A stretch of 64,000 nucleotides of DNA, taken from positions 7,435-71,434 of the forward strand of contig JASLLZ010000003.1 of the NCBI GenBank assembly GCA_030746775.1, given 5' to 3'. The DNA is from Rhodospirillales bacterium. GTDB taxonomy: Bacteria > Pseudomonadota > Alphaproteobacteria > Rhodospirillales > JASLLZ01. Every line of letters starts with the position of its first letter. Positions within the stretch are counted from its first letter, which is position 1. A program made the translations under genes and the position numbers. Under the pieces are notes generated by a model. It had not been told where the DNA came from. It did no database searches and saw nothing but the letters and a program-made list of their open reading frames with translations. Below are positions 1-64,000 of this stretch, piece after piece.

Positions 1-86
1 TGTGTCTTGGCACATAATGGGTGATTGGCAGGAAAATTCAATGCGCCGGCATATCGGCGAAACGCCCGTAGACCGCGGCCCGGTTC

Positions 87-764
87 TTGTCTAGGCTTCC
101 ATTGGCGATGGAACGAATCCGGGAATACTGTCACGCCTACTGCGAGACCGCTCTCACGCCCCTCGCCCGGCTCTTACTGCGCCTCCATGTTAGCGCCAAC
201 CAAGTCACCGTGGCGGGCGTCCTGCTCAACGTCGTAGCGGCGGTCCTAATCGTTGCCGACCAACCGGTCCTGGCCGGCCTCTTCTTTCTAGCCGGCGGAG
301 TCCTGGACCTGCTCGACGGAGTCCTGGCCAGGCTGGCCAAGATGGCGACGCCGTTCGGCGCCTTTCTCGATTCAACCCTTGACCGCGTCTCGGAAGGGGT
401 CCTCTTCGCCGCCATCGCATACCGCTTCGCCTTGGAAGGTGCCGCCTTTGATGCCGGCCTCACGGTGCTTGCCCTGCTCGGCTCCCTGCTGGTCAGCTAC
501 ACGCGGGCGCGCGCCGAGGGCCTCAGTGTTCAATGCAAGGGGGGGCTGGTGACGCGCGCCGAGCGCGTGATTCTGCTCGCCGCCGGCCTGCTTTCGGGCC
601 TGCTGGCCTACGTGATCTATCTTCTGGTGGTGACGACGGGCTTTACGGTCATCCAGCGCATAGTCAGCACCTTTCGCCGGATCGCGGCACCGGGTGGCGC
701 CGGCAAGATGAGGAACGGACACGCGGTGGGCCCGAGCGGCACCGAGAATTCGTCTTCGGATTAG
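87..764 (+). CDS. CDP-alcohol phosphatidyltransferase family protein
   Basis: 225-aa ORF. DLLDGVLARLAKMATPFGAFLDSTLDRVSE fits the D-x2-DG-x2-AR-x8-G-x3-D-x3-D signature, and the protein has several hydrophobic helices. The ORF opens at TTG 87; ATG 108 is an alternative start. Confidence 0.8.
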   Translation: MSRLPLAMERIREYCHAYCETALTPLARLLLRLHVSANQVTVAGVLLNVVAAVLIVADQPVLAGLFFLAGGVLDLLDGVLARLAKMATPFGAFLDSTLDRVSEGVLFAAIAYRFALEGAAFDAGLTVLALLGSLLVSYTRARAEGLSVQCKGGLVTRAERVILLAAGLLSGLLAYVIYLLVVTTGFTVIQRIVSTFRRIAAPGGAGKMRNGHAVGPSGTENSSSD

Positions 765-1721
765 CTAGCGCTTCAGGACGCGGCGGAACAACGCCTGGTC
801 CACGTTGCCGCCGGACAGCACCAGGCCCACCTTCTTGCCCGCCACGCCCTGGCGGTCGCGAAGAAGAGCCGCCAAGGGCGCCGCGCCGGCACCTTCGGCC
901 AGATTGTGGGTGTCGGTGAAGTAATGGCCCATGGCGTCCAGGATGGCGTCTTCGGAAAGGCTGATCACGTCGTCGACGCCGGCCATGATGAGGGCCAGCG
1001 CCTCGGCGTTGGGAACGCGCACCGCCATGCCGTCGGCCAGGGTGTCGGCGCTGTCGGTTTCGACGACCTTACCGGCCGCGAACGACCGGGCGTAGGCGGC
1101 AGCCTCTTCGGCCACCACGCCAACGACGCGGGTCTTGAGGCCGAGCCCGTCGCGGGCCGAGATCATGCCGCAGATGCCCGATCCCAGGCCGATGGGCACG
1201 TAAACCGTATCGAGGTCGGGAACGGCACGCAGGAACTCGAGCGCATAGGTGGCAACGCCGCGCACCAGGGGGGCGGCAACCGAGGGAAGCCGGAAAAGGC
1301 CGCGCGCCTCGGCCAGTTCGGCGGCATGGCCGCTGGCGGCGTCGAAGTCGCGGCCATGCTCGATAAGCTCGGCGCCCAGGGCCTCCATGGCGGCGTTCTT
1401 TTCCGGGTTGTTGCCGCGCGGCACGACAACGGTTGCCGTCACGCCGACCCGCTTGGCGGCAAAGGCGATGCTCTGGCCGTGGTTGCCGCGGGTCGCCGTG
1501 ATGACGCCCGCGACGTCCGGGTGGTCGCGGCGCAGCCAATCCATAAAGACCAGGCCGCCACGCACCTTGAAGGCGCCGATGGGGGTATGGTTTTCGTGCT
1601 TTACCCAAACCTCGGCGCCCGAGCGCCGGCCGAGCAGCGGCCAGTTGATCTGGGGCGTCGGCGCCATATGGGCATAGACGACCTCGGCCGCCTTCTCGAT
1701 ATCATCAAGCGTCGCTTTCAT
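765..1721 (-). CDS. PLP-dependent threonine/serine dehydratase (short form)
   Basis: 318 aa. HENHTPIGAFKVRGG carries the PLP-lysine motif, and GNHGQS and LSGGN match the beta-family PLP fold. Confidence 0.85.
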   Translation of the reverse strand: MKATLDDIEKAAEVVYAHMAPTPQINWPLLGRRSGAEVWVKHENHTPIGAFKVRGGLVFMDWLRRDHPDVAGVITATRGNHGQSIAFAAKRVGVTATVVVPRGNNPEKNAAMEALGAELIEHGRDFDAASGHAAELAEARGLFRLPSVAAPLVRGVATYALEFLRAVPDLDTVYVPIGLGSGICGMISARDGLGLKTRVVGVVAEEAAAYARSFAAGKVVETDSADTLADGMAVRVPNAEALALIMAGVDDVISLSEDAILDAMGHYFTDTHNLAEGAGAAPLAALLRDRQGVAGKKVGLVLSGGNVDQALFRRVLKR

Positions 1722-1813
1722 GGCACGGACCGTCCCTTCGCCGCCACCTTCGCCCCACGGGCCACCACCGTCAAGGCGTTGACCGGTGCCCGCCTTCGGG
1801 TGATGATCGGCCG

Positions 1814-2767
1814 ATGTCCGATCAGCCGACGACCGCCTTGAGTTTCGCCGTCATGGGTGCCGGCGGCGTTGGCGGGTATTTCGGCGCCCGCCTGGCCGAT
1901 GCCGGCGCCCAGGTAGCCTTCGTCGCCCGTGGGCCTCACCTGGAAGCCATGCGCGCCGCCGGGCTTAGGATCAAGAGCGCCCTGGGCGACGCTCATATCC
2001 ATCCCGTCGAGGTCAGCGACGACCCCCGCCGCATCGGTCCGGTCGATGTTATTCTATTCGCCGTCAAGCTCTACGACACCGAGGCCGCGGCGGCCGCCAT
2101 GGCACCGATGATCGGCGACAATACCATCGTGCTGTCGCTGCAGAACGGCGTCGATGGGGAGGAAACCCTGGCCCGCCGGTTGGGCGCCGGGCATGTCATG
2201 GGCGGTGCGTCCTATATCTTCTCGGCCATCGAGGAACCAGGCGTGATTCGCCACACGGGACGGATGGCGCGCATCGTCTTCGGCGAGTTGGACGGCCAAC
2301 CAAGCGCCCGCGCCGAGGCCCTGCTCGCCGCCTTCGAGACGGCCGGCATCGAGGCGGTGCTGAGCCCCGCGATCGATCTTGAGCTGTGGCGCAAGTTCAC
2401 CTTCCTCGCCTCGATCGCCGCGCTTTGCGGTCAGATGCGGCAATCCCTGGGACCGATTCTCGCCACCGCCGAGACCCGCCGGCGGCTCGCCGCCGCCATG
2501 GCCGAGGTGGCGGCGGTGGCGCGGGCCAAGGGCATTGCCCTGGACGAAGAAGTGGTCGAGGCGCACCTGGCCTTCGCCGACACCTTGGACGGCGCCATGA
2601 AACCGTCCCTGCTGCAGGACCTGGAGCGCGGCGCCCGGACCGAGATCGAAAATCTAAGCGGCACCGTGGTGCGTTTCGGCGCCGAATTGGGCATCGCCGT
2701 GCCCAACCACGCGGCCGCCTACGCGCAACTGAAAAAATACGCCGAAGGCAGGCCGACTATCCCTTAA
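1814..2767 (+). CDS. panE: 2-dehydropantoate 2-reductase (ketopantoate reductase)
   Basis: 317 aa. N-terminal Rossmann motif VMGAGGVGGYFGARLA, with ApbA/PanE-like length and C-terminal domain. Confidence 0.75.
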   Translation: MSDQPTTALSFAVMGAGGVGGYFGARLADAGAQVAFVARGPHLEAMRAAGLRIKSALGDAHIHPVEVSDDPRRIGPVDVILFAVKLYDTEAAAAAMAPMIGDNTIVLSLQNGVDGEETLARRLGAGHVMGGASYIFSAIEEPGVIRHTGRMARIVFGELDGQPSARAEALLAAFETAGIEAVLSPAIDLELWRKFTFLASIAALCGQMRQSLGPILATAETRRRLAAAMAEVAAVARAKGIALDEEVVEAHLAFADTLDGAMKPSLLQDLERGARTEIENLSGTVVRFGAELGIAVPNHAAAYAQLKKYAEGRPTIP

Positions 2768-3566
2768 CCGAAAACGGCGGCACCAGGTGGGCGTGGTTCA
2801 AGGGGCCGTGGCCGTGGCCCAACCCGGGCGCCGTTTCGATGGCCCGGCGCACGTAACCGCGGGCGCGGGTGACGGCGTCGCTCATCGCCATGCCCTGGGC
2901 CAGGCCGGCGGCCACCGCCGAGGCCAGGGTGCAGCCGGTGCCGTGGGTGCTGGTGGTGGCGATGCGCGGTCCCTCGAAGGCCTGGACCCCGCCCTCGGCG
3001 AACAGGAGGTCGGTGAGCATCTCGCCTTCCATATGCCCGCCCTTGAGCAGCACGGCTTTTGGTCCAAGGGCCAGCAGAGCGGCGCCGGCCCGTTGCATGG
3101 CGTCGCGATCGACGATGGCAAGGCCGGTCAGAGCTTCGGCCTCCGGCAAATTGGGAGTGAGGATGGCGGCGCGGGGCACGATGCGCTCCTTGAGGCTGTC
3201 CATCGCCTCGGGCGCCAGCAGGGCGGCGCCGCCCTTGGCCACCATGACCGGATCGACAACCACCGGCACGCCGGCGGCCTCGGCATCGAGAGCCGCCGCC
3301 ACCGCCGCGATGACGTCGGGCCGGTGCAGCATGCCGATTTTGATGCAATCGGCGCCGATGTCGGCGAGCACCACGCGCATTTGCTGGGCGACGAAATCCG
3401 GCGGCACCTCGTGGATGGCGGAGACGCCTTCGGTGTTCTGCGCCGTCAACGCCGTGACCGCCGTCATGGCGAAGCCGCCAAGGACGGTGACGGTCTTGAC
3501 GTCGGCCTGGATTCCGGCGCCGCCGCCCGAATCGGAACCGGCGACGATGAGAACCCTTCCGCGCAT
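2757..3566 (-). CDS. thiD: hydroxymethylpyrimidine/phosphomethylpyrimidine kinase
   Basis: VLIVAGSDSGGGAGIQADVKT and THGTGCTLASA are ThiD/ribokinase-family motifs. I place the start at the internal ATG 3566 (MRGRVLIV). The longer ORF, reaching 3623, runs into the inverted-repeat element. Confidence 0.85.
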   Translation of the reverse strand: MRGRVLIVAGSDSGGGAGIQADVKTVTVLGGFAMTAVTALTAQNTEGVSAIHEVPPDFVAQQMRVVLADIGADCIKIGMLHRPDVIAAVAAALDAEAAGVPVVVDPVMVAKGGAALLAPEAMDSLKERIVPRAAILTPNLPEAEALTGLAIVDRDAMQRAGAALLALGPKAVLLKGGHMEGEMLTDLLFAEGGVQAFEGPRIATTSTHGTGCTLASAVAAGLAQGMAMSDAVTRARGYVRRAIETAPGLGHGHGPLNHAHLVPPFSVKG

Positions 3567-3570
3567 CGGC

Positions 3571-3840
3571 CTAGTGTCCTGGATCAGAAGTTCGTGGCAT
3601 ATACGACGGCCTTCCGAGTTCATCCGGCTAGGCGCGGGGTGCGCCGTGATGCTGGAGCATCACAAGCGCCGCGCAACAACGCCGGGGGGCTTGGAAGGCC
3701 GCCCAGCGGGTCGCTTTTCCCGTCCCCTCGGTGCGTCAGGAAGGCTAGCCGATGCAATGGCATCGCCCGCGCCTCCCTTCCTGCCGAGCGAACGGGAAAA
3801 GCGATCGTATATGCTACGAACTTCTGATCCAGGACACTAG
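3571..3840. repeat. 270-bp MITE-like element bounded by near-perfect terminal inverted repeats
   Basis: 3571-3610 (ctagtgtcctggatcagaagttcgtggcatatacgacggc) matches the reverse complement of 3801-3840 at 37/40 positions, and at 35/36 over the first 36. Both ends are CTAG. There is an internal hairpin, gtgatgct-gg-agcatcac, at 3646-3663. No credible ORF. Confidence 0.55.
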
Positions 3841-5183
3841 CCTTCTTCGTTGGCGATGACGGCGGCGATGTCATCGACGACGGCGTTGATCAGCGCCGAG
3901 TCCTCGCCCTCCGCCATGACCCGAATCAGGGGTTCGGTGCCCGACTCGCGAACCAATAGCCGCCCCTTTGGTCCCAAGCGTTCGGTACCGGCGGTAATGG
4001 CGCCCTGCACCGCTTCGTCCTCGAGCGCCAAGCCGCCATCGAGAGAAACGTTGCGCAGGAGTTGGGGCAGCGGCTCGAAAACTCGGCAGGTCTCGCTTGC
4101 CCGGCCGCCCGAGACGACGAGAGCGGCCAGCACCTGCAACGCCGCGACAAGACCGTCGCCGGTGGTACCGTGATCGCCGAGAATGATGTGTCCCGATTGT
4201 TCGCCGCCCAGATTAAAGCCCCTTTTTCGCATAGACTCGACAACGTAACGGTCGCCGACCCGGGTCCTCTCCAGGGTCAGCCCGCGTCCGCCCAGGTAGC
4301 TTTCGAGGCCCAAGTTCGACATAACCGTGGCGACCACGCCGCCACCCAGAAGCCGGCCCTCGGCGTGCCACCGGCCGGCGATCAGACCGATGATCTGATC
4401 GCCGTCCATCAGCGCCCCGGACTCGTCGGCGATAAGCACCCGGTCGGCGTCGCCGTCGAAGGCGATGCCGAGGTCAGCCGCGTGGGCGACGACCTGGCTC
4501 TGCATGGTTTCGGTGGCGGTGGAGCCGCAATCCTTGTTGATGTTGAAGCCGTCGGGCGCGACGCCGATGGGAACGACCTCGGCGCCCAGTTCCCACAACA
4601 CCTCGGGCGCCACCTTATAGGCGGCCCCGTTGGCGCAATCGACGACGATCTTCAGGCCCTCGAGCGTCAGCCCCCGGGGGAAGGTCTGCTTGACGAATTC
4701 GGTATAGCGGCCCTGGGCATCGTCGAGACGCATGGCGCGGCCCAACAGGCCGGGCGCCGCGAGATGGGTGTCGACGCCGTTGTCAACGTGCTCCTCGATC
4801 TCGCGCTCGACGGCGTCGGAAAGCTTGTGCCCGTCGGGACCGAAAAGCTTGATGCCGTTGTCCTGGTAAGGATTGTGCGAGGCCGAGATCATGACGCCGA
4901 GATCGGCCCGAAGCGAGCGCGTCAGCATGGCCACCGCCGGCGTCGGCATGGGACCGATCAAAATCACGTCCATGCCCATGGAGACGAAGCCGGCGGTCAA
5001 GGCCGGTTCGATCATATAGCCCGAAAGGCGCGTGTCCTTGCCGATGACGGCGCGGTGACGGTGATCGCCGCGCAGGAAGTGCCGCGCCGCCGCCATGCCG
5101 ACCCCGAGCGCCGTCTCGGCGGTCATCGGTTCGCTATTGGCGGTGCCGCGGATGCCGTCGGTTCCAAAGAGCGTTCGGGTCAT
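3837..5183 (-). CDS. glmM: phosphoglucosamine mutase
   Basis: 448 aa. FGTDGIRG at the N-terminus and the active-site loop [13 protein letters not shown]. Confidence 0.95.
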
Positions 5184-5286
5184 GACCTTCCCCTGGGCGT
5201 TCAGCCGGTGCCCGGGTCCCTTCTGGGCTGGTTAATTCCTAAACCAGTTTGCCACGGGCAGGGGTAAAAAATTGTTACAAACGGTT

Positions 5287-6375
5287 TCACTCGTGGGGCG
5301 ATCGGGCCGCCTCGATTGCCCGCCACACGTCGAAGGCCTGGCGCGTTTCGGCGACGTCGTGGACGCGCAGAATGTGCACGCCCTGGCCAACGGCGTGGAG
5401 CGCCGCCGCGAGCGAGCCCGCAAGGCGGTCGGTGACCGGTTCGCCGCGCCCGAGGGCGGCGATGAAGCTTTTGCGCGACACACCCAAGGCGACGGCGCAG
5501 CCGTGGCCGTGGAACAAGGACAGGCGGCCCAGAATCTCGGCATTGTGGTGCACGGTCTTGCCGAAGCCGATGCCCGGATCGATGGCGATGGCGGCGCGCG
5601 GAATGCCGGCCGCCAGGCAGGCCTCGACGCGCCGGCCCAGTTCGTCATAGATGTCGAGCGCGGCGTGGTCGTAACGCGGATTTTCCTGCATGGTTTGCGG
5701 CCGGCCTTGCATGTGCATGAGGATCACCGGCACCGCCCGCTCGGCGACCACGGCCAGGGACTGCTCGTCGCCGTTCAAGGCGGTGATGTCGTTGACCGCG
5801 ACGGCGCCGGCGTCCAGCGCCGCCTCCATCACCCGGGCGCGGCGGCTGTCGATGGAGACCACGTGACCGTCGCCGGCCAGGGCGCGCACCACCGGCACGA
5901 CGCGCGCCAGTTCTTCGTCCGCCGACAACGGGCGCGATCCGGGCCGCGTCGATTCGCCGCCGACGTCCAAGATGTCGGCGCCGGCCTCGGCCATGGCGCG
6001 GCCACGAGCAACGGCGGAGGCGGTGTCGGGGGTCTCGCCGCCGTCGGAAAAGCTGTCCGGGGTGACGTTGATGATGCCCATGATCAAGGGACGGTCCAGG
6101 GCAAGACCGGCGAACGGCGGGCGCGGCGCCGCCAGGCGCCCGATCAGGGCCGAGATGTGATTGGCCAGCGCCCCGCCTTCGGCCCGCGCCCAGTCGACGA
6201 CATCGTCCTTGGCGCAATGCACGGTGAGGGTGCCGCCCGGCCGGCGGATCAGGACTTCGCAGTGCTGGAAACCGTCAGGCGAACCCAGGGGGCGCAGATA
6301 AACCGTTGCCGCCGCGTCCTTGCCGTTGGGGGGGAAACCCCGCGGCAAGGCGGGGTTTTCAGGCCCTGTCATCAT
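5287..6375 (-). CDS. folP: dihydropteroate synthase (with an N-terminal extension of about 95 aa)
   Basis: IMGIINVTPDSFSDGG and the DIGGESTRPG-like (DVGGESTRPG) pterin-binding motifs. The start is uncertain. Confidence 0.88.
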   Translation of the reverse strand: MMTGPENPALPRGFPPNGKDAAATVYLRPLGSPDGFQHCEVLIRRPGGTLTVHCAKDDVVDWARAEGGALANHISALIGRLAAPRPPFAGLALDRPLIMGIINVTPDSFSDGGETPDTASAVARGRAMAEAGADILDVGGESTRPGSRPLSADEELARVVPVVRALAGDGHVVSIDSRRARVMEAALDAGAVAVNDITALNGDEQSLAVVAERAVPVILMHMQGRPQTMQENPRYDHAALDIYDELGRRVEACLAAGIPRAAIAIDPGIGFGKTVHHNAEILGRLSLFHGHGCAVALGVSRKSFIAALGRGEPVTDRLAGSLAAALHAVGQGVHILRVHDVAETRQAFDVWRAIEAARSPHE

Positions 6376-6396
6376 GGCCCGCCATTCGCCCGGTGC

Positions 6397-8325
<1,929 letters not shown>

Positions 8326-8439
8326 GAGGCCATCCTTTCCTTCGCAACAAACGGTCGGATCGAGCCACGCCCCTGATCCAACCTACCCTCTAAAGAAATA
8401 GTACGCCGGCACCAAGACGCAAGAAAAAAGCTGGCCTGA

Positions 8440-9795
8440 TCAGGCAACCGAAAACCCCTCGGGCGAGAGGGGATGCCTGGGATGGAACGCGATTTGGCCG
8501 ATCCCACCAGCCGCCCCGCCCTCTTCTTCGCGCCGGTAACCGATATGGGGCACGGCCCGAATTCCCGCCTTGTCGGCCAGGCTGGGCAGGGTCGGGCGGA
8601 CGGCGGCGGGGATGGGACTGAGCCTGAGATCGGGGCGGCGGCCGACGACTTCCGCCCAGCCGCGGCGGCCCAGGCGCTCCAATCGGGCGGCCGAGAGCAG
8701 GGAAATCTTGAAACGCCCCTCCCACAGCACCTCGCATCCGGGCCCGACATCGAGCGGCGGCAGCGGATCGCGCGTCTCCCGGCATACCAGAAGTTTCCCC
8801 GCCCCACGGCCGGCCGCCAAGACACGACAACCGCCGAGGGTTGCCCCCCGCCCCAGGCGGCCGCCGCAAAGACGCCCGTGCAGGCGGAGCAGGCGGTCGC
8901 GGCGCGGCCCGTAGTCCCGACCGCCGATGCACAGCACGACGCGGGCCAGGGCGGCGAGCGAAATCTCGACCGGCGCGGCCAGAGCGAGAGAGCCGTCGAC
9001 GACGGCGTAGCCCGCCGGATAGACCACGCAACAGCGGGCCAACAAGGCCGACACGGCCGCCTCGCGCAGCACCCGCCGCCGACCGCGGCGGCCGGCCTCG
9101 ACGGCCAGGCCGGCCGAGCGCCGGCGACCCTTTCGGTCACCGGCAAGGTCGGCGCGCACGCGCACCCGCGCAAAAGTGGAATCGCGGTTGGAGGGATCGT
9201 CCAGCCAGGGCTGATCCATCGCCTTCAGGGTCGCCGTCAGGCGCCTCCGGGGCACGCCGAGGAGCGGGCGCAACAGGCGCACGTCGGGCGTCTCGACCAC
9301 CGCCGCCATACAGGCCAAGCCGTCTTGGCCGCTGCCACGGGCGAGACGCAGAACATAGGTTTCGGCCTGGTCGTCCTGGTGATGGGCAAGCAAGAGGTGG
9401 AGGACACCGGCGCCCCGGCACCATGCCGTCATCAGATCGTACCGCGCGCGCCGCGCCGCCGCCTGGATGCCGGTCGCCGGCTTGGCGCCCCGCCACGTCA
9501 ACAGGTGATGATCGATGCCGCGCCGCCGCAGCCAGCCGCCGACCCGGCGCGCGTCCGCCGCCGATTCGGGCCTCAGGCCGTGATCCACGGTCAGCGCCGC
9601 TACCTGGCCACCCAGGCGCCGCGCCCAAGCGTCGGCAAGCACGACAAGGGCCATGCTGTCGCGTCCCCCGGAGACGGCGATGCCGAGGCGCGGCGCCGTC
9701 TCGAAAGGGCCGACGGCCTCCATCAGGCGAGCGAACTCGGCCTCGGCAAGAGGCGAAGGTAGCCGGCGGGATCGGCGGGGTCGGCGGAGGATCAC
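8440..9795 (-). CDS. tilS: tRNA(Ile)-lysidine synthase
   Basis: PP-loop motif VSGGRDS. The GTG start overlaps the cpoB stop (GTGA). Conserved position upstream of ftsH. Confidence 0.88.
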   Translation of the reverse strand: MILRRPRRSRRLPSPLAEAEFARLMEAVGPFETAPRLGIAVSGGRDSMALVVLADAWARRLGGQVAALTVDHGLRPESAADARRVGGWLRRRGIDHHLLTWRGAKPATGIQAAARRARYDLMTAWCRGAGVLHLLLAHHQDDQAETYVLRLARGSGQDGLACMAAVVETPDVRLLRPLLGVPRRRLTATLKAMDQPWLDDPSNRDSTFARVRVRADLAGDRKGRRRSAGLAVEAGRRGRRRVLREAAVSALLARCCVVYPAGYAVVDGSLALAAPVEISLAALARVVLCIGGRDYGPRRDRLLRLHGRLCGGRLGRGATLGGCRVLAAGRGAGKLLVCRETRDPLPPLDVGPGCEVLWEGRFKISLLSAARLERLGRRGWAEVVGRRPDLRLSPIPAAVRPTLPSLADKAGIRAVPHIGYRREEEGGAAGGIGQIAFHPRHPLSPEGFSVA

Positions 9796-10853
9796 TTACA
9801 GCCGTTGTGCTGGCGTTGGCGGGCGGCCTCGTCCTTGATGTGGCGCTGCGCGTCGGGGAAGACCTTGTCCAGTTCCGCCAAGGTGAAGCACGCCGCTTCG
9901 CGCTTCTCCGAACTGGACAGCGACATGGCGAGCTTGAGCAAGCTGTCCGGCGCCTTGGCGCCGTCCTTGTACTTCTTGTAGCCCTCGGTGAAGACAATGG
10001 CGGCGGTGTCATAGTCCTGGCGCACGTAATAGGTTTCTCCCAGCCAATACTGGGCGTTTGACGCCAAGACGTCGTTCGGATGGGCGCCGAGGAAAGCCCG
10101 CAACACCGTTTCCGCCTGGTCGTATTCCTGCCTGAACAACAGATTCTTGGCGAATTCGTACTGCTCTTTCGGCGTGCCCTCGGGCAAGACCGCGGCGGCC
10201 TCGACGGCGGGCGGTGCGGCCGGCGCCTGGACGCCCGGCGGCGCGGCAGGGCGCCCAAGGTCGGATTGGGGAATCGTCCCCAAGGTTTGTGGCGCCGTGG
10301 CGAATCCTTGACCGTCATCGGGCCGCATCGTCTGGACCGCGGACGTCGACGGCGCCGCTGAAACCGAAGGGACACCCGGCTTGGCGGGCCGCGCCGCCTG
10401 AGCCGCCGCCCTTTCCAAGGCGCCGAGACGGAAGTCCACGTCTCCGACCAGCTTGTTCAGCCTGTCATCGATCTGATCGATGCGGTGGGACAAGGTCTCC
10501 GCCAGGCCGGTCAGGGCGCGCAATTCCTCATCGAAGGCGCCCAGACGCGCGTCGATGCGCGCCACGGCGGCTCCGCCCGGCGGTTCGGCGGACCCAGTGA
10601 CGCCGGGCGCCGTCGGAGGCAATTGCCCGCCTCGGGCCAGTTGAACGTTAAGGGTGCGAATATCTCTTTCAAGCCGGTCGATGCGGTCGAGAAGCTGGCG
10701 CAGGTCGGCGTTCTGGGCAGCGGCCGGAGCGGCGCCGAGCAACGCCATCAGGCCGAGCACCGGGAGCAACCCGAATTTGCCCCAGGAGCGCCCGGCCCCT
10801 GCCCCGTTCATGCCTGCGCCGATTCGCCCTGCCATCGGACCGTCAAACGTCAT
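9792..10853 (-). CDS. cpoB: Tol-Pal system protein CpoB/YbgF (coiled coil plus TPR)
   Basis: Signal peptide, N-terminal coiled coil, and a C-terminal TPR-like region (YEFAKNLLFRQEYDQA...YWLGETYY). Lies downstream of pal. Confidence 0.85.
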   Translation of the reverse strand: MTFDGPMAGRIGAGMNGAGAGRSWGKFGLLPVLGLMALLGAAPAAAQNADLRQLLDRIDRLERDIRTLNVQLARGGQLPPTAPGVTGSAEPPGGAAVARIDARLGAFDEELRALTGLAETLSHRIDQIDDRLNKLVGDVDFRLGALERAAAQAARPAKPGVPSVSAAPSTSAVQTMRPDDGQGFATAPQTLGTIPQSDLGRPAAPPGVQAPAAPPAVEAAAVLPEGTPKEQYEFAKNLLFRQEYDQAETVLRAFLGAHPNDVLASNAQYWLGETYYVRQDYDTAAIVFTEGYKKYKDGAKAPDSLLKLAMSLSSSEKREAACFTLAELDKVFPDAQRHIKDEAARQRQHNGCK

Positions 10854-10986
10854 GGAATACCCGCATCCGTTTTACCACGGGCGTCACCGTAAACCACATT
10901 TTAGGCAAAATTTGGGCGCCTGCCCATCCCCCGCCGAAGGGGGAAAGACAGGCGCTCCGCATTGTTCGATCCGAGGTCAGTCGGAA

Positions 10987-11532
10987 TTAACTGCTCGGCG
11001 AGCCGCCGGTTACCGTTGTGACGCCGCGGCGGTTCTGCGACCAGGCCTGCTCGTTCGAGCCCAAGGCCACCGGCCGTTCCTTGCCGTATGAGATGGTCGT
11101 AATGCGGCCAGCACCGATTCCCAAGGTGATCAGGTAATCCTTGACAGAATTGGCGCGGCGCTCTCCCAGCGCCAAGTTGTATTCGCGGGTGCCCCGTTCG
11201 TCGCAATGCCCTTCGACGCGCACGGTCACCGAGGAATAGCGCTTCAGCCAAGCCGCCTGCTTAGCCAGCGTGGCGCGGGCTTCCGGCGCCAGATTGTATT
11301 TGTCGAAGTCGAAAAAGACACGGTCGCCGACGTTGGCCACCAGGTCCTCTTGACTGCCCGCTGCCGGACCCGCCTTCTCCGTCGCGACGGGGGTGTTCGA
11401 GTAAGTTCCCCAGTTATGCACCAACGGTTTGCTAGCGCCGGCGCCGCTCGAGGCGGCGCTTTCTTCCGGAGCGGTTTCACACGCGGCGACCAAAGCCACG
11501 CTCGCGATCAGGGCTAGGATGTTCAAGCGCAT
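10987..11532 (-). CDS. pal: peptidoglycan-associated lipoprotein Pal
   Basis: Lipobox LVAAC after MRLNILALIASVA, plus an OmpA-like domain (GHCDERGTREYNLALGERRA). I use the internal ATG at 11532. Confidence 0.9.
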   Translation of the reverse strand: MRLNILALIASVALVAACETAPEESAASSGAGASKPLVHNWGTYSNTPVATEKAGPAAGSQEDLVANVGDRVFFDFDKYNLAPEARATLAKQAAWLKRYSSVTVRVEGHCDERGTREYNLALGERRANSVKDYLITLGIGAGRITTISYGKERPVALGSNEQAWSQNRRGVTTVTGGSPSS

Positions 11533-11754
11533 ATTTCGTATCCCCTTTGCCGGAGTATTTCTCGTGATAAGGACAGCGAGGCGATCAGCCGCCGCCCATT
11601 CAAAATTTTCCTGGAACAGCAACACCGTTCAACTAACGTCGAAATAAGGTCACCACCAGAATATGTCAATAACCACTTGGACTCGCGACTATATTATGTG
11701 TTCACCCAAGAATCAAGGGAAACACGCCGTGACCCAAGGCGATACCAAAATCCT

Positions 11755-13104
11755 TCACGGGCTGAGGGGCGACCATGCCGGATCGGAGGCGTCAAGCGGC
11801 GTGACGATTTCCCGTTCGTTTTCACCCGTCAGGTCGATGGAAAAGAGGCGCGAGCGCCCGCCCTTGCCTTTCGTGTCCGACGGTTCCTGGCGGAAATACA
11901 TGAGGACGCGGCCGTTGGGCGCCCAGGTCGGCCCCTCGACCAGAAAGCCTTCGGCGAGTTGTCTCTCGCCGCTGCCATCGGGACGCATGACACCAATGAA
12001 GAAGCGCCCGCCCCGGATTTTGGTAAAGGCGATGAGATCGCCGCGCGGCGACCAGGTGGGCGTCGCGTAGCGACCCTTGCCGTAACTGATGCGGCGCACG
12101 TTGCCGCCGCTGGAATCCATGACATAGAGCTGCTGGCTGCCGCCGCGGTCGGAGTTGAAGACGATCTGGCCGGCATCGGGCGAATAGCTGGGCGAGGTGT
12201 CGATCGCGGAATGAAACGTCAGCCGTTTGACGGCGCGGGTGCTGAGATCCATCGCATAAATTTCCGAGTTGCCGTCCTGGGCCATGCTCAAGATGACCCG
12301 CTTGCCGTCGGGCGAGAACCGCGGGGCAAAAGTCATGCCCTTGAATTCGCCCAGTATCTCCTGCCGCGCGGTATCGATGTTGAAGAGATAAACGCGGGGC
12401 GTGTTGCTGAAGTAAGACAGATAAGTGATCTCTTGCAGGGTCGGTGAGAAGCGCGGCGTCAACACCAGGTTATGGCCCTCGGTGAGGAACTTATGGTTCT
12501 CGCCGTCCTGGTCCATGATCGCCAGGCGCTTGACGCGGCGGTCGGGAGGACCGCGCTCGGCGATGTAGACGATGCGGGTGTCGAAGTAGCCGTCCTCGCC
12601 GGTGATCCGCTTGTAAACGGCGTCGGCGATGAGATGAGCCACGCGCCGCCAACCGGCCTGCTCCGCGGTATAGGCGAGGCCCTCCATCTGCTGCTCGGCA
12701 AACACGTCCCACAGGCGGAATTGAACGCGCAGCCGGCCGTCTTCGACGACCTGGGCCTGACCCTGAATCAGGGCCTGGGCATTGATCACCCGCCACGAGG
12801 CGAACTGGGGCAGGGTACTCAACGATTCCGCCGTCTGGATGAAGGCCTGGCGGTCGATCGAATAAAACAGGCCCGAGCGTTCCAGGTCGGCCGAGACGAC
12901 GCTCGATATGTCACGGCCAAAGCGGACCTCATCGGGCGTCGTGCCGAGGAAGTTCGTGACCGCGATGGGCAACGGTTCCACCGTGCCCTGGGTTATGTCG
13001 ATCCTCAGTTCGGCGGCCGCCGGCGCCACGGCGCCGACCATCGCGATGAGAGCGAGGACCGGGGTCCGGGACAGGAGCCGTCGGGGCCAGCATTTCGATC
13101 TCAT
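11755..13104 (-). CDS. tolB: Tol-Pal system beta-propeller protein TolB
   Basis: TolB N-domain plus repeated propeller blades (PxWSPDG-like: [26 protein letters not shown]). ATG 13104 overlaps the tolA stop (ATGA). The ORF could extend to 13152. Confidence 0.92.
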
Positions 13105-13982
13105 GTTCCGAACATCTCCCGGGGATTGAAGGTCAGGGTCATGGTCTGCCATTGGTCGTACTTTTCACGCGGTAATTTGAGCGGACTGCAGCGCGGATTC
13201 AAGACCGCGCGCAACGCGCTCTCGGCGGCGGCGCGGAAAAACCCGTCGGTGCGCAGGCGTGCTTGGTTCTGGATGCGGGCCTCGCGCACCGTGCCGTCGG
13301 GATTCATCGCCACCCAAATTTCGATGATCAGGTCCTCGGCCTCCTTGGCCCCCGACGGCAGGTTCCAGCACCCGGCGATCTGGCGGCGCACCAGGTCGAT
13401 CTCGCTGATGGTCACCGGACGCGCGGCGTCATGGGGTTGCGCCGGGGTGGTAAGCACGCGCCCTATCCGATCTTCGAAGGTCTCGGGCTTGGGGGCCTTC
13501 TTTTTCTCCTCTTCCTTCTTGGCCGGCGGGGGCTGGCGACGTTTCAATTTTTCGACCGTCTTGAGAACCGAGGCGAAGGGATCGGGCGGTTTGGGCTTGC
13601 GCTTCGGCTTGACGGCCGCCAACTGAGGCGGCGCCTTGGGACGGGGCTTTGGTTTGGCCACGGGTTTTGGTTTTGGCTTGGGCTTGGGTTTGGGCTTGGG
13701 TTCCGGCGGCGGCGCCACAACGGCCACTTCTGGCTCCGGCTCGGGCTCGGGCGGCGGTGGCGGAGGGGGCGGCGCCGCGGCCTTGGGCGGCGGTGGCGGT
13801 GGCGGCGGCGGGGGCGGCGTCTCGGCCTTGGGCGGCTCGGGCGTCTCCTTGACCTTGGGCGGCGGCGGTGGCGGCGCATTGGTAACCTCGGCCACGGTCA
13901 CCACCTCGATGATCACCGGCGTCGCGACCATGGGCGGCGGCTTGCGCAATTGCGGCAGGCCGACGTAGCCAATCACCATCAC
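13101..13982 (-). CDS. tolA: TolA (Pro/Lys-rich envelope-spanning protein with a TonB/TolA-like C-terminal domain)
   Basis: Sits between tolR and tolB. Long PPPP/KPKP spacer. The hydrophobic anchor appears to continue upstream of the first GTG/ATG (see finding), so the true start may be near 14006-14033. Confidence 0.75.
13663..13704. repeat. imperfect hexanucleotide run (GGYTTK x7) encoding (KP)n inside tolA
   Basis: ggtttt ggtttt ggcttg ggcttg ggtttg ggcttg ggttcc, read directly from the sequence. It is flanked by GGC/GGT runs encoding poly-Pro. Confidence 0.8.
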
Positions 13983-14042
13983 CGCGACGTGGGCGGCGAT
14001 GGACAGGGCGAAGCTTTTTTGTAAAGAGCCTATTTCGGCCTC

Positions 14043-14501
14043 TCATCTTTCTCTTTTTTTGGTCGCCTGGGCGCCGGGCATCTGGGCGACCAACGCCACC
14101 TTGCGGAATCCGGCGGCGTTTATCGTCCCCATGACCTCCATGACGCGTCCATAGGAAATCGCCTTGTCGCCGCGCACGAAGATGCGAACGTCCGGGTTGT
14201 TGCCGGTGATGGCGGCGAGGCGCGGCGCCAGGGCCGCCAATTCCAATTCGGTTTCCTGCAAGAAAATGGTCCCCTCGCCATTGACCGAGATGGTCAGCGG
14301 TTCGTCGAAGCCGGGGATGAGGGAGGCTTTGGTCTTGGGCAAGTCGACCTGGACGCCAACGGTAAGCAACGGCGCCGTCACCATGAAGATGACCAAGAGC
14401 ACCAGCATCACATCGACCATCGGGGTGACGTTGATCTCGCTCATCGGCCGCGTGCGCTGGCGCCGGTGGCTGCGCAACGAGGTCTGGATTGACGCCACCA
14501 T
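14043..14501 (-). CDS. tolR: TolR (ExbD/TolR family)
   Basis: MSEINVTPMVDVMLVLLVIFMV is the ExbD/TolR TM motif with the conserved Asp. ATG 14501 lies 2 nt after the tolQ stop. The longer ORF, reaching 14744, overlaps tolQ. Confidence 0.9.
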   Translation of the reverse strand: MVASIQTSLRSHRRQRTRPMSEINVTPMVDVMLVLLVIFMVTAPLLTVGVQVDLPKTKASLIPGFDEPLTISVNGEGTIFLQETELELAALAPRLAAITGNNPDVRIFVRGDKAISYGRVMEVMGTINAAGFRKVALVAQMPGAQATKKRER

Positions 14502-14503
14502 GG

Positions 14504-15235
14504 TCAGTCCCGCTCCTCCATCTGGCGCGACAGGATGGCCGCGAACTCGCTGGCGAAAGTTTCGAGACGGCCGGCGTATCGATCCAGGTCCTTGGACAGC
14601 TTGTTGTAGGCGATCACCGCCGGGATCGCCGCCAACAGCCCGAGCGCCGTGGCGAACAAGGCCTCGGCGATGCCCGGCGCGACAACGGCGAGGCTGGTGT
14701 TCTTGGTCAGGGCGATGGCCTGGAAGCTGTTCATGATGCCCCATACCGTGCCAAAGAGGCCGATAAACGGCGCCGTCGCCCCGGTCGAGGCGAGGAACGT
14801 CATGTAGCGCTCGACCCGTTCCATCTCGCGCGCCACGGTGATATGCATGACCCGGTCGATACGCTGCTCGAGGACGCCGCGCAGGTCAGACGATGAGGCC
14901 TGGCCCTTGACCACCGAGCGCCGCCACTCCTGCATGGCGGCAACGAACGTCGCGGTCATGGGATCGCGCGGCTGTGTCCCGATGCGGTCGAACAGATCGT
15001 CGAGCGAGCCGCCGGACCAAAACGAGGTCTCGAAGGCCGTCGCCCAGGCGTTGAGCCGGCGCAGCCACAGGACCTTCTCGATGATGATCGCCCAGCACCA
15101 GACCGACGCGATAAGAAGGATAACAATGACCGCTTTGACGATTACGTCGGCGCGCAGGAACAACGCCCAGACCGAGAAATCCAGGGCCGCCACCGATTCG
15201 CCGAGGGTCACCGTTTCAATTACGCTGTTTTCCAT
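14504..15235 (-). CDS. tolQ: TolQ (MotA/TolQ/ExbB proton channel)
   Basis: 243 aa with three TM segments. PFIGLFGTVWGIM...GIAEALFATALGL is the family signature. Confidence 0.93.
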   Translation of the reverse strand: MENSVIETVTLGESVAALDFSVWALFLRADVIVKAVIVILLIASVWCWAIIIEKVLWLRRLNAWATAFETSFWSGGSLDDLFDRIGTQPRDPMTATFVAAMQEWRRSVVKGQASSSDLRGVLEQRIDRVMHITVAREMERVERYMTFLASTGATAPFIGLFGTVWGIMNSFQAIALTKNTSLAVVAPGIAEALFATALGLLAAIPAVIAYNKLSKDLDRYAGRLETFASEFAAILSRQMEERD

Positions 15236-15670
15236 TCATTCGATCCGCTGGTTCGTGTTCAAGCATTCAAGGAAACCTGTCCGCACAACCGCGGGTAGAC
15301 GGGTCGGCCGGCCGTCCGGGTTCATGCACACCAGGCGCAGGTTCATGTTGACCAGGTCGGTGCCGTCGCGCCGTACCGACTGCTCGGCGGTAAGGCTGCC
15401 GCCGCCGACCTCGACGATGCGCGTATGGACTTCAAGGCGGTCGTCCAGGCGTCCCGGCTTCATGTAATCGACCGTGCAATGGCGGACCGCGAAGGCGATG
15501 CCATTTTCGGCCATCAATTGGGATTGGTTGACGCCCATGTCACGCAACATCTCGGTGCGCGCCCTCTCGGCGAAGCGCAGGTAGTTGGCGTAATAGACGA
15601 TGCCGCCGGCGTCCGTGTCCTCGTAATAGACGCGCAGCGGAAAGACGTGAATGCCTTGCGGGTCAGCCAT
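15236..15670 (-). CDS. ybgC: Tol-Pal-associated acyl-CoA thioesterase YbgC (4HBT family)
   Basis: [21 protein letters not shown] hot-dog fold motif. Lies immediately upstream of tolQ. I chose the start at ATG 15670 to avoid overlapping ruvB. Confidence 0.85.
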
Positions 15671-16709
15671 CGCCGGCCTCCGCGTCGGCAATCATATCAA
15701 GTTGGGCGGCGGTGCTCGGCGGCGCCAGACCAAGGTGGCGGTAAGCGGACTCGGTAAGCATCCGGCCGCGCGGCGTGCGCATGAGGAACCCTTGTTGGAT
15801 AAGAAAGGGTTCGATGACTTCCTCGATGGTGTCGCGCTGTTCCGACAACGCCGCCGCCATGGTCTCCACTCCGACCGGTCCGCCGCCGTAGTTCTCGGCG
15901 ATGCAGCCGAGATAACGGCGGTCCATGGCGTCGAGTCCACTGCTGTCGACCTCCAGGCGGTTGAGCGCCACGTCGGCGGCGGCGGCATCCACCGCCGCGC
16001 CGCCGTCGATGGCGGCGAAGTCGCGCACCCGCCGCAACAGGCGGCCCGCCACCCGGGGCGTGCCGCGCGAACGGCGCGCGATCTCGACGGCGCCGTCGGG
16101 GGTCAGCTCGAGACCGAGGACCCGGGCGGCGCGGCGCACGATGTCTTCCAGTTCCTCGGCCGTGTAGAAAACGACGCGGAGCGGAATGCCGAAGCGTTCG
16201 CGCAAGGGCGTCGTGATCAGGCCGGCGCGGGTCGTGGCGCCAATCAGGGTGAACGGCGGCAGGTCGATGCGGATCGAGCGCGCCGCCGGACCCTCGCCGA
16301 TCATCAGGTCAAGCTGGAAGTCCTCCATGGCCGGATAGAGGATTTCCTCGACGGCGGGGGCAAGGCGGTGCATCTCGTCGATGAAAAGCACGTCGCGCGG
16401 CTGCAGGTTGGTGAGGATCGCCGCCAGGTCCCCGGCCTTGGTGATCACCGGCCCCGAGGTAGCGCGGAAGCCGACGCCCAGCTCGCGGGCGACGATCTGG
16501 GCCAAGGTCGTTTTGCCCAATCCCGGCGGTCCGTGAAAGAAGACGTGATCCAGGGCCTCGCCGCGGGCGCGCGCGGCGTCGATGAAGACACGCAGGTTCC
16601 GGCACAGCTTTTCCTGGCCGACGAACTCGTCGAGGACGGCGGGCCGCAGGCTGGCCTCGGGCGCGTCGCTCGCCTCCTCTTCGGGTGCCACGACCCGGTC
16701 CTCGCTCAT
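15663..16709 (-). CDS. ruvB: Holliday junction branch migration helicase RuvB
   Basis: 348 aa starting MSEDRVV. Walker [10 protein letters not shown], Walker B LFIDEMHR, and [17 protein letters not shown] overlap with the ruvA stop. Confidence 0.95.
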
Positions 16710-17326
16710 GGGCCATGCTCCTTCGGCGCCAGTTCGGCCAAGCCCGACCGGATCAGCGCCTCGACATCGGCCGCCGCCCCCAAACGGCGCGTCGCGTGAG
16801 CCACCGCCGCGTAGGATTCGGACGCGCCGTAGCCCAGGTTGACCAGGGCCGAAACGGCGTCGGTGGCCGTGGCGCCGACGGCGCCGCCGGCCGCGTCGTC
16901 GGCCAGCGCCGCCGGGCCGAGGGCGATGTCGCCCACCTTGTCCTTCAATTCGCTCAAGATACGGACCGCCAGCTTGCTCCCCACCCCGGCGGCCTGGGTC
17001 AGGGCCGCCCGGTCGCCGGCCGCGATGGCGGGCATCAACTGGTCGGGGGCAAGCACGGAGAGGATGGCCAGCGCCACCTTCGAGCCGACGCCTTGCACCG
17101 TCATCAGGATACGGAACCAGTCGCGCTCCACCGCATCGCTGAAGCCGTACAGATGGATGTGGTCTTCGCGCACGTGGGTCTCGATTTCCAAGGTGGCGGC
17201 CTCGCCCACCGCCAGACGGCCGAGCGTGGCGACCGAACCAAAGACCAGATAGCCGACACCGCCGACATCGATCACCGCCCAGTCCTCGCTGAGCGAATCG
17301 ACGATACCGGTAAGCTTGGCGATCAT
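16706..17326 (-). CDS. ruvA: Holliday junction DNA-binding protein RuvA
   Basis: [10 protein letters not shown]..., with HhH motifs ([31 protein letters not shown]). Confidence 0.93.
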
Positions 17327-17826
17327 GATGCCGCCTCCAGGGCCGCCAGTCGGTTCCGGGTCGACCGGTGATGGGCGTGGCAGATGGCGACGGCCAGGGC
17401 GTCGGCGGCGTCGGCGCCGGCGATGGCGCAGCCGGGCAGCAAGATAGCGACCATGGCCTGGATTTGCTGCTTGGCGGCATGGCCGGTCCCGACCACCGTT
17501 TTCTTGACCAGGTTGGGCGAATATTCCGCCACCGCCAAGCCGGCGCGGGCGGCGGCCAGCAGCACGACGCCCCGCGCCTGGCCGAGCTTGAGGGTGGACA
17601 TCGGGTTGCGGTTGACGAAGGTCTCCTCGACGGCGGCCTCGTCGGGGCGGTAGCGCTCGATAACACCGGCCAGGCCGTCATGTATCTGGACCAGACGTTG
17701 GGCCAGGCCAAGGCCGCCTTGCGCCTCAACACAGCCGTTGGCGACGTGGCCAAGCCGGTTGTCCTCGCTGACGATGACGCCCCAGCCGGTGCGGCGCAAC
17801 CCCGGGTCCAAGCCAAGAAGCATCAT
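17323..17826 (-). CDS. ruvC: crossover junction endodeoxyribonuclease RuvC
   Basis: [15 protein letters not shown] at the N-terminus and the catalytic-residue pattern [13 protein letters not shown]. Confidence 0.93.
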
Positions 17827-17830
17827 GGCA

Positions 17831-18580
17831 TTACGCGCCCAGCCGTTCGAGAATTTCGTCGGCGACCTCGAAGTTCGTCGCCACCCGTTGCACGTCGTCG
17901 TTGTCGTCCAGGGCTTCCAAGAGCTTGAAAAGCGTTTCGGCGTCTTTTTCGCCGACCGGAATGGCGCTGCCGGGCTTCCAGTCCAGCCGCGCCGCCTGGG
18001 GCGCCCCGAACCGCGCCTCCAGGGCCTCGCGCACGGCGCTCAGGTCGTCGGGCGCGCAGGTGACCTCGTGGCCCTCATCGTTCGATTCGACGTCGTTGGC
18101 TCTGGCCTCCAGGGCGGCTTCGAACATGTCATCGGGGCTTGCCGCGGCGGCACCGAACTGGACCCGTCCGACGCGCTCGAAAAGGAAGCTGACGTTGCCG
18201 CTGTCGCCCAGGTTGCCGCCGTTCTTGTTGAACAACGTGCGCATCTCGGACGCGGTGCGGTTGCGGTTGTCGGTCAGGGTCTCAACAATCAGGGCGACGC
18301 CGCCCGGGCCGTACCCTTCGTAGCGGATTTCCTCGAAGTTGGCGCCGTCGTCGCCGCCGGCGCCGCGCCTGATGGCGCGCTCTATGTTGTCCTTGGGCAT
18401 GTTGGCGTTCTTGGCCGCGGCAATCGCCGAGCGCAGGCGCGGGTTTGCCTCGGGATCGGGAAGGCCCGACTTGGCGGCCACGGTCAATTCGCGAATGAGG
18501 CGCGAAAATATCTTGGCCCGCTTGGCGTCCTGCGCGCCCTTGCGGTACATGATATTCTTGAATTGTGAATGGCCGGCCAT
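17831..18580 (-). CDS. YebC/PmpR family DNA-binding transcriptional regulator
   Basis: [25 protein letters not shown] is the hallmark N-terminus. 249 aa. Confidence 0.93.
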
Positions 18581-18718
18581 GATTGATTTCCGCCCCTAAC
18601 CGAAATCCTGTGGGGCACTCGCCCCGACTATACCATATATTGTGTGAGGCCCGAGCGATACCCCGTAGTCGCTAACAGAGCAATATGGCGAGAATGGGGC
18701 ACCGGGCGGGGCGGACGA

Positions 18719-19531
18719 TCACTCCGGCCAGGTTTCGGTCAGGTGGCCGCCGGTCCTTAGCGGCGCCACGCGGCGCGTCAGGCCGGTCTTGTCGTCGGTT
18801 TCCAGAAAGACGGCGCAGAGCGTCGCCTCGCCGGTTGCCGGTTCCAGGCGCCCGGCCGTGTCGTCATCCAAGAAGCGCCCGATGGCGGCTTCTTTCTTCA
18901 TGCCGATGACCGAATCGTAATCGCCGCACATGCCAAGGTCGGTCTGATAGGCGGTGCCGCCGGGCAGGATCCGCGTATCCGCCGTCGGCACGTGGGTATG
19001 GGTGCCGGTGACCATGGAGACACGGCCGTCGAGAAACTGGCCCATGGCCGCCTTCTCGCTGGTCGTCTCGGCATGAACGTCGACCAAGATGCAGTGCACG
19101 GTCTCGCCCAGGCGATGACGCCCAAGCGCCGCCTCGACCGCCCCGAACGGGTCGTCCACCGGGTCCATGTAAAGCCGGCCCATGGGATGGAGGACAAGGA
19201 CCCGGCGGCCGCCCGGTGCGTCGAAGACGCCGACGCCCCGTCCCGGCGTGCCCTGGGCGTAGTTCATCGGCCGCAAGAGCCGGGCATCGCCGTCGATGTA
19301 GTCGATGATCTCGCGGCGGTCCCAGACGTGGTTGCCGGTGGTGATGACGTCGACCCCGGCGGCGTAGAACTCCTGGCAAATCTTGGGCGTGATGCCGAAG
19401 CCGTGGGCCGCGTTCTCGCCGTTGGCGAGGACGAAATCAAGCTCAAGCCGGTCGCGCAACCGGGGCAGGTTTTCCTTGATCACGGTGCGTCCGGCCCGCC
19501 CCACCACGTCGCCGCAAAATAACACTCTCAT
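18719..19531 (-). CDS. YmdB-like (TIGR00282-type) metallophosphoesterase
   Basis: MRVLFCGDVVGRAGR...ANGENAAHGFGIT...TGNHVWD...GTHTHV metallophosphoesterase motifs. Confidence 0.85.
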   Translation of the reverse strand: MRVLFCGDVVGRAGRTVIKENLPRLRDRLELDFVLANGENAAHGFGITPKICQEFYAAGVDVITTGNHVWDRREIIDYIDGDARLLRPMNYAQGTPGRGVGVFDAPGGRRVLVLHPMGRLYMDPVDDPFGAVEAALGRHRLGETVHCILVDVHAETTSEKAAMGQFLDGRVSMVTGTHTHVPTADTRILPGGTAYQTDLGMCGDYDSVIGMKKEAAIGRFLDDDTAGRLEPATGEATLCAVFLETDDKTGLTRRVAPLRTGGHLTETWPE

Positions 19532-20175
19532 GACGGGGTCGCATTCATGACGGGAGTCGGGCCTCCTGGTTGATCGGCGGTAACTTGGATGGCGCCCTTT
19601 TCGGTGACGATCCAGTCGAGCCGTTGGTCATGGTCCGCGTCGGGGACCCGGTCCACCTGTTGGTCGGCAAAGGCGATGCCGACGGCCAGCACGGACCCGG
19701 CCCGGCGCAGGGCGGCCAGGGTGTAATCATAGTATCCCGCCCCGTGACCCAGCCGGACGCCCCGGTCATCGAAGCACAGGAGCGGCGCCAACACCACCTG
19801 GGGCGTCACCCGGGGTGCCGACCGCGGCAGCTCAAGGAGGCCGAAACCGGCGGGCTCCAACACGGTTTGCGGATGCCAGCGCCGGAAGTGGAGCGCCCGG
19901 CCGCGCCCGACGACCACCGGCAGGGCGCAGTCGAACCCTCGCCCGTGCAGATGGCGAAGCAGCGGGCGCGGATCCATTTCGGTTTCCATGGGCCAATAGC
20001 CGGCGACTGCCCGCCAGTCCTCATCGGGCGTCGAAGGCACCCCCATGGCCGCCCGCGCTGCCAGGAAATGATCCTTAAGCGCCTGGCCCGCGGTGCTGCC
20101 CACTTGTTCGGCGGCGGTACGGCGGCGGGCACGCGCGACGGTGCGAAGGCGCTCCTTTTCATCGTCGACGGGCAT
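19528..20175 (-). CDS. 5-formyltetrahydrofolate cyclo-ligase
   Basis: 215 aa from ATG 20175 (MPVDDEKE). LAPLLCFDDRGVRLGHGAGYYD is the family C-terminal motif. The stop overlaps the ymdB-like start. Confidence 0.85.
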   Translation of the reverse strand: MPVDDEKERLRTVARARRRTAAEQVGSTAGQALKDHFLAARAAMGVPSTPDEDWRAVAGYWPMETEMDPRPLLRHLHGRGFDCALPVVVGRGRALHFRRWHPQTVLEPAGFGLLELPRSAPRVTPQVVLAPLLCFDDRGVRLGHGAGYYDYTLAALRRAGSVLAVGIAFADQQVDRVPDADHDQRLDWIVTEKGAIQVTADQPGGPTPVMNATPS

Positions 20176-20199
20176 GGATGGGGAAACTTTCCGGTGGCG

Positions 20200-20390
20200 G
20201 TCAGGCGTCACCGCGAGCGATGGATGAATAAAGAGGCGGCGCCGCGAAAGCCGTTGGCCCCTTATTCCTCTGTGGCCTGCGTGTGCAGGTGGGCACCATA
20301 TACCGAGCCCACGAGCCCGGCAGGGACAGTTCCCGGTAGAAGAATATTGGCCCCAGGGATTTAATGGACCTGACAAACCCCGCAGCGTTC
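20200..20390 (-). ncRNA. ssrS: candidate 6S RNA (ssrS); boundaries approximate
   Basis: A 230-bp gap without a credible ORF lies between zapA and the 5-formyl-THF cyclo-ligase gene, which is the conserved ssrS position. Imperfect long-range pairings are visible, e.g. GGCCAAUAU...AUAUGGUGCC and GAAUAAGGGG...CCUCUUUAUUC. No covariance model was run. Confidence 0.45.
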
Positions 20391-20405
20391 GCCTCGGCCA
20401 ACAGT

Positions 20406-20735
20406 TTACGATTGTTCGAGGCGTTGAGCAATGTTTTCGATGCGTTCGGCCAGGGTATCGATATTGGCGATCATCGCCTCTTGGTCGCCCGGGCCGCCTG
20501 AATCGTCCGGTCCGTCCAATCCGTCGAGACGGGTGGCGGCGTCGGAAAGCTCGTCGGCGACCAACAGGCTGGCCATGACCAGCAAGCGGTCGTCGCCGAC
20601 CTGGCCAACCGCCGCCACCAGTTCGCCGACCCGCTTGTCGACATAGTCGGCCAGCCGCGTCAGGTTGGCTTCCTGTCCGTCGTCGCAAGCGATCTGATAG
20701 ATGCGGCCGTTTATGGTGACCGAGACCTGGGCCAA
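20406..20735 (-). CDS. zapA: cell division protein ZapA
   Basis: 109 aa. VSVTINGRIYQIACDDGQE...L..LA.YVD matches the ZapA N-terminal pattern. Confidence 0.85.
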   Translation of the reverse strand: MAQVSVTINGRIYQIACDDGQEANLTRLADYVDKRVGELVAAVGQVGDDRLLVMASLLVADELSDAATRLDGLDGPDDSGGPGDQEAMIANIDTLAERIENIAQRLEQS

Positions 20736-20740
20736 GAGAC

Positions 20741-21055
20741 TTATCCTTCCAGGATCGTCTTGAGGCGGCCGATGGCGGAATCCAGGCGGCCGGAGACGGC
20801 CCGGTTCAGCGTCGTCAGCCGGGCATTCTCCGCCTCGGCCGCCGCAAGCGAGGTGGCGAGCGCCGCGTCGCTCTCGCCGGATTTGTGGTCCCGCGCCTCA
20901 AGCGCCGCTTCAAGCCGCGTCACGGCCTTTTCCAGGCGTTCGCGGGGCCGTTCCAGACCGCCTTTATTGCGGGAATTCGCGGTAGCCACCAGTTCGTCTC
21001 CTCTTTCCCTGTCAAGATAGGACTCGTGCCCGGAACCCGTCAACCGTTTGCGCAT
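20741..21055 (-). CDS. small coiled-coil protein (DUF4164-like) upstream of zapA
   Basis: The 104-aa ORF is almost entirely heptad-like (LEKAVTRLEAALEA...ENARLTTLNRAVSGRLDSAIGRLKTILE). The start is uncertain. Confidence 0.55.
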   Translation of the reverse strand: MRKRLTGSGHESYLDRERGDELVATANSRNKGGLERPRERLEKAVTRLEAALEARDHKSGESDAALATSLAAAEAENARLTTLNRAVSGRLDSAIGRLKTILEG

Positions 21056-21221
21056 TTACATATTGCCAAGAACCGACACCGGCCCGCCGTCGCCCGGAGG
21101 CCAAGAAATCGCCATTGACGGGAACCGACAATCTGTCAATCTTGCTGTCGGCCGGTTGGCGGGACATCCCTCGTCGCTTGGCGAAAACAGTTAAACCCTT
21201 TCATCGTGGACGGAGGTCGGA

Positions 21222-22229
21222 ATGGCAATTCGCGTGGCAATTAATGGATTTGGCCGTATCGGCAGGCTGGTGCTGCGGGCCATCTTCGAATCCGGGCGCC
21301 GGGACATCAAAGTGGTGGCGGTCAACGATCTCGGCTCGGCGGAAGCCAACGCGCACCTTTTGAAGTACGACACCGTGCACGGCGTCTTTCCCTTCGACGT
21401 CAAGGTCAAGGGTGACAACCTGATGATCGGTCGAAACGCCGTCGCGGTGAGCGCCGAAACCAACCCCGCCAAGCTGGCATGGAGGAAGTTCAAGGTCGAC
21501 GTGGCTATGGAGTGCACCGGCCGCTTCACGGACCGCGCCTCGGCGGCTCAGCTTCTCAAGGCGGGGGCGAAAAAGGTCCTGGTCTCGGCGCCGGCCAAGG
21601 GGGCCGACCTGACCGTGGTCTACGGCATCAACCACGATCAGTTGAGGAAAAAACACAAGGTCGTCTCCAACGCCTCGTGCACCACCAACTGCCTGGTGCC
21701 GGTGGTCGACGTCCTTAACAAGGCGGTCGGCATCGAACGAGGCTTCATGACCACCATCCACGCCTATACCGGCGACCAGCGCACCGTCGACACCCTGCAC
21801 GGGGATTTGCGCCGGGCGCGCGCCGCGGCATCGTCGATGATCCCCACCTCGACGGGGGCGGCACGCGCCGTCGGCCTTGTCCTGCCCGAGATGGAGGGCC
21901 GTCTCGACGGCACCGCCATCCGCGTGCCGACGAATAATGTCTCGATGGTCGACCTGGCCTTCGACGCCGGCAGGGAAACCACGGCCGATGCGATCAACAG
22001 GGCCATTTCGCGCGCCGCCAGGGGGCGCCTCAAGGGCGTGCTGGGCACCAATGACGAGCCCCTGGTCTCGATCGACTTCAACCACAACCCACTGAGTTCG
22101 GTTTTCGATTTGACCCAGACCCAGGTTATCGGCGGCACCTTCGTGCGCGTCCTGACGTGGTACGACAACGAATGGGGCTTCTCAAACCGCATGGCCGACA
22201 CCGCCGTCGCCATGTCTAAGGCAACGTGA
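21222..22229 (+). CDS. gap: type I glyceraldehyde-3-phosphate dehydrogenase
   Basis: INGFGRIGR and the active site SNASCTTNCL. 335 aa. Confidence 0.96.
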   Translation: MAIRVAINGFGRIGRLVLRAIFESGRRDIKVVAVNDLGSAEANAHLLKYDTVHGVFPFDVKVKGDNLMIGRNAVAVSAETNPAKLAWRKFKVDVAMECTGRFTDRASAAQLLKAGAKKVLVSAPAKGADLTVVYGINHDQLRKKHKVVSNASCTTNCLVPVVDVLNKAVGIERGFMTTIHAYTGDQRTVDTLHGDLRRARAAASSMIPTSTGAARAVGLVLPEMEGRLDGTAIRVPTNNVSMVDLAFDAGRETTADAINRAISRAARGRLKGVLGTNDEPLVSIDFNHNPLSSVFDLTQTQVIGGTFVRVLTWYDNEWGFSNRMADTAVAMSKAT

Positions 22230-22636
22230 CGGGACGCCCCGTCATCGTCCACTCGCTCGACCATGCCCGGGCGGTGCTCGCGGCGGCCGACGAACTTGGC
22301 GCCGCCGTGACGCTGCTGAGCGCGCCGGGCGCCGCCGCCTATCTCGGCGCCAGCGTCTTTCGCGACATGGTGGCCGAGGCCGCGCGGGGCTTTCCCGACG
22401 TCCCGGTCACCGCCGTCCTCGACTGCGGCAGCGAACCCGGACGGGCGCTCAACGCCCTGCGCCAGGGGATAAAGGCGCTGCGCCTCGATGCGTCGGCGGA
22501 CGTGCGGCGCCGGGTTGCCGAGATTGCCGCCCAGACGGGTGCGGGGCTGGATGAGGACGTGACGCCGGCCCTCGACCTTTTAGCCGTCGCCGACCCACAA
22601 GCCGCCTGCCGCGACTGGCTGTCGGCCGCCGGGTAG
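22226..22636 (+). CDS. hypothetical protein (136 aa), translationally coupled to gap
   Basis: The GTG start overlaps the gap stop (GTGA), and codon usage is like its neighbours. I recognise no motif. Confidence 0.5.
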   Translation: MTGRPVIVHSLDHARAVLAAADELGAAVTLLSAPGAAAYLGASVFRDMVAEAARGFPDVPVTAVLDCGSEPGRALNALRQGIKALRLDASADVRRRVAEIAAQTGAGLDEDVTPALDLLAVADPQAACRDWLSAAG

Positions 22637-22643
22637 GTCCATC

Positions 22644-23288
22644 ATGGCCACCGAATCATGCCGCCTTTATCTGATCACGCCGCCGCGCATCGATGTGGCG
22701 GATTTCGCCGAGGACCTGGCGCGCGCCCTCGACGGCGGCGACGTTGCTTGCGTTCAGTTGCGCCTCAAGGAAGCGGCGGACGACGATATCCGGCGCGCCG
22801 CCGAGGCCCTGCTGGCGGTGACCCGGGAACGCGGCGTCGAACTGTTGATGAACGACCGCCCGGACCTCGCCCGCGAGACCGGCTGCGACGGCGTTCACGT
22901 CGGTCAGCAAGACGCGACCTACGAAGCGGCGCGCCAGGCCGTCGGCGCCGAGGGCGTGGTCGGCGTCACCTGTCATGGGTCACGCGATTTGGCCGTCGAG
23001 GCGGCGGCCAAGGGGGCCGACTACGTCGCCCTCGGCGCCTTCTACCCGACCGACACAAAGGAGGCCAAAGCACGCGCCGAGCCCGACATCCTTGCCTGGT
23101 GGTCCGAGATGACCACGGTGCCGTCGGTCGCCATCGGCGGCATTACGCCCGCCAATTGTCCGCCCCTGGTCCGCGCCGGCGCCGATTTCCTGGCCGTCGT
23201 GGCGGCGGTCTGGAATCACCCGGACGGCCCCGCCCAGGCGGTCAAGGCCCTCGAGAAGGCCATCGCCGAAGCCCCGGAGTCCGAGTGA
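22644..23288 (+). CDS. thiE: thiamine-phosphate synthase
   Basis: LYLITP...VQLRLKE...LLMNDRPDLA...DGVHVGQQD...IGGI is the ThiE TIM-barrel pattern. Confidence 0.85.
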   Translation: MATESCRLYLITPPRIDVADFAEDLARALDGGDVACVQLRLKEAADDDIRRAAEALLAVTRERGVELLMNDRPDLARETGCDGVHVGQQDATYEAARQAVGAEGVVGVTCHGSRDLAVEAAAKGADYVALGAFYPTDTKEAKARAEPDILAWWSEMTTVPSVAIGGITPANCPPLVRAGADFLAVVAAVWNHPDGPAQAVKALEKAIAEAPESE

Positions 23289-23363
23289 ACGGCGCTTCGC
23301 GTTGCGCGGGGCGGGGTGACCTGATAGGGTCCGCGCCGCGAACCCACGAGCGCGGTCAAAGTC

Positions 23364-23933
23364 ATGAAGATAAACGGCAACGCCATCCGTCCCGGCATGG
23401 TGATAGAGCATCAGGACCGCCTGTGGCGGGCGGTCCGCATCCAGCATACCCAGCCCGGCAAGGGCGGCGCCTACCTGCAAGTCGAATTGAAGGACCTGCG
23501 CGGCGGCACCAAGCTTAACGAACGCTTCCGTTCCTCGGAAACGGTGGAGCGCGTTCGCCTGGAACAAAAGGCCTATCAGTTTCTCTATGCCGACGGCGAC
23601 ATGTACACCTTCATGGACAATGAGACCTACGAGCAGGTGACGATGGACGCCGACACCATCGGCGAAGACCAGGTGGCCTATCTGCAAGACGGCATGGAGG
23701 TAAAGATCGAGTCGTACGAGGGCGATCCCCTGGGCATCCAGTTGCCAGACTCGGTGACCCTGGAAGTGACCGAAGCGGACGCCGTGGTCAAGGGCCAGAC
23801 GGCTTCTTCGTCGTACAAGCCGGCGCTCCTGGAAAACGGCCTGCGCGTCCTTGTGCCGCCCCACATCGAGGCCGGCACCAGGGTCGTGATCAGCACCGCC
23901 GACGGCACTTACGTCGAACGGGCCAAGGACTAA
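23364..23933 (+). CDS. efp: elongation factor P
   Basis: 189 aa, with the [16 protein letters not shown] loop and OB-fold domains. Confidence 0.95.
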
Positions 23934-23946
23934 GCCTGAGCCGGCC

Positions 23947-24753
23947 ATGGCCGTTCGCTCCGCCCTTGTCAACGTCATGATCGGGGCCGCCCGCAAGGCG
24001 GCGCGGGCCTTGATTCGCGACTTCGGCGAGGTGCAGCACCTCCAGGTGTCGAAGAAAGGACCGGCTGATTTTGTCAGCGCCGCCGACCGCCATGCCGAGG
24101 ACATCTTATACAACGAACTCAAAAAAGCGCGCCCGGCCTACGGTTTTCTTATGGAAGAACGGGGCGTCGTCGAAGGCACGGACACCTCCAACCGATGGCT
24201 GATCGACCCCCTGGACGGGACGACCAATTTTCTGCACGGCCTTCCGCACTTCGCCATTTCAGTCGCCCTTGAGCGCGACGGGAACCTGATCGCGGGCGTG
24301 GTCTACGAGCCTATTCACGATGAAATGTTTTGGGCCGAGAAAGGGGGTGGCGCCTTTCTCAACGACCGCCGCATCCGGGTGTCGGCGCGGCGGCGCTTGG
24401 ACGAGTCCATCTTCGCCACCGGCATCCCGTTCAAAGGAAAGAGCGACCATGGCGTTTTCCTGCGCCAGCTTGGGGCGGTGATGGCGGTTTCCGCCGGTGT
24501 GCGGCGCTTCGGCGCGGCGGCGCTCGACTTGGCTTACGTGGCGGCGGGACGCTACGACGGATTTTGGGAGACCGGACTCAACCCCTGGGACATGGGCGCC
24601 GGGATCGTCCTCATCCGCGAGGCCGGCGGCTACGTCACGGCCATCGGCGGCGGCCGCGACCCCCAGCTCGGCAGCGATATTGTGGCCGCCAACGACCATC
24701 TGCACCGGGACCTTTTGTCGATTGTCGGCAAGGCCACGATCGATGGCGCGTGA
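23947..24753 (+). CDS. suhB: inositol monophosphatase family protein
   Basis: WLIDPLDGTTNF and WDMGAGIVLIREAGG motifs. Confidence 0.9.
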   Translation: MAVRSALVNVMIGAARKAARALIRDFGEVQHLQVSKKGPADFVSAADRHAEDILYNELKKARPAYGFLMEERGVVEGTDTSNRWLIDPLDGTTNFLHGLPHFAISVALERDGNLIAGVVYEPIHDEMFWAEKGGGAFLNDRRIRVSARRRLDESIFATGIPFKGKSDHGVFLRQLGAVMAVSAGVRRFGAAALDLAYVAAGRYDGFWETGLNPWDMGAGIVLIREAGGYVTAIGGGRDPQLGSDIVAANDHLHRDLLSIVGKATIDGA

Positions 24754-24855
24754 CGCGCCGGGCCACGGCGGCAAACGGGTTGTGCCGGGACCGCCCCTTG
24801 GTTATGGTGATTCGGCTTTGCCGGCAGTGGTGCCACAAGGCTTTGTTCTTCCGGT

Positions 24856-25845
24856 TTGGGGGACCGTGTAGCCATGAAATTCCTCCGACGTATCCGATCG
24901 TCGCGGCGGCCGGGTCAATCCTTTCCTTGCGTGACCGCCATCATCGCACTGGCGGCCCTCGCCGCCATGCCGAGCGGGGCCAAGGCTCAATCGGGTTCTT
25001 TCATCGATTACGGCAACGCCAACGTAACCGTTGACCTGAGCGTCATCGAAGATGGTGGCTATGGACCGGGCCAAGGCATTGCCTCGCCGAGCCTGCCCGT
25101 CCCGGGAACCTCCCACCGGCGCTTGTTGATGCCGGGATCCGGGATGCCGACCTCGCGCCTGCACCTTGCCGTGCCGGGGATGGCCCCATCGACCGCCAAG
25201 CCCGCCGCCCGCCCTGCCGCGGTGGCGCCGGCAAAAGCCCGCCCGAAGCCGGCGCCGGTCGCCCGCGCCCAGCCGGCAGCGGCGCCGCCGCCCCTGCCCA
25301 AGGTCAAGAAACCGGTGGCGGCCCCCAAACCGCCCAAGGCGGCCCCCAAGCCCAAGGTTACCGTCTCGGCGCCGCCGCCGCCGCCCGCCGCCAAACCGAA
25401 ACCAGCACCCGCGGTTAAGAAAGCTCCACCCCCGGCGCCGCCGCCGACCGTGACGGCAAAAAAGACACCTCCCGCCGCGCCCAAACCCCGCGAGCAGGCG
25501 TCGCGTCCTCCGGCACAGGGGGACATAGCGCCGGGACGAGCCTTGCGATTGGCCTTCGCCGAAAGCGCCCCCAAGATTTCGCCGGCGGTTCAAAATCAGT
25601 TGAAAACCCTGGCCCGCCAAATGCGGGAAAAATCGGACTTGCGTTTACAGCTTATGGCTTACGCCGGCGGCAAGGCTCTGTCGTCAAGCAAGGCCCGGCG
25701 GCTCTCGTTGTCGCGCGCCTTGTCGGTGCGCGCCTATCTCATCGAGAACGGCATTCGCAGCACCCGCATCGACGTCCGCGCGCTGGGCAACAAGACGACC
25801 GACGAACCGGTAAACCGCGTTGACGTGATGGTGGTCGCCCGGTGA
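24856..25845 (+). CDS. OmpA-domain protein with N-terminal hydrophobic segment and long Pro/Ala/Lys-rich spacer (TolA/TonB-like layout)
   Basis: N-terminal VTAIIALAALAAMPSGAKA, a spacer of about 110 aa (KPAPV, PPPPPAAKPKPAP), and a C-terminal OmpA-like region (RLSLSRALSVRAYLIENGI...RVDV). Confidence 0.75.
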   Translation: MGDRVAMKFLRRIRSSRRPGQSFPCVTAIIALAALAAMPSGAKAQSGSFIDYGNANVTVDLSVIEDGGYGPGQGIASPSLPVPGTSHRRLLMPGSGMPTSRLHLAVPGMAPSTAKPAARPAAVAPAKARPKPAPVARAQPAAAPPPLPKVKKPVAAPKPPKAAPKPKVTVSAPPPPPAAKPKPAPAVKKAPPPAPPPTVTAKKTPPAAPKPREQASRPPAQGDIAPGRALRLAFAESAPKISPAVQNQLKTLARQMREKSDLRLQLMAYAGGKALSSSKARRLSLSRALSVRAYLIENGIRSTRIDVRALGNKTTDEPVNRVDVMVVAR

Positions 25846-27026
25846 GTTCCGCCACGCCGTGGTCCGACCCCGGGGATTTCCAAGCCATGGCGCGGCCGCG
25901 GCGGTTTCTTGTCCGCATGGCGTTTTTTCTTGGCGCCGTCCTCGCCGGGGTGGCGGCTCTCTACGTACCGCTTAGCAACGCATTCGTGGCCAACGTGCCG
26001 CTCAACGGCCTAATACTCGGCGTCCTTTTTCTCGGCATAATCTATAATTTTCGCCAGGTCCTACAGCTCTATCCGGAGGTCGCGTGGATCGAAAGTTTCC
26101 GCCGCGACCAGACGACGCTTTCCCAATCGCGCCCACCCAAGCTGCTGGCCCCCATGGCGGTCATGCTGGGCGAACGGACGGATCTCAGACTGTCGACGCT
26201 GTCGCTGCGTTCCTTGTTGGACAGCATCAGCCTGCGCCTCGACGAAGCCCGCGACATCTCGCGTTACACCATTGGCCTTCTCATCTTTCTTGGACTGCTT
26301 GGAACCTTTTGGGGATTGCTTGAGACGGTGGCCTCGATCCGCGACGTCATCGGCGGGCTTTCGGTCACCAAGGGCGACATGGCAAAGGTCTTCAGCGACC
26401 TCAAGGGGGGCTTATCCGCCCCCCTGGCCGGCATGGGAACGGCGTTTTCGTCGTCGCTGTTCGGGCTCGGCGGATCGTTGGCCCTTGGCTTTCTCGACCT
26501 ACAGGCCAGCCAGGCGCAGCATCGCTTCTATAATGAGCTGGAAGAGTGGCTCTCCGGTCTGACGCGGCTGTCCAGCGGCGCCCTGTCCGCCGACGGCGAC
26601 CAATCGGTACCGGCCTACGTCCAGGCATTGTTGGAACAAAGCGCCGAGAGCCTGGAAAACCTGCAGCGGACCCTGGCCCGAGGCGAGGAAAATCGGATCA
26701 CCGCCAACACCAACCTGATGGCTCTGGTGGAGAAAATGGGAACCCTGACCGATCACATGCGGATCGAACAGTCCTTGATGAAGAAACTGGCCGAGAGCCA
26801 CTTGGATATGAAACCGATCCTTGAGCGCCTGGCCGATGCCGCCCAACCGGACTCGGGCAACCTGGACGAAGCGACGCGCACCCATATTCGCAACCTCGAC
26901 GTCTATATGGCGCGCTTGCTGGAAGACCTGAGCGCCGGGCGCGAGGAAGTCATTCAGCAAGTGCGCAGCGAGATCAAACTGTTGGCCCGCACCATCGCTG
27001 CCATCGCCGAGGAGTCGGACCGCTAA
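25842..27026 (+). CDS. MotA/TolQ/ExbB-like proton-channel protein with a C-terminal helical tail of about 170 aa
   Basis: The GTG start overlaps the upstream stop (GTGA). TM segments plus the LGLLGTFWGL...GMGTAFSSSLFGLGGSLALGFL signature, followed by a heptad-rich tail. Confidence 0.7.
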   Translation: MSSATPWSDPGDFQAMARPRRFLVRMAFFLGAVLAGVAALYVPLSNAFVANVPLNGLILGVLFLGIIYNFRQVLQLYPEVAWIESFRRDQTTLSQSRPPKLLAPMAVMLGERTDLRLSTLSLRSLLDSISLRLDEARDISRYTIGLLIFLGLLGTFWGLLETVASIRDVIGGLSVTKGDMAKVFSDLKGGLSAPLAGMGTAFSSSLFGLGGSLALGFLDLQASQAQHRFYNELEEWLSGLTRLSSGALSADGDQSVPAYVQALLEQSAESLENLQRTLARGEENRITANTNLMALVEKMGTLTDHMRIEQSLMKKLAESHLDMKPILERLADAAQPDSGNLDEATRTHIRNLDVYMARLLEDLSAGREEVIQQVRSEIKLLARTIAAIAEESDR

Positions 27027-27048
27027 ACGGCCGGCGCAGCCGAAACCC

Positions 27049-28284
27049 ATGCCCGCCCTTTCACGCCGTTTTCGCCAAGAAACCAACATCTGGCCCGGGT
27101 TCGTTGATGCCCTGGCGACGCTGCTCATGGTCATCATCTTTCTGGTCATGATCTTTGTGCTCGCCCAGTTTTTTCTCAGCGAGGCCCTGTCGGGCCGCGA
27201 CGCGGCCTTGCAAAGGCTGGAGAACCAAGTCAGCGAGCTGGCTGACCTTCTGGCGCTGGAGCGAAAGAGCAGCGAGGAGCTTCGTCTCGACGTGGCGCAG
27301 TTGGCCGGCGAACTACAGTCTTCGGTGGCGGCGCGCGACGACCTCATATCCACCATCGAAGCCCTGACCATTCGCGCCGAGAAGAGTGAGACCAAGTCGG
27401 CGCGTCTCGACAAGGAATTGGAAGAAGCCTTCGCCACGATTATGGCCGGCAAGGACAAGATAGAGCTTCAAGTGCGCCAGATCGTCAAATTGACGCAACA
27501 GGTCACGGCGCTCCAGGCCCTCAAGGACGACCTTGAGGGCGAGATCGCCCGTTTGGCCGGAAAACTGGGAAAAACCGAGGAGAGCCTGGCCCAATCCGAG
27601 GCCGAGCGCGAAAAGACGCGCACGGCCCTGGGCGCGGAGCGCGAACTATCGGAAAGCGCCCGTGCCCATCTGGCGCTTCTCAACCGCCAGATGGCGGCCC
27701 TGCGCGAGCAACTGTCCAAATTGTCGGCGACCCTGGCCGAATCGGAATCCCGGGCCGAACGCCAGAAGGTTCAGATTTCCTCGCTCGGCCGGCGCCTGAA
27801 TGCCGCGCTGGCCAGCAAGGTACAAGAACTGTCGCGATACCGCTCCGAGTTCTTCGGCCGCCTACGCGAAGTGTTGGGGCGCCAACCGGGAATTCGCATC
27901 GTCGGCGACCGTTTCGTCTTTCAATCCGAGGTTCTGTTCGCCACCGGCTCGGCCGACATCGGCGACGCCGGCAAGGATCAGCTTGCCCGTCTGGCCTCCA
28001 CGCTTGGCGAAATCTCGCCCAAAATTCCCACGGAACTTAACTGGATACTGCGTATCGACGGACATACCGACCGGGTGCCCATCAACACCGCCCAGTACCC
28101 ATCCAACTGGGAACTGTCGACGGCACGCGCCATCTCCGTGGTCCGCTTCCTGATCGCGACGGGAATTCCGGCCGAGCGCCTGGCGGCGACCGGATTTGGC
28201 GAGAACCAACCGATCGACGACCGCGATGACGAAATCGGACGGCGGCGCAATCGCCGCATCGAATTGAAACTCACCCAGCGCTGA
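27049..28284 (+). CDS. MotB/TolR-like protein with long coiled coil and C-terminal OmpA/MotB peptidoglycan-binding domain
   Basis: IWPGFVDALATLLMVIIFLVM (plug/TM segment with Asp), a heptad-rich segment of about 230 aa, then F.S..A.I......L...GHTD...NWELSTARA...NRRIEL. Confidence 0.8.
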   Translation: MPALSRRFRQETNIWPGFVDALATLLMVIIFLVMIFVLAQFFLSEALSGRDAALQRLENQVSELADLLALERKSSEELRLDVAQLAGELQSSVAARDDLISTIEALTIRAEKSETKSARLDKELEEAFATIMAGKDKIELQVRQIVKLTQQVTALQALKDDLEGEIARLAGKLGKTEESLAQSEAEREKTRTALGAERELSESARAHLALLNRQMAALREQLSKLSATLAESESRAERQKVQISSLGRRLNAALASKVQELSRYRSEFFGRLREVLGRQPGIRIVGDRFVFQSEVLFATGSADIGDAGKDQLARLASTLGEISPKIPTELNWILRIDGHTDRVPINTAQYPSNWELSTARAISVVRFLIATGIPAERLAATGFGENQPIDDRDDEIGRRRNRRIELKLTQR

Positions 28285-28294
28285 CGAACACCCC

Positions 28295-29476
28295 GTGCCG
28301 GCTCTCTTTCCAATCGTCGTCATCGACCTTATCGGATTTGGGATCGTCATTCCCCTGCTGCCGTTCTATGCCGAGCGATTCCAGGCCGCCCCGGACGTCG
28401 TCGCCCTTCTCATGGCGACCTATTCCTTTACCCAATTCCTATCGACGCCGATTTGGGGGCGGGCCAGCGACCTTTGGGGACGGCGCCCCATCCTTTTGCT
28501 CTCGCTGGCCGGCGCCGTGGCTTCGTATACCTGGTTGGCCTTTGCCGACGGTTTGTGGATGCTGTTCGCGGCGCGTGCCCTGGGCGGCATCATGGCCGGC
28601 AATATATCCGCCGCCTTCGCTTATGTGGCCGACATCACGACGGCGAAGGATCGGGCCAAGGGCATGGGTCTGGTGGGCGCCGCCTTTGGCCTGGGTTTTG
28701 TCATCGGTCCCGCCTTGGGCGGCATCCTGGCCGGCCCCGATCCTCTCACCGCCGACTACCGGACACCCTCCTTGGCCGCCGCCGGACTATCGCTGACCGC
28801 CCTGGTATTGGCCCTGATCATCCTCAAGGAATCCCTGTCACCGGAGATCCGCGCCCGTCTTGCCCAACAACCCGTCCAACCCAGGCTGGCCCTATTCATT
28901 GAGGTTCTGGGGCGACGCGAGGTCGGACTGTTGATCGCCATCACGTTCCTGGCGACCTTTGTTTTCGCCGGCATGGAGGCCGTCTTCGCCCTTTGGTCCG
29001 AACGTACGATGGGGTGGGGCCCGGAACAAAACGGCTATCTGTTCGCCTTTGTCGGCGTGCTCGGCGCGTTGGTGCAAGGGGGACTCATGGGGCGTCTGGC
29101 GCGACGGTTCGGGGAAGCAAACCTGATCGTGCAGGGCGCGGTGGCCCTGGCGCTCGGGCTTGTTGCGCTGCCTTTCTCCGATACCTTGGCATTCCTCCTT
29201 CCCGCCATGCTCTTCTTGGTTTACGGTTTCAGTATTTGCACGCCGTCGCTCAACAGCCTGATTTCGAAGCGGGTGGGAGCGGACGAACAGGGCAAGGTTT
29301 TGGGAGTCACGCGCTCGGCCTCCACCCTGGCCCGGGTGGCGGGACCCGCATGGGCCGGATTCCTGTTCACCGCCCTGGGCAAGAGCTGGCCCTTCTTCGG
29401 CGGAGCGGTGGTCATGATCGGCGTGTTGTTTCTTGGGCTTAGGGTGCGCCGGCGGCGGCGTGCGAACACCTCTTGA
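28295..29476 (+). CDS. MFS transporter (drug/H+ antiporter-like)
   Basis: 393 aa with about 12 hydrophobic segments. GRASDLWGRRPILL is the MFS loop 2-3 motif. Confidence 0.85.
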   Translation: MPALFPIVVIDLIGFGIVIPLLPFYAERFQAAPDVVALLMATYSFTQFLSTPIWGRASDLWGRRPILLLSLAGAVASYTWLAFADGLWMLFAARALGGIMAGNISAAFAYVADITTAKDRAKGMGLVGAAFGLGFVIGPALGGILAGPDPLTADYRTPSLAAAGLSLTALVLALIILKESLSPEIRARLAQQPVQPRLALFIEVLGRREVGLLIAITFLATFVFAGMEAVFALWSERTMGWGPEQNGYLFAFVGVLGALVQGGLMGRLARRFGEANLIVQGAVALALGLVALPFSDTLAFLLPAMLFLVYGFSICTPSLNSLISKRVGADEQGKVLGVTRSASTLARVAGPAWAGFLFTALGKSWPFFGGAVVMIGVLFLGLRVRRRRRANTS

Positions 29477-29529
29477 ACGGGGCCCAATGCTTAGGTATAC
29501 AGGGCAGTTCAGCGGCGGGAGCATAGGCC

Positions 29530-29754
29530 ATGAAGAAAGACATCCACCCCGACTACCACGAGATCAACGTCGTCATGACCGACGGCACGACCTTCGCCAC
29601 GCGCTCGACGTGGGGCAAGGCCGGCGACACCATGAAGCTTGACATCGACCCGAAGTCCCACCCCGCCTGGACCGGCGTTCACCGGCTCATGGACAGCGGC
29701 GGCCAGTTGGCTAAATTCAACAAGAGGTTTAAAGACTTTCAGATCAAGAATTAG
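29530..29754 (+). CDS. rpmE: 50S ribosomal protein L31
   Basis: [19 protein letters not shown]...HPAWTG...KFNKRF. 74 aa. Confidence 0.93.
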
Positions 29755-29879
29755 GCCGGTGCCTTTCAATCTGACCCGGCAAATTTGGTGTTCCAAGGAG
29801 ACTCCGGCGGATTCGGCGCGAAATTGGCTGTACTTGGTGCGCGGGGGACGAACCCAAGAGTCCGCGAGGGCTTAAGACG

Positions 29880-30752
29880 ATGATGAAGGCACAATTCGAC
29901 GATGTCGACTTGATGCTGGTCGATCCGGCTCAGGGGACCCGCGAGTCGATCAGGAATATTCTCCACAATCAGGGCTTCCGAAACCTGGGTACGGGCACCC
30001 GGCTCAAGGAGATTCAAAAACGGTTCGACACCGCGACACCGGATTTGCTGATTAGCGAAATCGCTCTCGAAGATGGCGATTTCTGCGCCTTCGTCACCGA
30101 TGTGCGCCAAAACAACGTGGGCAACAATCCCTTCCTCCCGGTGGTCGGACTGACGTCCAATCCGACCCCGGATCTGGTGAAAGTTGCCGTCAACTCGGGT
30201 ATCGATCACCTGTTGATCAAACCCTTTTCCGCCGGCCAGTTGATGGATCGCATCAATGCGCCGATTGAGGCGCGGAACCCGTTCATCGTGACCTACGATT
30301 ACATCGGCCCGGAACGCCGCACGGGGGATCAACGCTCGAGCGAGATCCCCCACATGGACGTACCCAACATCTTGAGGGCCAAGGCTTTCGGACAAATGGA
30401 AGCCTTGGATGCCGAGAAAGCCATCAAAACCGCCCAGACCAAGATCAATATCCGCAAGTTGGAACGCGACATCTTCCAAATCGGCTTCCTCGTCCGACAT
30501 ATCACGACCAGTTTGGAAAAAGGGATCGTGGACAACACGACTTCCGCCTTCTTGTCGCGTCTCTTGGAGGTGATCGACGAGACCCAGCGACGGGTGGTCA
30601 ACACCCGGCACGCCGATCTCGCCGAGCGATGCAAGTCCCTGGCCAAGGTCACCAATACCATTGTTGCGTCCGAGGGAAACCCGGGATTCGATGAAATCGT
30701 CCAGCTGAAGCTTTTGAGCCAGGGCATTCAAAAAAGCTTCGACCTAGCGTAG
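29880..30752 (+). CDS. receiver (REC)-like domain protein with Glu at the phospho-acceptor position plus an uncharacterised C-terminal domain
   Basis: Residues 10-125 align with CheY-like receivers (LMLVDP..., DLLISEIALEDGD, VVGLTS, LLIKPF). The D57-equivalent residue is E. I do not recognise the C-terminal 160 aa or so. Confidence 0.6.
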   Translation: MMKAQFDDVDLMLVDPAQGTRESIRNILHNQGFRNLGTGTRLKEIQKRFDTATPDLLISEIALEDGDFCAFVTDVRQNNVGNNPFLPVVGLTSNPTPDLVKVAVNSGIDHLLIKPFSAGQLMDRINAPIEARNPFIVTYDYIGPERRTGDQRSSEIPHMDVPNILRAKAFGQMEALDAEKAIKTAQTKINIRKLERDIFQIGFLVRHITTSLEKGIVDNTTSAFLSRLLEVIDETQRRVVNTRHADLAERCKSLAKVTNTIVASEGNPGFDEIVQLKLLSQGIQKSFDLA

Positions 30753-31046
30753 CGTCCCGAACCCAGGGCTACGGCCCGGTTCGGCATGCAAGCCCCCGGT
30801 CCCTCATTACCCGACCAGCATTACTTGAATGGTTTCCAATACGGCGTGACGTGTTTGCCTGTCGCGTTAATCGTGATAAAATGCTTTGCTTGTCTTGGTT
30901 TACACTCACGTCCTGAAGATATGCTTTCATACTCTTGCACGCTGCTCGATAAATGCAGCCTTTCTCAAGGGTATAATCATCTGGTGGTGAAATAGGCCAA
31001 GAGAGCGGCCACGTTTGAGTGGAGGCTCGGCCCATCGGGGAGCGGC

Positions 31047-33257
31047 ATGGCGCGCAATATCACTTACGAGATTATGGTCCAGCAGGGAACCCGGTGGGAA
31101 ATCCATGCGCGCCATGGCGGCGCTCATAAGGAGGCCGCCCTCAACGAGGCCAAGGCCCTGGAACTACTGCCCAAGATTACGGCCGTAAAAGTCATCAAGG
31201 AAACATACGACACGCAAGACGGCGACACCCAGGAAACCACCGTCTATAAGAGCGCCGCCATCACGGTCAAGGACGAGGCGGGCGCCGGGGTATCGACTGG
31301 CCCCTCGCGCGTTACTCCTTCTCCGTTCGGGCGTGCGAGAGGCCCGCGATCGCCCGCCAGGGTGGCCAGGCGAGCAAGGCACCGCCCGGCCAGGGCATCG
31401 GCCCCGGCCAGGATGGGTATCTTCACCAAGATTCTTCTGGTCATATTTTTCAGCATCGCCTTCGCCGCCTTGATCACCGGCGTGATGGCACTGATCATAC
31501 GGGATTTCTCTGTCTTCGGAATGAATATCAGCGCCAACGCCTATGCCAACATTCTGTTCGGCGTATTCGTCGTCGGCTTTCTGTTCAGCGCCGTCCCCTT
31601 GTCCCTCAAGTTCCTTTCGAATGAAGGGCTGAGTTCGAACGCCACCCGTAGACGCGCCGACCGGGCACCTGCCAGACCGGCCAGGAAACCGCCCAAGAAG
31701 GAAAAGAAGTTAGAAAAGGAGAACGAGGAACCGCCGCCGCCATCGATCGATGCCGAAGACTTGCCGACGGACAAGGAAGAAGGGCCCGAAGCGGAAGAAC
31801 CGGCCGAGGAGAAAAAGGCGGAAGAAGAAGCGGAGCAAGAAGAACCCGTCGAGGAAGAAGAGCATCCCGACGGCGATTTGTCGCCCGAAGGCGAAGCTCA
31901 AAAGGTCTATATGATGACGTTTCTGGGCCAGGCCCTGGAGCACGTAAAGGCGGTGAACAAGTCGATGGACAATTTCAACAAGTTCGGCGTCAACCTGTTC
32001 CTTGCCGGCGCCTGCGAAGCCATGAGCAGCGACCGCAACATGGATGACGCCGACTGCATCGCGGTGCTTGGCGAAATGGTCGAGGTGATGGGCTTCAAGA
32101 AGGACCAGGCGATCTCGTTCGCCAACAAGTGCGACGAGTACCTGCTCGCCGATTCGCGTTACATGCAAATGTACCAGGCCGGCCGTAATGCCATGAACAC
32201 CTTCATAGGCGGCGATGCCGACGGCCCCAGGCAGCTCCAGGATGCCCTGGTTGAGTGGGACAAGCCCAAACCCAAGGAAGCGGATAGCGGCCCCGTCACC
32301 GTCATGTTCACCGATATGGTGGGATCCACCAGTCTAACCCAGACATGGGGCGATGAGGTGGCCCAGCAGGTGGTGCGCGCCCACAACCGGATCGTCCGCG
32401 ACGCCCTGAACACTTATGGGGGCAAGGAGGTCAAACACACCGGCGATGGCATCATGGCTTCGTTTCCCACCACGTCGAACGGCGTCGAGGCGGCCATCTT
32501 CATTCAGCAAAAAGCGGCAATCCATAATAACTCCAACGCCGAACTGCCTCTGCTCTTGAAGATCGGGATCAACGCCGGCGAGCCCATTGCCGAGGACGAC
32601 GACCTGTTCGGATCAACGGTCCAGTTGGCGGCGCGCATCGTCGACAAGGCCGCTTCCGAGGAAATTTACGTTTCCGAGATCGTGCGCGGGATATGTGCCG
32701 GCAAGGACTTCAAGTTTTCCAATCAGGGCGGCTTCGAAATGAAGGGCTTCTCCGAGCCGATCACCCTCTTCGAAGTCTTGTGGGAAGAGACCGAGGCCCA
32801 GGAGACCGGGCAAGCCACGCAAGACGAGACCGAACCGACGCCGGCGGTGCCCGATCCAACGCCCGACGAGGCGAAACAAGAGGCGCCCGAGATCCAGGCC
32901 CCGGCCCAGGAGCCGACACCGGCTGGTGCCTCGGCTCCGGCACCGGCTGGCCCCTCGGCCCCGGCACCGGCTGGCCCCTCGGCCCCGGCACCGGCTGGCC
33001 CTTCGGCCCCGGCACCGGCTGGCCCTTCGGCTCCGGCGGCGGCTGTCCCTTCGGCTCCGGCTGAAAAACCTTCCCGATCCGCGCCATCGGAAGCCAGCCC
33101 GCCCCCTCAGCCCGGTGCGGCCGCCAATCCCGCCGGCGCGATGGCAGAGCCAAACCCGGCCCTTCGCCCCGTACCACCAAGCGAGGCGGCGACCAAACCC
33201 CAGCCCGCGCCCACGGGCGGCGCGCCGGCGCAAGAGGCCCCAAAGCAAGGGGCCTGA
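31047..33257 (+). CDS. membrane-anchored class III adenylate/guanylate cyclase with acidic linker and Pro/Ala-rich repeat tail
   Basis: Two TM helices at about residues 125-200 and a KKE/EEE-rich linker. The CHD core is VTVMFTDMVGSTSL...KHTGDGIMASF...IGINAGEP...GSTVQLAARI. Confidence 0.85.
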   Translation: MARNITYEIMVQQGTRWEIHARHGGAHKEAALNEAKALELLPKITAVKVIKETYDTQDGDTQETTVYKSAAITVKDEAGAGVSTGPSRVTPSPFGRARGPRSPARVARRARHRPARASAPARMGIFTKILLVIFFSIAFAALITGVMALIIRDFSVFGMNISANAYANILFGVFVVGFLFSAVPLSLKFLSNEGLSSNATRRRADRAPARPARKPPKKEKKLEKENEEPPPPSIDAEDLPTDKEEGPEAEEPAEEKKAEEEAEQEEPVEEEEHPDGDLSPEGEAQKVYMMTFLGQALEHVKAVNKSMDNFNKFGVNLFLAGACEAMSSDRNMDDADCIAVLGEMVEVMGFKKDQAISFANKCDEYLLADSRYMQMYQAGRNAMNTFIGGDADGPRQLQDALVEWDKPKPKEADSGPVTVMFTDMVGSTSLTQTWGDEVAQQVVRAHNRIVRDALNTYGGKEVKHTGDGIMASFPTTSNGVEAAIFIQQKAAIHNNSNAELPLLLKIGINAGEPIAEDDDLFGSTVQLAARIVDKAASEEIYVSEIVRGICAGKDFKFSNQGGFEMKGFSEPITLFEVLWEETEAQETGQATQDETEPTPAVPDPTPDEAKQEAPEIQAPAQEPTPAGASAPAPAGPSAPAPAGPSAPAPAGPSAPAPAGPSAPAAAVPSAPAEKPSRSAPSEASPPPQPGAAANPAGAMAEPNPALRPVPPSEAATKPQPAPTGGAPAQEAPKQGA
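32913..33062. repeat. 24-bp tandem repeat, about 5.5 copies (encodes SAPAPAGP units) in the cyclase 3' end
   Basis: Units start at 32931, 32955, 32979, 33003 and 33027: tcggcyccggcaccggctggcccy, the fifth (33027) divergent. There are degenerate partial copies at both ends. Confidence 0.9.
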
Positions 33258-33463
33258 AACCGTAACCAACGATGGGAAACAGCACCGGGCCCCCGGCTCT
33301 TGCTCTATTCCCGCCCCTCGCCCAGCCTTGGCGCGGGGCCTCGGCCGACCCATTTCAGGAGCGGTGGCGAATGCCTATGGATTGGGTTCGACCACCGCTA
33401 GCAAACGGGGTTCGACCATTTACGGATCGTCCGCCGGGACGGCCCGGGTGAACCCTTGGAAAA

Positions 33464-33491
33464 CCATGTTGCTTCAATAGAAAGGATATGG
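33464..33491 (+). promoter_or_regulatory. ROSE-like RNA-thermometer hairpin masking the hsp20 SD and AUG
   Basis: CCAUGUUGCUUC-AAUA-GAAAGGAUAUGG. The UUGCU arm pairs with the AAGGA SD and with AUG 33488, leaving a bulged G opposite the SD, as in ROSE elements. The full leader probably starts near 33400. Confidence 0.45.
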
Positions 33492-33949
33492 CCATGACGA
33501 CCATCGACTTCACGCCCCTCTTCCGTTCCACCATTGGCTTCGAGCGCATGCAGCGTCTTTTCGACGCCGCCACGCGCATGGACCCATCGGTATCCTCCTA
33601 CCCGCCCTACAACATAGAGGCATTGGGCGAAGATGCTTATCGCCTGACCATGGCGGTCGCCGGATTTTCGGCCGCCGACCTGGATATCACGGTCAAGGAG
33701 GACACGCTGTCGATCTCCGGCCAGGCGGCCAAGAACGATGCCGAGAACGCCTACCTTCACCGGGGTATCGCAGGGCGCTCGTTTGATCGCCGCTTCGTGC
33801 TCGCCGAGCACATCAAGGTGGCGGGAGCCAACTTGGTCAACGGTCTTCTCCACATCGACCTGACCCGCGAAGTGCCCGAGGAGAAGAAGCCCCGCAAAAT
33901 CGAGATTGGCGGCGAACAGGCCAAGGCCATCGATTCGAAGGCCGCCTGA
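33488..33949 (+). CDS. Hsp20/alpha-crystallin family small heat-shock protein
   Basis: YPPYNIE...YRLTMAVAGF...DLDITVKEDTLSISG...RSFDRRFVLAE...GLLHIDL. 153 aa. Confidence 0.93.
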   Translation: MAMTTIDFTPLFRSTIGFERMQRLFDAATRMDPSVSSYPPYNIEALGEDAYRLTMAVAGFSAADLDITVKEDTLSISGQAAKNDAENAYLHRGIAGRSFDRRFVLAEHIKVAGANLVNGLLHIDLTREVPEEKKPRKIEIGGEQAKAIDSKAA

Positions 33950-33976
33950 CGGGCATTTTCTGACCTGAAAATGATT

Positions 33977-34011
33977 GAGGGCCGCCTTTCGGCGGCCCCT
34001 CTTCAATTTTT
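33977..34011 (+). terminator. rho-independent terminator after hsp20
   Basis: Stem GAGGGCCGCC / GGCGGCCCCUC with loop UUUC, followed by UUCAAUUUUU. Confidence 0.6.
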
Positions 34012-34097
34012 GCGTACCCCTGCCAAACTCGCGCGAACACAATTAATTTCGAAACTCTAACGAAGGCCCCCCGCTTTGGTCAAGAGACTTTGCAAAC

Positions 34098-34128
34098 AAA
34101 AAAAAACGCCGCCCCATGAGGGGCGGCG
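34098..34128 (-). terminator. rho-independent terminator (minus strand)
   Basis: On the minus strand, CGCCGCCCC-UCAU-GGGGCGGCG (a perfect 9-bp stem) is followed by U9. Confidence 0.7.
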
Positions 34129-34259
34129 CGAGTTTAACAGGGAGGCTCTGAAGAGGAATGGAGGTAGAAACGGCCCTTGACGGCCGCCTTCCATCCGCCA
34201 ACCAGCCTAAAGGCATTCCCTTAAAATTCGATTAACGGCAATAACCGGGGACAAAGACG

Positions 34260-34442
34260 CTATATCTTGAAGACCGAATCGGCGCCGGCCCGGGCTTCTT
34301 CCTTGGCCGCGATAGCGTGGCGGATACGCGCGATTTCGGCTTCCAGTTCGCCGATGTATTCGTTCAGGGCCTCGATGGACATGACGTCCAGATTTCTGGG
34401 TTCGGGCTTTTTGTTCCTTGGTTCCAGATCATCCAGGTCCAT
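34260..34442 (-). CDS. DUF1192-like small coiled-coil protein (60 aa)
   Basis: MDLDDLEPRNKKPEPRNLDVMSIEALNEYIGELEAEIARIRHAIAAKEEARAGADSVFKI. The pattern (D-L-x-x-L-S-I-E-x-L, then EAEIAR) is typical of the family. The longer ORF, reaching 34652, is unlikely. Confidence 0.7.
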   Translation of the reverse strand: MDLDDLEPRNKKPEPRNLDVMSIEALNEYIGELEAEIARIRHAIAAKEEARAGADSVFKI

Positions 34443-34645
34443 ATTCCGCGTCCCAAGTCGGTCAACACGACGGCGAAACCGTAGCAACCGCCGCCGCCGG
34501 CCGTCAAGCAAAGGGACCCGGCGTTGACCGGTTCGCCGAGCCCACCTATCATCGACGTTTGATGGACTAGAATCCGCTCGAGACCTAAATTTCCGGACCC
34601 GGCGGCGGGGCTTCCGTCGGGCGATCCAGGGAAGGAGACGCGACC

Positions 34646-35566
34646 ATGGCAACGATGACCGTGCAGGGGCACGTTCCGGCGGCGGTGACGCCGTTCAACC
34701 GCTCGGGCGATCTTATGCTTGATGCCTTCGCCGAGATCCTCACCTGGCACATGGACTGCGATTGCGGCGGTTTTTTGATCCTCGGCGACAACGGCGAATC
34801 ATGGGCGGTTTCGCAAGAGGAATTGAAACAGATCACCCAAACCGCCATGAAGACGGCGGCCGGGCGCGTCCCCGTCTTCATCGGCACCAGCGCCGTTACC
34901 ACCGCCGAGACGGTGGCGCGTTCGGTGGCGGCGGCCGAGGCCGGCGCCGACGGCATCTGCGTCCAGCCCCAGTCCTACGTACTCAATGGCACCAAGAGCG
35001 AGATCGTCAGCCGCTTCGAAGCGGTCGCCAAGGCGGCGCCCCTGCCGATGATGATTTACAACACGCCGCTGCGCACCGGAATGAACATCGACCACGATAC
35101 CTTGGAGGCCATTCTCGGCGTCGCCCCGGTTGTCGCCATCAAGGAATCCAACGACGACATGAAGCATGCCTCGCGGACCCTTTTGCAGTTCCGCGACCGC
35201 ATCGCGGTCTTCATCGGCAACGGCGAGAATATTCTGCCCGCCATTCTGTTGGGCTCGGCGGGCTTCATCTCCACCGGCCCCGACCTGTTCGGCAAAGAGA
35301 CAAACCGTCTTCTCGAGGCCGAGAGCATGTCGGTTACGGAACGCCTGCAATGGCAAGAAAGGCTGATTGCCGTCTTCAACACGGTTTTGGGGACCGGCAC
35401 CCGTCCGTCGGGCTACAAGGCGGCGCTCAACATGCTGGGCCTGCCCGCCGGCTATCCGCGCGAACCGGTCGAACCGTTGACACCCGACGACGAGGCCAAG
35501 GTCCGCCGGGTCCTGGTCGAATGCGGCATTCTGGGCCGCCAGGCCGCCGACCGGGCGGCTTCCTGA
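34646..35566 (+). CDS. dihydrodipicolinate synthase/N-acetylneuraminate lyase family protein
   Basis: AAVTPF...G.L..D.F...GGFLILGDNGE...VFIGTS...VAIKESN (Schiff-base Lys context). Confidence 0.82.
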   Translation: MATMTVQGHVPAAVTPFNRSGDLMLDAFAEILTWHMDCDCGGFLILGDNGESWAVSQEELKQITQTAMKTAAGRVPVFIGTSAVTTAETVARSVAAAEAGADGICVQPQSYVLNGTKSEIVSRFEAVAKAAPLPMMIYNTPLRTGMNIDHDTLEAILGVAPVVAIKESNDDMKHASRTLLQFRDRIAVFIGNGENILPAILLGSAGFISTGPDLFGKETNRLLEAESMSVTERLQWQERLIAVFNTVLGTGTRPSGYKAALNMLGLPAGYPREPVEPLTPDDEAKVRRVLVECGILGRQAADRAAS

Positions 35567-35592
35567 GCCGCCGGACACGGACTTCCCCCGCC

Positions 35593-36594
35593 ATGACCGC
35601 ATCCCTGCCCGAGACCATGACCTGCGTCGAGGTCGGCGCGCCCGGCGGCCCCGAGGTATTGAAGACCGGAACCCGTCCCCTGCCCCGTCCCGGCCCCGGC
35701 CAAGTGCTGATCAAGGTGGCGGCGGCCGGCGTCAACCGGGTCGACACGTTCCAGCGCATGGGTAACTACCCGGTGCCCGATGGGGCGACCGACCTTTTGG
35801 GCCTGGAAATCGCCGGCGAGGTGGTGGCGCGCGACGACGCGGTGGCGGAATGGTCCTTGGGCGATCGCGTCTGCGCCCTGGTCGCCGGCGGCGGATACGC
35901 TCAATACTGCCCGGTTCCGGCCGCTCACTGCCTGCCCATTCCAAAGGGGCTCGATCTGGTAGAGGCGGCGTCCCTGCCCGAGACCTACTTCACGGTATGG
36001 ACCAATGTCTTCGAGCGCGCGGCACTGCAACCCGGCGAGACGCTGCTGGTGCACGGCGGTTCCAGCGGCATTGGCGTCGCCGCCATCCAGTTGGCCAAGA
36101 ACCTGGACTCGCCGGTCGCGGTGACCGCCGGCAGCGCCGAGAAATGCGCCGCCTGCCGGTCGCTGGGCGCCGACCTGGCGGTGAACTACCGTACCGACGA
36201 CTTCGTCGCGGCGGTCCGCGATTTCACCCAAGACAAGGGCATCGACGTCATTCTTGACATGGTCGGCGGCGATTACGTGGCCCGCAACATCGAGGCCCTG
36301 GCCATCGAGGGACGGCTTGTCTACATCGCCTTCCTCGACGCCAGCCGGGTCGAGGTCGACCTGCGCCCGATGATGGTCAAGCGGCTCGCCATCACCGGCT
36401 CGACGCTGCGCCCTCTGAGCGACGAGCGCAAAGCCGCCATCGCCGCCACGTTGAGGAAGCGCATCTGGCCGCTGATCGATACGGGCCGCATCAAGCCGGT
36501 CGTCCACGCCACATTTCCCCTTGCCCAAGCCGCCGAAGCTCATCGCTTGATGGAAAGCAGCGCCCACATCGGAAAGATCATGCTTTCGGTGTGA
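35593..36594 (+). CDS. qor: NAD(P)H:quinone oxidoreductase (zeta-crystallin/PIG3-type MDR)
   Basis: 333 aa from ATG 35593. VLIKVAAAGVNRVDTFQR.G.YP and LVHGGSSGIGVAAIQLAK. The 610-aa track ORF is a frame run-on. Confidence 0.88.
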   Translation: MTASLPETMTCVEVGAPGGPEVLKTGTRPLPRPGPGQVLIKVAAAGVNRVDTFQRMGNYPVPDGATDLLGLEIAGEVVARDDAVAEWSLGDRVCALVAGGGYAQYCPVPAAHCLPIPKGLDLVEAASLPETYFTVWTNVFERAALQPGETLLVHGGSSGIGVAAIQLAKNLDSPVAVTAGSAEKCAACRSLGADLAVNYRTDDFVAAVRDFTQDKGIDVILDMVGGDYVARNIEALAIEGRLVYIAFLDASRVEVDLRPMMVKRLAITGSTLRPLSDERKAAIAATLRKRIWPLIDTGRIKPVVHATFPLAQAAEAHRLMESSAHIGKIMLSV

Positions 36595-36650
36595 GCTTGG
36601 AAACCCGAACTCGGTTTGACCGGCCGCCCGCTGGCGCGCTATAAGACTGG

Positions 36651-36688
36651 AATACGCCCGCATGGGCGCGTATTAACCTGGTTTTTTA
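36651..36688 (+). terminator. possible terminator after qor
   Basis: AAUACGCCC-GCAU-GGGCGCGUAUU hairpin. A U6 run follows after a 7-nt spacer, which is suboptimal geometry. Confidence 0.35.
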
Positions 36689-36704
36689 TACAAGGTGGAT
36701 CGAG

Positions 36705-37532
36705 ATGGCGCTGCCTCTCATGCCCAAGGCGACGGCCGTTTGGCTCGTCGAGAATACCGTGCTCACGTTCGACCAGATCGCTGAATTCTGCGGCATGCAC
36801 CCGCTTGAGGTGCAGGCCATTGCCGACGACGAGGTGGCGATCGGCGTACTGGGTCTGGATCCCATCTCCAACGGCCAGTTGACCGCCGAGGAAATCGAGC
36901 GCTGCACCGCCGATGCGGATCAGCGTCTGAAGATGGCCAAGCCGACCTTGCCGCTACCCCAGTCCAAGCCCAAGGGCGCCCGCTACACGCCGGTGTCCAA
37001 GCGCCAAGACCGGCCCGACGCCATCGCATGGCTTTTGAAGAACTACCCCGAGCTCAGCGACGCGCAGATCTCCAGGCTCATCGGCACGACCAAGCCGACA
37101 ATCAACGCGGTCCGCGAAAAATCCCATTGGAACACACCCAACATCAAGCCGCAGAACCCCATACCTCTCGGCTTGTGCAGCGAGGCGGACCTGGAAAAAT
37201 CGGTCAATCTGGCGCGCGCCCGCGCCGGCACGGTGCATGGCACGGCGAAAGCAACCGACGCTCCACCCGCCAACGAACCGTCGATCGAGAAGGCGTCCGC
37301 CGATATACCGCGCAAGGCCATTGAGGAGGAACCGCCGGCGCAAGACGACATTCCCGCCAACGAGACGGCGGAGACGGTCTTCGGCGCGGCGCCAAAAACG
37401 CCGCCGCCCGCGGCAGTCCCCGAGTCGGTCGAAACCGTTTTCGGAGCGCCCGCCGCGACGCCGGCGCCGGCGCCCGAAACGGAAAGCGAGGAGCCCAAAC
37501 CGTCTCCCGACGAAACACCGTCGGGGGTTTGA
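36705..37532 (+). CDS. DUF1013 family protein (TrcR-like cell-cycle regulator family) with Pro/Ala-rich tail
   Basis: MALPLMPKATAVWLVENTVLTFDQIAEFCGMHPLEVQAIADDEVA matches the conserved DUF1013 N-terminus as I recall it. Confidence 0.75.
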   Translation: MALPLMPKATAVWLVENTVLTFDQIAEFCGMHPLEVQAIADDEVAIGVLGLDPISNGQLTAEEIERCTADADQRLKMAKPTLPLPQSKPKGARYTPVSKRQDRPDAIAWLLKNYPELSDAQISRLIGTTKPTINAVREKSHWNTPNIKPQNPIPLGLCSEADLEKSVNLARARAGTVHGTAKATDAPPANEPSIEKASADIPRKAIEEEPPAQDDIPANETAETVFGAAPKTPPPAAVPESVETVFGAPAATPAPAPETESEEPKPSPDETPSGV

Positions 37533-37535
37533 CCC

Positions 37536-39035
37536 CTATTCCCCGAACTTGATGCCCTGGGCGAGTGGCAGTTCACGCGAATAGTTGATGGTGTTGGTGG
37601 CGCGGCGCATGTAGGCGCGCCAGGAATCCGAGCCCGATTCGCGGCCGCCGCCGGTTTCCTTCTCGCCGCCGAACGCGCCGCCGATCTCGGCACCCGAAGG
37701 CCCGATATTGACGTTAACGATGCCGCAATCGCTGCCCGCCGCCGAAACGAATGTCTCGGCCTCGCGCAGGTCGTTGGTGAAGATCGACGATGACAGGCCC
37801 TGGGGCACGTCGTTGTGGATGCGGATGGCCTGGTCCAAGGTACGATACTTCATGACATAGAGGATGGGGGCGAAGGTTTCCTCGCCCACGTTGTCGGTCT
37901 GCTTGGGCATCTCGACGATGGCCGGTTCGACGTAGTAGGCCTTGGGATAGCGCCGGGCCAAGAGGCGGCCGCCACCGGATACCGTGCCGCCCTCTTTGGC
38001 CACCGCCTTGAGCATGTTCTGCATGGTATCGTAAGCCCCCTTGTCGATCAGCGGCCCGACCAGGGTCTTGGGCGCCAAGGGGTCGCCGACGGTGATGCTG
38101 GCGTAGGCCTTCTTGAGCCGTTCCACCACCTCATCGTAGATATCGCGCTGCACGATCAGGCGGCGCAGAGTTGTGCAGCGCTGGCCGGCGGTGCCGACGG
38201 CGGCAAACAGTATGGCGCGGATGGCAAGGTCGAGGTCCGCCGTCGGAGTCACGATCATGCCGTTATTGCCGCCCAATTCCAGAATGGTACGGCCGAAGCG
38301 TCCGGCGATGCGCGGCGCGATCTTGCTCCCCATGGCCGTGCTGCCGGTTGCGCTGATCAACTTGAGCCGGGGATCGTCCATCATGCGATCGCCGATCTTG
38401 CGCGAGGCGATGACGACCTCCGAAAGTCCATCCGGCGCGTCGCCGAAACGCTTGAGCGCGCGCTTGAACAAGGCCTGGCAGGCAAGCGCCGTAAGCGGCG
38501 TTTTGGTCGACGGCTTCCACACCACCGGATCGCCGCAAACGATAGCCAGGGTGAAGTTCCACGACCACACGGCGACCGGAAAGTTGAAGGCCGAGACGAC
38601 GCCGACGACACCCAGCGGATGCCAAGATTCCATCATCCTGTGGCCAGGGCGCTCGGAGGCGATGGTGAGGCCGTAGAGCTGGCGCGACAAACCGACGGCG
38701 AAGTCGCAGATGTCGATCATTTCCTGCACCTCGCCCATGCCCTCGGCCAGGATCTTGCCGTTTTCAAGGGAAACCAGGTGGCCAAGGGCCTTCTTGTTGC
38801 GGCGCAGCTCGTTACCCAGAAGCCGGATTAACTCGCCGCGGCGCGGCGCCGGCACCGTGCGCCAGACAAGAAAGGCCTGTTGGGCGCGGTCGATCTTCCT
38901 TTTCAGGTCGCGCGCCGTGTCGACCCGCAAACTGGCGATGGGGGCACCGTTGATCGGCGAGCAGACGGTGAGGTCGCCGCCACGCAGATCCTTGGCGTCG
39001 AGGCCGAGAGAGGCAAAGAGTTTCTTATTGCTCAT
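37536..39035 (-). CDS. aldehyde dehydrogenase family protein (ALDH7/aminoadipate-semialdehyde dehydrogenase-like)
   Basis: 499 aa. FNFPVAVWSWN, ELGGNN and GTAGQRCT catalytic motifs. Confidence 0.88.
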   Translation of the reverse strand: MSNKKLFASLGLDAKDLRGGDLTVCSPINGAPIASLRVDTARDLKRKIDRAQQAFLVWRTVPAPRRGELIRLLGNELRRNKKALGHLVSLENGKILAEGMGEVQEMIDICDFAVGLSRQLYGLTIASERPGHRMMESWHPLGVVGVVSAFNFPVAVWSWNFTLAIVCGDPVVWKPSTKTPLTALACQALFKRALKRFGDAPDGLSEVVIASRKIGDRMMDDPRLKLISATGSTAMGSKIAPRIAGRFGRTILELGGNNGMIVTPTADLDLAIRAILFAAVGTAGQRCTTLRRLIVQRDIYDEVVERLKKAYASITVGDPLAPKTLVGPLIDKGAYDTMQNMLKAVAKEGGTVSGGGRLLARRYPKAYYVEPAIVEMPKQTDNVGEETFAPILYVMKYRTLDQAIRIHNDVPQGLSSSIFTNDLREAETFVSAAGSDCGIVNVNIGPSGAEIGGAFGGEKETGGGRESGSDSWRAYMRRATNTINYSRELPLAQGIKFGE

Positions 39036-39095
39036 GGGTCTACTCCTGTGTCTGCACCTGCCGCCTTTGGCGATGGGGTTCGGGGCGACGGGACT

Positions 39096-41003
39096 TCAGG
39101 GTCGCGCGCCGGCGTATCCGAGGCTTGTCAATGCCTGTTCGATTCCGTCCAGAACCGTCGCATCGTCGATGGTCGGCGGAACCTTGTGGTCCTCCACGTC
39201 GGCGATCTTTTGCATGGTGCCGCGCAGGATCTTGCCCGAACGCGTCTTGGGCAGGCCTTCGACCACTCCGGCCTGACGAAAGGCGGCGACGGGGCCAATG
39301 CGCTCGCGCACCATCCCTACCGCCTCGGCAACGATCTCTTCGTGGGACCGCTCGACGCCCGTCTTGAGCACCAACAAGCCGATCGGCACTTGGCCCTTGA
39401 TCGAGTCGGCGACGCCGATTACGGCGCATTCGGCGACATCGGCATGGGCGGCCAGCACTTCTTCGATGGCGCCGGTCGACAAGCGGTGGCCGGCGACGTT
39501 GATGATATCGTCGGTGCGCGCCATGACATAGACGTAACCGTCGCCGTCGATGTAGCCGGCGTCGGCGGTCTTGTAATAGCCGGGGAACTCGGTGAGATAG
39601 GACTCGACGAATCGGTCGTCGGCGTTCCACAGGGTCGGCAGGGCGCCCGGCGGCAACGGCAGCTTGACCACGATGGCGCCGATGGTGCCCGGCGCCACCT
39701 CCTTGTTTTCGGCGTCGACGACGTGGACGTCCCAACCCGGCACCGCCTTGGTCGGCGAACCCGGTTTGACCGGAAAGGGGTGCAGGCCCATGCAGTTGGC
39801 GGCGATGGCCCAGGCGGTCTCGGTCTGCCACCAGTGGTCGATGACCGGCTTGCCGAGGTTGCTCTCGGCCCAGGCCAGGGTGTCGGGATCGGTGCGCTCG
39901 CCGGCCAGGAAAAGCATCTTGAAGTGGGAAAGATCAAAGCGCCCCATCATCTCGGCGTCCGGGTCCTCGCGCTTGATGGCGCGAAACGCCGTCGGCGCCG
40001 TGAACAGCACGTTGACTCCGTGTTCGGAAATAATCCGCCAGAAGGCGCTGGCATCTGGCGTGCCGACCGGCTTGCCCTCATAAAGAATGGTCGTACAGCC
40101 GTGCAGCAGCGGGCCGTAGACGATGTACGAATGACCCACCACCCAGCCGACGTCGGAAGCCGCCCAGTAGACGTCCCCGGGTTCGACGTCGTAGATATTG
40201 CGCATCGACCACTTGAGCGCCACCATGTGGCCGCCGTTGTCATGCACGACGCCCTTGGGCGTGCCCGTAGTGCCCGAGGTATAGAGGATATAAAGGGGAT
40301 CGGTGGCCGCCACGGGAACGCAGTCGGCGGGCTGCGCCGTGGCCATGACGGCGTCCCAGTCATGGTCCCGGCCGGCGATGAGGGCGGCCTTTTCTTGCGG
40401 GCGCTGCAAGATGACGCAGGCCTCGGGCTTGTGCCGCGACAACTCGATGGCGCCATCGAGGAGCGGCTTGTAGGCGATGACGCGGTTGACCTCGATGCCG
40501 CAGGAGGCGGAGACGACGACCCTGGGTTGGGCGTCGTCGATTCGTCCCGCCAATTCAGCCGCCGCGAAACCACCGAAAACCACCGAATGCACGGCGCCCA
40601 GCCGCGCCGTCGCCAGCATGGCGACGATGGCCTCGGGCACCATGGGCATATAGATCACGACACGGTCGCCCGCAACGACGCCGAGGCCGCGCAGCACCCC
40701 GGCGAATCGCGCCACCTGATCGCGCAGTTCGCGGTAGGTAAAGGTCTTGACCGTGTTGCCGGTAACGGGGCTATCGTAGATCAGCGCCGCCTGATCGCCG
40801 CGCCCCTCATCGACGTGGCGGTCAAGGGCATTGAAACACGTGTTGACCATGCCGCCTGCGAACCAGCGGTAAAAAGGCGCGTTGGAATCGTCGAAGACCT
40901 TGTCCCAACGCTTATACCAGTGAATGTCGTCGGCCGCCTCGCCCCAGAAGCCTTCCGGGTCTTGCAGCGAGCGGGCGTAGGCTTCGTCGTATCGGTTGGT
41001 CAT
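39096..41003 (-). CDS. prpE: propionate--CoA ligase (acyl-CoA synthetase, PrpE-like)
   Basis: 635 aa. EGFWGEAA...FYRWFAGGMVNTCFNALDRH and YTSGTTGTPKG. The N-terminus aligns with PrpE rather than Acs. Confidence 0.82.
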   Translation of the reverse strand: MTNRYDEAYARSLQDPEGFWGEAADDIHWYKRWDKVFDDSNAPFYRWFAGGMVNTCFNALDRHVDEGRGDQAALIYDSPVTGNTVKTFTYRELRDQVARFAGVLRGLGVVAGDRVVIYMPMVPEAIVAMLATARLGAVHSVVFGGFAAAELAGRIDDAQPRVVVSASCGIEVNRVIAYKPLLDGAIELSRHKPEACVILQRPQEKAALIAGRDHDWDAVMATAQPADCVPVAATDPLYILYTSGTTGTPKGVVHDNGGHMVALKWSMRNIYDVEPGDVYWAASDVGWVVGHSYIVYGPLLHGCTTILYEGKPVGTPDASAFWRIISEHGVNVLFTAPTAFRAIKREDPDAEMMGRFDLSHFKMLFLAGERTDPDTLAWAESNLGKPVIDHWWQTETAWAIAANCMGLHPFPVKPGSPTKAVPGWDVHVVDAENKEVAPGTIGAIVVKLPLPPGALPTLWNADDRFVESYLTEFPGYYKTADAGYIDGDGYVYVMARTDDIINVAGHRLSTGAIEEVLAAHADVAECAVIGVADSIKGQVPIGLLVLKTGVERSHEEIVAEAVGMVRERIGPVAAFRQAGVVEGLPKTRSGKILRGTMQKIADVEDHKVPPTIDDATVLDGIEQALTSLGYAGARP

Positions 41004-41086
41004 GTCCCCTCCCTGCCGCCGGAACCTGCCCGGTGACGAAACAATAGTGCCGTTCCGCCCCCGCGCGACGGGGAGGAAACCGCTCG

Positions 41087-41251
41087 TTAGCCGCTAATGG
41101 CGGAAAGTTCGTCTTTGATTCGGAGCTTTTGTTTCTTGAGATCGACGATCGCCACGTCGTCGGGGAGAGGTCGGCTGTTTTCTTCTTCGATGGCAATTTC
41201 AAGGGCTTGATGCTTGGCTTTTAAGGCGTCGATCCTCTCATCAACGCTCAT
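41087..41251 (-). CDS. DUF465 (YdcH-like) small protein, 54 aa (below the ORF-track cutoff)
   Basis: Hand translation: MSVDERIDALKAKHQALEIAIEEENSRPLPDDVAIVDLKKQKLRIKDELSAISG. H..L...I......P..D...I..LKK.KL.LKDEI is the family pattern. Confidence 0.7.
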   Translation of the reverse strand: MSVDERIDALKAKHQALEIAIEEENSRPLPDDVAIVDLKKQKLRIKDELSAISG

Positions 41252-41309
41252 GGCGCTATCCTCCTTGAGGTCAGTTTACCGAATGTCGTCAATGATACTC
41301 CGGCACGCC

Positions 41310-41347
41310 AAAAAAATCCAGGCGGCGATGGGCCAAATAAGTCGCCG
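41310..41347 (-). terminator. possible terminator after pfk
   Basis: Minus strand: CGGCGA-13 nt-UCGCCG, then CCUGGA and U7. Confidence 0.35.
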
Positions 41348-41350
41348 GAC

Positions 41351-42442
41351 TCAATCGCCGAGACAGATGCCCAGCCCCCGGGCCGTGTTCACCAAAGTAC
41401 CGTTAACTTCGACATTGTGATTGCGGCTTACCACCTCTTCCAGGGGCACCGCCACGACCTCGCGGTGCTGCCAGGCGACCATGCGGTCGGTTCGTCCCTC
41501 GGCCAACAGATCGACGGCCTTGACCCCGAAGGCCGAGGCGATGATGCGGTCGCGGCTTGACGGCGCGCCGCCGCGCTGCACGTGCCCAAGCACCGTGACC
41601 CGGGTTTCGGCGCCGGTCAGTTGAGCGATCTGTTCGCCCAGTCCGTGCCCGACGCCGCCGTAGCGGACCTCGCCATCCACGTGGGTGGTGGTGACCGAAC
41701 CGCCATCGGCCGACCTGATTGCTTCCGAACAAACGACGAGGGCGTGGTTGCGGCCCTGTTGGCGCAGGCTTGCAATCTTGTCAGCGATCTTTTCCAAGTG
41801 GTAGGGAATCTCGGGAATCAAGATGACATCGACGCCGCCCGCGATGCCGGCGTTGAGCGCCAGGTGCCCGGCGTCACGGCCCATGACCTCCAGAATCATC
41901 ACGCGTTGGTGGCTGGCCGCCGTCGGCTGCAGACGGTCGAGCGCTTCCGAGGCCGCGGTGACGGCGGTGGCGAAGCCGATCGAAAATTCGGTGAATGGCA
42001 CGTCGTTATCTATGGTCTTGGGGATGCCGATGAAGGGGATTCCGCCCTGTTGGGCCAGCCGGCTTAGAATCTTCATGCTGCCGTCGCCGCCGATGCCGAT
42101 CAGCCCGTCCAAGCCAAGCTCGTGGAAGCCGTCGACAAAGGCCTGCGAGCGGTCCTCGACGGTCCCGTCAGGCATGTCATAAGCGAAGGGATCGCCCTTG
42201 TTGATGGTCCCCAAGATGGTCCCGCCCATACGCAGGATGTTGCCGGTGAAGATGCGCAGGCTCAGTTCTTCGTACATCAGCGGACGTTCCAAAAGCCCCC
42301 GCGTGCCCTCCTTGACGCCAAGGACCTGCCAACCGTAACCGCGGATGGCTCTCTGCACGACGGCGCGAATGGCGGCATTCAGGCCGGCGCAATCGCCGCC
42401 GCTGGTCAATACGCCGATCCTCTTGATGGTCCCGCTGGTCAT
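41351..42442 (-). CDS. 6-phosphofructokinase (GGDGS, ATP-dependent type)
   Basis: IGVLTSGGDCAGLNAAIR, IGGDGS, PKTIDND and MGRDAGHLAL. The start is taken at MTSGTIKR. Confidence 0.88.
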   Translation of the reverse strand: MTSGTIKRIGVLTSGGDCAGLNAAIRAVVQRAIRGYGWQVLGVKEGTRGLLERPLMYEELSLRIFTGNILRMGGTILGTINKGDPFAYDMPDGTVEDRSQAFVDGFHELGLDGLIGIGGDGSMKILSRLAQQGGIPFIGIPKTIDNDVPFTEFSIGFATAVTAASEALDRLQPTAASHQRVMILEVMGRDAGHLALNAGIAGGVDVILIPEIPYHLEKIADKIASLRQQGRNHALVVCSEAIRSADGGSVTTTHVDGEVRYGGVGHGLGEQIAQLTGAETRVTVLGHVQRGGAPSSRDRIIASAFGVKAVDLLAEGRTDRMVAWQHREVVAVPLEEVVSRNHNVEVNGTLVNTARGLGICLGD

Positions 42443-42555
42443 GACCTGTCCTTTCCTTCCGCGCCCCGGCACGACGCGCCCTGGAATACAACACTAATAT
42501 CCATTTCGGGAGAGATTTGCTAAGATACAACCCCTTTCGATGAGCTCGGGAACCG

Positions 42556-42756
42556 ATGGCCGATACGGAAGCGCTCCGGCGAAAACTGGAACTGCTCAAG
42601 ACTGAACATCGTGACCTTGACGACGTAATTTTGCGCGTTTCCGAAAGCACGTCCTTTAATCAGCTTAAGCTCAAACGCCTGAAAAAACGAAAACTTGTCC
42701 TCAAGGATCAGATCGCCAAGTTGGAAAGCCAGCTTTTGCCCGACATCATCGCCTAA
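42556..42756 (+). CDS. DUF465 (YdcH-like) small protein, 66 aa
   Basis: LELLKTEHRDLDDVI......S.NQLKLKRLKKRKLVLKDQIAKLE. Confidence 0.72.
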   Translation: MADTEALRRKLELLKTEHRDLDDVILRVSESTSFNQLKLKRLKKRKLVLKDQIAKLESQLLPDIIA

Positions 42757-43502
42757 GCGGTGTCGCGGGCGCGCCTGTCGCTGTCCGCCATCTCAAGAAT
42801 GTCATCGACGCTTTCACCGGCGGCGAAAGAATGAAGCCCCCAGGCGGCGGCAAGGTGGATCGTCCCGCCCTGCCATTCAAAAGGCCGGCCGGCCAGGGCG
42901 ACGACCAATTCCCGAGCCTTCTCGACGGCCGCTTCCTCCTCGGTCACGGTGAGGATTATGCCGAGGTCGTTGCCTTCCAGGCCGCCGACGAAGTCACTGC
43001 CCCTGAGCGATTCGCCAAGCACCGCGACCGCATGAGCCATCGCCGCCTCGGCGGCCAAGCGTCCCTGGGTGCGTTTGATGTCCTCGAAGTTGGTAATGCC
43101 GAGATAGAGAAAACTGCTGTTGGTTTTCGAACTCTCGGCACGGGTCAGGACACGCGATAGCTCACGCAGCAAGGCGCGGCGACTCATGACGGGAAGAAAG
43201 GGGTGCTGATCGACTTGCTCTTCCAGATAGTGGGCGTGCTCCTTGATATGATCCAGTTCGCCGCGCACCCGGTCAAACTCGGCCATGATAATGGCCAACG
43301 CCTCTTGCACCTTGGCCGTCAACTCAGCCGCCGGGATGCCCATGATGAAGGCCACGTCGGCGATGTTGCGCTCGCCCGAAGGTTTGTCGGCCGCCTCGTC
43401 TTCGGCCTCCGGCTGGCGCTGGGAATCCTGCCGCTCTTGTTGATCGCGCGTGTCAAGAGCCGCCACCGCGGGAATGAAGCCCGGCGCCTCGATGTCGCTC
43501 AT
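42753..43502 (-). CDS. degenerate GGDEF-domain protein (probably catalytically inactive)
   Basis: HPFLPVMSRRALLREL resembles DPLTGLxNRR. The GG(D/E)EF position reads EGNDL. The start is at ATG 43502, preceded by GGAGG. The ORF could extend to 43541. Confidence 0.55.
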   Translation of the reverse strand: MSDIEAPGFIPAVAALDTRDQQERQDSQRQPEAEDEAADKPSGERNIADVAFIMGIPAAELTAKVQEALAIIMAEFDRVRGELDHIKEHAHYLEEQVDQHPFLPVMSRRALLRELSRVLTRAESSKTNSSFLYLGITNFEDIKRTQGRLAAEAAMAHAVAVLGESLRGSDFVGGLEGNDLGIILTVTEEEAAVEKARELVVALAGRPFEWQGGTIHLAAAWGLHSFAAGESVDDILEMADSDRRARDTA

Positions 43503-43575
43503 GGCCCTGCCTCCGACTTGCCCGATCAGGCTAGCATTCACTTAAAGACGAAACAAAAGGATTTCCCCGACCCGC

Positions 43576-43603
43576 TTGCGATCGGTCGGGGCGGCCCTAT
43601 AAT
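43576..43603 (+). promoter_or_regulatory. sigma70-like promoter candidate for purEK
   Basis: TTGCGA, a 16-nt spacer, then TATAAT (43598-43603), lying 35 nt upstream of purE ATG 43638. AAGGAGG RBS at 43623-43629. Confidence 0.4.
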
Positions 43604-43637
43604 CGTCGGCTTTCGCCGAACCTAAGGAGGCCCCGAC

Positions 43638-44147
43638 ATGGCCGGCGCCGCCACCGACGACGGTCCCTTGGTGGGTGTCCTCATGGGCAGCCAATCCGAC
43701 TGGCCGACACTCCGCCACACCGCCGAAGTCCTCGAAGCCCTTGGCGTGCCCCACGAGACCCGGATTGTCTCAGCCCACCGAACGCCTGAGCGGCTTTTCG
43801 ACTATGCCGCCGGCGCCCGCGACCGGGGCCTCAAGGTCATCATCGCCGGCGCCGGCGGGGCCGCGCACCTGCCCGGCATGATCGCCTCGAAGACACCGCT
43901 CCCCGTTTTCGGCGTCCCCGTCGAAAGCGCCCAACTGAAGGGCATGGACAGCCTTCTTTCCATCGTCCAGATGCCTGGCGGCGTGCCCGTCGGAACCCTG
44001 GCCATTGGACGCGCCGGCGCCATCAACGCGGCCCTGCTGGCGGCCGCTGTCCTGGCCCTTGGCGACCAGCGCATAGCCGCCGCCCTTGACGACTGGCGCG
44101 CCCGTCAGACCGACCAGGTGGCCGACGCGCCCAGCGACGACGCTTGA
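43638..44147 (+). CDS. purE: 5-(carboxyamino)imidazole ribonucleotide mutase
   Basis: [10 protein letters not shown]...SAHRTP...[14 protein letters not shown]...PVFGVPV. Confidence 0.95.
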
Positions 44148-44154
44148 GCAGACC

Positions 44155-45255
44155 TTGAAAACGGATCCCGACCGGCCCATCCCGCCGGGCAGCACCATCG
44201 GTATCATGGGCAGCGGCCAATTGGGCCGCATGACGGCCCTTGCCGCGGCGCGCCTGGGTTACCGCTGCCACGTCTTCTCGCCCGAAGCCGATAGCCCGGC
44301 CGAGCATGTGGCGGCGGCAACGGTGGCGCCTTATACCGACCGGGCGGCGTTGAAACGATTCGCCCGAGACGTCGACGTCGTCACCTTCGAGTTCGAAAAC
44401 GTCCCCCATGATTGCGTCAAGCTTCTGTCCGAGCGGGTTTGCGTCAGGCCCAGTTGGGAATGCCTGCACATCTCCCAGGACCGTCTGCGCGAGAAGAATT
44501 ACATGGCCTCCATCGGCGTGCCGACGGCGGCCTGCGCAGAGGTCACCAGCGCCAATGCGCTGACGCGGGCGGCGGCCAACCTGGGTCGGCCTGCCGTCCT
44601 GAAAACGACACGGCTCGGCTACGACGGTAAGGGCCAGGTGATGGTGAAAGCGGACACCGATCCACAAGCCGCCTGGGCCGAGATGGGCGCCGAGGTAGGG
44701 ATATTGGAATCCTTCATCGATTTCGAACGCGAGATTTCGGTCATCGTGGCACGCACTCCCGACGGACAAAGCGTGGCCTTCGACCCGGTGGAAAACCGCC
44801 ACGTCAATCATATCCTGGACACCACCATCGCGCCCGCGCCGATTTCGGCGGCCCTGGCCCAAGAGGCGGTGGACATCGCCGGCCGCATCGCCCAATCCAT
44901 GGACCTCATTGGGTTATTGGCGGTGGAAATGTTCGTCACCCGGCAGAGCGGAATTTTGGTCAACGAGATCGCACCCAGACCCCACAACTCAGGCCACTGG
45001 ACCATCGACGCCTGCGTGACCAGCCAGTTCGAACAGTTCGTGCGCGCCATCTGCGGACTGCCCCTGGGTTCGCCGGAGCGCCATTCGGACGCCGTGATGA
45101 AGAACCTGATCGGCACCGACGTCGAGGACTGGCGGGAACATCTGTCGGACGGGGGCGCAAAGGTGCATCTTTACGGCAAGGCGGAGACCCGATCCGGCCG
45201 CAAGATGGGCCATGTGACCCGTTTGTTCGCCAAGGGCTCGGAGCCCACCCCGTAG
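44155..45255 (+). CDS. purK: 5-(carboxyamino)imidazole ribonucleotide synthase
   Basis: IGIMGSGQLGRM, an ATP-grasp core, and NEIAPRPHNSGHWT. The start is ambiguous: TTG 44155 or ATG 44206. The track start at 44086 overlaps purE. Confidence 0.9.
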   Translation: MKTDPDRPIPPGSTIGIMGSGQLGRMTALAAARLGYRCHVFSPEADSPAEHVAAATVAPYTDRAALKRFARDVDVVTFEFENVPHDCVKLLSERVCVRPSWECLHISQDRLREKNYMASIGVPTAACAEVTSANALTRAAANLGRPAVLKTTRLGYDGKGQVMVKADTDPQAAWAEMGAEVGILESFIDFEREISVIVARTPDGQSVAFDPVENRHVNHILDTTIAPAPISAALAQEAVDIAGRIAQSMDLIGLLAVEMFVTRQSGILVNEIAPRPHNSGHWTIDACVTSQFEQFVRAICGLPLGSPERHSDAVMKNLIGTDVEDWREHLSDGGAKVHLYGKAETRSGRKMGHVTRLFAKGSEPTP

Positions 45256-45392
45256 CGACGCCGGGCCTTCACCGATCCGTGATCCAAAGTTACTGGATTT
45301 CGTGCGCCGCCCAAGCCACTTTTAGTCATAGCCAGCAACGGCCCTCCTTGCTGGAAAAGGCAGGATTTCCCCCCCCCCTCCTGCCAACGATT

Positions 45393-45427
45393 CGGGCGCG
45401 GCCTTTGGCGGCGCCCGTTTCGTTTCA
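45393..45427 (+). terminator. possible terminator after purK
   Basis: CGGGCGCGGCC-UUU-GGCGGCGCCCG, followed by UUUCGUUUC. Confidence 0.45.
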
Positions 45428-45452
45428 ATGACCATGCCAGGGCGATCGACGT

Positions 45453-46094
45453 TCAGGTTCGCCGGGCTCGCACGGCGCCCGGGCCGGCCTGCCGCCCGAG
45501 GCGCGAGATTCGTTCCACGATACTCATGGGGTTAAGACCGGAGAGCACCCGGGCGCCCTCTATCCGGCGTTCCAGAAAGGACCAGGTATCGGCGTGGTCC
45601 TCCGAATCGTCGCCCAGCCAATACAGCACGGTCGCCGCGTAGACACAGCCCAGCGCGGCGCGCTTGGTGTAATAGGAAAAATCCACCGACCGGTCGCCGA
45701 TGGCGTGCCATATGGTGTCCACCGTGCGCCAGGCGCAGCGCGCCGCCGCGTTGGCATTGTGGGGCAGAGCGAGGAACGCGATGGACCGGCGCACGGCTTC
45801 GCGGTGGGGGGCCAGCCCATCGAGACGCAGGCGCACGGCCAGGGCGATGCCGTGGCCTACCGAAGGCCCGATTTCGGCGCGGCGCTCCAGCTCCGCCGTC
45901 ATGCGGCGGTCGGCGTATTCGGAAAAATGCTCGGCCAGTTCCACCATGCCGCCGGGAAATGCGCGCAACGCCGCGTCAGGCGTCAAGCCGGCGTCGGCAC
46001 CCCCGGCCGCCAAGGCGCGTGCCGTCCACCCGTCGAATACCACATGAGGGAGCGCGGCAAGCAATATCTCATCCCTGGTTTGGCGCTGCGCCAT
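45453..46094 (-). CDS. COQ9 family protein (rpsU-divergently-transcribed protein family)
   Basis: 213 aa. [16 protein letters not shown]...A...G matches the family N-terminus. rpsU lies nearby on the opposite strand. Confidence 0.75.
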
Positions 46095-46124
46095 GCTTTC
46101 CCTCCGTCGAATCCCGGTTGGCCT

Positions 46125-46679
46125 TCAAAGCTCGCCGCCGACGCCGGCGGCACGCCTCAACTCTTCGACAAATCCGAACTGGGACAAGTCGGTCATGCGA
46201 AGCGGATAGAGAAGTCCGTCCAGATGGTCGCACTCGTGCTGGACGACGCGGGCATGAAACCCCTCGGCGAGGCGTTCCACAACTGTCCCGTCGGCGGCAA
46301 CGCCGCGATAGCGGATATGGGCGAAGCGGGGAACCATTCCCATCAGCCCGGGCACCGAGAGACAGGCTTCCCAATCCAGTGTCCGCTCTTCGCCGAGGGG
46401 CTCTATTTCGGGATTGACGAGGATGGTCAGGGGCCGGGGATCGCTCGAAGGATCGTCCTCCATCTCTTCCTCGCTGCCCTCGACGGGCTCGTGGAAGATC
46501 ACCACCCTCTTGGCGACGTGCACCTGGGGCGCCGCCAGGCCAACGCCTTGGGCATCGTGCATGGTATCGATCATGTCGGCGATCAGGCGTTTGATCTCGG
46601 AAGCACCGGGATCGGCCACGGGTTCGGCCGGCCGGCGCAGGACCGGATGGCCCATGCGCGCGATCTTCAATATGGCCAT
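46125..46679 (-). CDS. def: peptide deformylase
   Basis: [17 protein letters not shown] and HECDHLDG, the three signature motifs. Confidence 0.94.
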
Positions 46680-46805
46680 GGCGTTTTCCCCTCAAGCGCG
46701 CCGGCAAGGCCTTCACAGGACGTAGCGGGTGTGTTAGAAGGCCTTCCTTCCTTACGGAATGTTGTCGATTCAACCGTCTTTATCAAGAAGGAGTTTCCGG
46801 TAACC

Positions 46806-47009
46806 GTGCAAGTCGTGGTCAGAGACAACAACGTCGATCAGGCCCTCAAGGTCCTCAAGAAGAAGATGCAGCGCGAAGGCATTTTCCGCGAGATGAAGCT
46901 TCGGCGCTCCTATGAAAAGCCGTCCGAGCGCCGGGCACGCGAAAAGGCGGAAGCCATTCGGCGCGCCCGCAAGCTTGAGCGCAAGCGCCTCGAACGCGAG
47001 GGATTCTAG
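46806..47009 (+). CDS. rpsU: 30S ribosomal protein S21
   Basis: The GTG start gives [56 protein letters not shown]. These are the last 67 codons of the 471-aa track ORF. Confidence 0.93.
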
Positions 47010-47049
47010 TCCCCGCCATCACGCCAAACGCTTATCCAGAAAGCGCTCA

Positions 47050-47083
47050 GAAAAAGGGCCACCGCGGTTTGCCACGGCGGCCC
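47050..47083 (-). terminator. rho-independent terminator after pntB
   Basis: Minus strand: a GGGCCGCCGUGGCAAACCGCGGUGGCCC hairpin followed by UUUUUC. Confidence 0.55.
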
Positions 47084-47101
47084 TCAGTCGTAGCGCGATC
47101 C

Positions 47102-48493
47102 CTAGCCTAGTGCCTGGACGATTTGTTCCGACATCTTTTTGGCGTCGCCGAACAGCATCATGGTCTTGTCGGCGAAGAACAGAGGATTGTCGAGGCCCGC
47201 GTAGCCCGATGCCAGGGACCGCTTGATGAAAAGCGTCGTCTGGGCCTTTTCCACATCCAAAATGGGCATGCCGTAAATATCGCAGCCCGGTTCGGTCTTG
47301 GCCTGCGGGTTGGTGATGTCGTTAGCGCCGATGACGAAGGCAACGTCGGCGGTCGAGAATTCGTGGTTGATCTCGTCCATCTCGAAAACCTCGTCATAGG
47401 GCACGTTGGCCTCGGCCAACAGCACGTTCATGTGCCCCGGCATGCGCCCCGCCACCGGATGGATGGCATAGGAAACCTCGACCCCTTCCTCCTTGAGCTT
47501 GTCCGCCATCTCGCGCAAGGCGTGCTGGGCCTGGGCCACCGCCATGCCATAGCCGGGAACGATGATCACCTTGTTGGCATTTTTCATGATGAAGGCGGCG
47601 TCGTCTGCGCTGCCCGACTTGGCGGACCGGTCCCTGCCGCCGGTAGCAACAGGTCCCGCCACCTCGCCGCCGAAGCCGCCCAACAGCACGTTGAAGATGG
47701 AGCGGTTCATCCCCTTGCACATGATGTAGCTGAGGATGGCGCCCGACGAACCGACCAGCGCGCCGGTGACCACCAGCGCCGGATTGCCCAGGGTGAACCC
47801 GATGCCGCAGGCGGCCCAGCCCGAGTACGAATTCAACATCGAGACCACCACCGGCATGTCGGCGCCGCCAATCGGAATGATGATCATGAAACCGATGACG
47901 AAAGTCAGCGCGGCCAGCGCCCAGAAAACACTATAGGACTCGGTGGCGACGAACCAAATCATGAGCAGCACCATGACGACAGCGAGCAACGCGTTGAGCG
48001 GATGTTGCCCGGGGAAGACGATGGGGTTGCCGGTCATTACACCCTTCAGTTTGGCAAAGGCGATCACAGAGCCCGAAAACGTGATCGCGCCAATGGCCAT
48101 GCCGAGCGACATCTCGATCAGGCTTGCCGCCTTGATGGCGCCGACGGTGCCGATGCCATAGGCCTCGGGGTGGTAGAGCGCCGCCGCGGCAACGAACACC
48201 GCGGCCAGGCCAACCAAGGAATGGAAGGCGGCGACCAGTTCCGGCAAGGAGGTCATATGGATGCGCAGCGCCACCACGGTCCCGATGCTGCCGCCGATGA
48301 GAACGCCAAGGACGATCATGGAGAAGCTGACCACGGTCGGGTCGCTAAGCGCCGTCAGGACGGCAATAACCATCCCGATGATGCCCAAGGTATTACCCCG
48401 GCGCGCCGTCTCCGGCGAACTCAGGCCGCGCAGCGCCAAGATGAAACAGACGGCCGCGATCAGGTAGGCGAATCCGGTAACGGTTGTACTCAT
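47102..48493 (-). CDS. pntB: NAD(P) transhydrogenase subunit beta
   Basis: 463 aa. Multi-TM N-terminal half and a C-terminal dIII domain (VIIVPGYGMAVAQAQH...YAIHPVAGRMPGHMNVLLAEA). Confidence 0.95.
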   Translation of the reverse strand: MSTTVTGFAYLIAAVCFILALRGLSSPETARRGNTLGIIGMVIAVLTALSDPTVVSFSMIVLGVLIGGSIGTVVALRIHMTSLPELVAAFHSLVGLAAVFVAAAALYHPEAYGIGTVGAIKAASLIEMSLGMAIGAITFSGSVIAFAKLKGVMTGNPIVFPGQHPLNALLAVVMVLLMIWFVATESYSVFWALAALTFVIGFMIIIPIGGADMPVVVSMLNSYSGWAACGIGFTLGNPALVVTGALVGSSGAILSYIMCKGMNRSIFNVLLGGFGGEVAGPVATGGRDRSAKSGSADDAAFIMKNANKVIIVPGYGMAVAQAQHALREMADKLKEEGVEVSYAIHPVAGRMPGHMNVLLAEANVPYDEVFEMDEINHEFSTADVAFVIGANDITNPQAKTEPGCDIYGMPILDVEKAQTTLFIKRSLASGYAGLDNPLFFADKTMMLFGDAKKMSEQIVQALG

Positions 48494-48505
48494 GATCCCG
48501 CCCCC

Positions 48506-48928
48506 CTAGCTCTTCTGCTTCTTCTTGAACATGGACAGCATCCTTTGCGTGACGATGAAGCCGCCGAAGATGTTGACCGAGGCCAAGGTCACGGCAACGA
48601 ACCCCATGACCTTTGAAAAATCGACGTCGGCGGGACCGGCGGCGATCAGCGCACCAACGATGATAACCGACGAGATCGCGTTGGTGACGCTCATCAACGG
48701 CGAGTGCAGGGCCGGCGTGACGCTCCACACCACGTAGAAGCCAATGAAGACAGCCAGAACGAACACGGTGAACAAGAAGAGGAAGGTATCGACCCCTCCC
48801 TGCGTCTGAATGGCGGCCTGAGCGGCGGTTTCGGCCGCCTCCTTGGCCAACTGGGCGGCGCTGTTGGCCATGCTCGCCGCTTCGTTGGCCAGCTTGGACG
48901 CGCTTTCCGCAATATCTGACGGGTCCAT
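48506..48928 (-). CDS. pntA: NAD(P) transhydrogenase subunit alpha part 2 (membrane part)
   Basis: [20 protein letters not shown] motif. The start is at MDPSDIAE (48928), directly after the stop of alpha part 1. Confidence 0.86.
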
Positions 48929-48930
48929 GT

Positions 48931-50082
<1,152 letters not shown>

Positions 50083-50379
50083 TTCAAGTCTATCCCCAGC
50101 CTGCCCACATACAATTCAAGGGCGTTTATGCCCGGTCCGGCACCGTTTCACAAGGGCCGCCCGAAGGCCGCCCGATAATCCCATAACGCTGTTCCGCCCG
50201 GCACGGCGCCAAGGGAGCCCGGTCGGAATTTCTCGGTCGAAATTTCAAGGATGGTGTCAGACGAACCGCCCCGAACACAGTGCACAATAGTCAATCTGGG
50301 CGCATGTGAACCTAGACGGCCGTTCCGCTCAATGACTTACGTCAAATTCAGGCGTCAAACCGCCAACGCGGCCGGGATA

Positions 50380-50949
50380 CTATAAGTCGGAGTCGGTGAC
50401 AACATTGCGGCGTCGGTCCTCATGGCCGCTGAACAGGTGCCTGATATCGCGAATCGCATTCTCCAAGGCGGTCAGCTTCTTCAGCGCCTCCGCCTCGGGG
50501 TCCAACTCCTCAAGCTGATCCAGATAGGTCCTGAGACCCTCGGCGTGGGTGGCGAAAAGGATCAGGTAATCGTGGACGCTGCGCGGCCGGTGCATGTAGG
50601 CGCGGTGAACGTTGCGCAGGTTGTTGACGAGGATCAGGATAAGCGCCCGCAAAAACGGATCGTGACTGGTCAGCTTCGATTCCAGGACGTCCTTGGGAAT
50701 CTTGACGATGACGCTGTCCTCGAGCGTCACCGCTTCGGCCATCCGCGGACTGCCGTCGATGATGGCCATCTCGCCGAAAAGTTCGCCGTCTTTCAGCATG
50801 GCGAGCTGGATTCGGCCGTCCTCTATCTCCTTGAAGATGCCGACCGACCCCGAGTGGACGATGTAGGCGGCATCACCCGCGTCGCCCTCTGTGAACAAGA
50901 CAGTGCCTTGCTTGTAGCGTTCCTTCGTCAGCTCATCGGGTGGCAGCAT
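50380..50949 (-). CDS. stand-alone cyclic-nucleotide-binding domain protein
   Basis: LFTEGD.GD.AYIV.SG.V.I......G......L..GELFGEMAIIDG.PR.A.AV is the cNMP-binding beta-barrel pattern. No HTH is recognisable in the C-terminal 70 aa or so. Confidence 0.8.
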   Translation of the reverse strand: MLPPDELTKERYKQGTVLFTEGDAGDAAYIVHSGSVGIFKEIEDGRIQLAMLKDGELFGEMAIIDGSPRMAEAVTLEDSVIVKIPKDVLESKLTSHDPFLRALILILVNNLRNVHRAYMHRPRSVHDYLILFATHAEGLRTYLDQLEELDPEAEALKKLTALENAIRDIRHLFSGHEDRRRNVVTDSDL

Positions 50950-51070
50950 GATCGTAACCCATCAATTTCAATGACCAACCATCGTCGCCATGCTAGCAGT
51001 CTCTCCGCACCCTGTCGTGGACGACCGTCACACCCCTTTATCCAACGGCCAGCCCCCTTTTTCCCCACCA

Positions 51071-51955
51071 TCAACCGCCTTTGTCGGGTAGACGCAAGAC
51101 GGCTTCGCGGCGGACAATGTATGCCGAAGCCAAGGCGATGATGGCGCCGCCGGCCAGGGTCCACGCGTCGGGGATTTCGGCAAAGAGGACGAGCCCGAAG
51201 ACGGCGGCAAGGGGGAGGCGGAGGAAATCGACCGGTGCGACGAGAGTCACATCGGCAAGGGCAATGGCGCGCGCCAGGCATATCTGGCCAAGGAAGGCCA
51301 TCACACCGATGATGACCAGCCAAATTCCCTGACCAAGGCTCGGGGTTTGCCAATAGTAGAGGCCGGGACCCAGACTGACGAGACTGCCCACCAAGGTGAA
51401 ATAGAACAAGATCTGATGGGGCGATTCGGTGCTTGTCAGCTTCTTGACCATCATCATCGACAGACTGGCGCAGACGGCGCTGGCCAGGGCCACCAACATG
51501 GCCGAGTCGATCTGTCCGGCGGGCCGAACGATGCAAAGGACACCCACGAAGCCGACCACCGTCGCCGTCCAGCGGCGGATGCGCACGGCCTCGCCGAGAA
51601 AGATCACCGAAACGAGGATCGACCATAGCGGGTTGGTATAGGCAAGCGCTATGGCATCGGCCAAGGTAAGCCGGCTCACCGCATAGGCCAAGCAGGCAAA
51701 CGATGACAAGGCCATTAGGGCCCTGAAGGCATGGGTCCCAAGGCGCCTCGTTCGGATTTCGCGCGCCTCGGCGCGTACAAGCCAGGGCACCAGGATCAAC
51801 AAGACCACCCATTGTCGAAACAGGACCACCACCGCCAAGGACACCTGCGACGTGACGTCCTTGATGATCAGGCCCATGACGGTGAACGCCGCGACGCTGG
51901 CCAACATCCACACGATGCCGCGCGGATTGTCGGGTGCCGGGCCAGGTTTAACCAT
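51071..51955 (-). CDS. DMT-superfamily (EamA-like) transporter
   Basis: 294 aa with about 10 TM segments and two EamA-like halves. Paralogous to 55773-56651. Confidence 0.85.
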   Translation of the reverse strand: MVKPGPAPDNPRGIVWMLASVAAFTVMGLIIKDVTSQVSLAVVVLFRQWVVLLILVPWLVRAEAREIRTRRLGTHAFRALMALSSFACLAYAVSRLTLADAIALAYTNPLWSILVSVIFLGEAVRIRRWTATVVGFVGVLCIVRPAGQIDSAMLVALASAVCASLSMMMVKKLTSTESPHQILFYFTLVGSLVSLGPGLYYWQTPSLGQGIWLVIIGVMAFLGQICLARAIALADVTLVAPVDFLRLPLAAVFGLVLFAEIPDAWTLAGGAIIALASAYIVRREAVLRLPDKGG

Positions 51956-51981
51956 CCCGGAGCGATGATCGGGTTTGTGCG

Positions 51982-54012
51982 CTATCGTGTCGCCTGGCCC
52001 GGCAACGGGGCGTCGCCGAAGGCTGCCTCCATGGCGGCGGAGAGCCGCGCCCGCGCCGCGACCGGATCGGCGAGAAGTTCACTCAGGGATTTGCCGCCCG
52101 GCGGCGACAACTCGGGCACCGTCTGCTCGAAGATCCAGCGGCGCTTGGCGTAGCGGGTCGAACGCGGCAAGGCCATGAGGCGCCGGTTGAGCGCACACAT
52201 GGTGGCGTCGTCGAACACGGTTTCCCAGGCTTCTCGTTCCGGTCCGAAGTCGAAGTCCATGCCGAGATTACGCCCCATTCGCGCGGCCCGCAGCTTGGCG
52301 GTCGCCGTCTCGTCCACCTTGCCGGTCCCGCTCAGCACCACGCCGTAATCCCGTGTCGCGGCTTGGCGGCTGACGAAGCCCTGGCGCACGTCGCGGCGGA
52401 CAATGTCCGGATCGCGCTCGAAGGGATCGCCGTAGCCGGAGGCGCCTGGCATCAGCACGGTCACCACGTCACCCCTGTTGACGGCGAACTGGTCGATTTT
52501 CCGGACCAAGCGCCCGTCGGGCCGCTCGCGGTTGAGAAACATCTGGAAAGGCAGCGCCGGCCCACCGCCCATCACCCCCCAGGCGGGAAAGCGCATCCGT
52601 TCCATGCCCCGGGGCACCACGATGCCGCCGTCGCGCAGGATTTCCACGGCGAAGGTCTGCCCGACGCCGCCCCGCCAACGGCCAGGGCCGCCGGAATCGG
52701 CTCGGATGTCGTATTCCCGGACCACGATTCCGCACTGGGCCTCGATCGACTCGATGGAATGGTTGGCCATGTTGGACATCGTCGAATCGCGCGCGTCGAC
52801 GCCGTCGTGACCCTTGTAGGCGCCCATCCCCCCGCCCAACGGCTCGAGCACGTTGACCATCTTGCGGGTGCCGGTCTCCTCGTACTCGCTGAGGACGAAG
52901 ATGAGCCCGGTGCCCGGCGTCGGCGCCGCCATCTGTCCGGGAGCCGCCTTGAGGAGAACGCCCGTCATGGCGTCGTTGAAGCGCCGCGCCGGATTGGAGC
53001 GTAGGCCGACGGCGGCCGGAAATTCCGCGTTCAGCACCGTGCCCACCGGGTTGGTCACGGTAATCGGCCGGTACATGCCCGCGTTCAGCACGATGGTCTT
53101 GTCGTGGGTGCACATGAAAGACGTGAAGCGCATGGTGAACCACTCGTGGAAGCGACCGAACGTGGCCGTGTTGTAAGCCGCCGCCACCTCCGGGTCGGTC
53201 CCCGTCAGGTCGACGTGAACCGAGCCACCATCGACGGTCATTTTGATCCGCAGGCGCACCGGAATGGGGCTCACCAGGTCGTCGTCCAGGTAGTCCCAAA
53301 ACTCGTAAACGCCGTCGGCCAGGCGGCGCAGCACCGCCCGAGCCTTGGCCTCGCTGTAGGCTGGGAGCTCGTCTTGGCAGAGGAGGAAAGTCTCCAGGCC
53401 GTGGCGCTCTATCATATCCCGGGTCCGCTGACGGCCCCTGTGCAGGCCCGCCAGCATGGCGCGGATGTCGCCCATGTTCTCTTCGGGAATACGGCAATTT
53501 GCCTTAAGGATGGTCACGAAGTCCTGGTTCCACTCTCCCTTGTTCATCAGCTTCATGGGCGGAATGCGAAGACCCTCTTGGTAGATCTCGTCGAGAGACG
53601 GCGCGATCGAGGACGGCACGGCGCCGCCGACGTCGGTGGAATGGATGAAGCACCATCCGTAGGCGACGATCTCGCCACGGTGAAAGTAGGGTTCGATCAG
53701 GGTGATGTCGGGGGTGTGGCTGACCATTCCTTCGGTGGAATAGGGATCGTTGGTGACGATGACGTCGCCGGGCTCCAGATCGGGAACGGCCGCGATCGCC
53801 GCGCTGGCGTCGAGGTTGATGAGGATGGTCACTCCCATGGCCCGCGGGTGGGCAATGACACGGCCGTCCAGGTCCAAAAGCGCGCAGGCGTAGTCCGCCG
53901 CCTCCTTGACGAACAACGTACGCGCCGTTCGCTGCAAGGCCGAGGCCATCTCTTCGGTGGCGGCGACGAACTTGTTAGCCAGAATCTCCAGCAGGACCGG
54001 GTCCATTTTCAT
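51982..54012 (-). CDS. hydantoinase B/oxoprolinase family protein
   Basis: MKMDPVLLEILANKF....EEM...L.RTA......E..D..CAL.D..G is the HyuB N-terminal pattern. 676 aa from ATG 54012. Confidence 0.86.
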   Translation of the reverse strand: MKMDPVLLEILANKFVAATEEMASALQRTARTLFVKEAADYACALLDLDGRVIAHPRAMGVTILINLDASAAIAAVPDLEPGDVIVTNDPYSTEGMVSHTPDITLIEPYFHRGEIVAYGWCFIHSTDVGGAVPSSIAPSLDEIYQEGLRIPPMKLMNKGEWNQDFVTILKANCRIPEENMGDIRAMLAGLHRGRQRTRDMIERHGLETFLLCQDELPAYSEAKARAVLRRLADGVYEFWDYLDDDLVSPIPVRLRIKMTVDGGSVHVDLTGTDPEVAAAYNTATFGRFHEWFTMRFTSFMCTHDKTIVLNAGMYRPITVTNPVGTVLNAEFPAAVGLRSNPARRFNDAMTGVLLKAAPGQMAAPTPGTGLIFVLSEYEETGTRKMVNVLEPLGGGMGAYKGHDGVDARDSTMSNMANHSIESIEAQCGIVVREYDIRADSGGPGRWRGGVGQTFAVEILRDGGIVVPRGMERMRFPAWGVMGGGPALPFQMFLNRERPDGRLVRKIDQFAVNRGDVVTVLMPGASGYGDPFERDPDIVRRDVRQGFVSRQAATRDYGVVLSGTGKVDETATAKLRAARMGRNLGMDFDFGPEREAWETVFDDATMCALNRRLMALPRSTRYAKRRWIFEQTVPELSPPGGKSLSELLADPVAARARLSAAMEAAFGDAPLPGQATR

Positions 54013-54095
54013 CTTTCCCACCTTACCCCGGCACGACGGAAAAAAATCGGGCGGCCCCGACAAGAGGCCGCCCGCCGAAGTGACTTTCGCTTTCC

Positions 54096-55664
54096 TTACT
54101 TGGCCTTGGACGTGGACATGGCCAAGGTGTTTTCGTCCTTGCGCGACTCATAGACCAGACCCGGGCGGGACGCCCAGATGTTGACTTGCCAGTGAATCGG
54201 GATCGATGCCACATGCTTCATGGCGATCCGATAGGCATCCTGAATCAGGTTCAGGCGCTTATCTTGGTCCAATTCAAACAAGGCGGCGTCGGTCAAGTCG
54301 TCGACCCGTCGGTTGGCGTAGAGGCCGCGGTTGATGCGGCCCAGACCGCGGGCCGGCTGCAGGCTGTGGATAAGGCCGTTGAGCCCGGCCGAGGCGTCGC
54401 CGGTGTCGGAGCCGTAACCCAGCAGCATCAAGCTGTACAGGCCTTTTCTGCAGCGCGTGAAATAGACGCTCTTGGGCATGGTCTCGACCTCGCTCTTGAT
54501 GCCGACCCGGGTCAGCATCTGGGCAAGGGCGGCGACGATCTTGGCGTCATTCACGTAGCGGTCGTTGGGGCCGTGAAGCTTGACCCGAAATCCGTCCGGA
54601 AAGCCGGCCTGGGCCAAAAGCTTCTTGGCGCCCTCGGGGTCGAAGGGTTCGGGCTTGAGATCGTCGGTGTAACCGTGCATGCCGGGCGCCACCGTCTGGC
54701 CCGCCGGGATGCCCTGTCCTTCCAGAACCCGATCGACGATGGCGTTGCGGTTGATGGCCTTGGAGATGGCTTTACGCACCCTGTAGTCCATGAGGGGATT
54801 GGGCCAAATGGGCTTGCCGTCATTGTCCCACACCATGGGCGTGGCGTCGCGCGATACGTCGGGCACGAGTTGGATGATGCGGTTGGACGACCCGCTGTGA
54901 ATGACCACTTTCTTATTCTTCTCAAGTGACCGAACGTCCTCGGGCGGCACGAAGTCGATCAAGTCCACGGCGCCGGACAGAAGCGCAGCCACCCGCGAAG
55001 GTCCGGAGACGATTTTCTTGTAGACGACATTGTCCCACTTGGGCTTTTTCCCCCAGTAGTTGGGATTGGCGGTCAAGACCACTTCATCGCCCGAAACCCA
55101 TTTCACGAACTTGTAGGGACCGGTGCCGATAGTCGCCTTGCCGTTGTTGTACTGCTCGGTGGTAGCGCCCTTGCCGTGCTTGAGCGAGATGATGTGGGGA
55201 ACCGAAAGGTCGTTCGCCATCGTCGGGTAAGGACCCTCGGTCTTGATGTGGAGCGTGTGGTCGTCGACCTTGACGAACTCTTTTTGCAGGAAATACCGCC
55301 CCGGCGTCGAAGAGGAGCCCGGGACGTTGGGCGACCGCTCGACCGTGAACAGCACGTCGTCAGCGGTGAACGGCGAGCCGTCGTGCCACTTCACATCCTT
55401 GGCAAGCTTGATTTCCCATGTATTCTTCTCAACCGGCTTCCACGAGACGGCAAGATTGGGTTGAAGCTGCTCGTTATGGTCCCGTTTGACGAGCTTGTCG
55501 AAGATATGGCTCGCGATCTGCAGATTCGGTGGGCTGTTGAAGAAGTGCGGATCGATGGAACTGGTCTCGACCCGCACACCGAAGGTCAGGTCGTCGGCAA
55601 CCGCGTTCGCGGCCATGCCGGCCACCGCCATGACGCCGACGGCAATCGAAATTGACGTTCTCAT
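54096..55664 (-). CDS. ABC transporter substrate-binding protein (family 5, peptide/nickel-type)
   Basis: Signal peptide MRTSISIAVGVMAVAGMAANAVA, with NPNYWGKKPKWDNVVYK and overall family 5 SBP length. Confidence 0.86.
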   Translation of the reverse strand: MRTSISIAVGVMAVAGMAANAVADDLTFGVRVETSSIDPHFFNSPPNLQIASHIFDKLVKRDHNEQLQPNLAVSWKPVEKNTWEIKLAKDVKWHDGSPFTADDVLFTVERSPNVPGSSSTPGRYFLQKEFVKVDDHTLHIKTEGPYPTMANDLSVPHIISLKHGKGATTEQYNNGKATIGTGPYKFVKWVSGDEVVLTANPNYWGKKPKWDNVVYKKIVSGPSRVAALLSGAVDLIDFVPPEDVRSLEKNKKVVIHSGSSNRIIQLVPDVSRDATPMVWDNDGKPIWPNPLMDYRVRKAISKAINRNAIVDRVLEGQGIPAGQTVAPGMHGYTDDLKPEPFDPEGAKKLLAQAGFPDGFRVKLHGPNDRYVNDAKIVAALAQMLTRVGIKSEVETMPKSVYFTRCRKGLYSLMLLGYGSDTGDASAGLNGLIHSLQPARGLGRINRGLYANRRVDDLTDAALFELDQDKRLNLIQDAYRIAMKHVASIPIHWQVNIWASRPGLVYESRKDENTLAMSTSKAK

Positions 55665-55772
55665 GTCGTGTACCTCCCTCGTGTTGGGCATTATTGATTT
55701 TAATTCGCACCGGCAATCGGCCCGGCGCCGCCGAGTACGCTTTCGTCTCGGTGAATGACCGAGGCCTTCAGC

Positions 55773-56651
55773 CTACAAGCGTTCAGACGATATGGCAATA
55801 ACGCCGGCCTGCGCCTCGCGCCGCGCAATGTAGGCCGAGGAGATGGCGATGATCGCCATCCCCGCCACCGTCCAGACGTCCGGCACCTCGGCGAAGAGAA
55901 CCATGCCAAGGAGCGCCGCCAAGGGCATGCGCAGGAAATCCATCGGCCCGACGACGGTGACGTCACCATGGCTGAAGGCCTTGGAAATGCAAAATTGGCC
56001 GATGAAAGCGAAGCCTCCCATGGCTCCCATCCAGGCCGCCTGAACAAGGTCGGGTGTGCGCCAGAAATAGAGGCAGGGGCCAACTGTGAGGATGGTCCCG
56101 ATAAGGGAAAAATGGACGATGATCTGTCCCACCGAATCCGTCTCGGTCAGTTTCTTGAGAGTGATTTTTGACAGACTGCCGAAGAAGGCGCTGGAAATCG
56201 CCGCCAACATCGCCCATTCGAAATGCCCCTCGGGCCTGACAATGCACAACACGCCGATAAAACCGATCACGGTTGCCGTCCAGCGGCGCACGCGGACGGT
56301 CTCGCCAAGCAGAAATACCGACCCGACAATGGACCACAGCGGCGTCGAAGACGAGAGCGCGATGGCATCCGCCAGGATCAACCGATCAAGGGCGAAGGCG
56401 AGACCGCAAAATGCAATGACGGAGAACAGGGCCCGCAATAGGTGGGTGCCCGGACGGCGGGTGCGGAATGGCCCCGGCCCCATGCGAACGAACCACGGCA
56501 AGGAGATAAGGAGGACCAGCGCCTGACGGAAAAAAACGATCATCGCGAGCGGCACCCCAAGGGCGCCCAGGTGCTTGATGACCAAACCCATGCAGGTCAT
56601 GAAGATGACGGATCCCAGGGCCCACAACACGCCGCGAAAGTTGCCCGTCAT
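55773..56651 (-). CDS. DMT-superfamily (EamA-like) transporter, paralogue of 51071-51955
   Basis: RRWTATVIGFIGVLCIVRPEG versus RRWTATVVGFVGVLCIVRPAG, and LADAIALSSSTPLWSIV versus LADAIALAYTNPLWSIL. The start is at MTGNFRG (56651); the ORF could extend to 56738. Confidence 0.85.
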   Translation of the reverse strand: MTGNFRGVLWALGSVIFMTCMGLVIKHLGALGVPLAMIVFFRQALVLLISLPWFVRMGPGPFRTRRPGTHLLRALFSVIAFCGLAFALDRLILADAIALSSSTPLWSIVGSVFLLGETVRVRRWTATVIGFIGVLCIVRPEGHFEWAMLAAISSAFFGSLSKITLKKLTETDSVGQIIVHFSLIGTILTVGPCLYFWRTPDLVQAAWMGAMGGFAFIGQFCISKAFSHGDVTVVGPMDFLRMPLAALLGMVLFAEVPDVWTVAGMAIIAISSAYIARREAQAGVIAISSERL

Positions 56652-56725
56652 TGAGTTCAGCCGCTCCCCGTCCCCACACCCGACTACTTTCGCAGACCGC
56701 GGCGGGTTCGTATAGTCCGGGCCCC

Positions 56726-57532
56726 ATGGCATTCTCACGCCTCATCGTTTTGGCCATCGTCGCGGCGCTCCTGCGCCCGCTCCCGGCGGCCGGCGACGCC
56801 CCGATCCACCTGCGCTACGAAGCCTATTGGGGCGGCCTTCACGCCGCTGACTTCGTGCTCAGCATGGGACAACGAGAGAACGCCTACGACGACCGCTTTC
56901 ACCTGCGCACCCGCGGCTTGGTCGACCTGTTCATCAACCTTGACGTGAACGCCGAAAGCCGTGGCCGGGCGCCATCGGCGGCGGCCTTGATACCGCGCCA
57001 CTACCGGGTCGATTACGCCAACCGCTGGCGTCAACGCGCGCTGACCATTCGTTTCGATCGCGACAGCGGCGAGGCCACCGCCACCTTGTTAACTTTCAAG
57101 GATGACGATCCCGCCGACGACGGCTCGAACGAGCCCCTGGCGGCTGAGATGCGCACCAACGTGTTTGATCCATTGGTCAGCCTGAGCGAGGCGATCAGGC
57201 GCCTGCGCGGCCATCTGGCGGGCGGCCCCGGGAACTTTCGCCTGGCGGTCTTCGATGGCCGGCGCCGGTTCGACGTGGCCGGCGCCTATCTGGGGGTGCT
57301 CAGACGCGAGATCCTGCGTCGCCAGCACGACGTCCACCGGTTGCGCCTAACCACCATTCCCATCGCCGGGTTCAAGTCACGGCACCGGGTCCTGTGGGAC
57401 GGTTCCGCCTTCGATCTGTATCTCAGCCGCGACGGGCGATTGGTGCCTTTACAGATCGTTTCCTTGGGGCTGGGACCGGTCATCAACCTGGTCGAGGAAT
57501 GCCCCCGTTCGTGTTCCCTGCCCGCCGACTAA
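56726..57532 (+). CDS. DUF3108-like secreted protein
   Basis: Signal-like MAFSRLIVLAIVAALLRPLPAAG, then L.YEAYWGGLHAADFVL. This is a family call from memory of the pattern. Confidence 0.65.
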   Translation: MAFSRLIVLAIVAALLRPLPAAGDAPIHLRYEAYWGGLHAADFVLSMGQRENAYDDRFHLRTRGLVDLFINLDVNAESRGRAPSAAALIPRHYRVDYANRWRQRALTIRFDRDSGEATATLLTFKDDDPADDGSNEPLAAEMRTNVFDPLVSLSEAIRRLRGHLAGGPGNFRLAVFDGRRRFDVAGAYLGVLRREILRRQHDVHRLRLTTIPIAGFKSRHRVLWDGSAFDLYLSRDGRLVPLQIVSLGLGPVINLVEECPRSCSLPAD

Positions 57533-57672
57533 AGCAAATCCCGAGCAAACGGAATCGTTTGCGACGACGCATTTGCGCAACATACATATTTTAGAACGTT
57601 TTCCGTCAGGGCGAGCGATCAGAACATGCTCCGACGTTCTGGATTGAACTCGATCGCCCCAAAGCGTGGCAT

Positions 57673-58041
57673 TCACGGGGCGGGCTCATCACCGCGGCTT
57701 GGCGCGCCGGCCGGGGTCGAATTGGCGTTCGCCGACGATCTGATCTCCGCTTCCACCTCCGTCATTTTGTTGGTTTGGCGGAACAGCCCAATGATCAACA
57801 AAAAGATGAAGGGAACCGAGAACAAGGTGGATACGATAACGATCGATGTCATGTTGTTGGCCCCCCACAGCCTGGGGATAATGCCCGCGGTCTCAAGCGC
57901 CTGCTCGCCCAGGAAAATTAGCAAGAGGCCGCAACCCCACACCAACACGCTGCCGATGCAGACCAAGATCAAGGTCCACGTGAGCCGCGCCACCTTGATC
58001 TGCTGATCGGCCTCTGTACTGTCCCGATGCCTATCCGCCAT
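57673..58041 (-). CDS. hypothetical small membrane protein (3 predicted TM segments)
   Basis: 122-aa ORF with three hydrophobic stretches. GC is locally lower than in its neighbours. No motif recognised. Confidence 0.5.
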   Translation of the reverse strand: MADRHRDSTEADQQIKVARLTWTLILVCIGSVLVWGCGLLLIFLGEQALETAGIIPRLWGANNMTSIVIVSTLFSVPFIFLLIIGLFRQTNKMTEVEAEIRSSANANSTPAGAPSRGDEPAP

Positions 58042-58089
58042 TCCGACAACTTATCGCGCTCGCTCGGTTATCGGAAGGGGGGAGTTTCC

Positions 58090-59442
58090 TCAGGCCAAGG
58101 GGACGGCGGCCCTCTTCAGGGCCCGCGCCTGGCGCCGGGCCAGCTTGTCCTCGTCGTACCCCTCGATCAGGTCGTGGAACAGCCGGCACCAGTTAATTTT
58201 CGCCTTCAGGTGCAAGAACACCGAGCCCAGCCCAATGGCGGCGCGGTCCATGAGGACAAACTCGCGCGGCGGGGTAACGCCTCCCAGGCGGCGCAGTTCC
58301 CGGTGCACCTTGGCGGCGATCTTGGCGCCGTAATGCGATCCGTCGGTCTCCTGAATGGACTGGACGCGATCTTCCATGAGGGGCGCGTAGACGAAGCGCG
58401 CCCATAGATTGAGGACATCGATCACCTGGCGGTCGAGTCCCGTGAAACCCCAGATCTCGTACGCGTGCACCGCCAACTCCTCATCGCTATCGCGCAGCGC
58501 CCGATAGAGCTCGATGACCCCGGTCACGAAGCTCGGCTTGAAGACGCGGATGCAGCCGAAATCCATCAGATTGACCGAACGGTTCGGCCGCACCGAGTAG
58601 TTTCCCAGATGCGGATCGCCGTGAATCACGCCGTAGCCGTAGAAAGGCGCGTACCAGGCACGGAACATGTTGACGGCAACGGCGTTGCGGTCGGCTTCGT
58701 CTTGATCGACGAATTCCATCAGCGGCTGACCCTTGAGCCAGGTCATGGTGAGCAAGCGGTCGGTCGACAGTTCGGTCACCGCCTCGGGCAGGTACACCCG
58801 CCTCTCATCTTTCAGAATACGCCTGTAGAGTGCCATGTTTGCGGCCTCGCGGCGGTAATCCAATTCTTCGCGCAGGCGTTGCGAAAGTTCGGCATGCACT
58901 TCCGTCGGATCAATGCTTCCGTCATAGCGGCGATAGACAGAGAACGCCATCTTGAGCTGTACGAGGTCCGCTTCGACCGCCGCGCCCATGTCGGGATATT
59001 GCAGCTTGCAGGCCAAGCGCCGGCCATCGAGGCCGATCGCCCGATGTACTTGGCCGAGGGACGCCGCCGCCGCCGCGTCGTGCTCAAAGCGGGAAAACCG
59101 GCTCTGCCAATCGGATCCCAGTTCGCTGTTCATGCGGCGCTTGACGAAGGCCCACCCCATGGGCGGCGCGTTGGTTTGCAGTTGCGCCAACTCGGTGATG
59201 TATTCGTCGGGCAGGGCATCGGGAACAGTGGCGGCGATCTGCGCCACCTTCATCAACGGCCCCTTGAGATTGCCCAGGGCCGCCTTCAATTGAACAGCGT
59301 GCTCGCCGCGATTCTGGTCCAAGCTGAGAGCCCGCCGGCCCGCGAATCGCGCGGCAAGACCGCCGACCGTGGTTCCGACACGGGCATAACGCCTGACCCG
59401 GCCACCCAGAGAGTTCTCCTCGGCTTTTTCTTTGCCAGCCAT
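58090..59442 (-). CDS. ABC1/AarF/UbiB-family atypical kinase
   Basis: KLGQ-like LMKVAQIAAT, ASLGQVHRA, and HGDPHLGN in the catalytic loop. Confidence 0.86.
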   Translation of the reverse strand: MAGKEKAEENSLGGRVRRYARVGTTVGGLAARFAGRRALSLDQNRGEHAVQLKAALGNLKGPLMKVAQIAATVPDALPDEYITELAQLQTNAPPMGWAFVKRRMNSELGSDWQSRFSRFEHDAAAAASLGQVHRAIGLDGRRLACKLQYPDMGAAVEADLVQLKMAFSVYRRYDGSIDPTEVHAELSQRLREELDYRREAANMALYRRILKDERRVYLPEAVTELSTDRLLTMTWLKGQPLMEFVDQDEADRNAVAVNMFRAWYAPFYGYGVIHGDPHLGNYSVRPNRSVNLMDFGCIRVFKPSFVTGVIELYRALRDSDEELAVHAYEIWGFTGLDRQVIDVLNLWARFVYAPLMEDRVQSIQETDGSHYGAKIAAKVHRELRRLGGVTPPREFVLMDRAAIGLGSVFLHLKAKINWCRLFHDLIEGYDEDKLARRQARALKRAAVPLA

Positions 59443-59586
59443 TGAGTTTGCCGCCTTGAAGCGAGGGGATTGTTAAAGAACGTCAGACGCGCAAACGGGG
59501 CCTCGCGCATACGAAGCCCACCTTTCGCGACCAAACGATCAGTCGCGTCTATTGATATTTAAGACGGCGCCGCCCGAGCGGCAAGA

Positions 59587-60285
59587 TCACGCTTCGGTCG
59601 AGACGATTACCGACGGCGTCTTGGTGACGGTACCGGACTTCCCACTGCCGCCGACGCGCGACGGATCGGGTTCGTCGTGCAGGGCCGTGATCATTTGCTT
59701 GATCGCCTCTTCGACGATTTCCTTCGTCTTGTCCGCCCCGGCCACATCGCCCGGATGATCTGCCTGGTGGAGGGCCGATGCCGCGACACTGGCAACGTTG
59801 CGGGCCTGGACGGCGATGCGTTGCACCGTTTTTACCAGATCGGCCATGCCTTGGCGCACGGCGGTCGAGTTGCCCGCGCCGGCAGAAGCGATGTCATCCT
59901 TGGCTCCGACCAGGGCGTTGCGCGCCTTGTCGACCATTCCGCCGGCCATCTTGGCGATCATCTCCGCCGTCTTGGCATCCCCCTTGGCCACCGCCATCTG
60001 GGCCTGGAACAGGAAGACCTCCATCAGTTCGTCGATGACGGCCAGATCATCGCCGCCCGGCGTACCAGAGTGGGCCAGTTTCTGTTGCAGCTGTTCGCCC
60101 CTGGCCTTGACCTCGGCCGGATCGTCCTTGCCGAGACCGACCGGAGGCTCGACGACATCATGGGGAAGGACGCCACCACCGTGCTTGGTATCGACAGTGG
60201 CTGAATCCGATTCGGCGACCGGCCGCTCAGGAGCGTTTTGTACAGGCCTTGCGGGAGCATCGAAGTCAAAACTAAAGCCGGTCAT
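59587..60285 (-). CDS. hypothetical soluble alpha-helical protein (232 aa)
   Basis: Neighbour-like codon usage, and no TM segment or signal peptide. No motif recognised. Confidence 0.5.
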   Translation of the reverse strand: MTGFSFDFDAPARPVQNAPERPVAESDSATVDTKHGGGVLPHDVVEPPVGLGKDDPAEVKARGEQLQQKLAHSGTPGGDDLAVIDELMEVFLFQAQMAVAKGDAKTAEMIAKMAGGMVDKARNALVGAKDDIASAGAGNSTAVRQGMADLVKTVQRIAVQARNVASVAASALHQADHPGDVAGADKTKEIVEEAIKQMITALHDEPDPSRVGGSGKSGTVTKTPSVIVSTEA

Positions 60286-60458
60286 TCTGACCTCCTTTCA
60301 TCTCACATCTCTCGAACCACAGGTGCGTGGCAATCCGCCTACTGCGAACCACCACTCGACCCCTTCTGGGGATCGCAAACTCCTGCTCGCTGAAATAATG
60401 CCATAAACCTTGGCAAATTTGCGACCCTAAATGACATTGGATCTTTTCGGGCCCCCAG

Positions 60459-62264
60459 TCACATTGCTTCCAATTCGTCGATGAAGCCGGAGACCACGCC
60501 CAGGCCCCGGCCCCAGAAGGCCGCATTCTCGGCATTCAAATCGAGGGGAGCCAAAAGCTCCTTATGGCGGCGCGTGCCCCCGGCGCGCAACATATCACGG
60601 TATTTCTTCGCAAAATCCGCGTGCCCCGCACGGTAGACATCGTACAGCGAGTTGACCAGACAATCGCCAAAGGCATAGGCGTAAACATAGAACGGGGTAT
60701 GCAAGAAATGGGGGATATAGGCCCAATAGTGGCGATAGTCGTCATCGAACCTGATGGCCGGCCCCAGGCTCTCGCTCTGCACGTCGAGCCATATCTCACC
60801 CAGCCGTTCGGCCAATAACTCGCCCTCGCGCCGTTCGTCGTGGACCCGGCACTCGAAATCATGGAAGGCGATCTGACGGACCACCGTGTTCAACATGTCC
60901 TCGACCTTGCCGGCGATCAGGATGCGCCGCCGCCGGGGCTCGGTCTCGCCGTCCAGCAGGGCTTGAAACGTCAGCATCTCGCCGAACACGGACGCCGTTT
61001 CGGCCAGGGTGAGCGGCGTCTCCGACATCAAGGCCCCATGCGGCGCCGCCAGGATCTGGTGAATTCCATGGCCCAGTTCATGGGCCAGGGTCGCCACGTC
61101 ACGGGCCCGGCCGTGATAGTTGACCAAGATATAGGGATGAACCGAAGGAACCGTCGGGTGGCAAAACGCGCCCGAGTCCTTGCCCGGACGAAGCGCCGCG
61201 TCGATCCACGGCTTGTCGAAAAATCTGCGCGCGATGTCCGCCAACTCGGGGTCGAAGGCGCCGTAAGCCGCCAACACCAGATCCCGCGCTTCGGCCCATT
61301 CATAGCGTCGGTCGGCGGCCTCGGGCAGGGGCGCGTTGCGGTCCCAGTAGTCGAGTTGTTCGGCGCCGAACCAGCGCGCCTTGAGGCGATAATAGCGGTG
61401 GCCGAGGGCGCCATAGGACTCCTTGACCGATTGAACCAGCGCATCGACAACGCCGTCTTCCACCTGATTGGCCAGGTTGCGTTCGGATACCGGCCGCGCA
61501 TACTGGCGCCAGTCGTCCTCGATGGCTTTGTCCTTGGCCAATGTATTGGTGATCAGGGCGAACAGCCGCACATTGTCGTTGAGCGCGCCGCCCAGGCTCT
61601 TGGCCGCCCGACGCCGGGTCACGCCGTCGGCGTCGGAAAGCAGGTCCAGGACCTCGGAAAGCGTCAGTGACCGCCGCCCCATGGAAAACCTCAGATCGGC
61701 CGTCGATTCTTCGAAGAGGCGCACCCAGGCGGCTCGCCCGGCAACCGCTTTTTCGTGCAAAAGGCGTTCCAGGTCATCCGAAAGCTGGTGGGGGCGAAAG
61801 ACTCTGAGATCGCGAATCCAAGGTGCATAGCGGGCCGTGTCGGGGTGTTCCATTTTCTCCGCCAGCAAGTCGTCGGCCAGGCGGTTGATCTCAAGGGTGA
61901 AAAACAGGGTCTCGCTCGATATGGCCGTCACCCCTTCGTGCATGTCTTGGTGAAATTGCGCCGCCTCGGCGCTGCTGACGTCGGCGGCGAGAAGGAGCTG
62001 TGCGTAGCTCATGACCCGGTTAACGATCTCGCCGATGCGCTCGAACTCGGCGATGGCGGCGCCGAAGGCGGCACCGTCCATTTCCGCCAGCCGGCCCTCG
62101 TGGCGCTTGCGAAAGGACCGGGCCCGCCGCCGCGCTTTTCCAAGATCGGTAGCGATGCGCGGTGAACTCGGTCCGGGATAGAAATCGCCCAGGTCCCATT
62201 GCGGCAGGGTCCCGGACCGGGTGCGGCGGGTTTTTTTCTTGATCGGCTTCGATGCGGCAGTCAT
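60459..62264 (-). CDS. pepF: M3-family oligoendopeptidase (PepF-like)
   Basis: 601 aa with the zinc site HELGHGIH. Confidence 0.92.
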   Translation of the reverse strand: MTAASKPIKKKTRRTRSGTLPQWDLGDFYPGPSSPRIATDLGKARRRARSFRKRHEGRLAEMDGAAFGAAIAEFERIGEIVNRVMSYAQLLLAADVSSAEAAQFHQDMHEGVTAISSETLFFTLEINRLADDLLAEKMEHPDTARYAPWIRDLRVFRPHQLSDDLERLLHEKAVAGRAAWVRLFEESTADLRFSMGRRSLTLSEVLDLLSDADGVTRRRAAKSLGGALNDNVRLFALITNTLAKDKAIEDDWRQYARPVSERNLANQVEDGVVDALVQSVKESYGALGHRYYRLKARWFGAEQLDYWDRNAPLPEAADRRYEWAEARDLVLAAYGAFDPELADIARRFFDKPWIDAALRPGKDSGAFCHPTVPSVHPYILVNYHGRARDVATLAHELGHGIHQILAAPHGALMSETPLTLAETASVFGEMLTFQALLDGETEPRRRRILIAGKVEDMLNTVVRQIAFHDFECRVHDERREGELLAERLGEIWLDVQSESLGPAIRFDDDYRHYWAYIPHFLHTPFYVYAYAFGDCLVNSLYDVYRAGHADFAKKYRDMLRAGGTRRHKELLAPLDLNAENAAFWGRGLGVVSGFIDELEAM

Positions 62265-62354
62265 GGCTTAACTCCTTGCCCCAAACAGCGGTATAAGGCT
62301 GGATGGGAAAGTCGGCAAGCGGCACGGCGGAAGCGGAATGACGGGAGCAAACAA

Positions 62355-64000
62355 ATGAGCGCCAACACCTGGCCCAATCTGGTAGCCATGTTTTTCGATC
62401 GGGCGGAGCGCCACGGCGACGCCCCCTTTCTATGGGCCAAGCGCGACGGCATCTTCCACCCCGTAACCTGGCGCCAAGCCGCCGAACAGGTGATTGCCCT
62501 GGCCCGCGGCCTGAAGAACTTGGGGCTGGAGGCCGGCGAGCGGGTCGTCTTGGTGTCGGAGAACCGTCCCGAGTGGCTGATTGCCGACATTGCCATCATG
62601 GCGGCCGGCGGCGTCACGGTTCCCGCCTATACCACCAACACCGGGGACGATCACCTGCACGTGGCCGAAAACAGCGGGGCCAAGGGAGCCATCGTCTCGA
62701 CAAGCAAGCTGGCCAAAAATTTCCTGCCCGCGGCCCACCGGGCCGATGACATGGATTTCGTGATCACCATGGAAGCGCCCGATATCAGCCAGCACCTCAG
62801 CGTCAATCTGCACCTCTGGGGCGACGTTCTGGCCGACGGGGCGGCGGGAACGTTCGACGTTGCCGCCGACGCCGGACGGTGGCGGCGCGGCGACACGGCC
62901 TGCATCATTTACACGTCTGGCACCGGTGGCGCGCCGAAGGGCGTGATGCTTCACCACGGCGCCATCCTGCACAACTGTTGGGGTGCCGCCGATGCCCTCC
63001 GCGAGCTTGAACTGGGCGACGAGGTTTTTCTTTCCTTCCTGCCCCTATCCCATTCCTACGAGCACACGGCGGGGCAGTTCTTTCCGCTGTCGATCGGCGC
63101 CCAGATTTATTACGCCGAGGGCATCGAAACGCTCGGCGCCGACATGGCCCAGGCCAAGCCCACCATCATGACGGCGGTGCCCAGGCTTTACGAGATGCTT
63201 CACGCCCGCATCACGCGGGGTCTCAAGTCCAAAGGCGGCCTGAGCCAGAAGCTGTTCGACAAGGCACTCGACCTGGGCACCCGGCGCTACCACGACCCTG
63301 GCGCGCTCGGCCTCGGCGAGCGGGCGATGAACACGGTCCTCGACGCCCTGGTGCGCTCCAAGGTGCGGGGCCGCTTTGGCGGCCGTCTCAAGGCACTGGT
63401 TTCCGGTGGCGCGCCGCTCAATCCCGACATCGGCATCTTTTTTACGGCGCTCGGCTTACGCATCCTGCAAGGCTACGGCCAGACCGAGGCGGCGCCGGTC
63501 ATCAGCGTCAACCGACCGGTCAAGGCGAAGATGCACACCGTCGGTCCCCCCATGCTCGACGTCTCCGTGCGCATTGCCGAGGATGGCGAGATTCTGGTCC
63601 AAGGCGACTTGGTCATGCAGGGTTACTGGCGCAACGAGGATGCAACCCGCGAAGTCATCCGCGACGGCTGGCTGCACACCGGCGACGTCGGCCTGATGGA
63701 CGAGGACGGCTACATCGTCATCACCGACCGCAAGAAGGACATCATCGTCAATTCGGGCGGCGACAATTTGTCGCCCCAGCGGGTCGAGGGCATCCTGTCC
63801 CTTGAGCCGGAGATCGCCCAGGCCATGGTCCACGGTGACCGGCGGCCGCATCTGGTGGGACTGTTGGTGCCCGACGGCGAATGGATGGAAAAATGGGCGG
63901 CGGACCACGCTCGTCCCGCCGACCTGGCCGTCCTGGCCAACGACGACGATTTCCAAAAGGACCTGGGCGCCGCCGTAAGCCGCGTCAACGAGGGCCTATC
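62355..64000 (+). CDS. long-chain acyl-CoA synthetase (AMP-binding), 3'-truncated by the window end
   Basis: Hand translation from ATG 62355: MSANTWPNLVAMFFDRAERHGDAPFLWAK...; IIYTSGTGGAPKGVMLHH at about 62900; GYGQTE and GWLHTGD further on. The frame stays open to 64000. It is absent from the ORF track, presumably because there is no stop. Confidence 0.88.
   Translation, partial: MSANTWPNLVAMFFDRAERHGDAPFLWAKRDGIFHPVTWRQAAEQVIALARGLKNLGLEAGERVVLVSENRPEWLIADIAIMAAGGVTVPAYTTNTGDDHLHVAENSGAKGAIVSTSKLAKNFLPAAHRADDMDFVITMEAPDISQHLSVNLHLWGDVLADGAAGTFDVAADAGRWRRGDTACIIYTSGTGGAPKGVMLHHGAILHNCWGAADALRELELGDEVFLSFLPLSHSYEHTAGQFFPLSIGAQIYYAEGIETLGADMAQAKPTIMTAVPRLYEMLHARITRGLKSKGGLSQKLFDKALDLGTRRYHDPGALGLGERAMNTVLDALVRSKVRGRFGGRLKALVSGGAPLNPDIGIFFTALGLRILQGYGQTEAAPVISVNRPVKAKMHTVGPPMLDVSVRIAEDGEILVQGDLVMQGYWRNEDATREVIRDGWLHTGDVGLMDEDGYIVITDRKKDIIVNSGGDNLSPQRVEGILSLEPEIAQAMVHGDRRPHLVGLLVPDGEWMEKWAADHARPADLAVLANDDDFQKDLGAAVSRVNEGL

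What the first reader, a model, noticed from the sequence alone, without database searches (positions are those of the whole stretch)
24856..28284. Three-gene Tol/Ton/Mot-like envelope motor paralogue with two peptidoglycan-binding partners and unknown function
Three same-strand genes are tightly linked. Genes 1 and 2 overlap in a GTGA at 25842-25845, and gene 3 starts 22 nt after gene 2. Gene 2 carries the MotA/ExbB/TolQ channel signature (LGLLGTFWGL...GMGTAFSSSLFGLGGSLALGFL) plus a helical tail of about 170 aa. Gene 3 has a MotB/TolR-type TM segment with the conserved Asp (IWPGFVDALATLLMVIIF). It then has about 230 aa of heptad-rich sequence and an OmpA/MotB domain. Gene 1 has a TolA/TonB-like layout: an N-terminal hydrophobic anchor or signal, then about 110 aa of Pro/Ala/Lys spacer. 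However, it ends in an OmpA-like domain. The canonical ybgC-tolQRAB-pal-cpoB cluster is present in the same window (9792-15670). No flagellar, TonB-receptor or Zorya accessory genes flank this module; its neighbours are suhB and an MFS transporter. It therefore looks like a distinct ion-driven stator-type machine whose output is unknown. The long coiled coil on the MotB-like subunit and the double peptidoglycan anchoring are unusual.
Basis: partly seen in the sequence, partly recalled or inferred. Interest (0 to 1): 0.72.

Follow-up and report, generated by a model that had tools for sequence, protein, structure and literature searches.

The report
Uncharacterised alphaproteobacterial peptidoglycan-anchored ion motor
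These genes encode a conserved but unstudied relative of the ion-driven rotary motors that power flagella, Tol/Ton and Zorya; it is found next to housekeeping genes across Alphaproteobacteria and has an unusually long periplasmic rod tethering it to the cell wall, and nobody appears to know what it does.

Summary
The three genes are real and co-oriented, but two details need correction. Gene 2 most likely starts at ATG 25887, not at the GTGA overlap. Gene 1 is a secreted periplasmic protein with a cleavable signal peptide and a divergent OmpA-like domain, not a TolA/TonB-like anchor.

The conserved core is the pair g2+g3. They were adjacent in 70 of 70 informative loci, lie next to the suhB-like gene, and are present with the same synteny in Sinorhizobium meliloti. 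g1 is a lineage-specific accessory (58 of 65 close loci; absent in S. meliloti).

g2 is a deeply divergent member of the MotA/ExbB/TolQ/ZorA superfamily, with four transmembrane helices, invariant LGLLGTFWGL and GMGTAFSSS channel motifs, and a helical cytoplasmic tail of about 175 aa. g3 belongs to NCBIfam PRK09039. It has an invariant Asp20 in its transmembrane helix, a coiled coil of about 230 aa in one heptad register whose length varies (347-657 aa overall, by heptad indels and tandem duplications), and a MotB-type peptidoglycan-binding domain.

It is not a flagellar stator, a Tol/Ton paralogue or a Zorya system: their models do not match, no effectors are nearby, and it is absent from plasmids and phages. 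The best reading is a peptidoglycan-tethered, proton-driven 5:2 motor with unknown output. I found no characterised orthologue.

The parts
24780..24808 (+). Conserved promoter-like element TTGTGC-N17-TATGGT (with a conserved CCCTTGG block) in the suhB-g1 intergenic region
   Evidence: The pattern CTTGG[CTG]TAT[GC][GT]T occurs 18 times in 0.97 Mb of window plus loci, against about 1.4 expected. Sixteen of these hits lie at the same place upstream of g1 in the window and its closest relatives, each preceded by GTTGT 16-17 nt upstream. It is below the threshold of the generic promoter scan. Function is inferred, not shown.
24874..25845 (+). g1: secreted periplasmic accessory protein (323 aa from ATG 24874). 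Signal peptide residues 1-38 (AKA|Q); conserved NVTVDLSVIEDGG motif (25021-25059); RRLLMPGSGMPTSRLHL motif (25117-25167); Pro/Ala/Lys spacer (25168-25542); divergent OmpA-like domain (25543-25842)
   Evidence: Pfam OmpA E 1.1e-10. The orthologue architecture is signal peptide, two motifs, spacer, OmpA-like domain. AYAGG replaces GHTD and Ala replaces the Asn of NxxLSxxRA. No NCBIfam TolA or TonB model matched. g1 is adjacent to g2 in 58 of 65 loci and absent in S. meliloti.
25887..27026 (+). g2: A-subunit (MotA/ExbB/TolQ/ZorA superfamily), 379 aa. TM1 25917-25973; TM2 26001-26051; cytoplasmic loop; TM3 with LGLLGTFWGL 26289-26318 (Thr140); TM4 GMGTAFSSS... 26430-26495 (Ser188/190); cytoplasmic helical tail 26496-27023 with a disordered linker at 26571-26606 and the conserved C-terminal motif RSEIKLLARTIAAIA at 26964-27008
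   Evidence: Start inferred from orthologues. PADLOC ZorA1 E 1.7e-13 and ZorA3 E 6e-7; Pfam MotA_ExbB 17.4 bits; 61 of 84 family members hit PF01618. AF2 helical topology. Foldseek top 50 hits are all ExbB/TolQ/ZorA/MotA/PomA. hhalign to the window's TolQ gives 91% probability over 53 columns. Invariant columns are listed.
27049..28284 (+). g3: B-subunit, PRK09039-family peptidoglycan-binding protein, 411 aa. TM helix 27088-27177 with invariant Asp20 (27106-27108); periplasmic coiled coil 27178-27876 (weak or break zone at 27559-27606; conserved distal module 27643-27879); MotB-type OmpA-like domain 27892-28281 (GHTD 28060-28071; NWELSTARA 28105-28131)
   Evidence: NCBIfam NF006543 scores 463 bits against a cutoff of 305. 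Pfam OmpA E 1.1e-17. W15, V19 and D20 are at least 98% conserved in 73 orthologues. A single heptad register runs from residue 8 to about 238, and lengths are quantised modulo 7. AF2 places helices at 16-173 and 187-276. Foldseek best hits are MotS, MotB and PomB. g3 is adjacent to g2 in 70 of 70 loci.

Best explanation
g2 and g3 most likely form an inner-membrane, proton-driven 5:2-type rotary motor unit.

Proposed assembly and mechanism:
- A dimer of g3 sits inside a pentamer of g2.
- The invariant Asp20 of g3 faces the invariant Thr140 and Ser188/190 of g2's last two transmembrane helices, forming the ion path.
- The g3 dimer continues straight from its transmembrane helices into a long parallel coiled-coil rod in the periplasm. 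Its end carries a conserved linker module and a MotB-type domain that binds peptidoglycan.
- With g3 held by the wall, ion flow turns the g2 ring. The ring's cytoplasmic tail of about 175 aa (a proximal helix, a flexible linker and a helical hairpin) is the mechanical or signalling output, as in ZorAB.

Genomic setting: the module is chromosomal, vertically inherited housekeeping equipment of Alphaproteobacteria. It lies beside the suhB-like gene and probably has its own promoter. It is not a motility, nutrient-uptake or phage-defence device.

Likely role: its biological role is most likely in envelope homeostasis, by PMF-dependent coupling or sensing between the inner membrane and the wall.

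g1: this is a lineage-specific periplasmic accessory protein. Its conserved N-terminal strand-like motif may dock onto the machine.

What is shown: homology, conserved residues, topology, synteny and distribution.
What is inferred: 5:2 stoichiometry, rotation, proton use, peptidoglycan binding, tail output and the biological role.
For: - Superfamily membership of g2: ZorA and MotA_ExbB HMM hits; only 5:2 A-subunits in the fold search; hhalign to TolQ at 91% probability.
- Invariant channel motifs and invariant g3 Asp20 across 73-84 orthologues.
- g3's C-terminal domain has the canonical GHTD and NWELSxARA residues and is structurally closest to MotS, MotB and PomB.
- g2 and g3 are adjacent in 70 of 70 loci, and their identities co-vary (r = 0.74).
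- The same pair lies next to the suhB-like gene and thiE in S. meliloti, at 48% and 40% identity.
- None of about 72,500 genuine plasmids and no phage carries it; the only hits are 5 mislabelled chromosomes.
- No PADLOC effector is in the flanks.
- The coil register is continuous from the transmembrane helix, and AF2 predicts a single helix from residue 16 to 173.
- Coil length is free to vary, which fits a tether rather than a ruler.
- A conserved promoter-like element lies upstream of g1.
Against: - No experimental data exist for any member. Stoichiometry and rotation are extrapolated from distant relatives.
- The window's g2 is below Pfam's gathering score, and the core-only profile finds no significant PDB match.
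- The monomer AF2 models are of only moderate confidence (pLDDT 62.6 and 70.7).
- A straight coil of 19-65 nm is far longer than the inner membrane to peptidoglycan distance of about 9 nm quoted for E. coli (PMC11946911). Its geometry is therefore unexplained.
- The g2 tail is poorly conserved between orders: the S. meliloti tail lacks the C-terminal motif. This weakens the idea of a conserved cytoplasmic partner.
- No candidate output partner is encoded nearby.
Confidence: 0.58

Rival explanations
1. Drive-shaft model (GldLM-like). The g2 pentamer is held still, for example through its cytoplasmic tail. The g3 dimer is the moving part: its rigid, register-continuous coiled coil transmits rotation or torsion across the periplasm to the wall or to g1, doing mechanical work on the envelope.
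For: The heptad register is uninterrupted from the transmembrane helix through about 230 residues, and indels are quantised in heptads. AF2 predicts one continuous helix from 16 to 173. In GldLM, the B-like subunit has a long periplasmic extension that acts as the rotor (established knowledge; reviewed in PMC9389320). g1 has a conserved N-terminal motif that could serve as a docking box.
Against: g3 ends in a canonical MotB-type peptidoglycan-binding domain, which would immobilise it. Coil length varies from about 130 to about 440 residues, even among relatives about 90% identical, which is hard to reconcile with a shaft that must reach a fixed partner. Heptad-quantised indels are expected for any coiled coil. 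g1 is dispensable in many lineages.
Confidence: 0.15
2. Static tether or scaffold. The pair has lost motor activity and simply links the inner membrane to peptidoglycan, or forms a periplasmic coiled-coil scaffold, with g2 acting as a membrane chaperone or anchor.
For: The coil is long and its length is variable, which is typical of structural spacers. No output partner is encoded nearby.
Against: Asp20 of g3 and the Thr/Ser-bearing channel motifs of g2 are invariant across about 70-84 orthologues and in S. meliloti. That conservation is not expected without ion-coupled function.
Confidence: 0.1
3. Spare or specialised flagellar stator (MotAB/MotCD-type paralogue), as the public annotation 'flagellar motor protein MotA' suggests.
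For: NCBI names several homologues 'flagellar motor protein MotA' and JGI names g3 homologues 'chemotaxis protein MotB'. g2 has a four-transmembrane-helix MotA-like topology. The g3 domain is closest to MotS, MotB and PomB.
Against: No NCBIfam model of any kind, flagellar stator models included, matches g2 at E<=0.1. The g3 scores for the MotB and MotD equivalogs are far below their cutoffs. MotB_plug matches 0 of 52 members. There are no flagellar genes nearby; the locus is a fixed housekeeping one from Rhodospirillales to S. meliloti. S. meliloti has separate motA, motB and motC genes in its flagellar regulon (from established knowledge, not tested here). A 230-aa coiled coil is not a stator linker.
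Confidence: 0.05
4. Orphan or degenerate Zorya-type anti-phage sensor (ZorAB without effectors).
For: The best named HMM hits are ZorA1 (E 1.7e-13) and ZorB3 (E 5e-26). The only 5:2 subunits recovered from PDB by sequence are ZorA 8vvn and 8qyh. Both systems have a cytoplasmic helical tail on the A subunit.
Against: The ZorA1 match covers only 163 of 683 profile positions at 48 bits. The tail is about 175 aa, against about 500 aa in ZorA. No ZorC, D, E, F or G is nearby. Housekeeping synteny is conserved and inheritance looks vertical. The module is absent from plasmids and phages. The core-only similarity to ZorA is not significant.
Confidence: 0.05
5. Third Tol/Ton-like energy transducer, with g1 as the TolA/TonB-equivalent.
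For: g1 has a Pro/Ala/Lys-rich spacer that resembles TonB or TolA linkers. The three genes are linked in 58 of 65 close loci.
Against: g1's N-terminus is a cleavable signal peptide with a variable h-region and an AxA|Q site. No NCBIfam TolA or TonB model matches g1, and no TolQ, ExbB, TolR or ExbD model matches g2 or g3 in the relevant parts. hhalign of the g3 family against TolR finds nothing. g1 is absent in S. meliloti and several other lineages.
Confidence: 0.03

Closest known systems
ZorAB core of the Zorya anti-phage system (ZorA5B2; PDB 8QYD-series and 8VVN; PMC11946911, PMC11890865)
   Same: The A-subunit has Thr- and Ser-bearing last two transmembrane helices followed directly by a cytoplasmic helical tail. 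The B-subunit has a transmembrane Asp, no MotB-type plug, and a dimeric OmpA-like peptidoglycan-binding domain. ZorA and ZorB are the best named HMM matches, and ZorA is the only PDB sequence match.
   Different: The tail is about 175 aa with a disordered break and a hairpin, against a continuous tail of about 500 aa. g2 has four predicted transmembrane helices, whereas three are named for ZorA in PMC11946911. The B-subunit carries a periplasmic coiled coil of about 230 aa that ZorB lacks. There are no ZorC, D, E, F or G effectors. The module is chromosomal, syntenic and vertically inherited rather than located in defence islands. Core sequence similarity is not significant.
Flagellar stator MotAB/PomAB/MotPS
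   Same: Four-transmembrane-helix A-subunit topology. The B-subunit has an N-terminal transmembrane Asp and a C-terminal peptidoglycan-binding domain whose fold is closest to MotS, MotB and PomB. The A gene is immediately upstream of the B gene.
   Different: No flagellar MotA equivalog matches g2, there is no MotB_plug, and there is no flagellar gene context. The cytoplasmic loop is only about 70 aa. A long coiled coil replaces the short flexible linker.
TolQR(-TolA) and ExbBD(-TonB)
   Same: Same superfamily. hhalign of the g2 family against the window's own TolQ gives 91% probability around the LGxxGTxWG helix. All are envelope-associated, PMF-type machines.
   Different: g2 and g3 fail the TolQ, ExbB, TolR and ExbD models. 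g3 has an OmpA-like domain rather than a TolR/ExbD periplasmic domain. There is no membrane-anchored TolA/TonB partner. The genuine tol-pal cluster is elsewhere in the window.
GldLM / PorLM gliding and type IX secretion motor
   Same: A 5:2 motor whose B-like subunit carries a long, rigid dimeric periplasmic extension (from established knowledge; PMC9389320).
   Different: No detectable sequence relationship. GldM's extension is made of globular domains and ends at an outer-membrane ring rather than in a peptidoglycan-binding domain.
NCBIfam PRK09039 'peptidoglycan-binding protein' (NF006542-NF006546)
   Same: g3 is a bona fide member: NF006543 scores 463 bits against a cutoff of 305.
   Different: The family is a naming model only; no function is attached to it.

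Membership tests
MotA/ExbB/TolQ/ZorA superfamily (5:2 motor A-subunit) | Profile-HMM match to the channel-forming helices (Pfam PF01618) | tested here: met
   The window protein scores 17.4 bits, below the gathering score of 22.9. However, 61 of 84 diverse family members match (best E 1.1e-8). PADLOC ZorA models match at E 1.7e-13 to 6e-7. hhalign against TolQ gives 91% probability.
MotA/ExbB/TolQ/ZorA superfamily (5:2 motor A-subunit) | Fold of the A-subunit | tested here: met
   All top 50 Foldseek PDB hits are ExbB, TolQ, ZorA, MotA or PomA. The scores are weak, though (best E 2e-3, TM-score about 0.5 on the target), and the model's pLDDT is 62.6.
MotA/ExbB/TolQ/ZorA superfamily (5:2 motor A-subunit) | A5B2 stoichiometry and ion-driven rotation | not testable with these tools
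   No multimer prediction or experiment was available.
Flagellar stator MotA/MotB | Match to curated flagellar MotA/PomA and MotB equivalog models | tested here: not met
   g2 matches 0 NCBIfam families at E<=0.1. g3 scores 119 bits for MotD (cutoff 283) and 44-69 bits for MotB models (cutoffs 250-301).
Flagellar stator MotA/MotB | MotB plug helix (PF13677) | tested here: not met
   No hit for the window's g3 and 0 of 52 family members.
Flagellar stator MotA/MotB | B-subunit transmembrane helix with the essential Asp, plus an OmpA-like peptidoglycan-binding domain | tested here: met
   Asp20 is at least 98% conserved. OmpA E 1.1e-17. The fold is closest to MotS, MotB and PomB.
Flagellar stator MotA/MotB | Flagellar gene context or regulon | tested here: not met
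   The flanks are gap, thiE, efp, a suhB-like gene, an MFS gene and a cyclase gene in 80 loci and in S. meliloti.
Zorya (ZorAB plus effectors) | Full-length ZorA with a long (about 500 aa) tail | tested here: not met
   The ZorA1 match covers profile positions 106-268 of 683 at 48 bits. The g2 tail is about 175 aa.
Zorya (ZorAB plus effectors) | Adjacent ZorC/ZorD, ZorE or ZorF/ZorG | tested here: not met
   A PADLOC scan of 7 flanking proteins found no Zor hits. The only hits were weak PycC matches to a generic class III cyclase domain.
Zorya (ZorAB plus effectors) | Patchy, mobile, defence-island distribution | tested here: not met
   The housekeeping locus is fixed across orders. There is no match in phages or in genuine plasmids.
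Tol-Pal / TonB energy transducers | TolQ/ExbB and TolR/ExbD equivalog matches | tested here: not met
   No such NCBIfam hits for g2 or g3, whereas the window's real TolQ and TolR score 270 and 133 bits. hhalign of the g3 family against TolR gives 1% probability.
Tol-Pal / TonB energy transducers | Uncleaved N-terminal anchor on the TolA/TonB partner that engages the motor | tested here: not met
   g1 has a charged n-region, a variable h-region and an AxA|Q site, i.e. a cleavable signal peptide. No NCBIfam TolA or TonB model matched.
NCBIfam PRK09039 peptidoglycan-binding protein | Score above the curated cutoff of NF006543 | tested here: met
   463.4 bits against a cutoff of 305.
OmpA-like peptidoglycan-binding domain (for g1) | Canonical DAP-contacting Asp (GxTD) and Asn/Arg (NxxLSxxRA) | tested here: not met
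   g1 orthologues carry AYAxG and ARRLSLSRA: the Asp and Asn are replaced and only the Arg is kept. g3 keeps all three. The domain itself is recognised by PF00691 (42 bits).

The most novel reading that the evidence does not exclude
Alphaproteobacteria possess a third, class-wide, housekeeping envelope motor besides Tol and Ton. It is a ZorAB-like 5:2 rotary machine whose B-subunit is built as a long rigid coiled-coil rod ending on peptidoglycan. The motor converts proton flow into mechanical work or a signal between the wall and the cytoplasm, for example monitoring or maintaining inner-membrane-to-wall coupling. It may represent the cellular lineage from which Zorya's phage sensor was recruited.
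Probability: 0.3. Interest if true: 0.8.

Novelty: new variant of a known kind. Interest (0 to 1): 0.62.

Why it matters
Five-to-two ion-driven motors are now recognised as a general bacterial way of turning membrane potential into mechanical work. They drive flagella, Tol, Ton, gliding and type IX secretion, and Zorya.

This module would add a further family:
- It is very large: more than 8000 homologues (capped), and 600 clusters at 50% identity with E<=1e-30.
- It is vertically inherited in a major bacterial class that includes rhizobia, magnetotactic bacteria and pathogens.
- It has a novel architecture: a long coiled coil on the B-subunit and a short ZorA-like tail on the A-subunit.
- It has no known function.

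Genetically tractable hosts carry it, including Sinorhizobium meliloti and probably Magnetospirillum. The question 'what does a non-flagellar, non-Tol/Ton, non-defence peptidoglycan-anchored motor do?' is therefore directly testable. It also corrects misleading public annotation ('flagellar motor protein MotA', 'chemotaxis protein MotB').

Tried and rejected
1. Ten literature searches found no characterised orthologue. They covered MotA/MotB-like terms, ZorAB-like terms, PRK09039, PDB 8VVN, 5:2 motor phylogeny and S. meliloti locus tags. The mBio 2025 stator phylogeny (PMC12505986) only lumps such proteins as 'generic ion transporters' of unknown function.
2. I tried to map the S. meliloti orthologues to SMc tags through the 'suhB' sRNA locus (SMc04042/04043). 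This failed: SMc04041 is pldB and SMc04042 is a different IMPase paralogue, the histidinol-phosphate phosphatase. No Tn-seq value could therefore be retrieved.
3. The Krol 2020 Rgs/Tol paper and the two Gupta 'signature protein' papers contain no MotA- or OmpA-type entries.
4. Rfam scans of the window (22000-31000) and of the S. meliloti locus found no RNA family, including the 'suhB' motif.
5. Generic terminator and promoter scans were at chance level. CtrA, EcfG, sigma-32 and RpoN motif searches upstream of g1 were negative.
6. A core-only g2 profile against PDB gave no significant hit. 'Closest to ZorA' is therefore only weakly supported, and part of the earlier signal came from the helical tail.
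7. A hairpin model of the g3 coil was considered because of the AF2 break at 174-186. I disfavour it because tandem duplications of 123 aa occur in one arm only, while the distal arm is indel-free.
8. Cluster-name look-ups of divergent representatives gave only 'hypothetical' or 'MotA' labels.
9. A profile search intended to reach model organisms returned mostly uncultured Rhodospirillales-type MAGs.

Full report
**Observation**

The window contains three co-oriented ORFs at 24856-25845, 25842-27026 and 27049-28284. The tetranucleotide GTGA is present at 25842-25845, and g3 begins 22 nt after the g2 stop.

Two boundaries need correction:
- g2 start. Homologues of g2 are overwhelmingly 378-383 aa. 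In about 70 orthologous loci the protein begins MTRPxxFLxRM. That corresponds to ATG 25887 in the window, with GGGGA 11 nt upstream. g1 and g2 are therefore separated by 41 nt, and the GTGA 'overlap' is an artefact of extending the ORF to the first possible start.
- g1 start. g1 most plausibly starts at ATG 24874 (MKFLRR...).

**Gene 2**

- Pfam's MotA_ExbB model scores 17.4 bits against the window protein, below the gathering score of 22.9. No NCBIfam model matches at all, although the window's own TolQ and TolR match their equivalog models.
- PADLOC's ZorA1 model matches at E 1.7e-13, and ZorA3 models match the channel core at about 1e-6.
- At family level, 61 of 84 diverse representatives match PF01618, with a best E of 1e-8.
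- A profile-profile comparison with the window's own TolQ gives 91% probability over 53 columns around the LGxxGTxWG helix.
- An AlphaFold model (pLDDT 62.6) shows two N-terminal transmembrane helices, a cytoplasmic helical region, two further transmembrane helices and a tail. The tail consists of a proximal helix, a disordered linker (227-242) and a helical hairpin (243-318, 328-378).
- Foldseek against PDB returns only A-subunits of 5:2 motors (ExbB, TolQ, ZorA, MotA, PomA), with weak scores.
- A full-length family profile finds just one membrane protein in PDB, the Shewanella type I ZorA 8VVN (E 3e-4). With the tail removed nothing is significant, and only two ZorA entries surface at E of about 5.
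- The channel motifs LGLLGTFWGL (Thr140) and GMGTAFSSS (Ser188/190) are invariant or nearly so.

g2 is therefore a deeply divergent branch of the superfamily. Any preference for ZorA is weak.

**Gene 3**

- g3 is a bona fide member of NCBIfam PRK09039 'peptidoglycan-binding protein': NF006543 scores 463 bits against a cutoff of 305. This family has a name but no function.
- Its N-terminus (IWPGFVDALATLLM) carries Asp20, which is at least 98% conserved together with W15 and V19 in 73 orthologues. The motif is also present in S. meliloti.
- MotB_plug (PF13677) matches neither the window protein nor any of 52 relatives.
- The C-terminal domain has the canonical GHTD and NWELSTARA residues. It matches MotB, MotS, PomB and TssL in sequence and MotS, MotB and PomB in structure (E 1e-10).
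- Between the transmembrane helix and this domain, the hydrophobic a/d pattern stays in one heptad register from residue 8 to about 238, with a weak zone at 176-190.
- AlphaFold predicts a single helix from 16 to 173, a break at 174-186 and a second helix at 187-276.
- Length is plastic: 347-495 aa in the loci and up to 657 aa in relatives about 90% identical. Of 193 homologue lengths, 127 differ from 411 by a multiple of seven, against about 28 expected by chance. Many of these sequences are close relatives, so the counts are not independent.
- The longest variants arise from exact tandem duplications in the first coil arm. A 123-aa block is present once more in a 534-aa protein and twice more in a 657-aa protein. 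Residues 200-290 and the OmpA domain never carry indels.

This argues for a parallel rod or leash of free length with a conserved distal module. It argues against a fixed ruler or a paired hairpin.

**Gene 1**

- Orthologues share a consistent architecture: a positively charged n-region, a variable hydrophobic h-region, and an AxA|Q-type cleavage site. Within about 30 residues comes a conserved strand-like motif (VxVDLSVLdxLG). After that come a second motif (LLxPGxxxPxSxLHV), a Pro/Ala/Lys spacer (125 aa in the window; P 32%, A 27%, K 14%) and an OmpA-like domain.
- No NCBIfam TolA or TonB model matches.
- The OmpA-like domain is recognised by Pfam (42 bits). However, it carries AYAxG where g3 has GHTD, and Ala where g3 has the Asn of NxxLSxxRA. 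phmmer with g3's domain does not detect it.

g1 is therefore a secreted periplasmic protein whose peptidoglycan binding is doubtful. It is not a TolA/TonB-like anchored transducer.

**Conservation and context**

- In 80 genome loci from Rhodospirillales-type and other Alphaproteobacteria (55-75% identity), the gene order gap, FBA-like small ORF, thiE, efp, suhB-like, g1, g2, g3 recurs. It is often followed by the MFS gene and the cyclase gene.
- g3 follows g2 in 70 of 70 loci with enough sequence. g1 precedes g2 in 58 of 65. The suhB-like gene lies within 2.5 kb in 62 of 65. g2 and g3 identities co-vary (r = 0.74). g2 is as conserved as the suhB-like gene.
- A mislabelled S. meliloti chromosome in PLSDB shows thiE, sel1, IMPase, g2 (48% identity), g3 (40% identity), without g1.
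- Apart from five such chromosome-sized records, no plasmid and no phage carries either gene.
- The family is large: more than 8000 hits (capped) in one search and 600 clusters at 50% identity with E<=1e-30 in the other.
- None of the seven flanking proteins matches a Zorya effector.
- The window's genuine tol-pal cluster is confirmed at 9792-15691 and is the only other MotA/ExbB-type locus in the window.
- A conserved promoter-like element (TTGTGC-N17-TATGGT with a CCCTTGG block, 24780-24808) lies upstream of g1 in the window and its closest relatives. Sixteen of the 18 occurrences in 0.97 Mb lie at that position, against about 1.4 expected. No intrinsic terminator separates the genes.

**Interpretation**

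The shown facts fit a MotAB/ZorAB-type unit:
- an A-subunit-like channel protein paired with a B-subunit-like protein bearing the essential transmembrane Asp;
- a canonical MotB-type wall-binding domain on that B-subunit;
- strict pairing and co-evolution of the two genes;
- invariant ion-path residues.

In this reading a g3 dimer, tethered to peptidoglycan through its coiled-coil rod, is encircled by a g2 pentamer that rotates as protons pass. The g2 cytoplasmic tail is the output, by analogy with ZorA (PMC11946911). Stoichiometry, rotation, ion type, wall binding and the role of the tail are inferences.

The housekeeping, vertically inherited, non-mobile distribution argues against phage defence. 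The failed flagellar models and the gene context argue against a stator. The failed TolQ, TolR, ExbB, ExbD, TolA and TonB tests argue against a Tol/Ton paralogue.

A GldLM-like drive-shaft reading, in which g3 is the moving part, remains possible because the coil is continuous with the transmembrane helix. The canonical wall-binding domain and the freely varying coil length count against it.

What the motor acts on is unknown. My best guess is envelope homeostasis or envelope sensing. The unexplained point is why the rod is 19-65 nm long when the wall is only about 9 nm from the membrane (the figure quoted for E. coli in PMC11946911).

**Novelty and limits**

No paper in the accessible library describes this module. 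The recent stator phylogeny groups such proteins as generic ion transporters of unknown function (PMC12505986). Subscription-only literature was not searchable, so a prior characterisation cannot be excluded.

I rate it a new variant of a known kind (5:2 ion-driven motors) with moderately high interest.

Noticed in passing
window 24780-24808: A conserved promoter-like element (TTGTGC-N17-TATGGT, with an invariant CCCTTGG block) lies between the suhB-like gene and g1. It is shared at the same position by the 16 closest loci. It is too weak at the -35 hexamer for the generic scan to report it. It could equally be a regulator-binding site.
   Followed up: partly
P0352, P0354, P0353, P0362 (relatives of window 27049-28284): Near-identical relatives of g3 carry exact tandem duplications inside the coiled coil: a 123-aa block once or twice more, a 144-aa block, and repeats of about 50 aa. 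This gives proteins of 534-657 aa. These are either real, recent length expansions or assembly artefacts in metagenomes.
   Followed up: partly
window 23947-24753: The 'suhB' neighbour scores below the curated cutoffs for both inositol monophosphatase (236 vs 332 bits) and histidinol-phosphatase HisN (175 vs 275 bits). In S. meliloti an IMPase-family paralogue (SMc04042) was shown to be the missing histidinol-phosphate phosphatase (PMC5929573). The label suhB is therefore uncertain.
   Followed up: partly
window 22226-22636: A 136-aa ORF between gap and thiE resembles only the N-terminal ~85 residues of class II fructose-bisphosphate aldolase (E 1.7e-9). It is conserved as a short ORF in many orthologous loci, and was called as a 157-aa gene in L081-L083. 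It may be a conserved aldolase-derived small protein rather than a pseudogene.
   Followed up: no
window 28295-29476: A Tet(A)-family-like MFS transporter (222 bits against a cutoff of 475) starts only 10 nt after the g3 stop. It follows g3 in roughly half of the related loci but not in S. meliloti. It may be co-transcribed with g1-g3.
   Followed up: partly
window 31047-33257: A 736-aa membrane protein has a class III adenylate/guanylate cyclase domain (residues ~417-570) and a C-terminal low-complexity tail with tandem PAPAGPSA repeats. It recurs downstream of the module in many Rhodospirillales-type loci. In L081-L083 an IS1595-family transposase is inserted next to it.
   Followed up: no
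window 29880-30752: A 290-aa protein has an N-terminal receiver (CheY-like) domain and a C-terminal region that matches no family. It lies between the MFS gene and the cyclase gene.
   Followed up: no
P0121, P0122, P0151, P0176, P0234, P0274, P0276 (relatives of window 25887-27026): Some g2 homologues are 447-614 aa, with the query tail matching in 2-4 separate stretches. The cytoplasmic tail, like the g3 coil, therefore seems to expand by internal duplication in some lineages.
   Followed up: no
public annotations of homologues: Homologues are variously named 'flagellar motor protein MotA', 'chemotaxis protein MotB', 'gas vesicle protein' and 'membrane associated rhomboid family serine protease'. 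None of these names is supported by the evidence here.
   Followed up: yes
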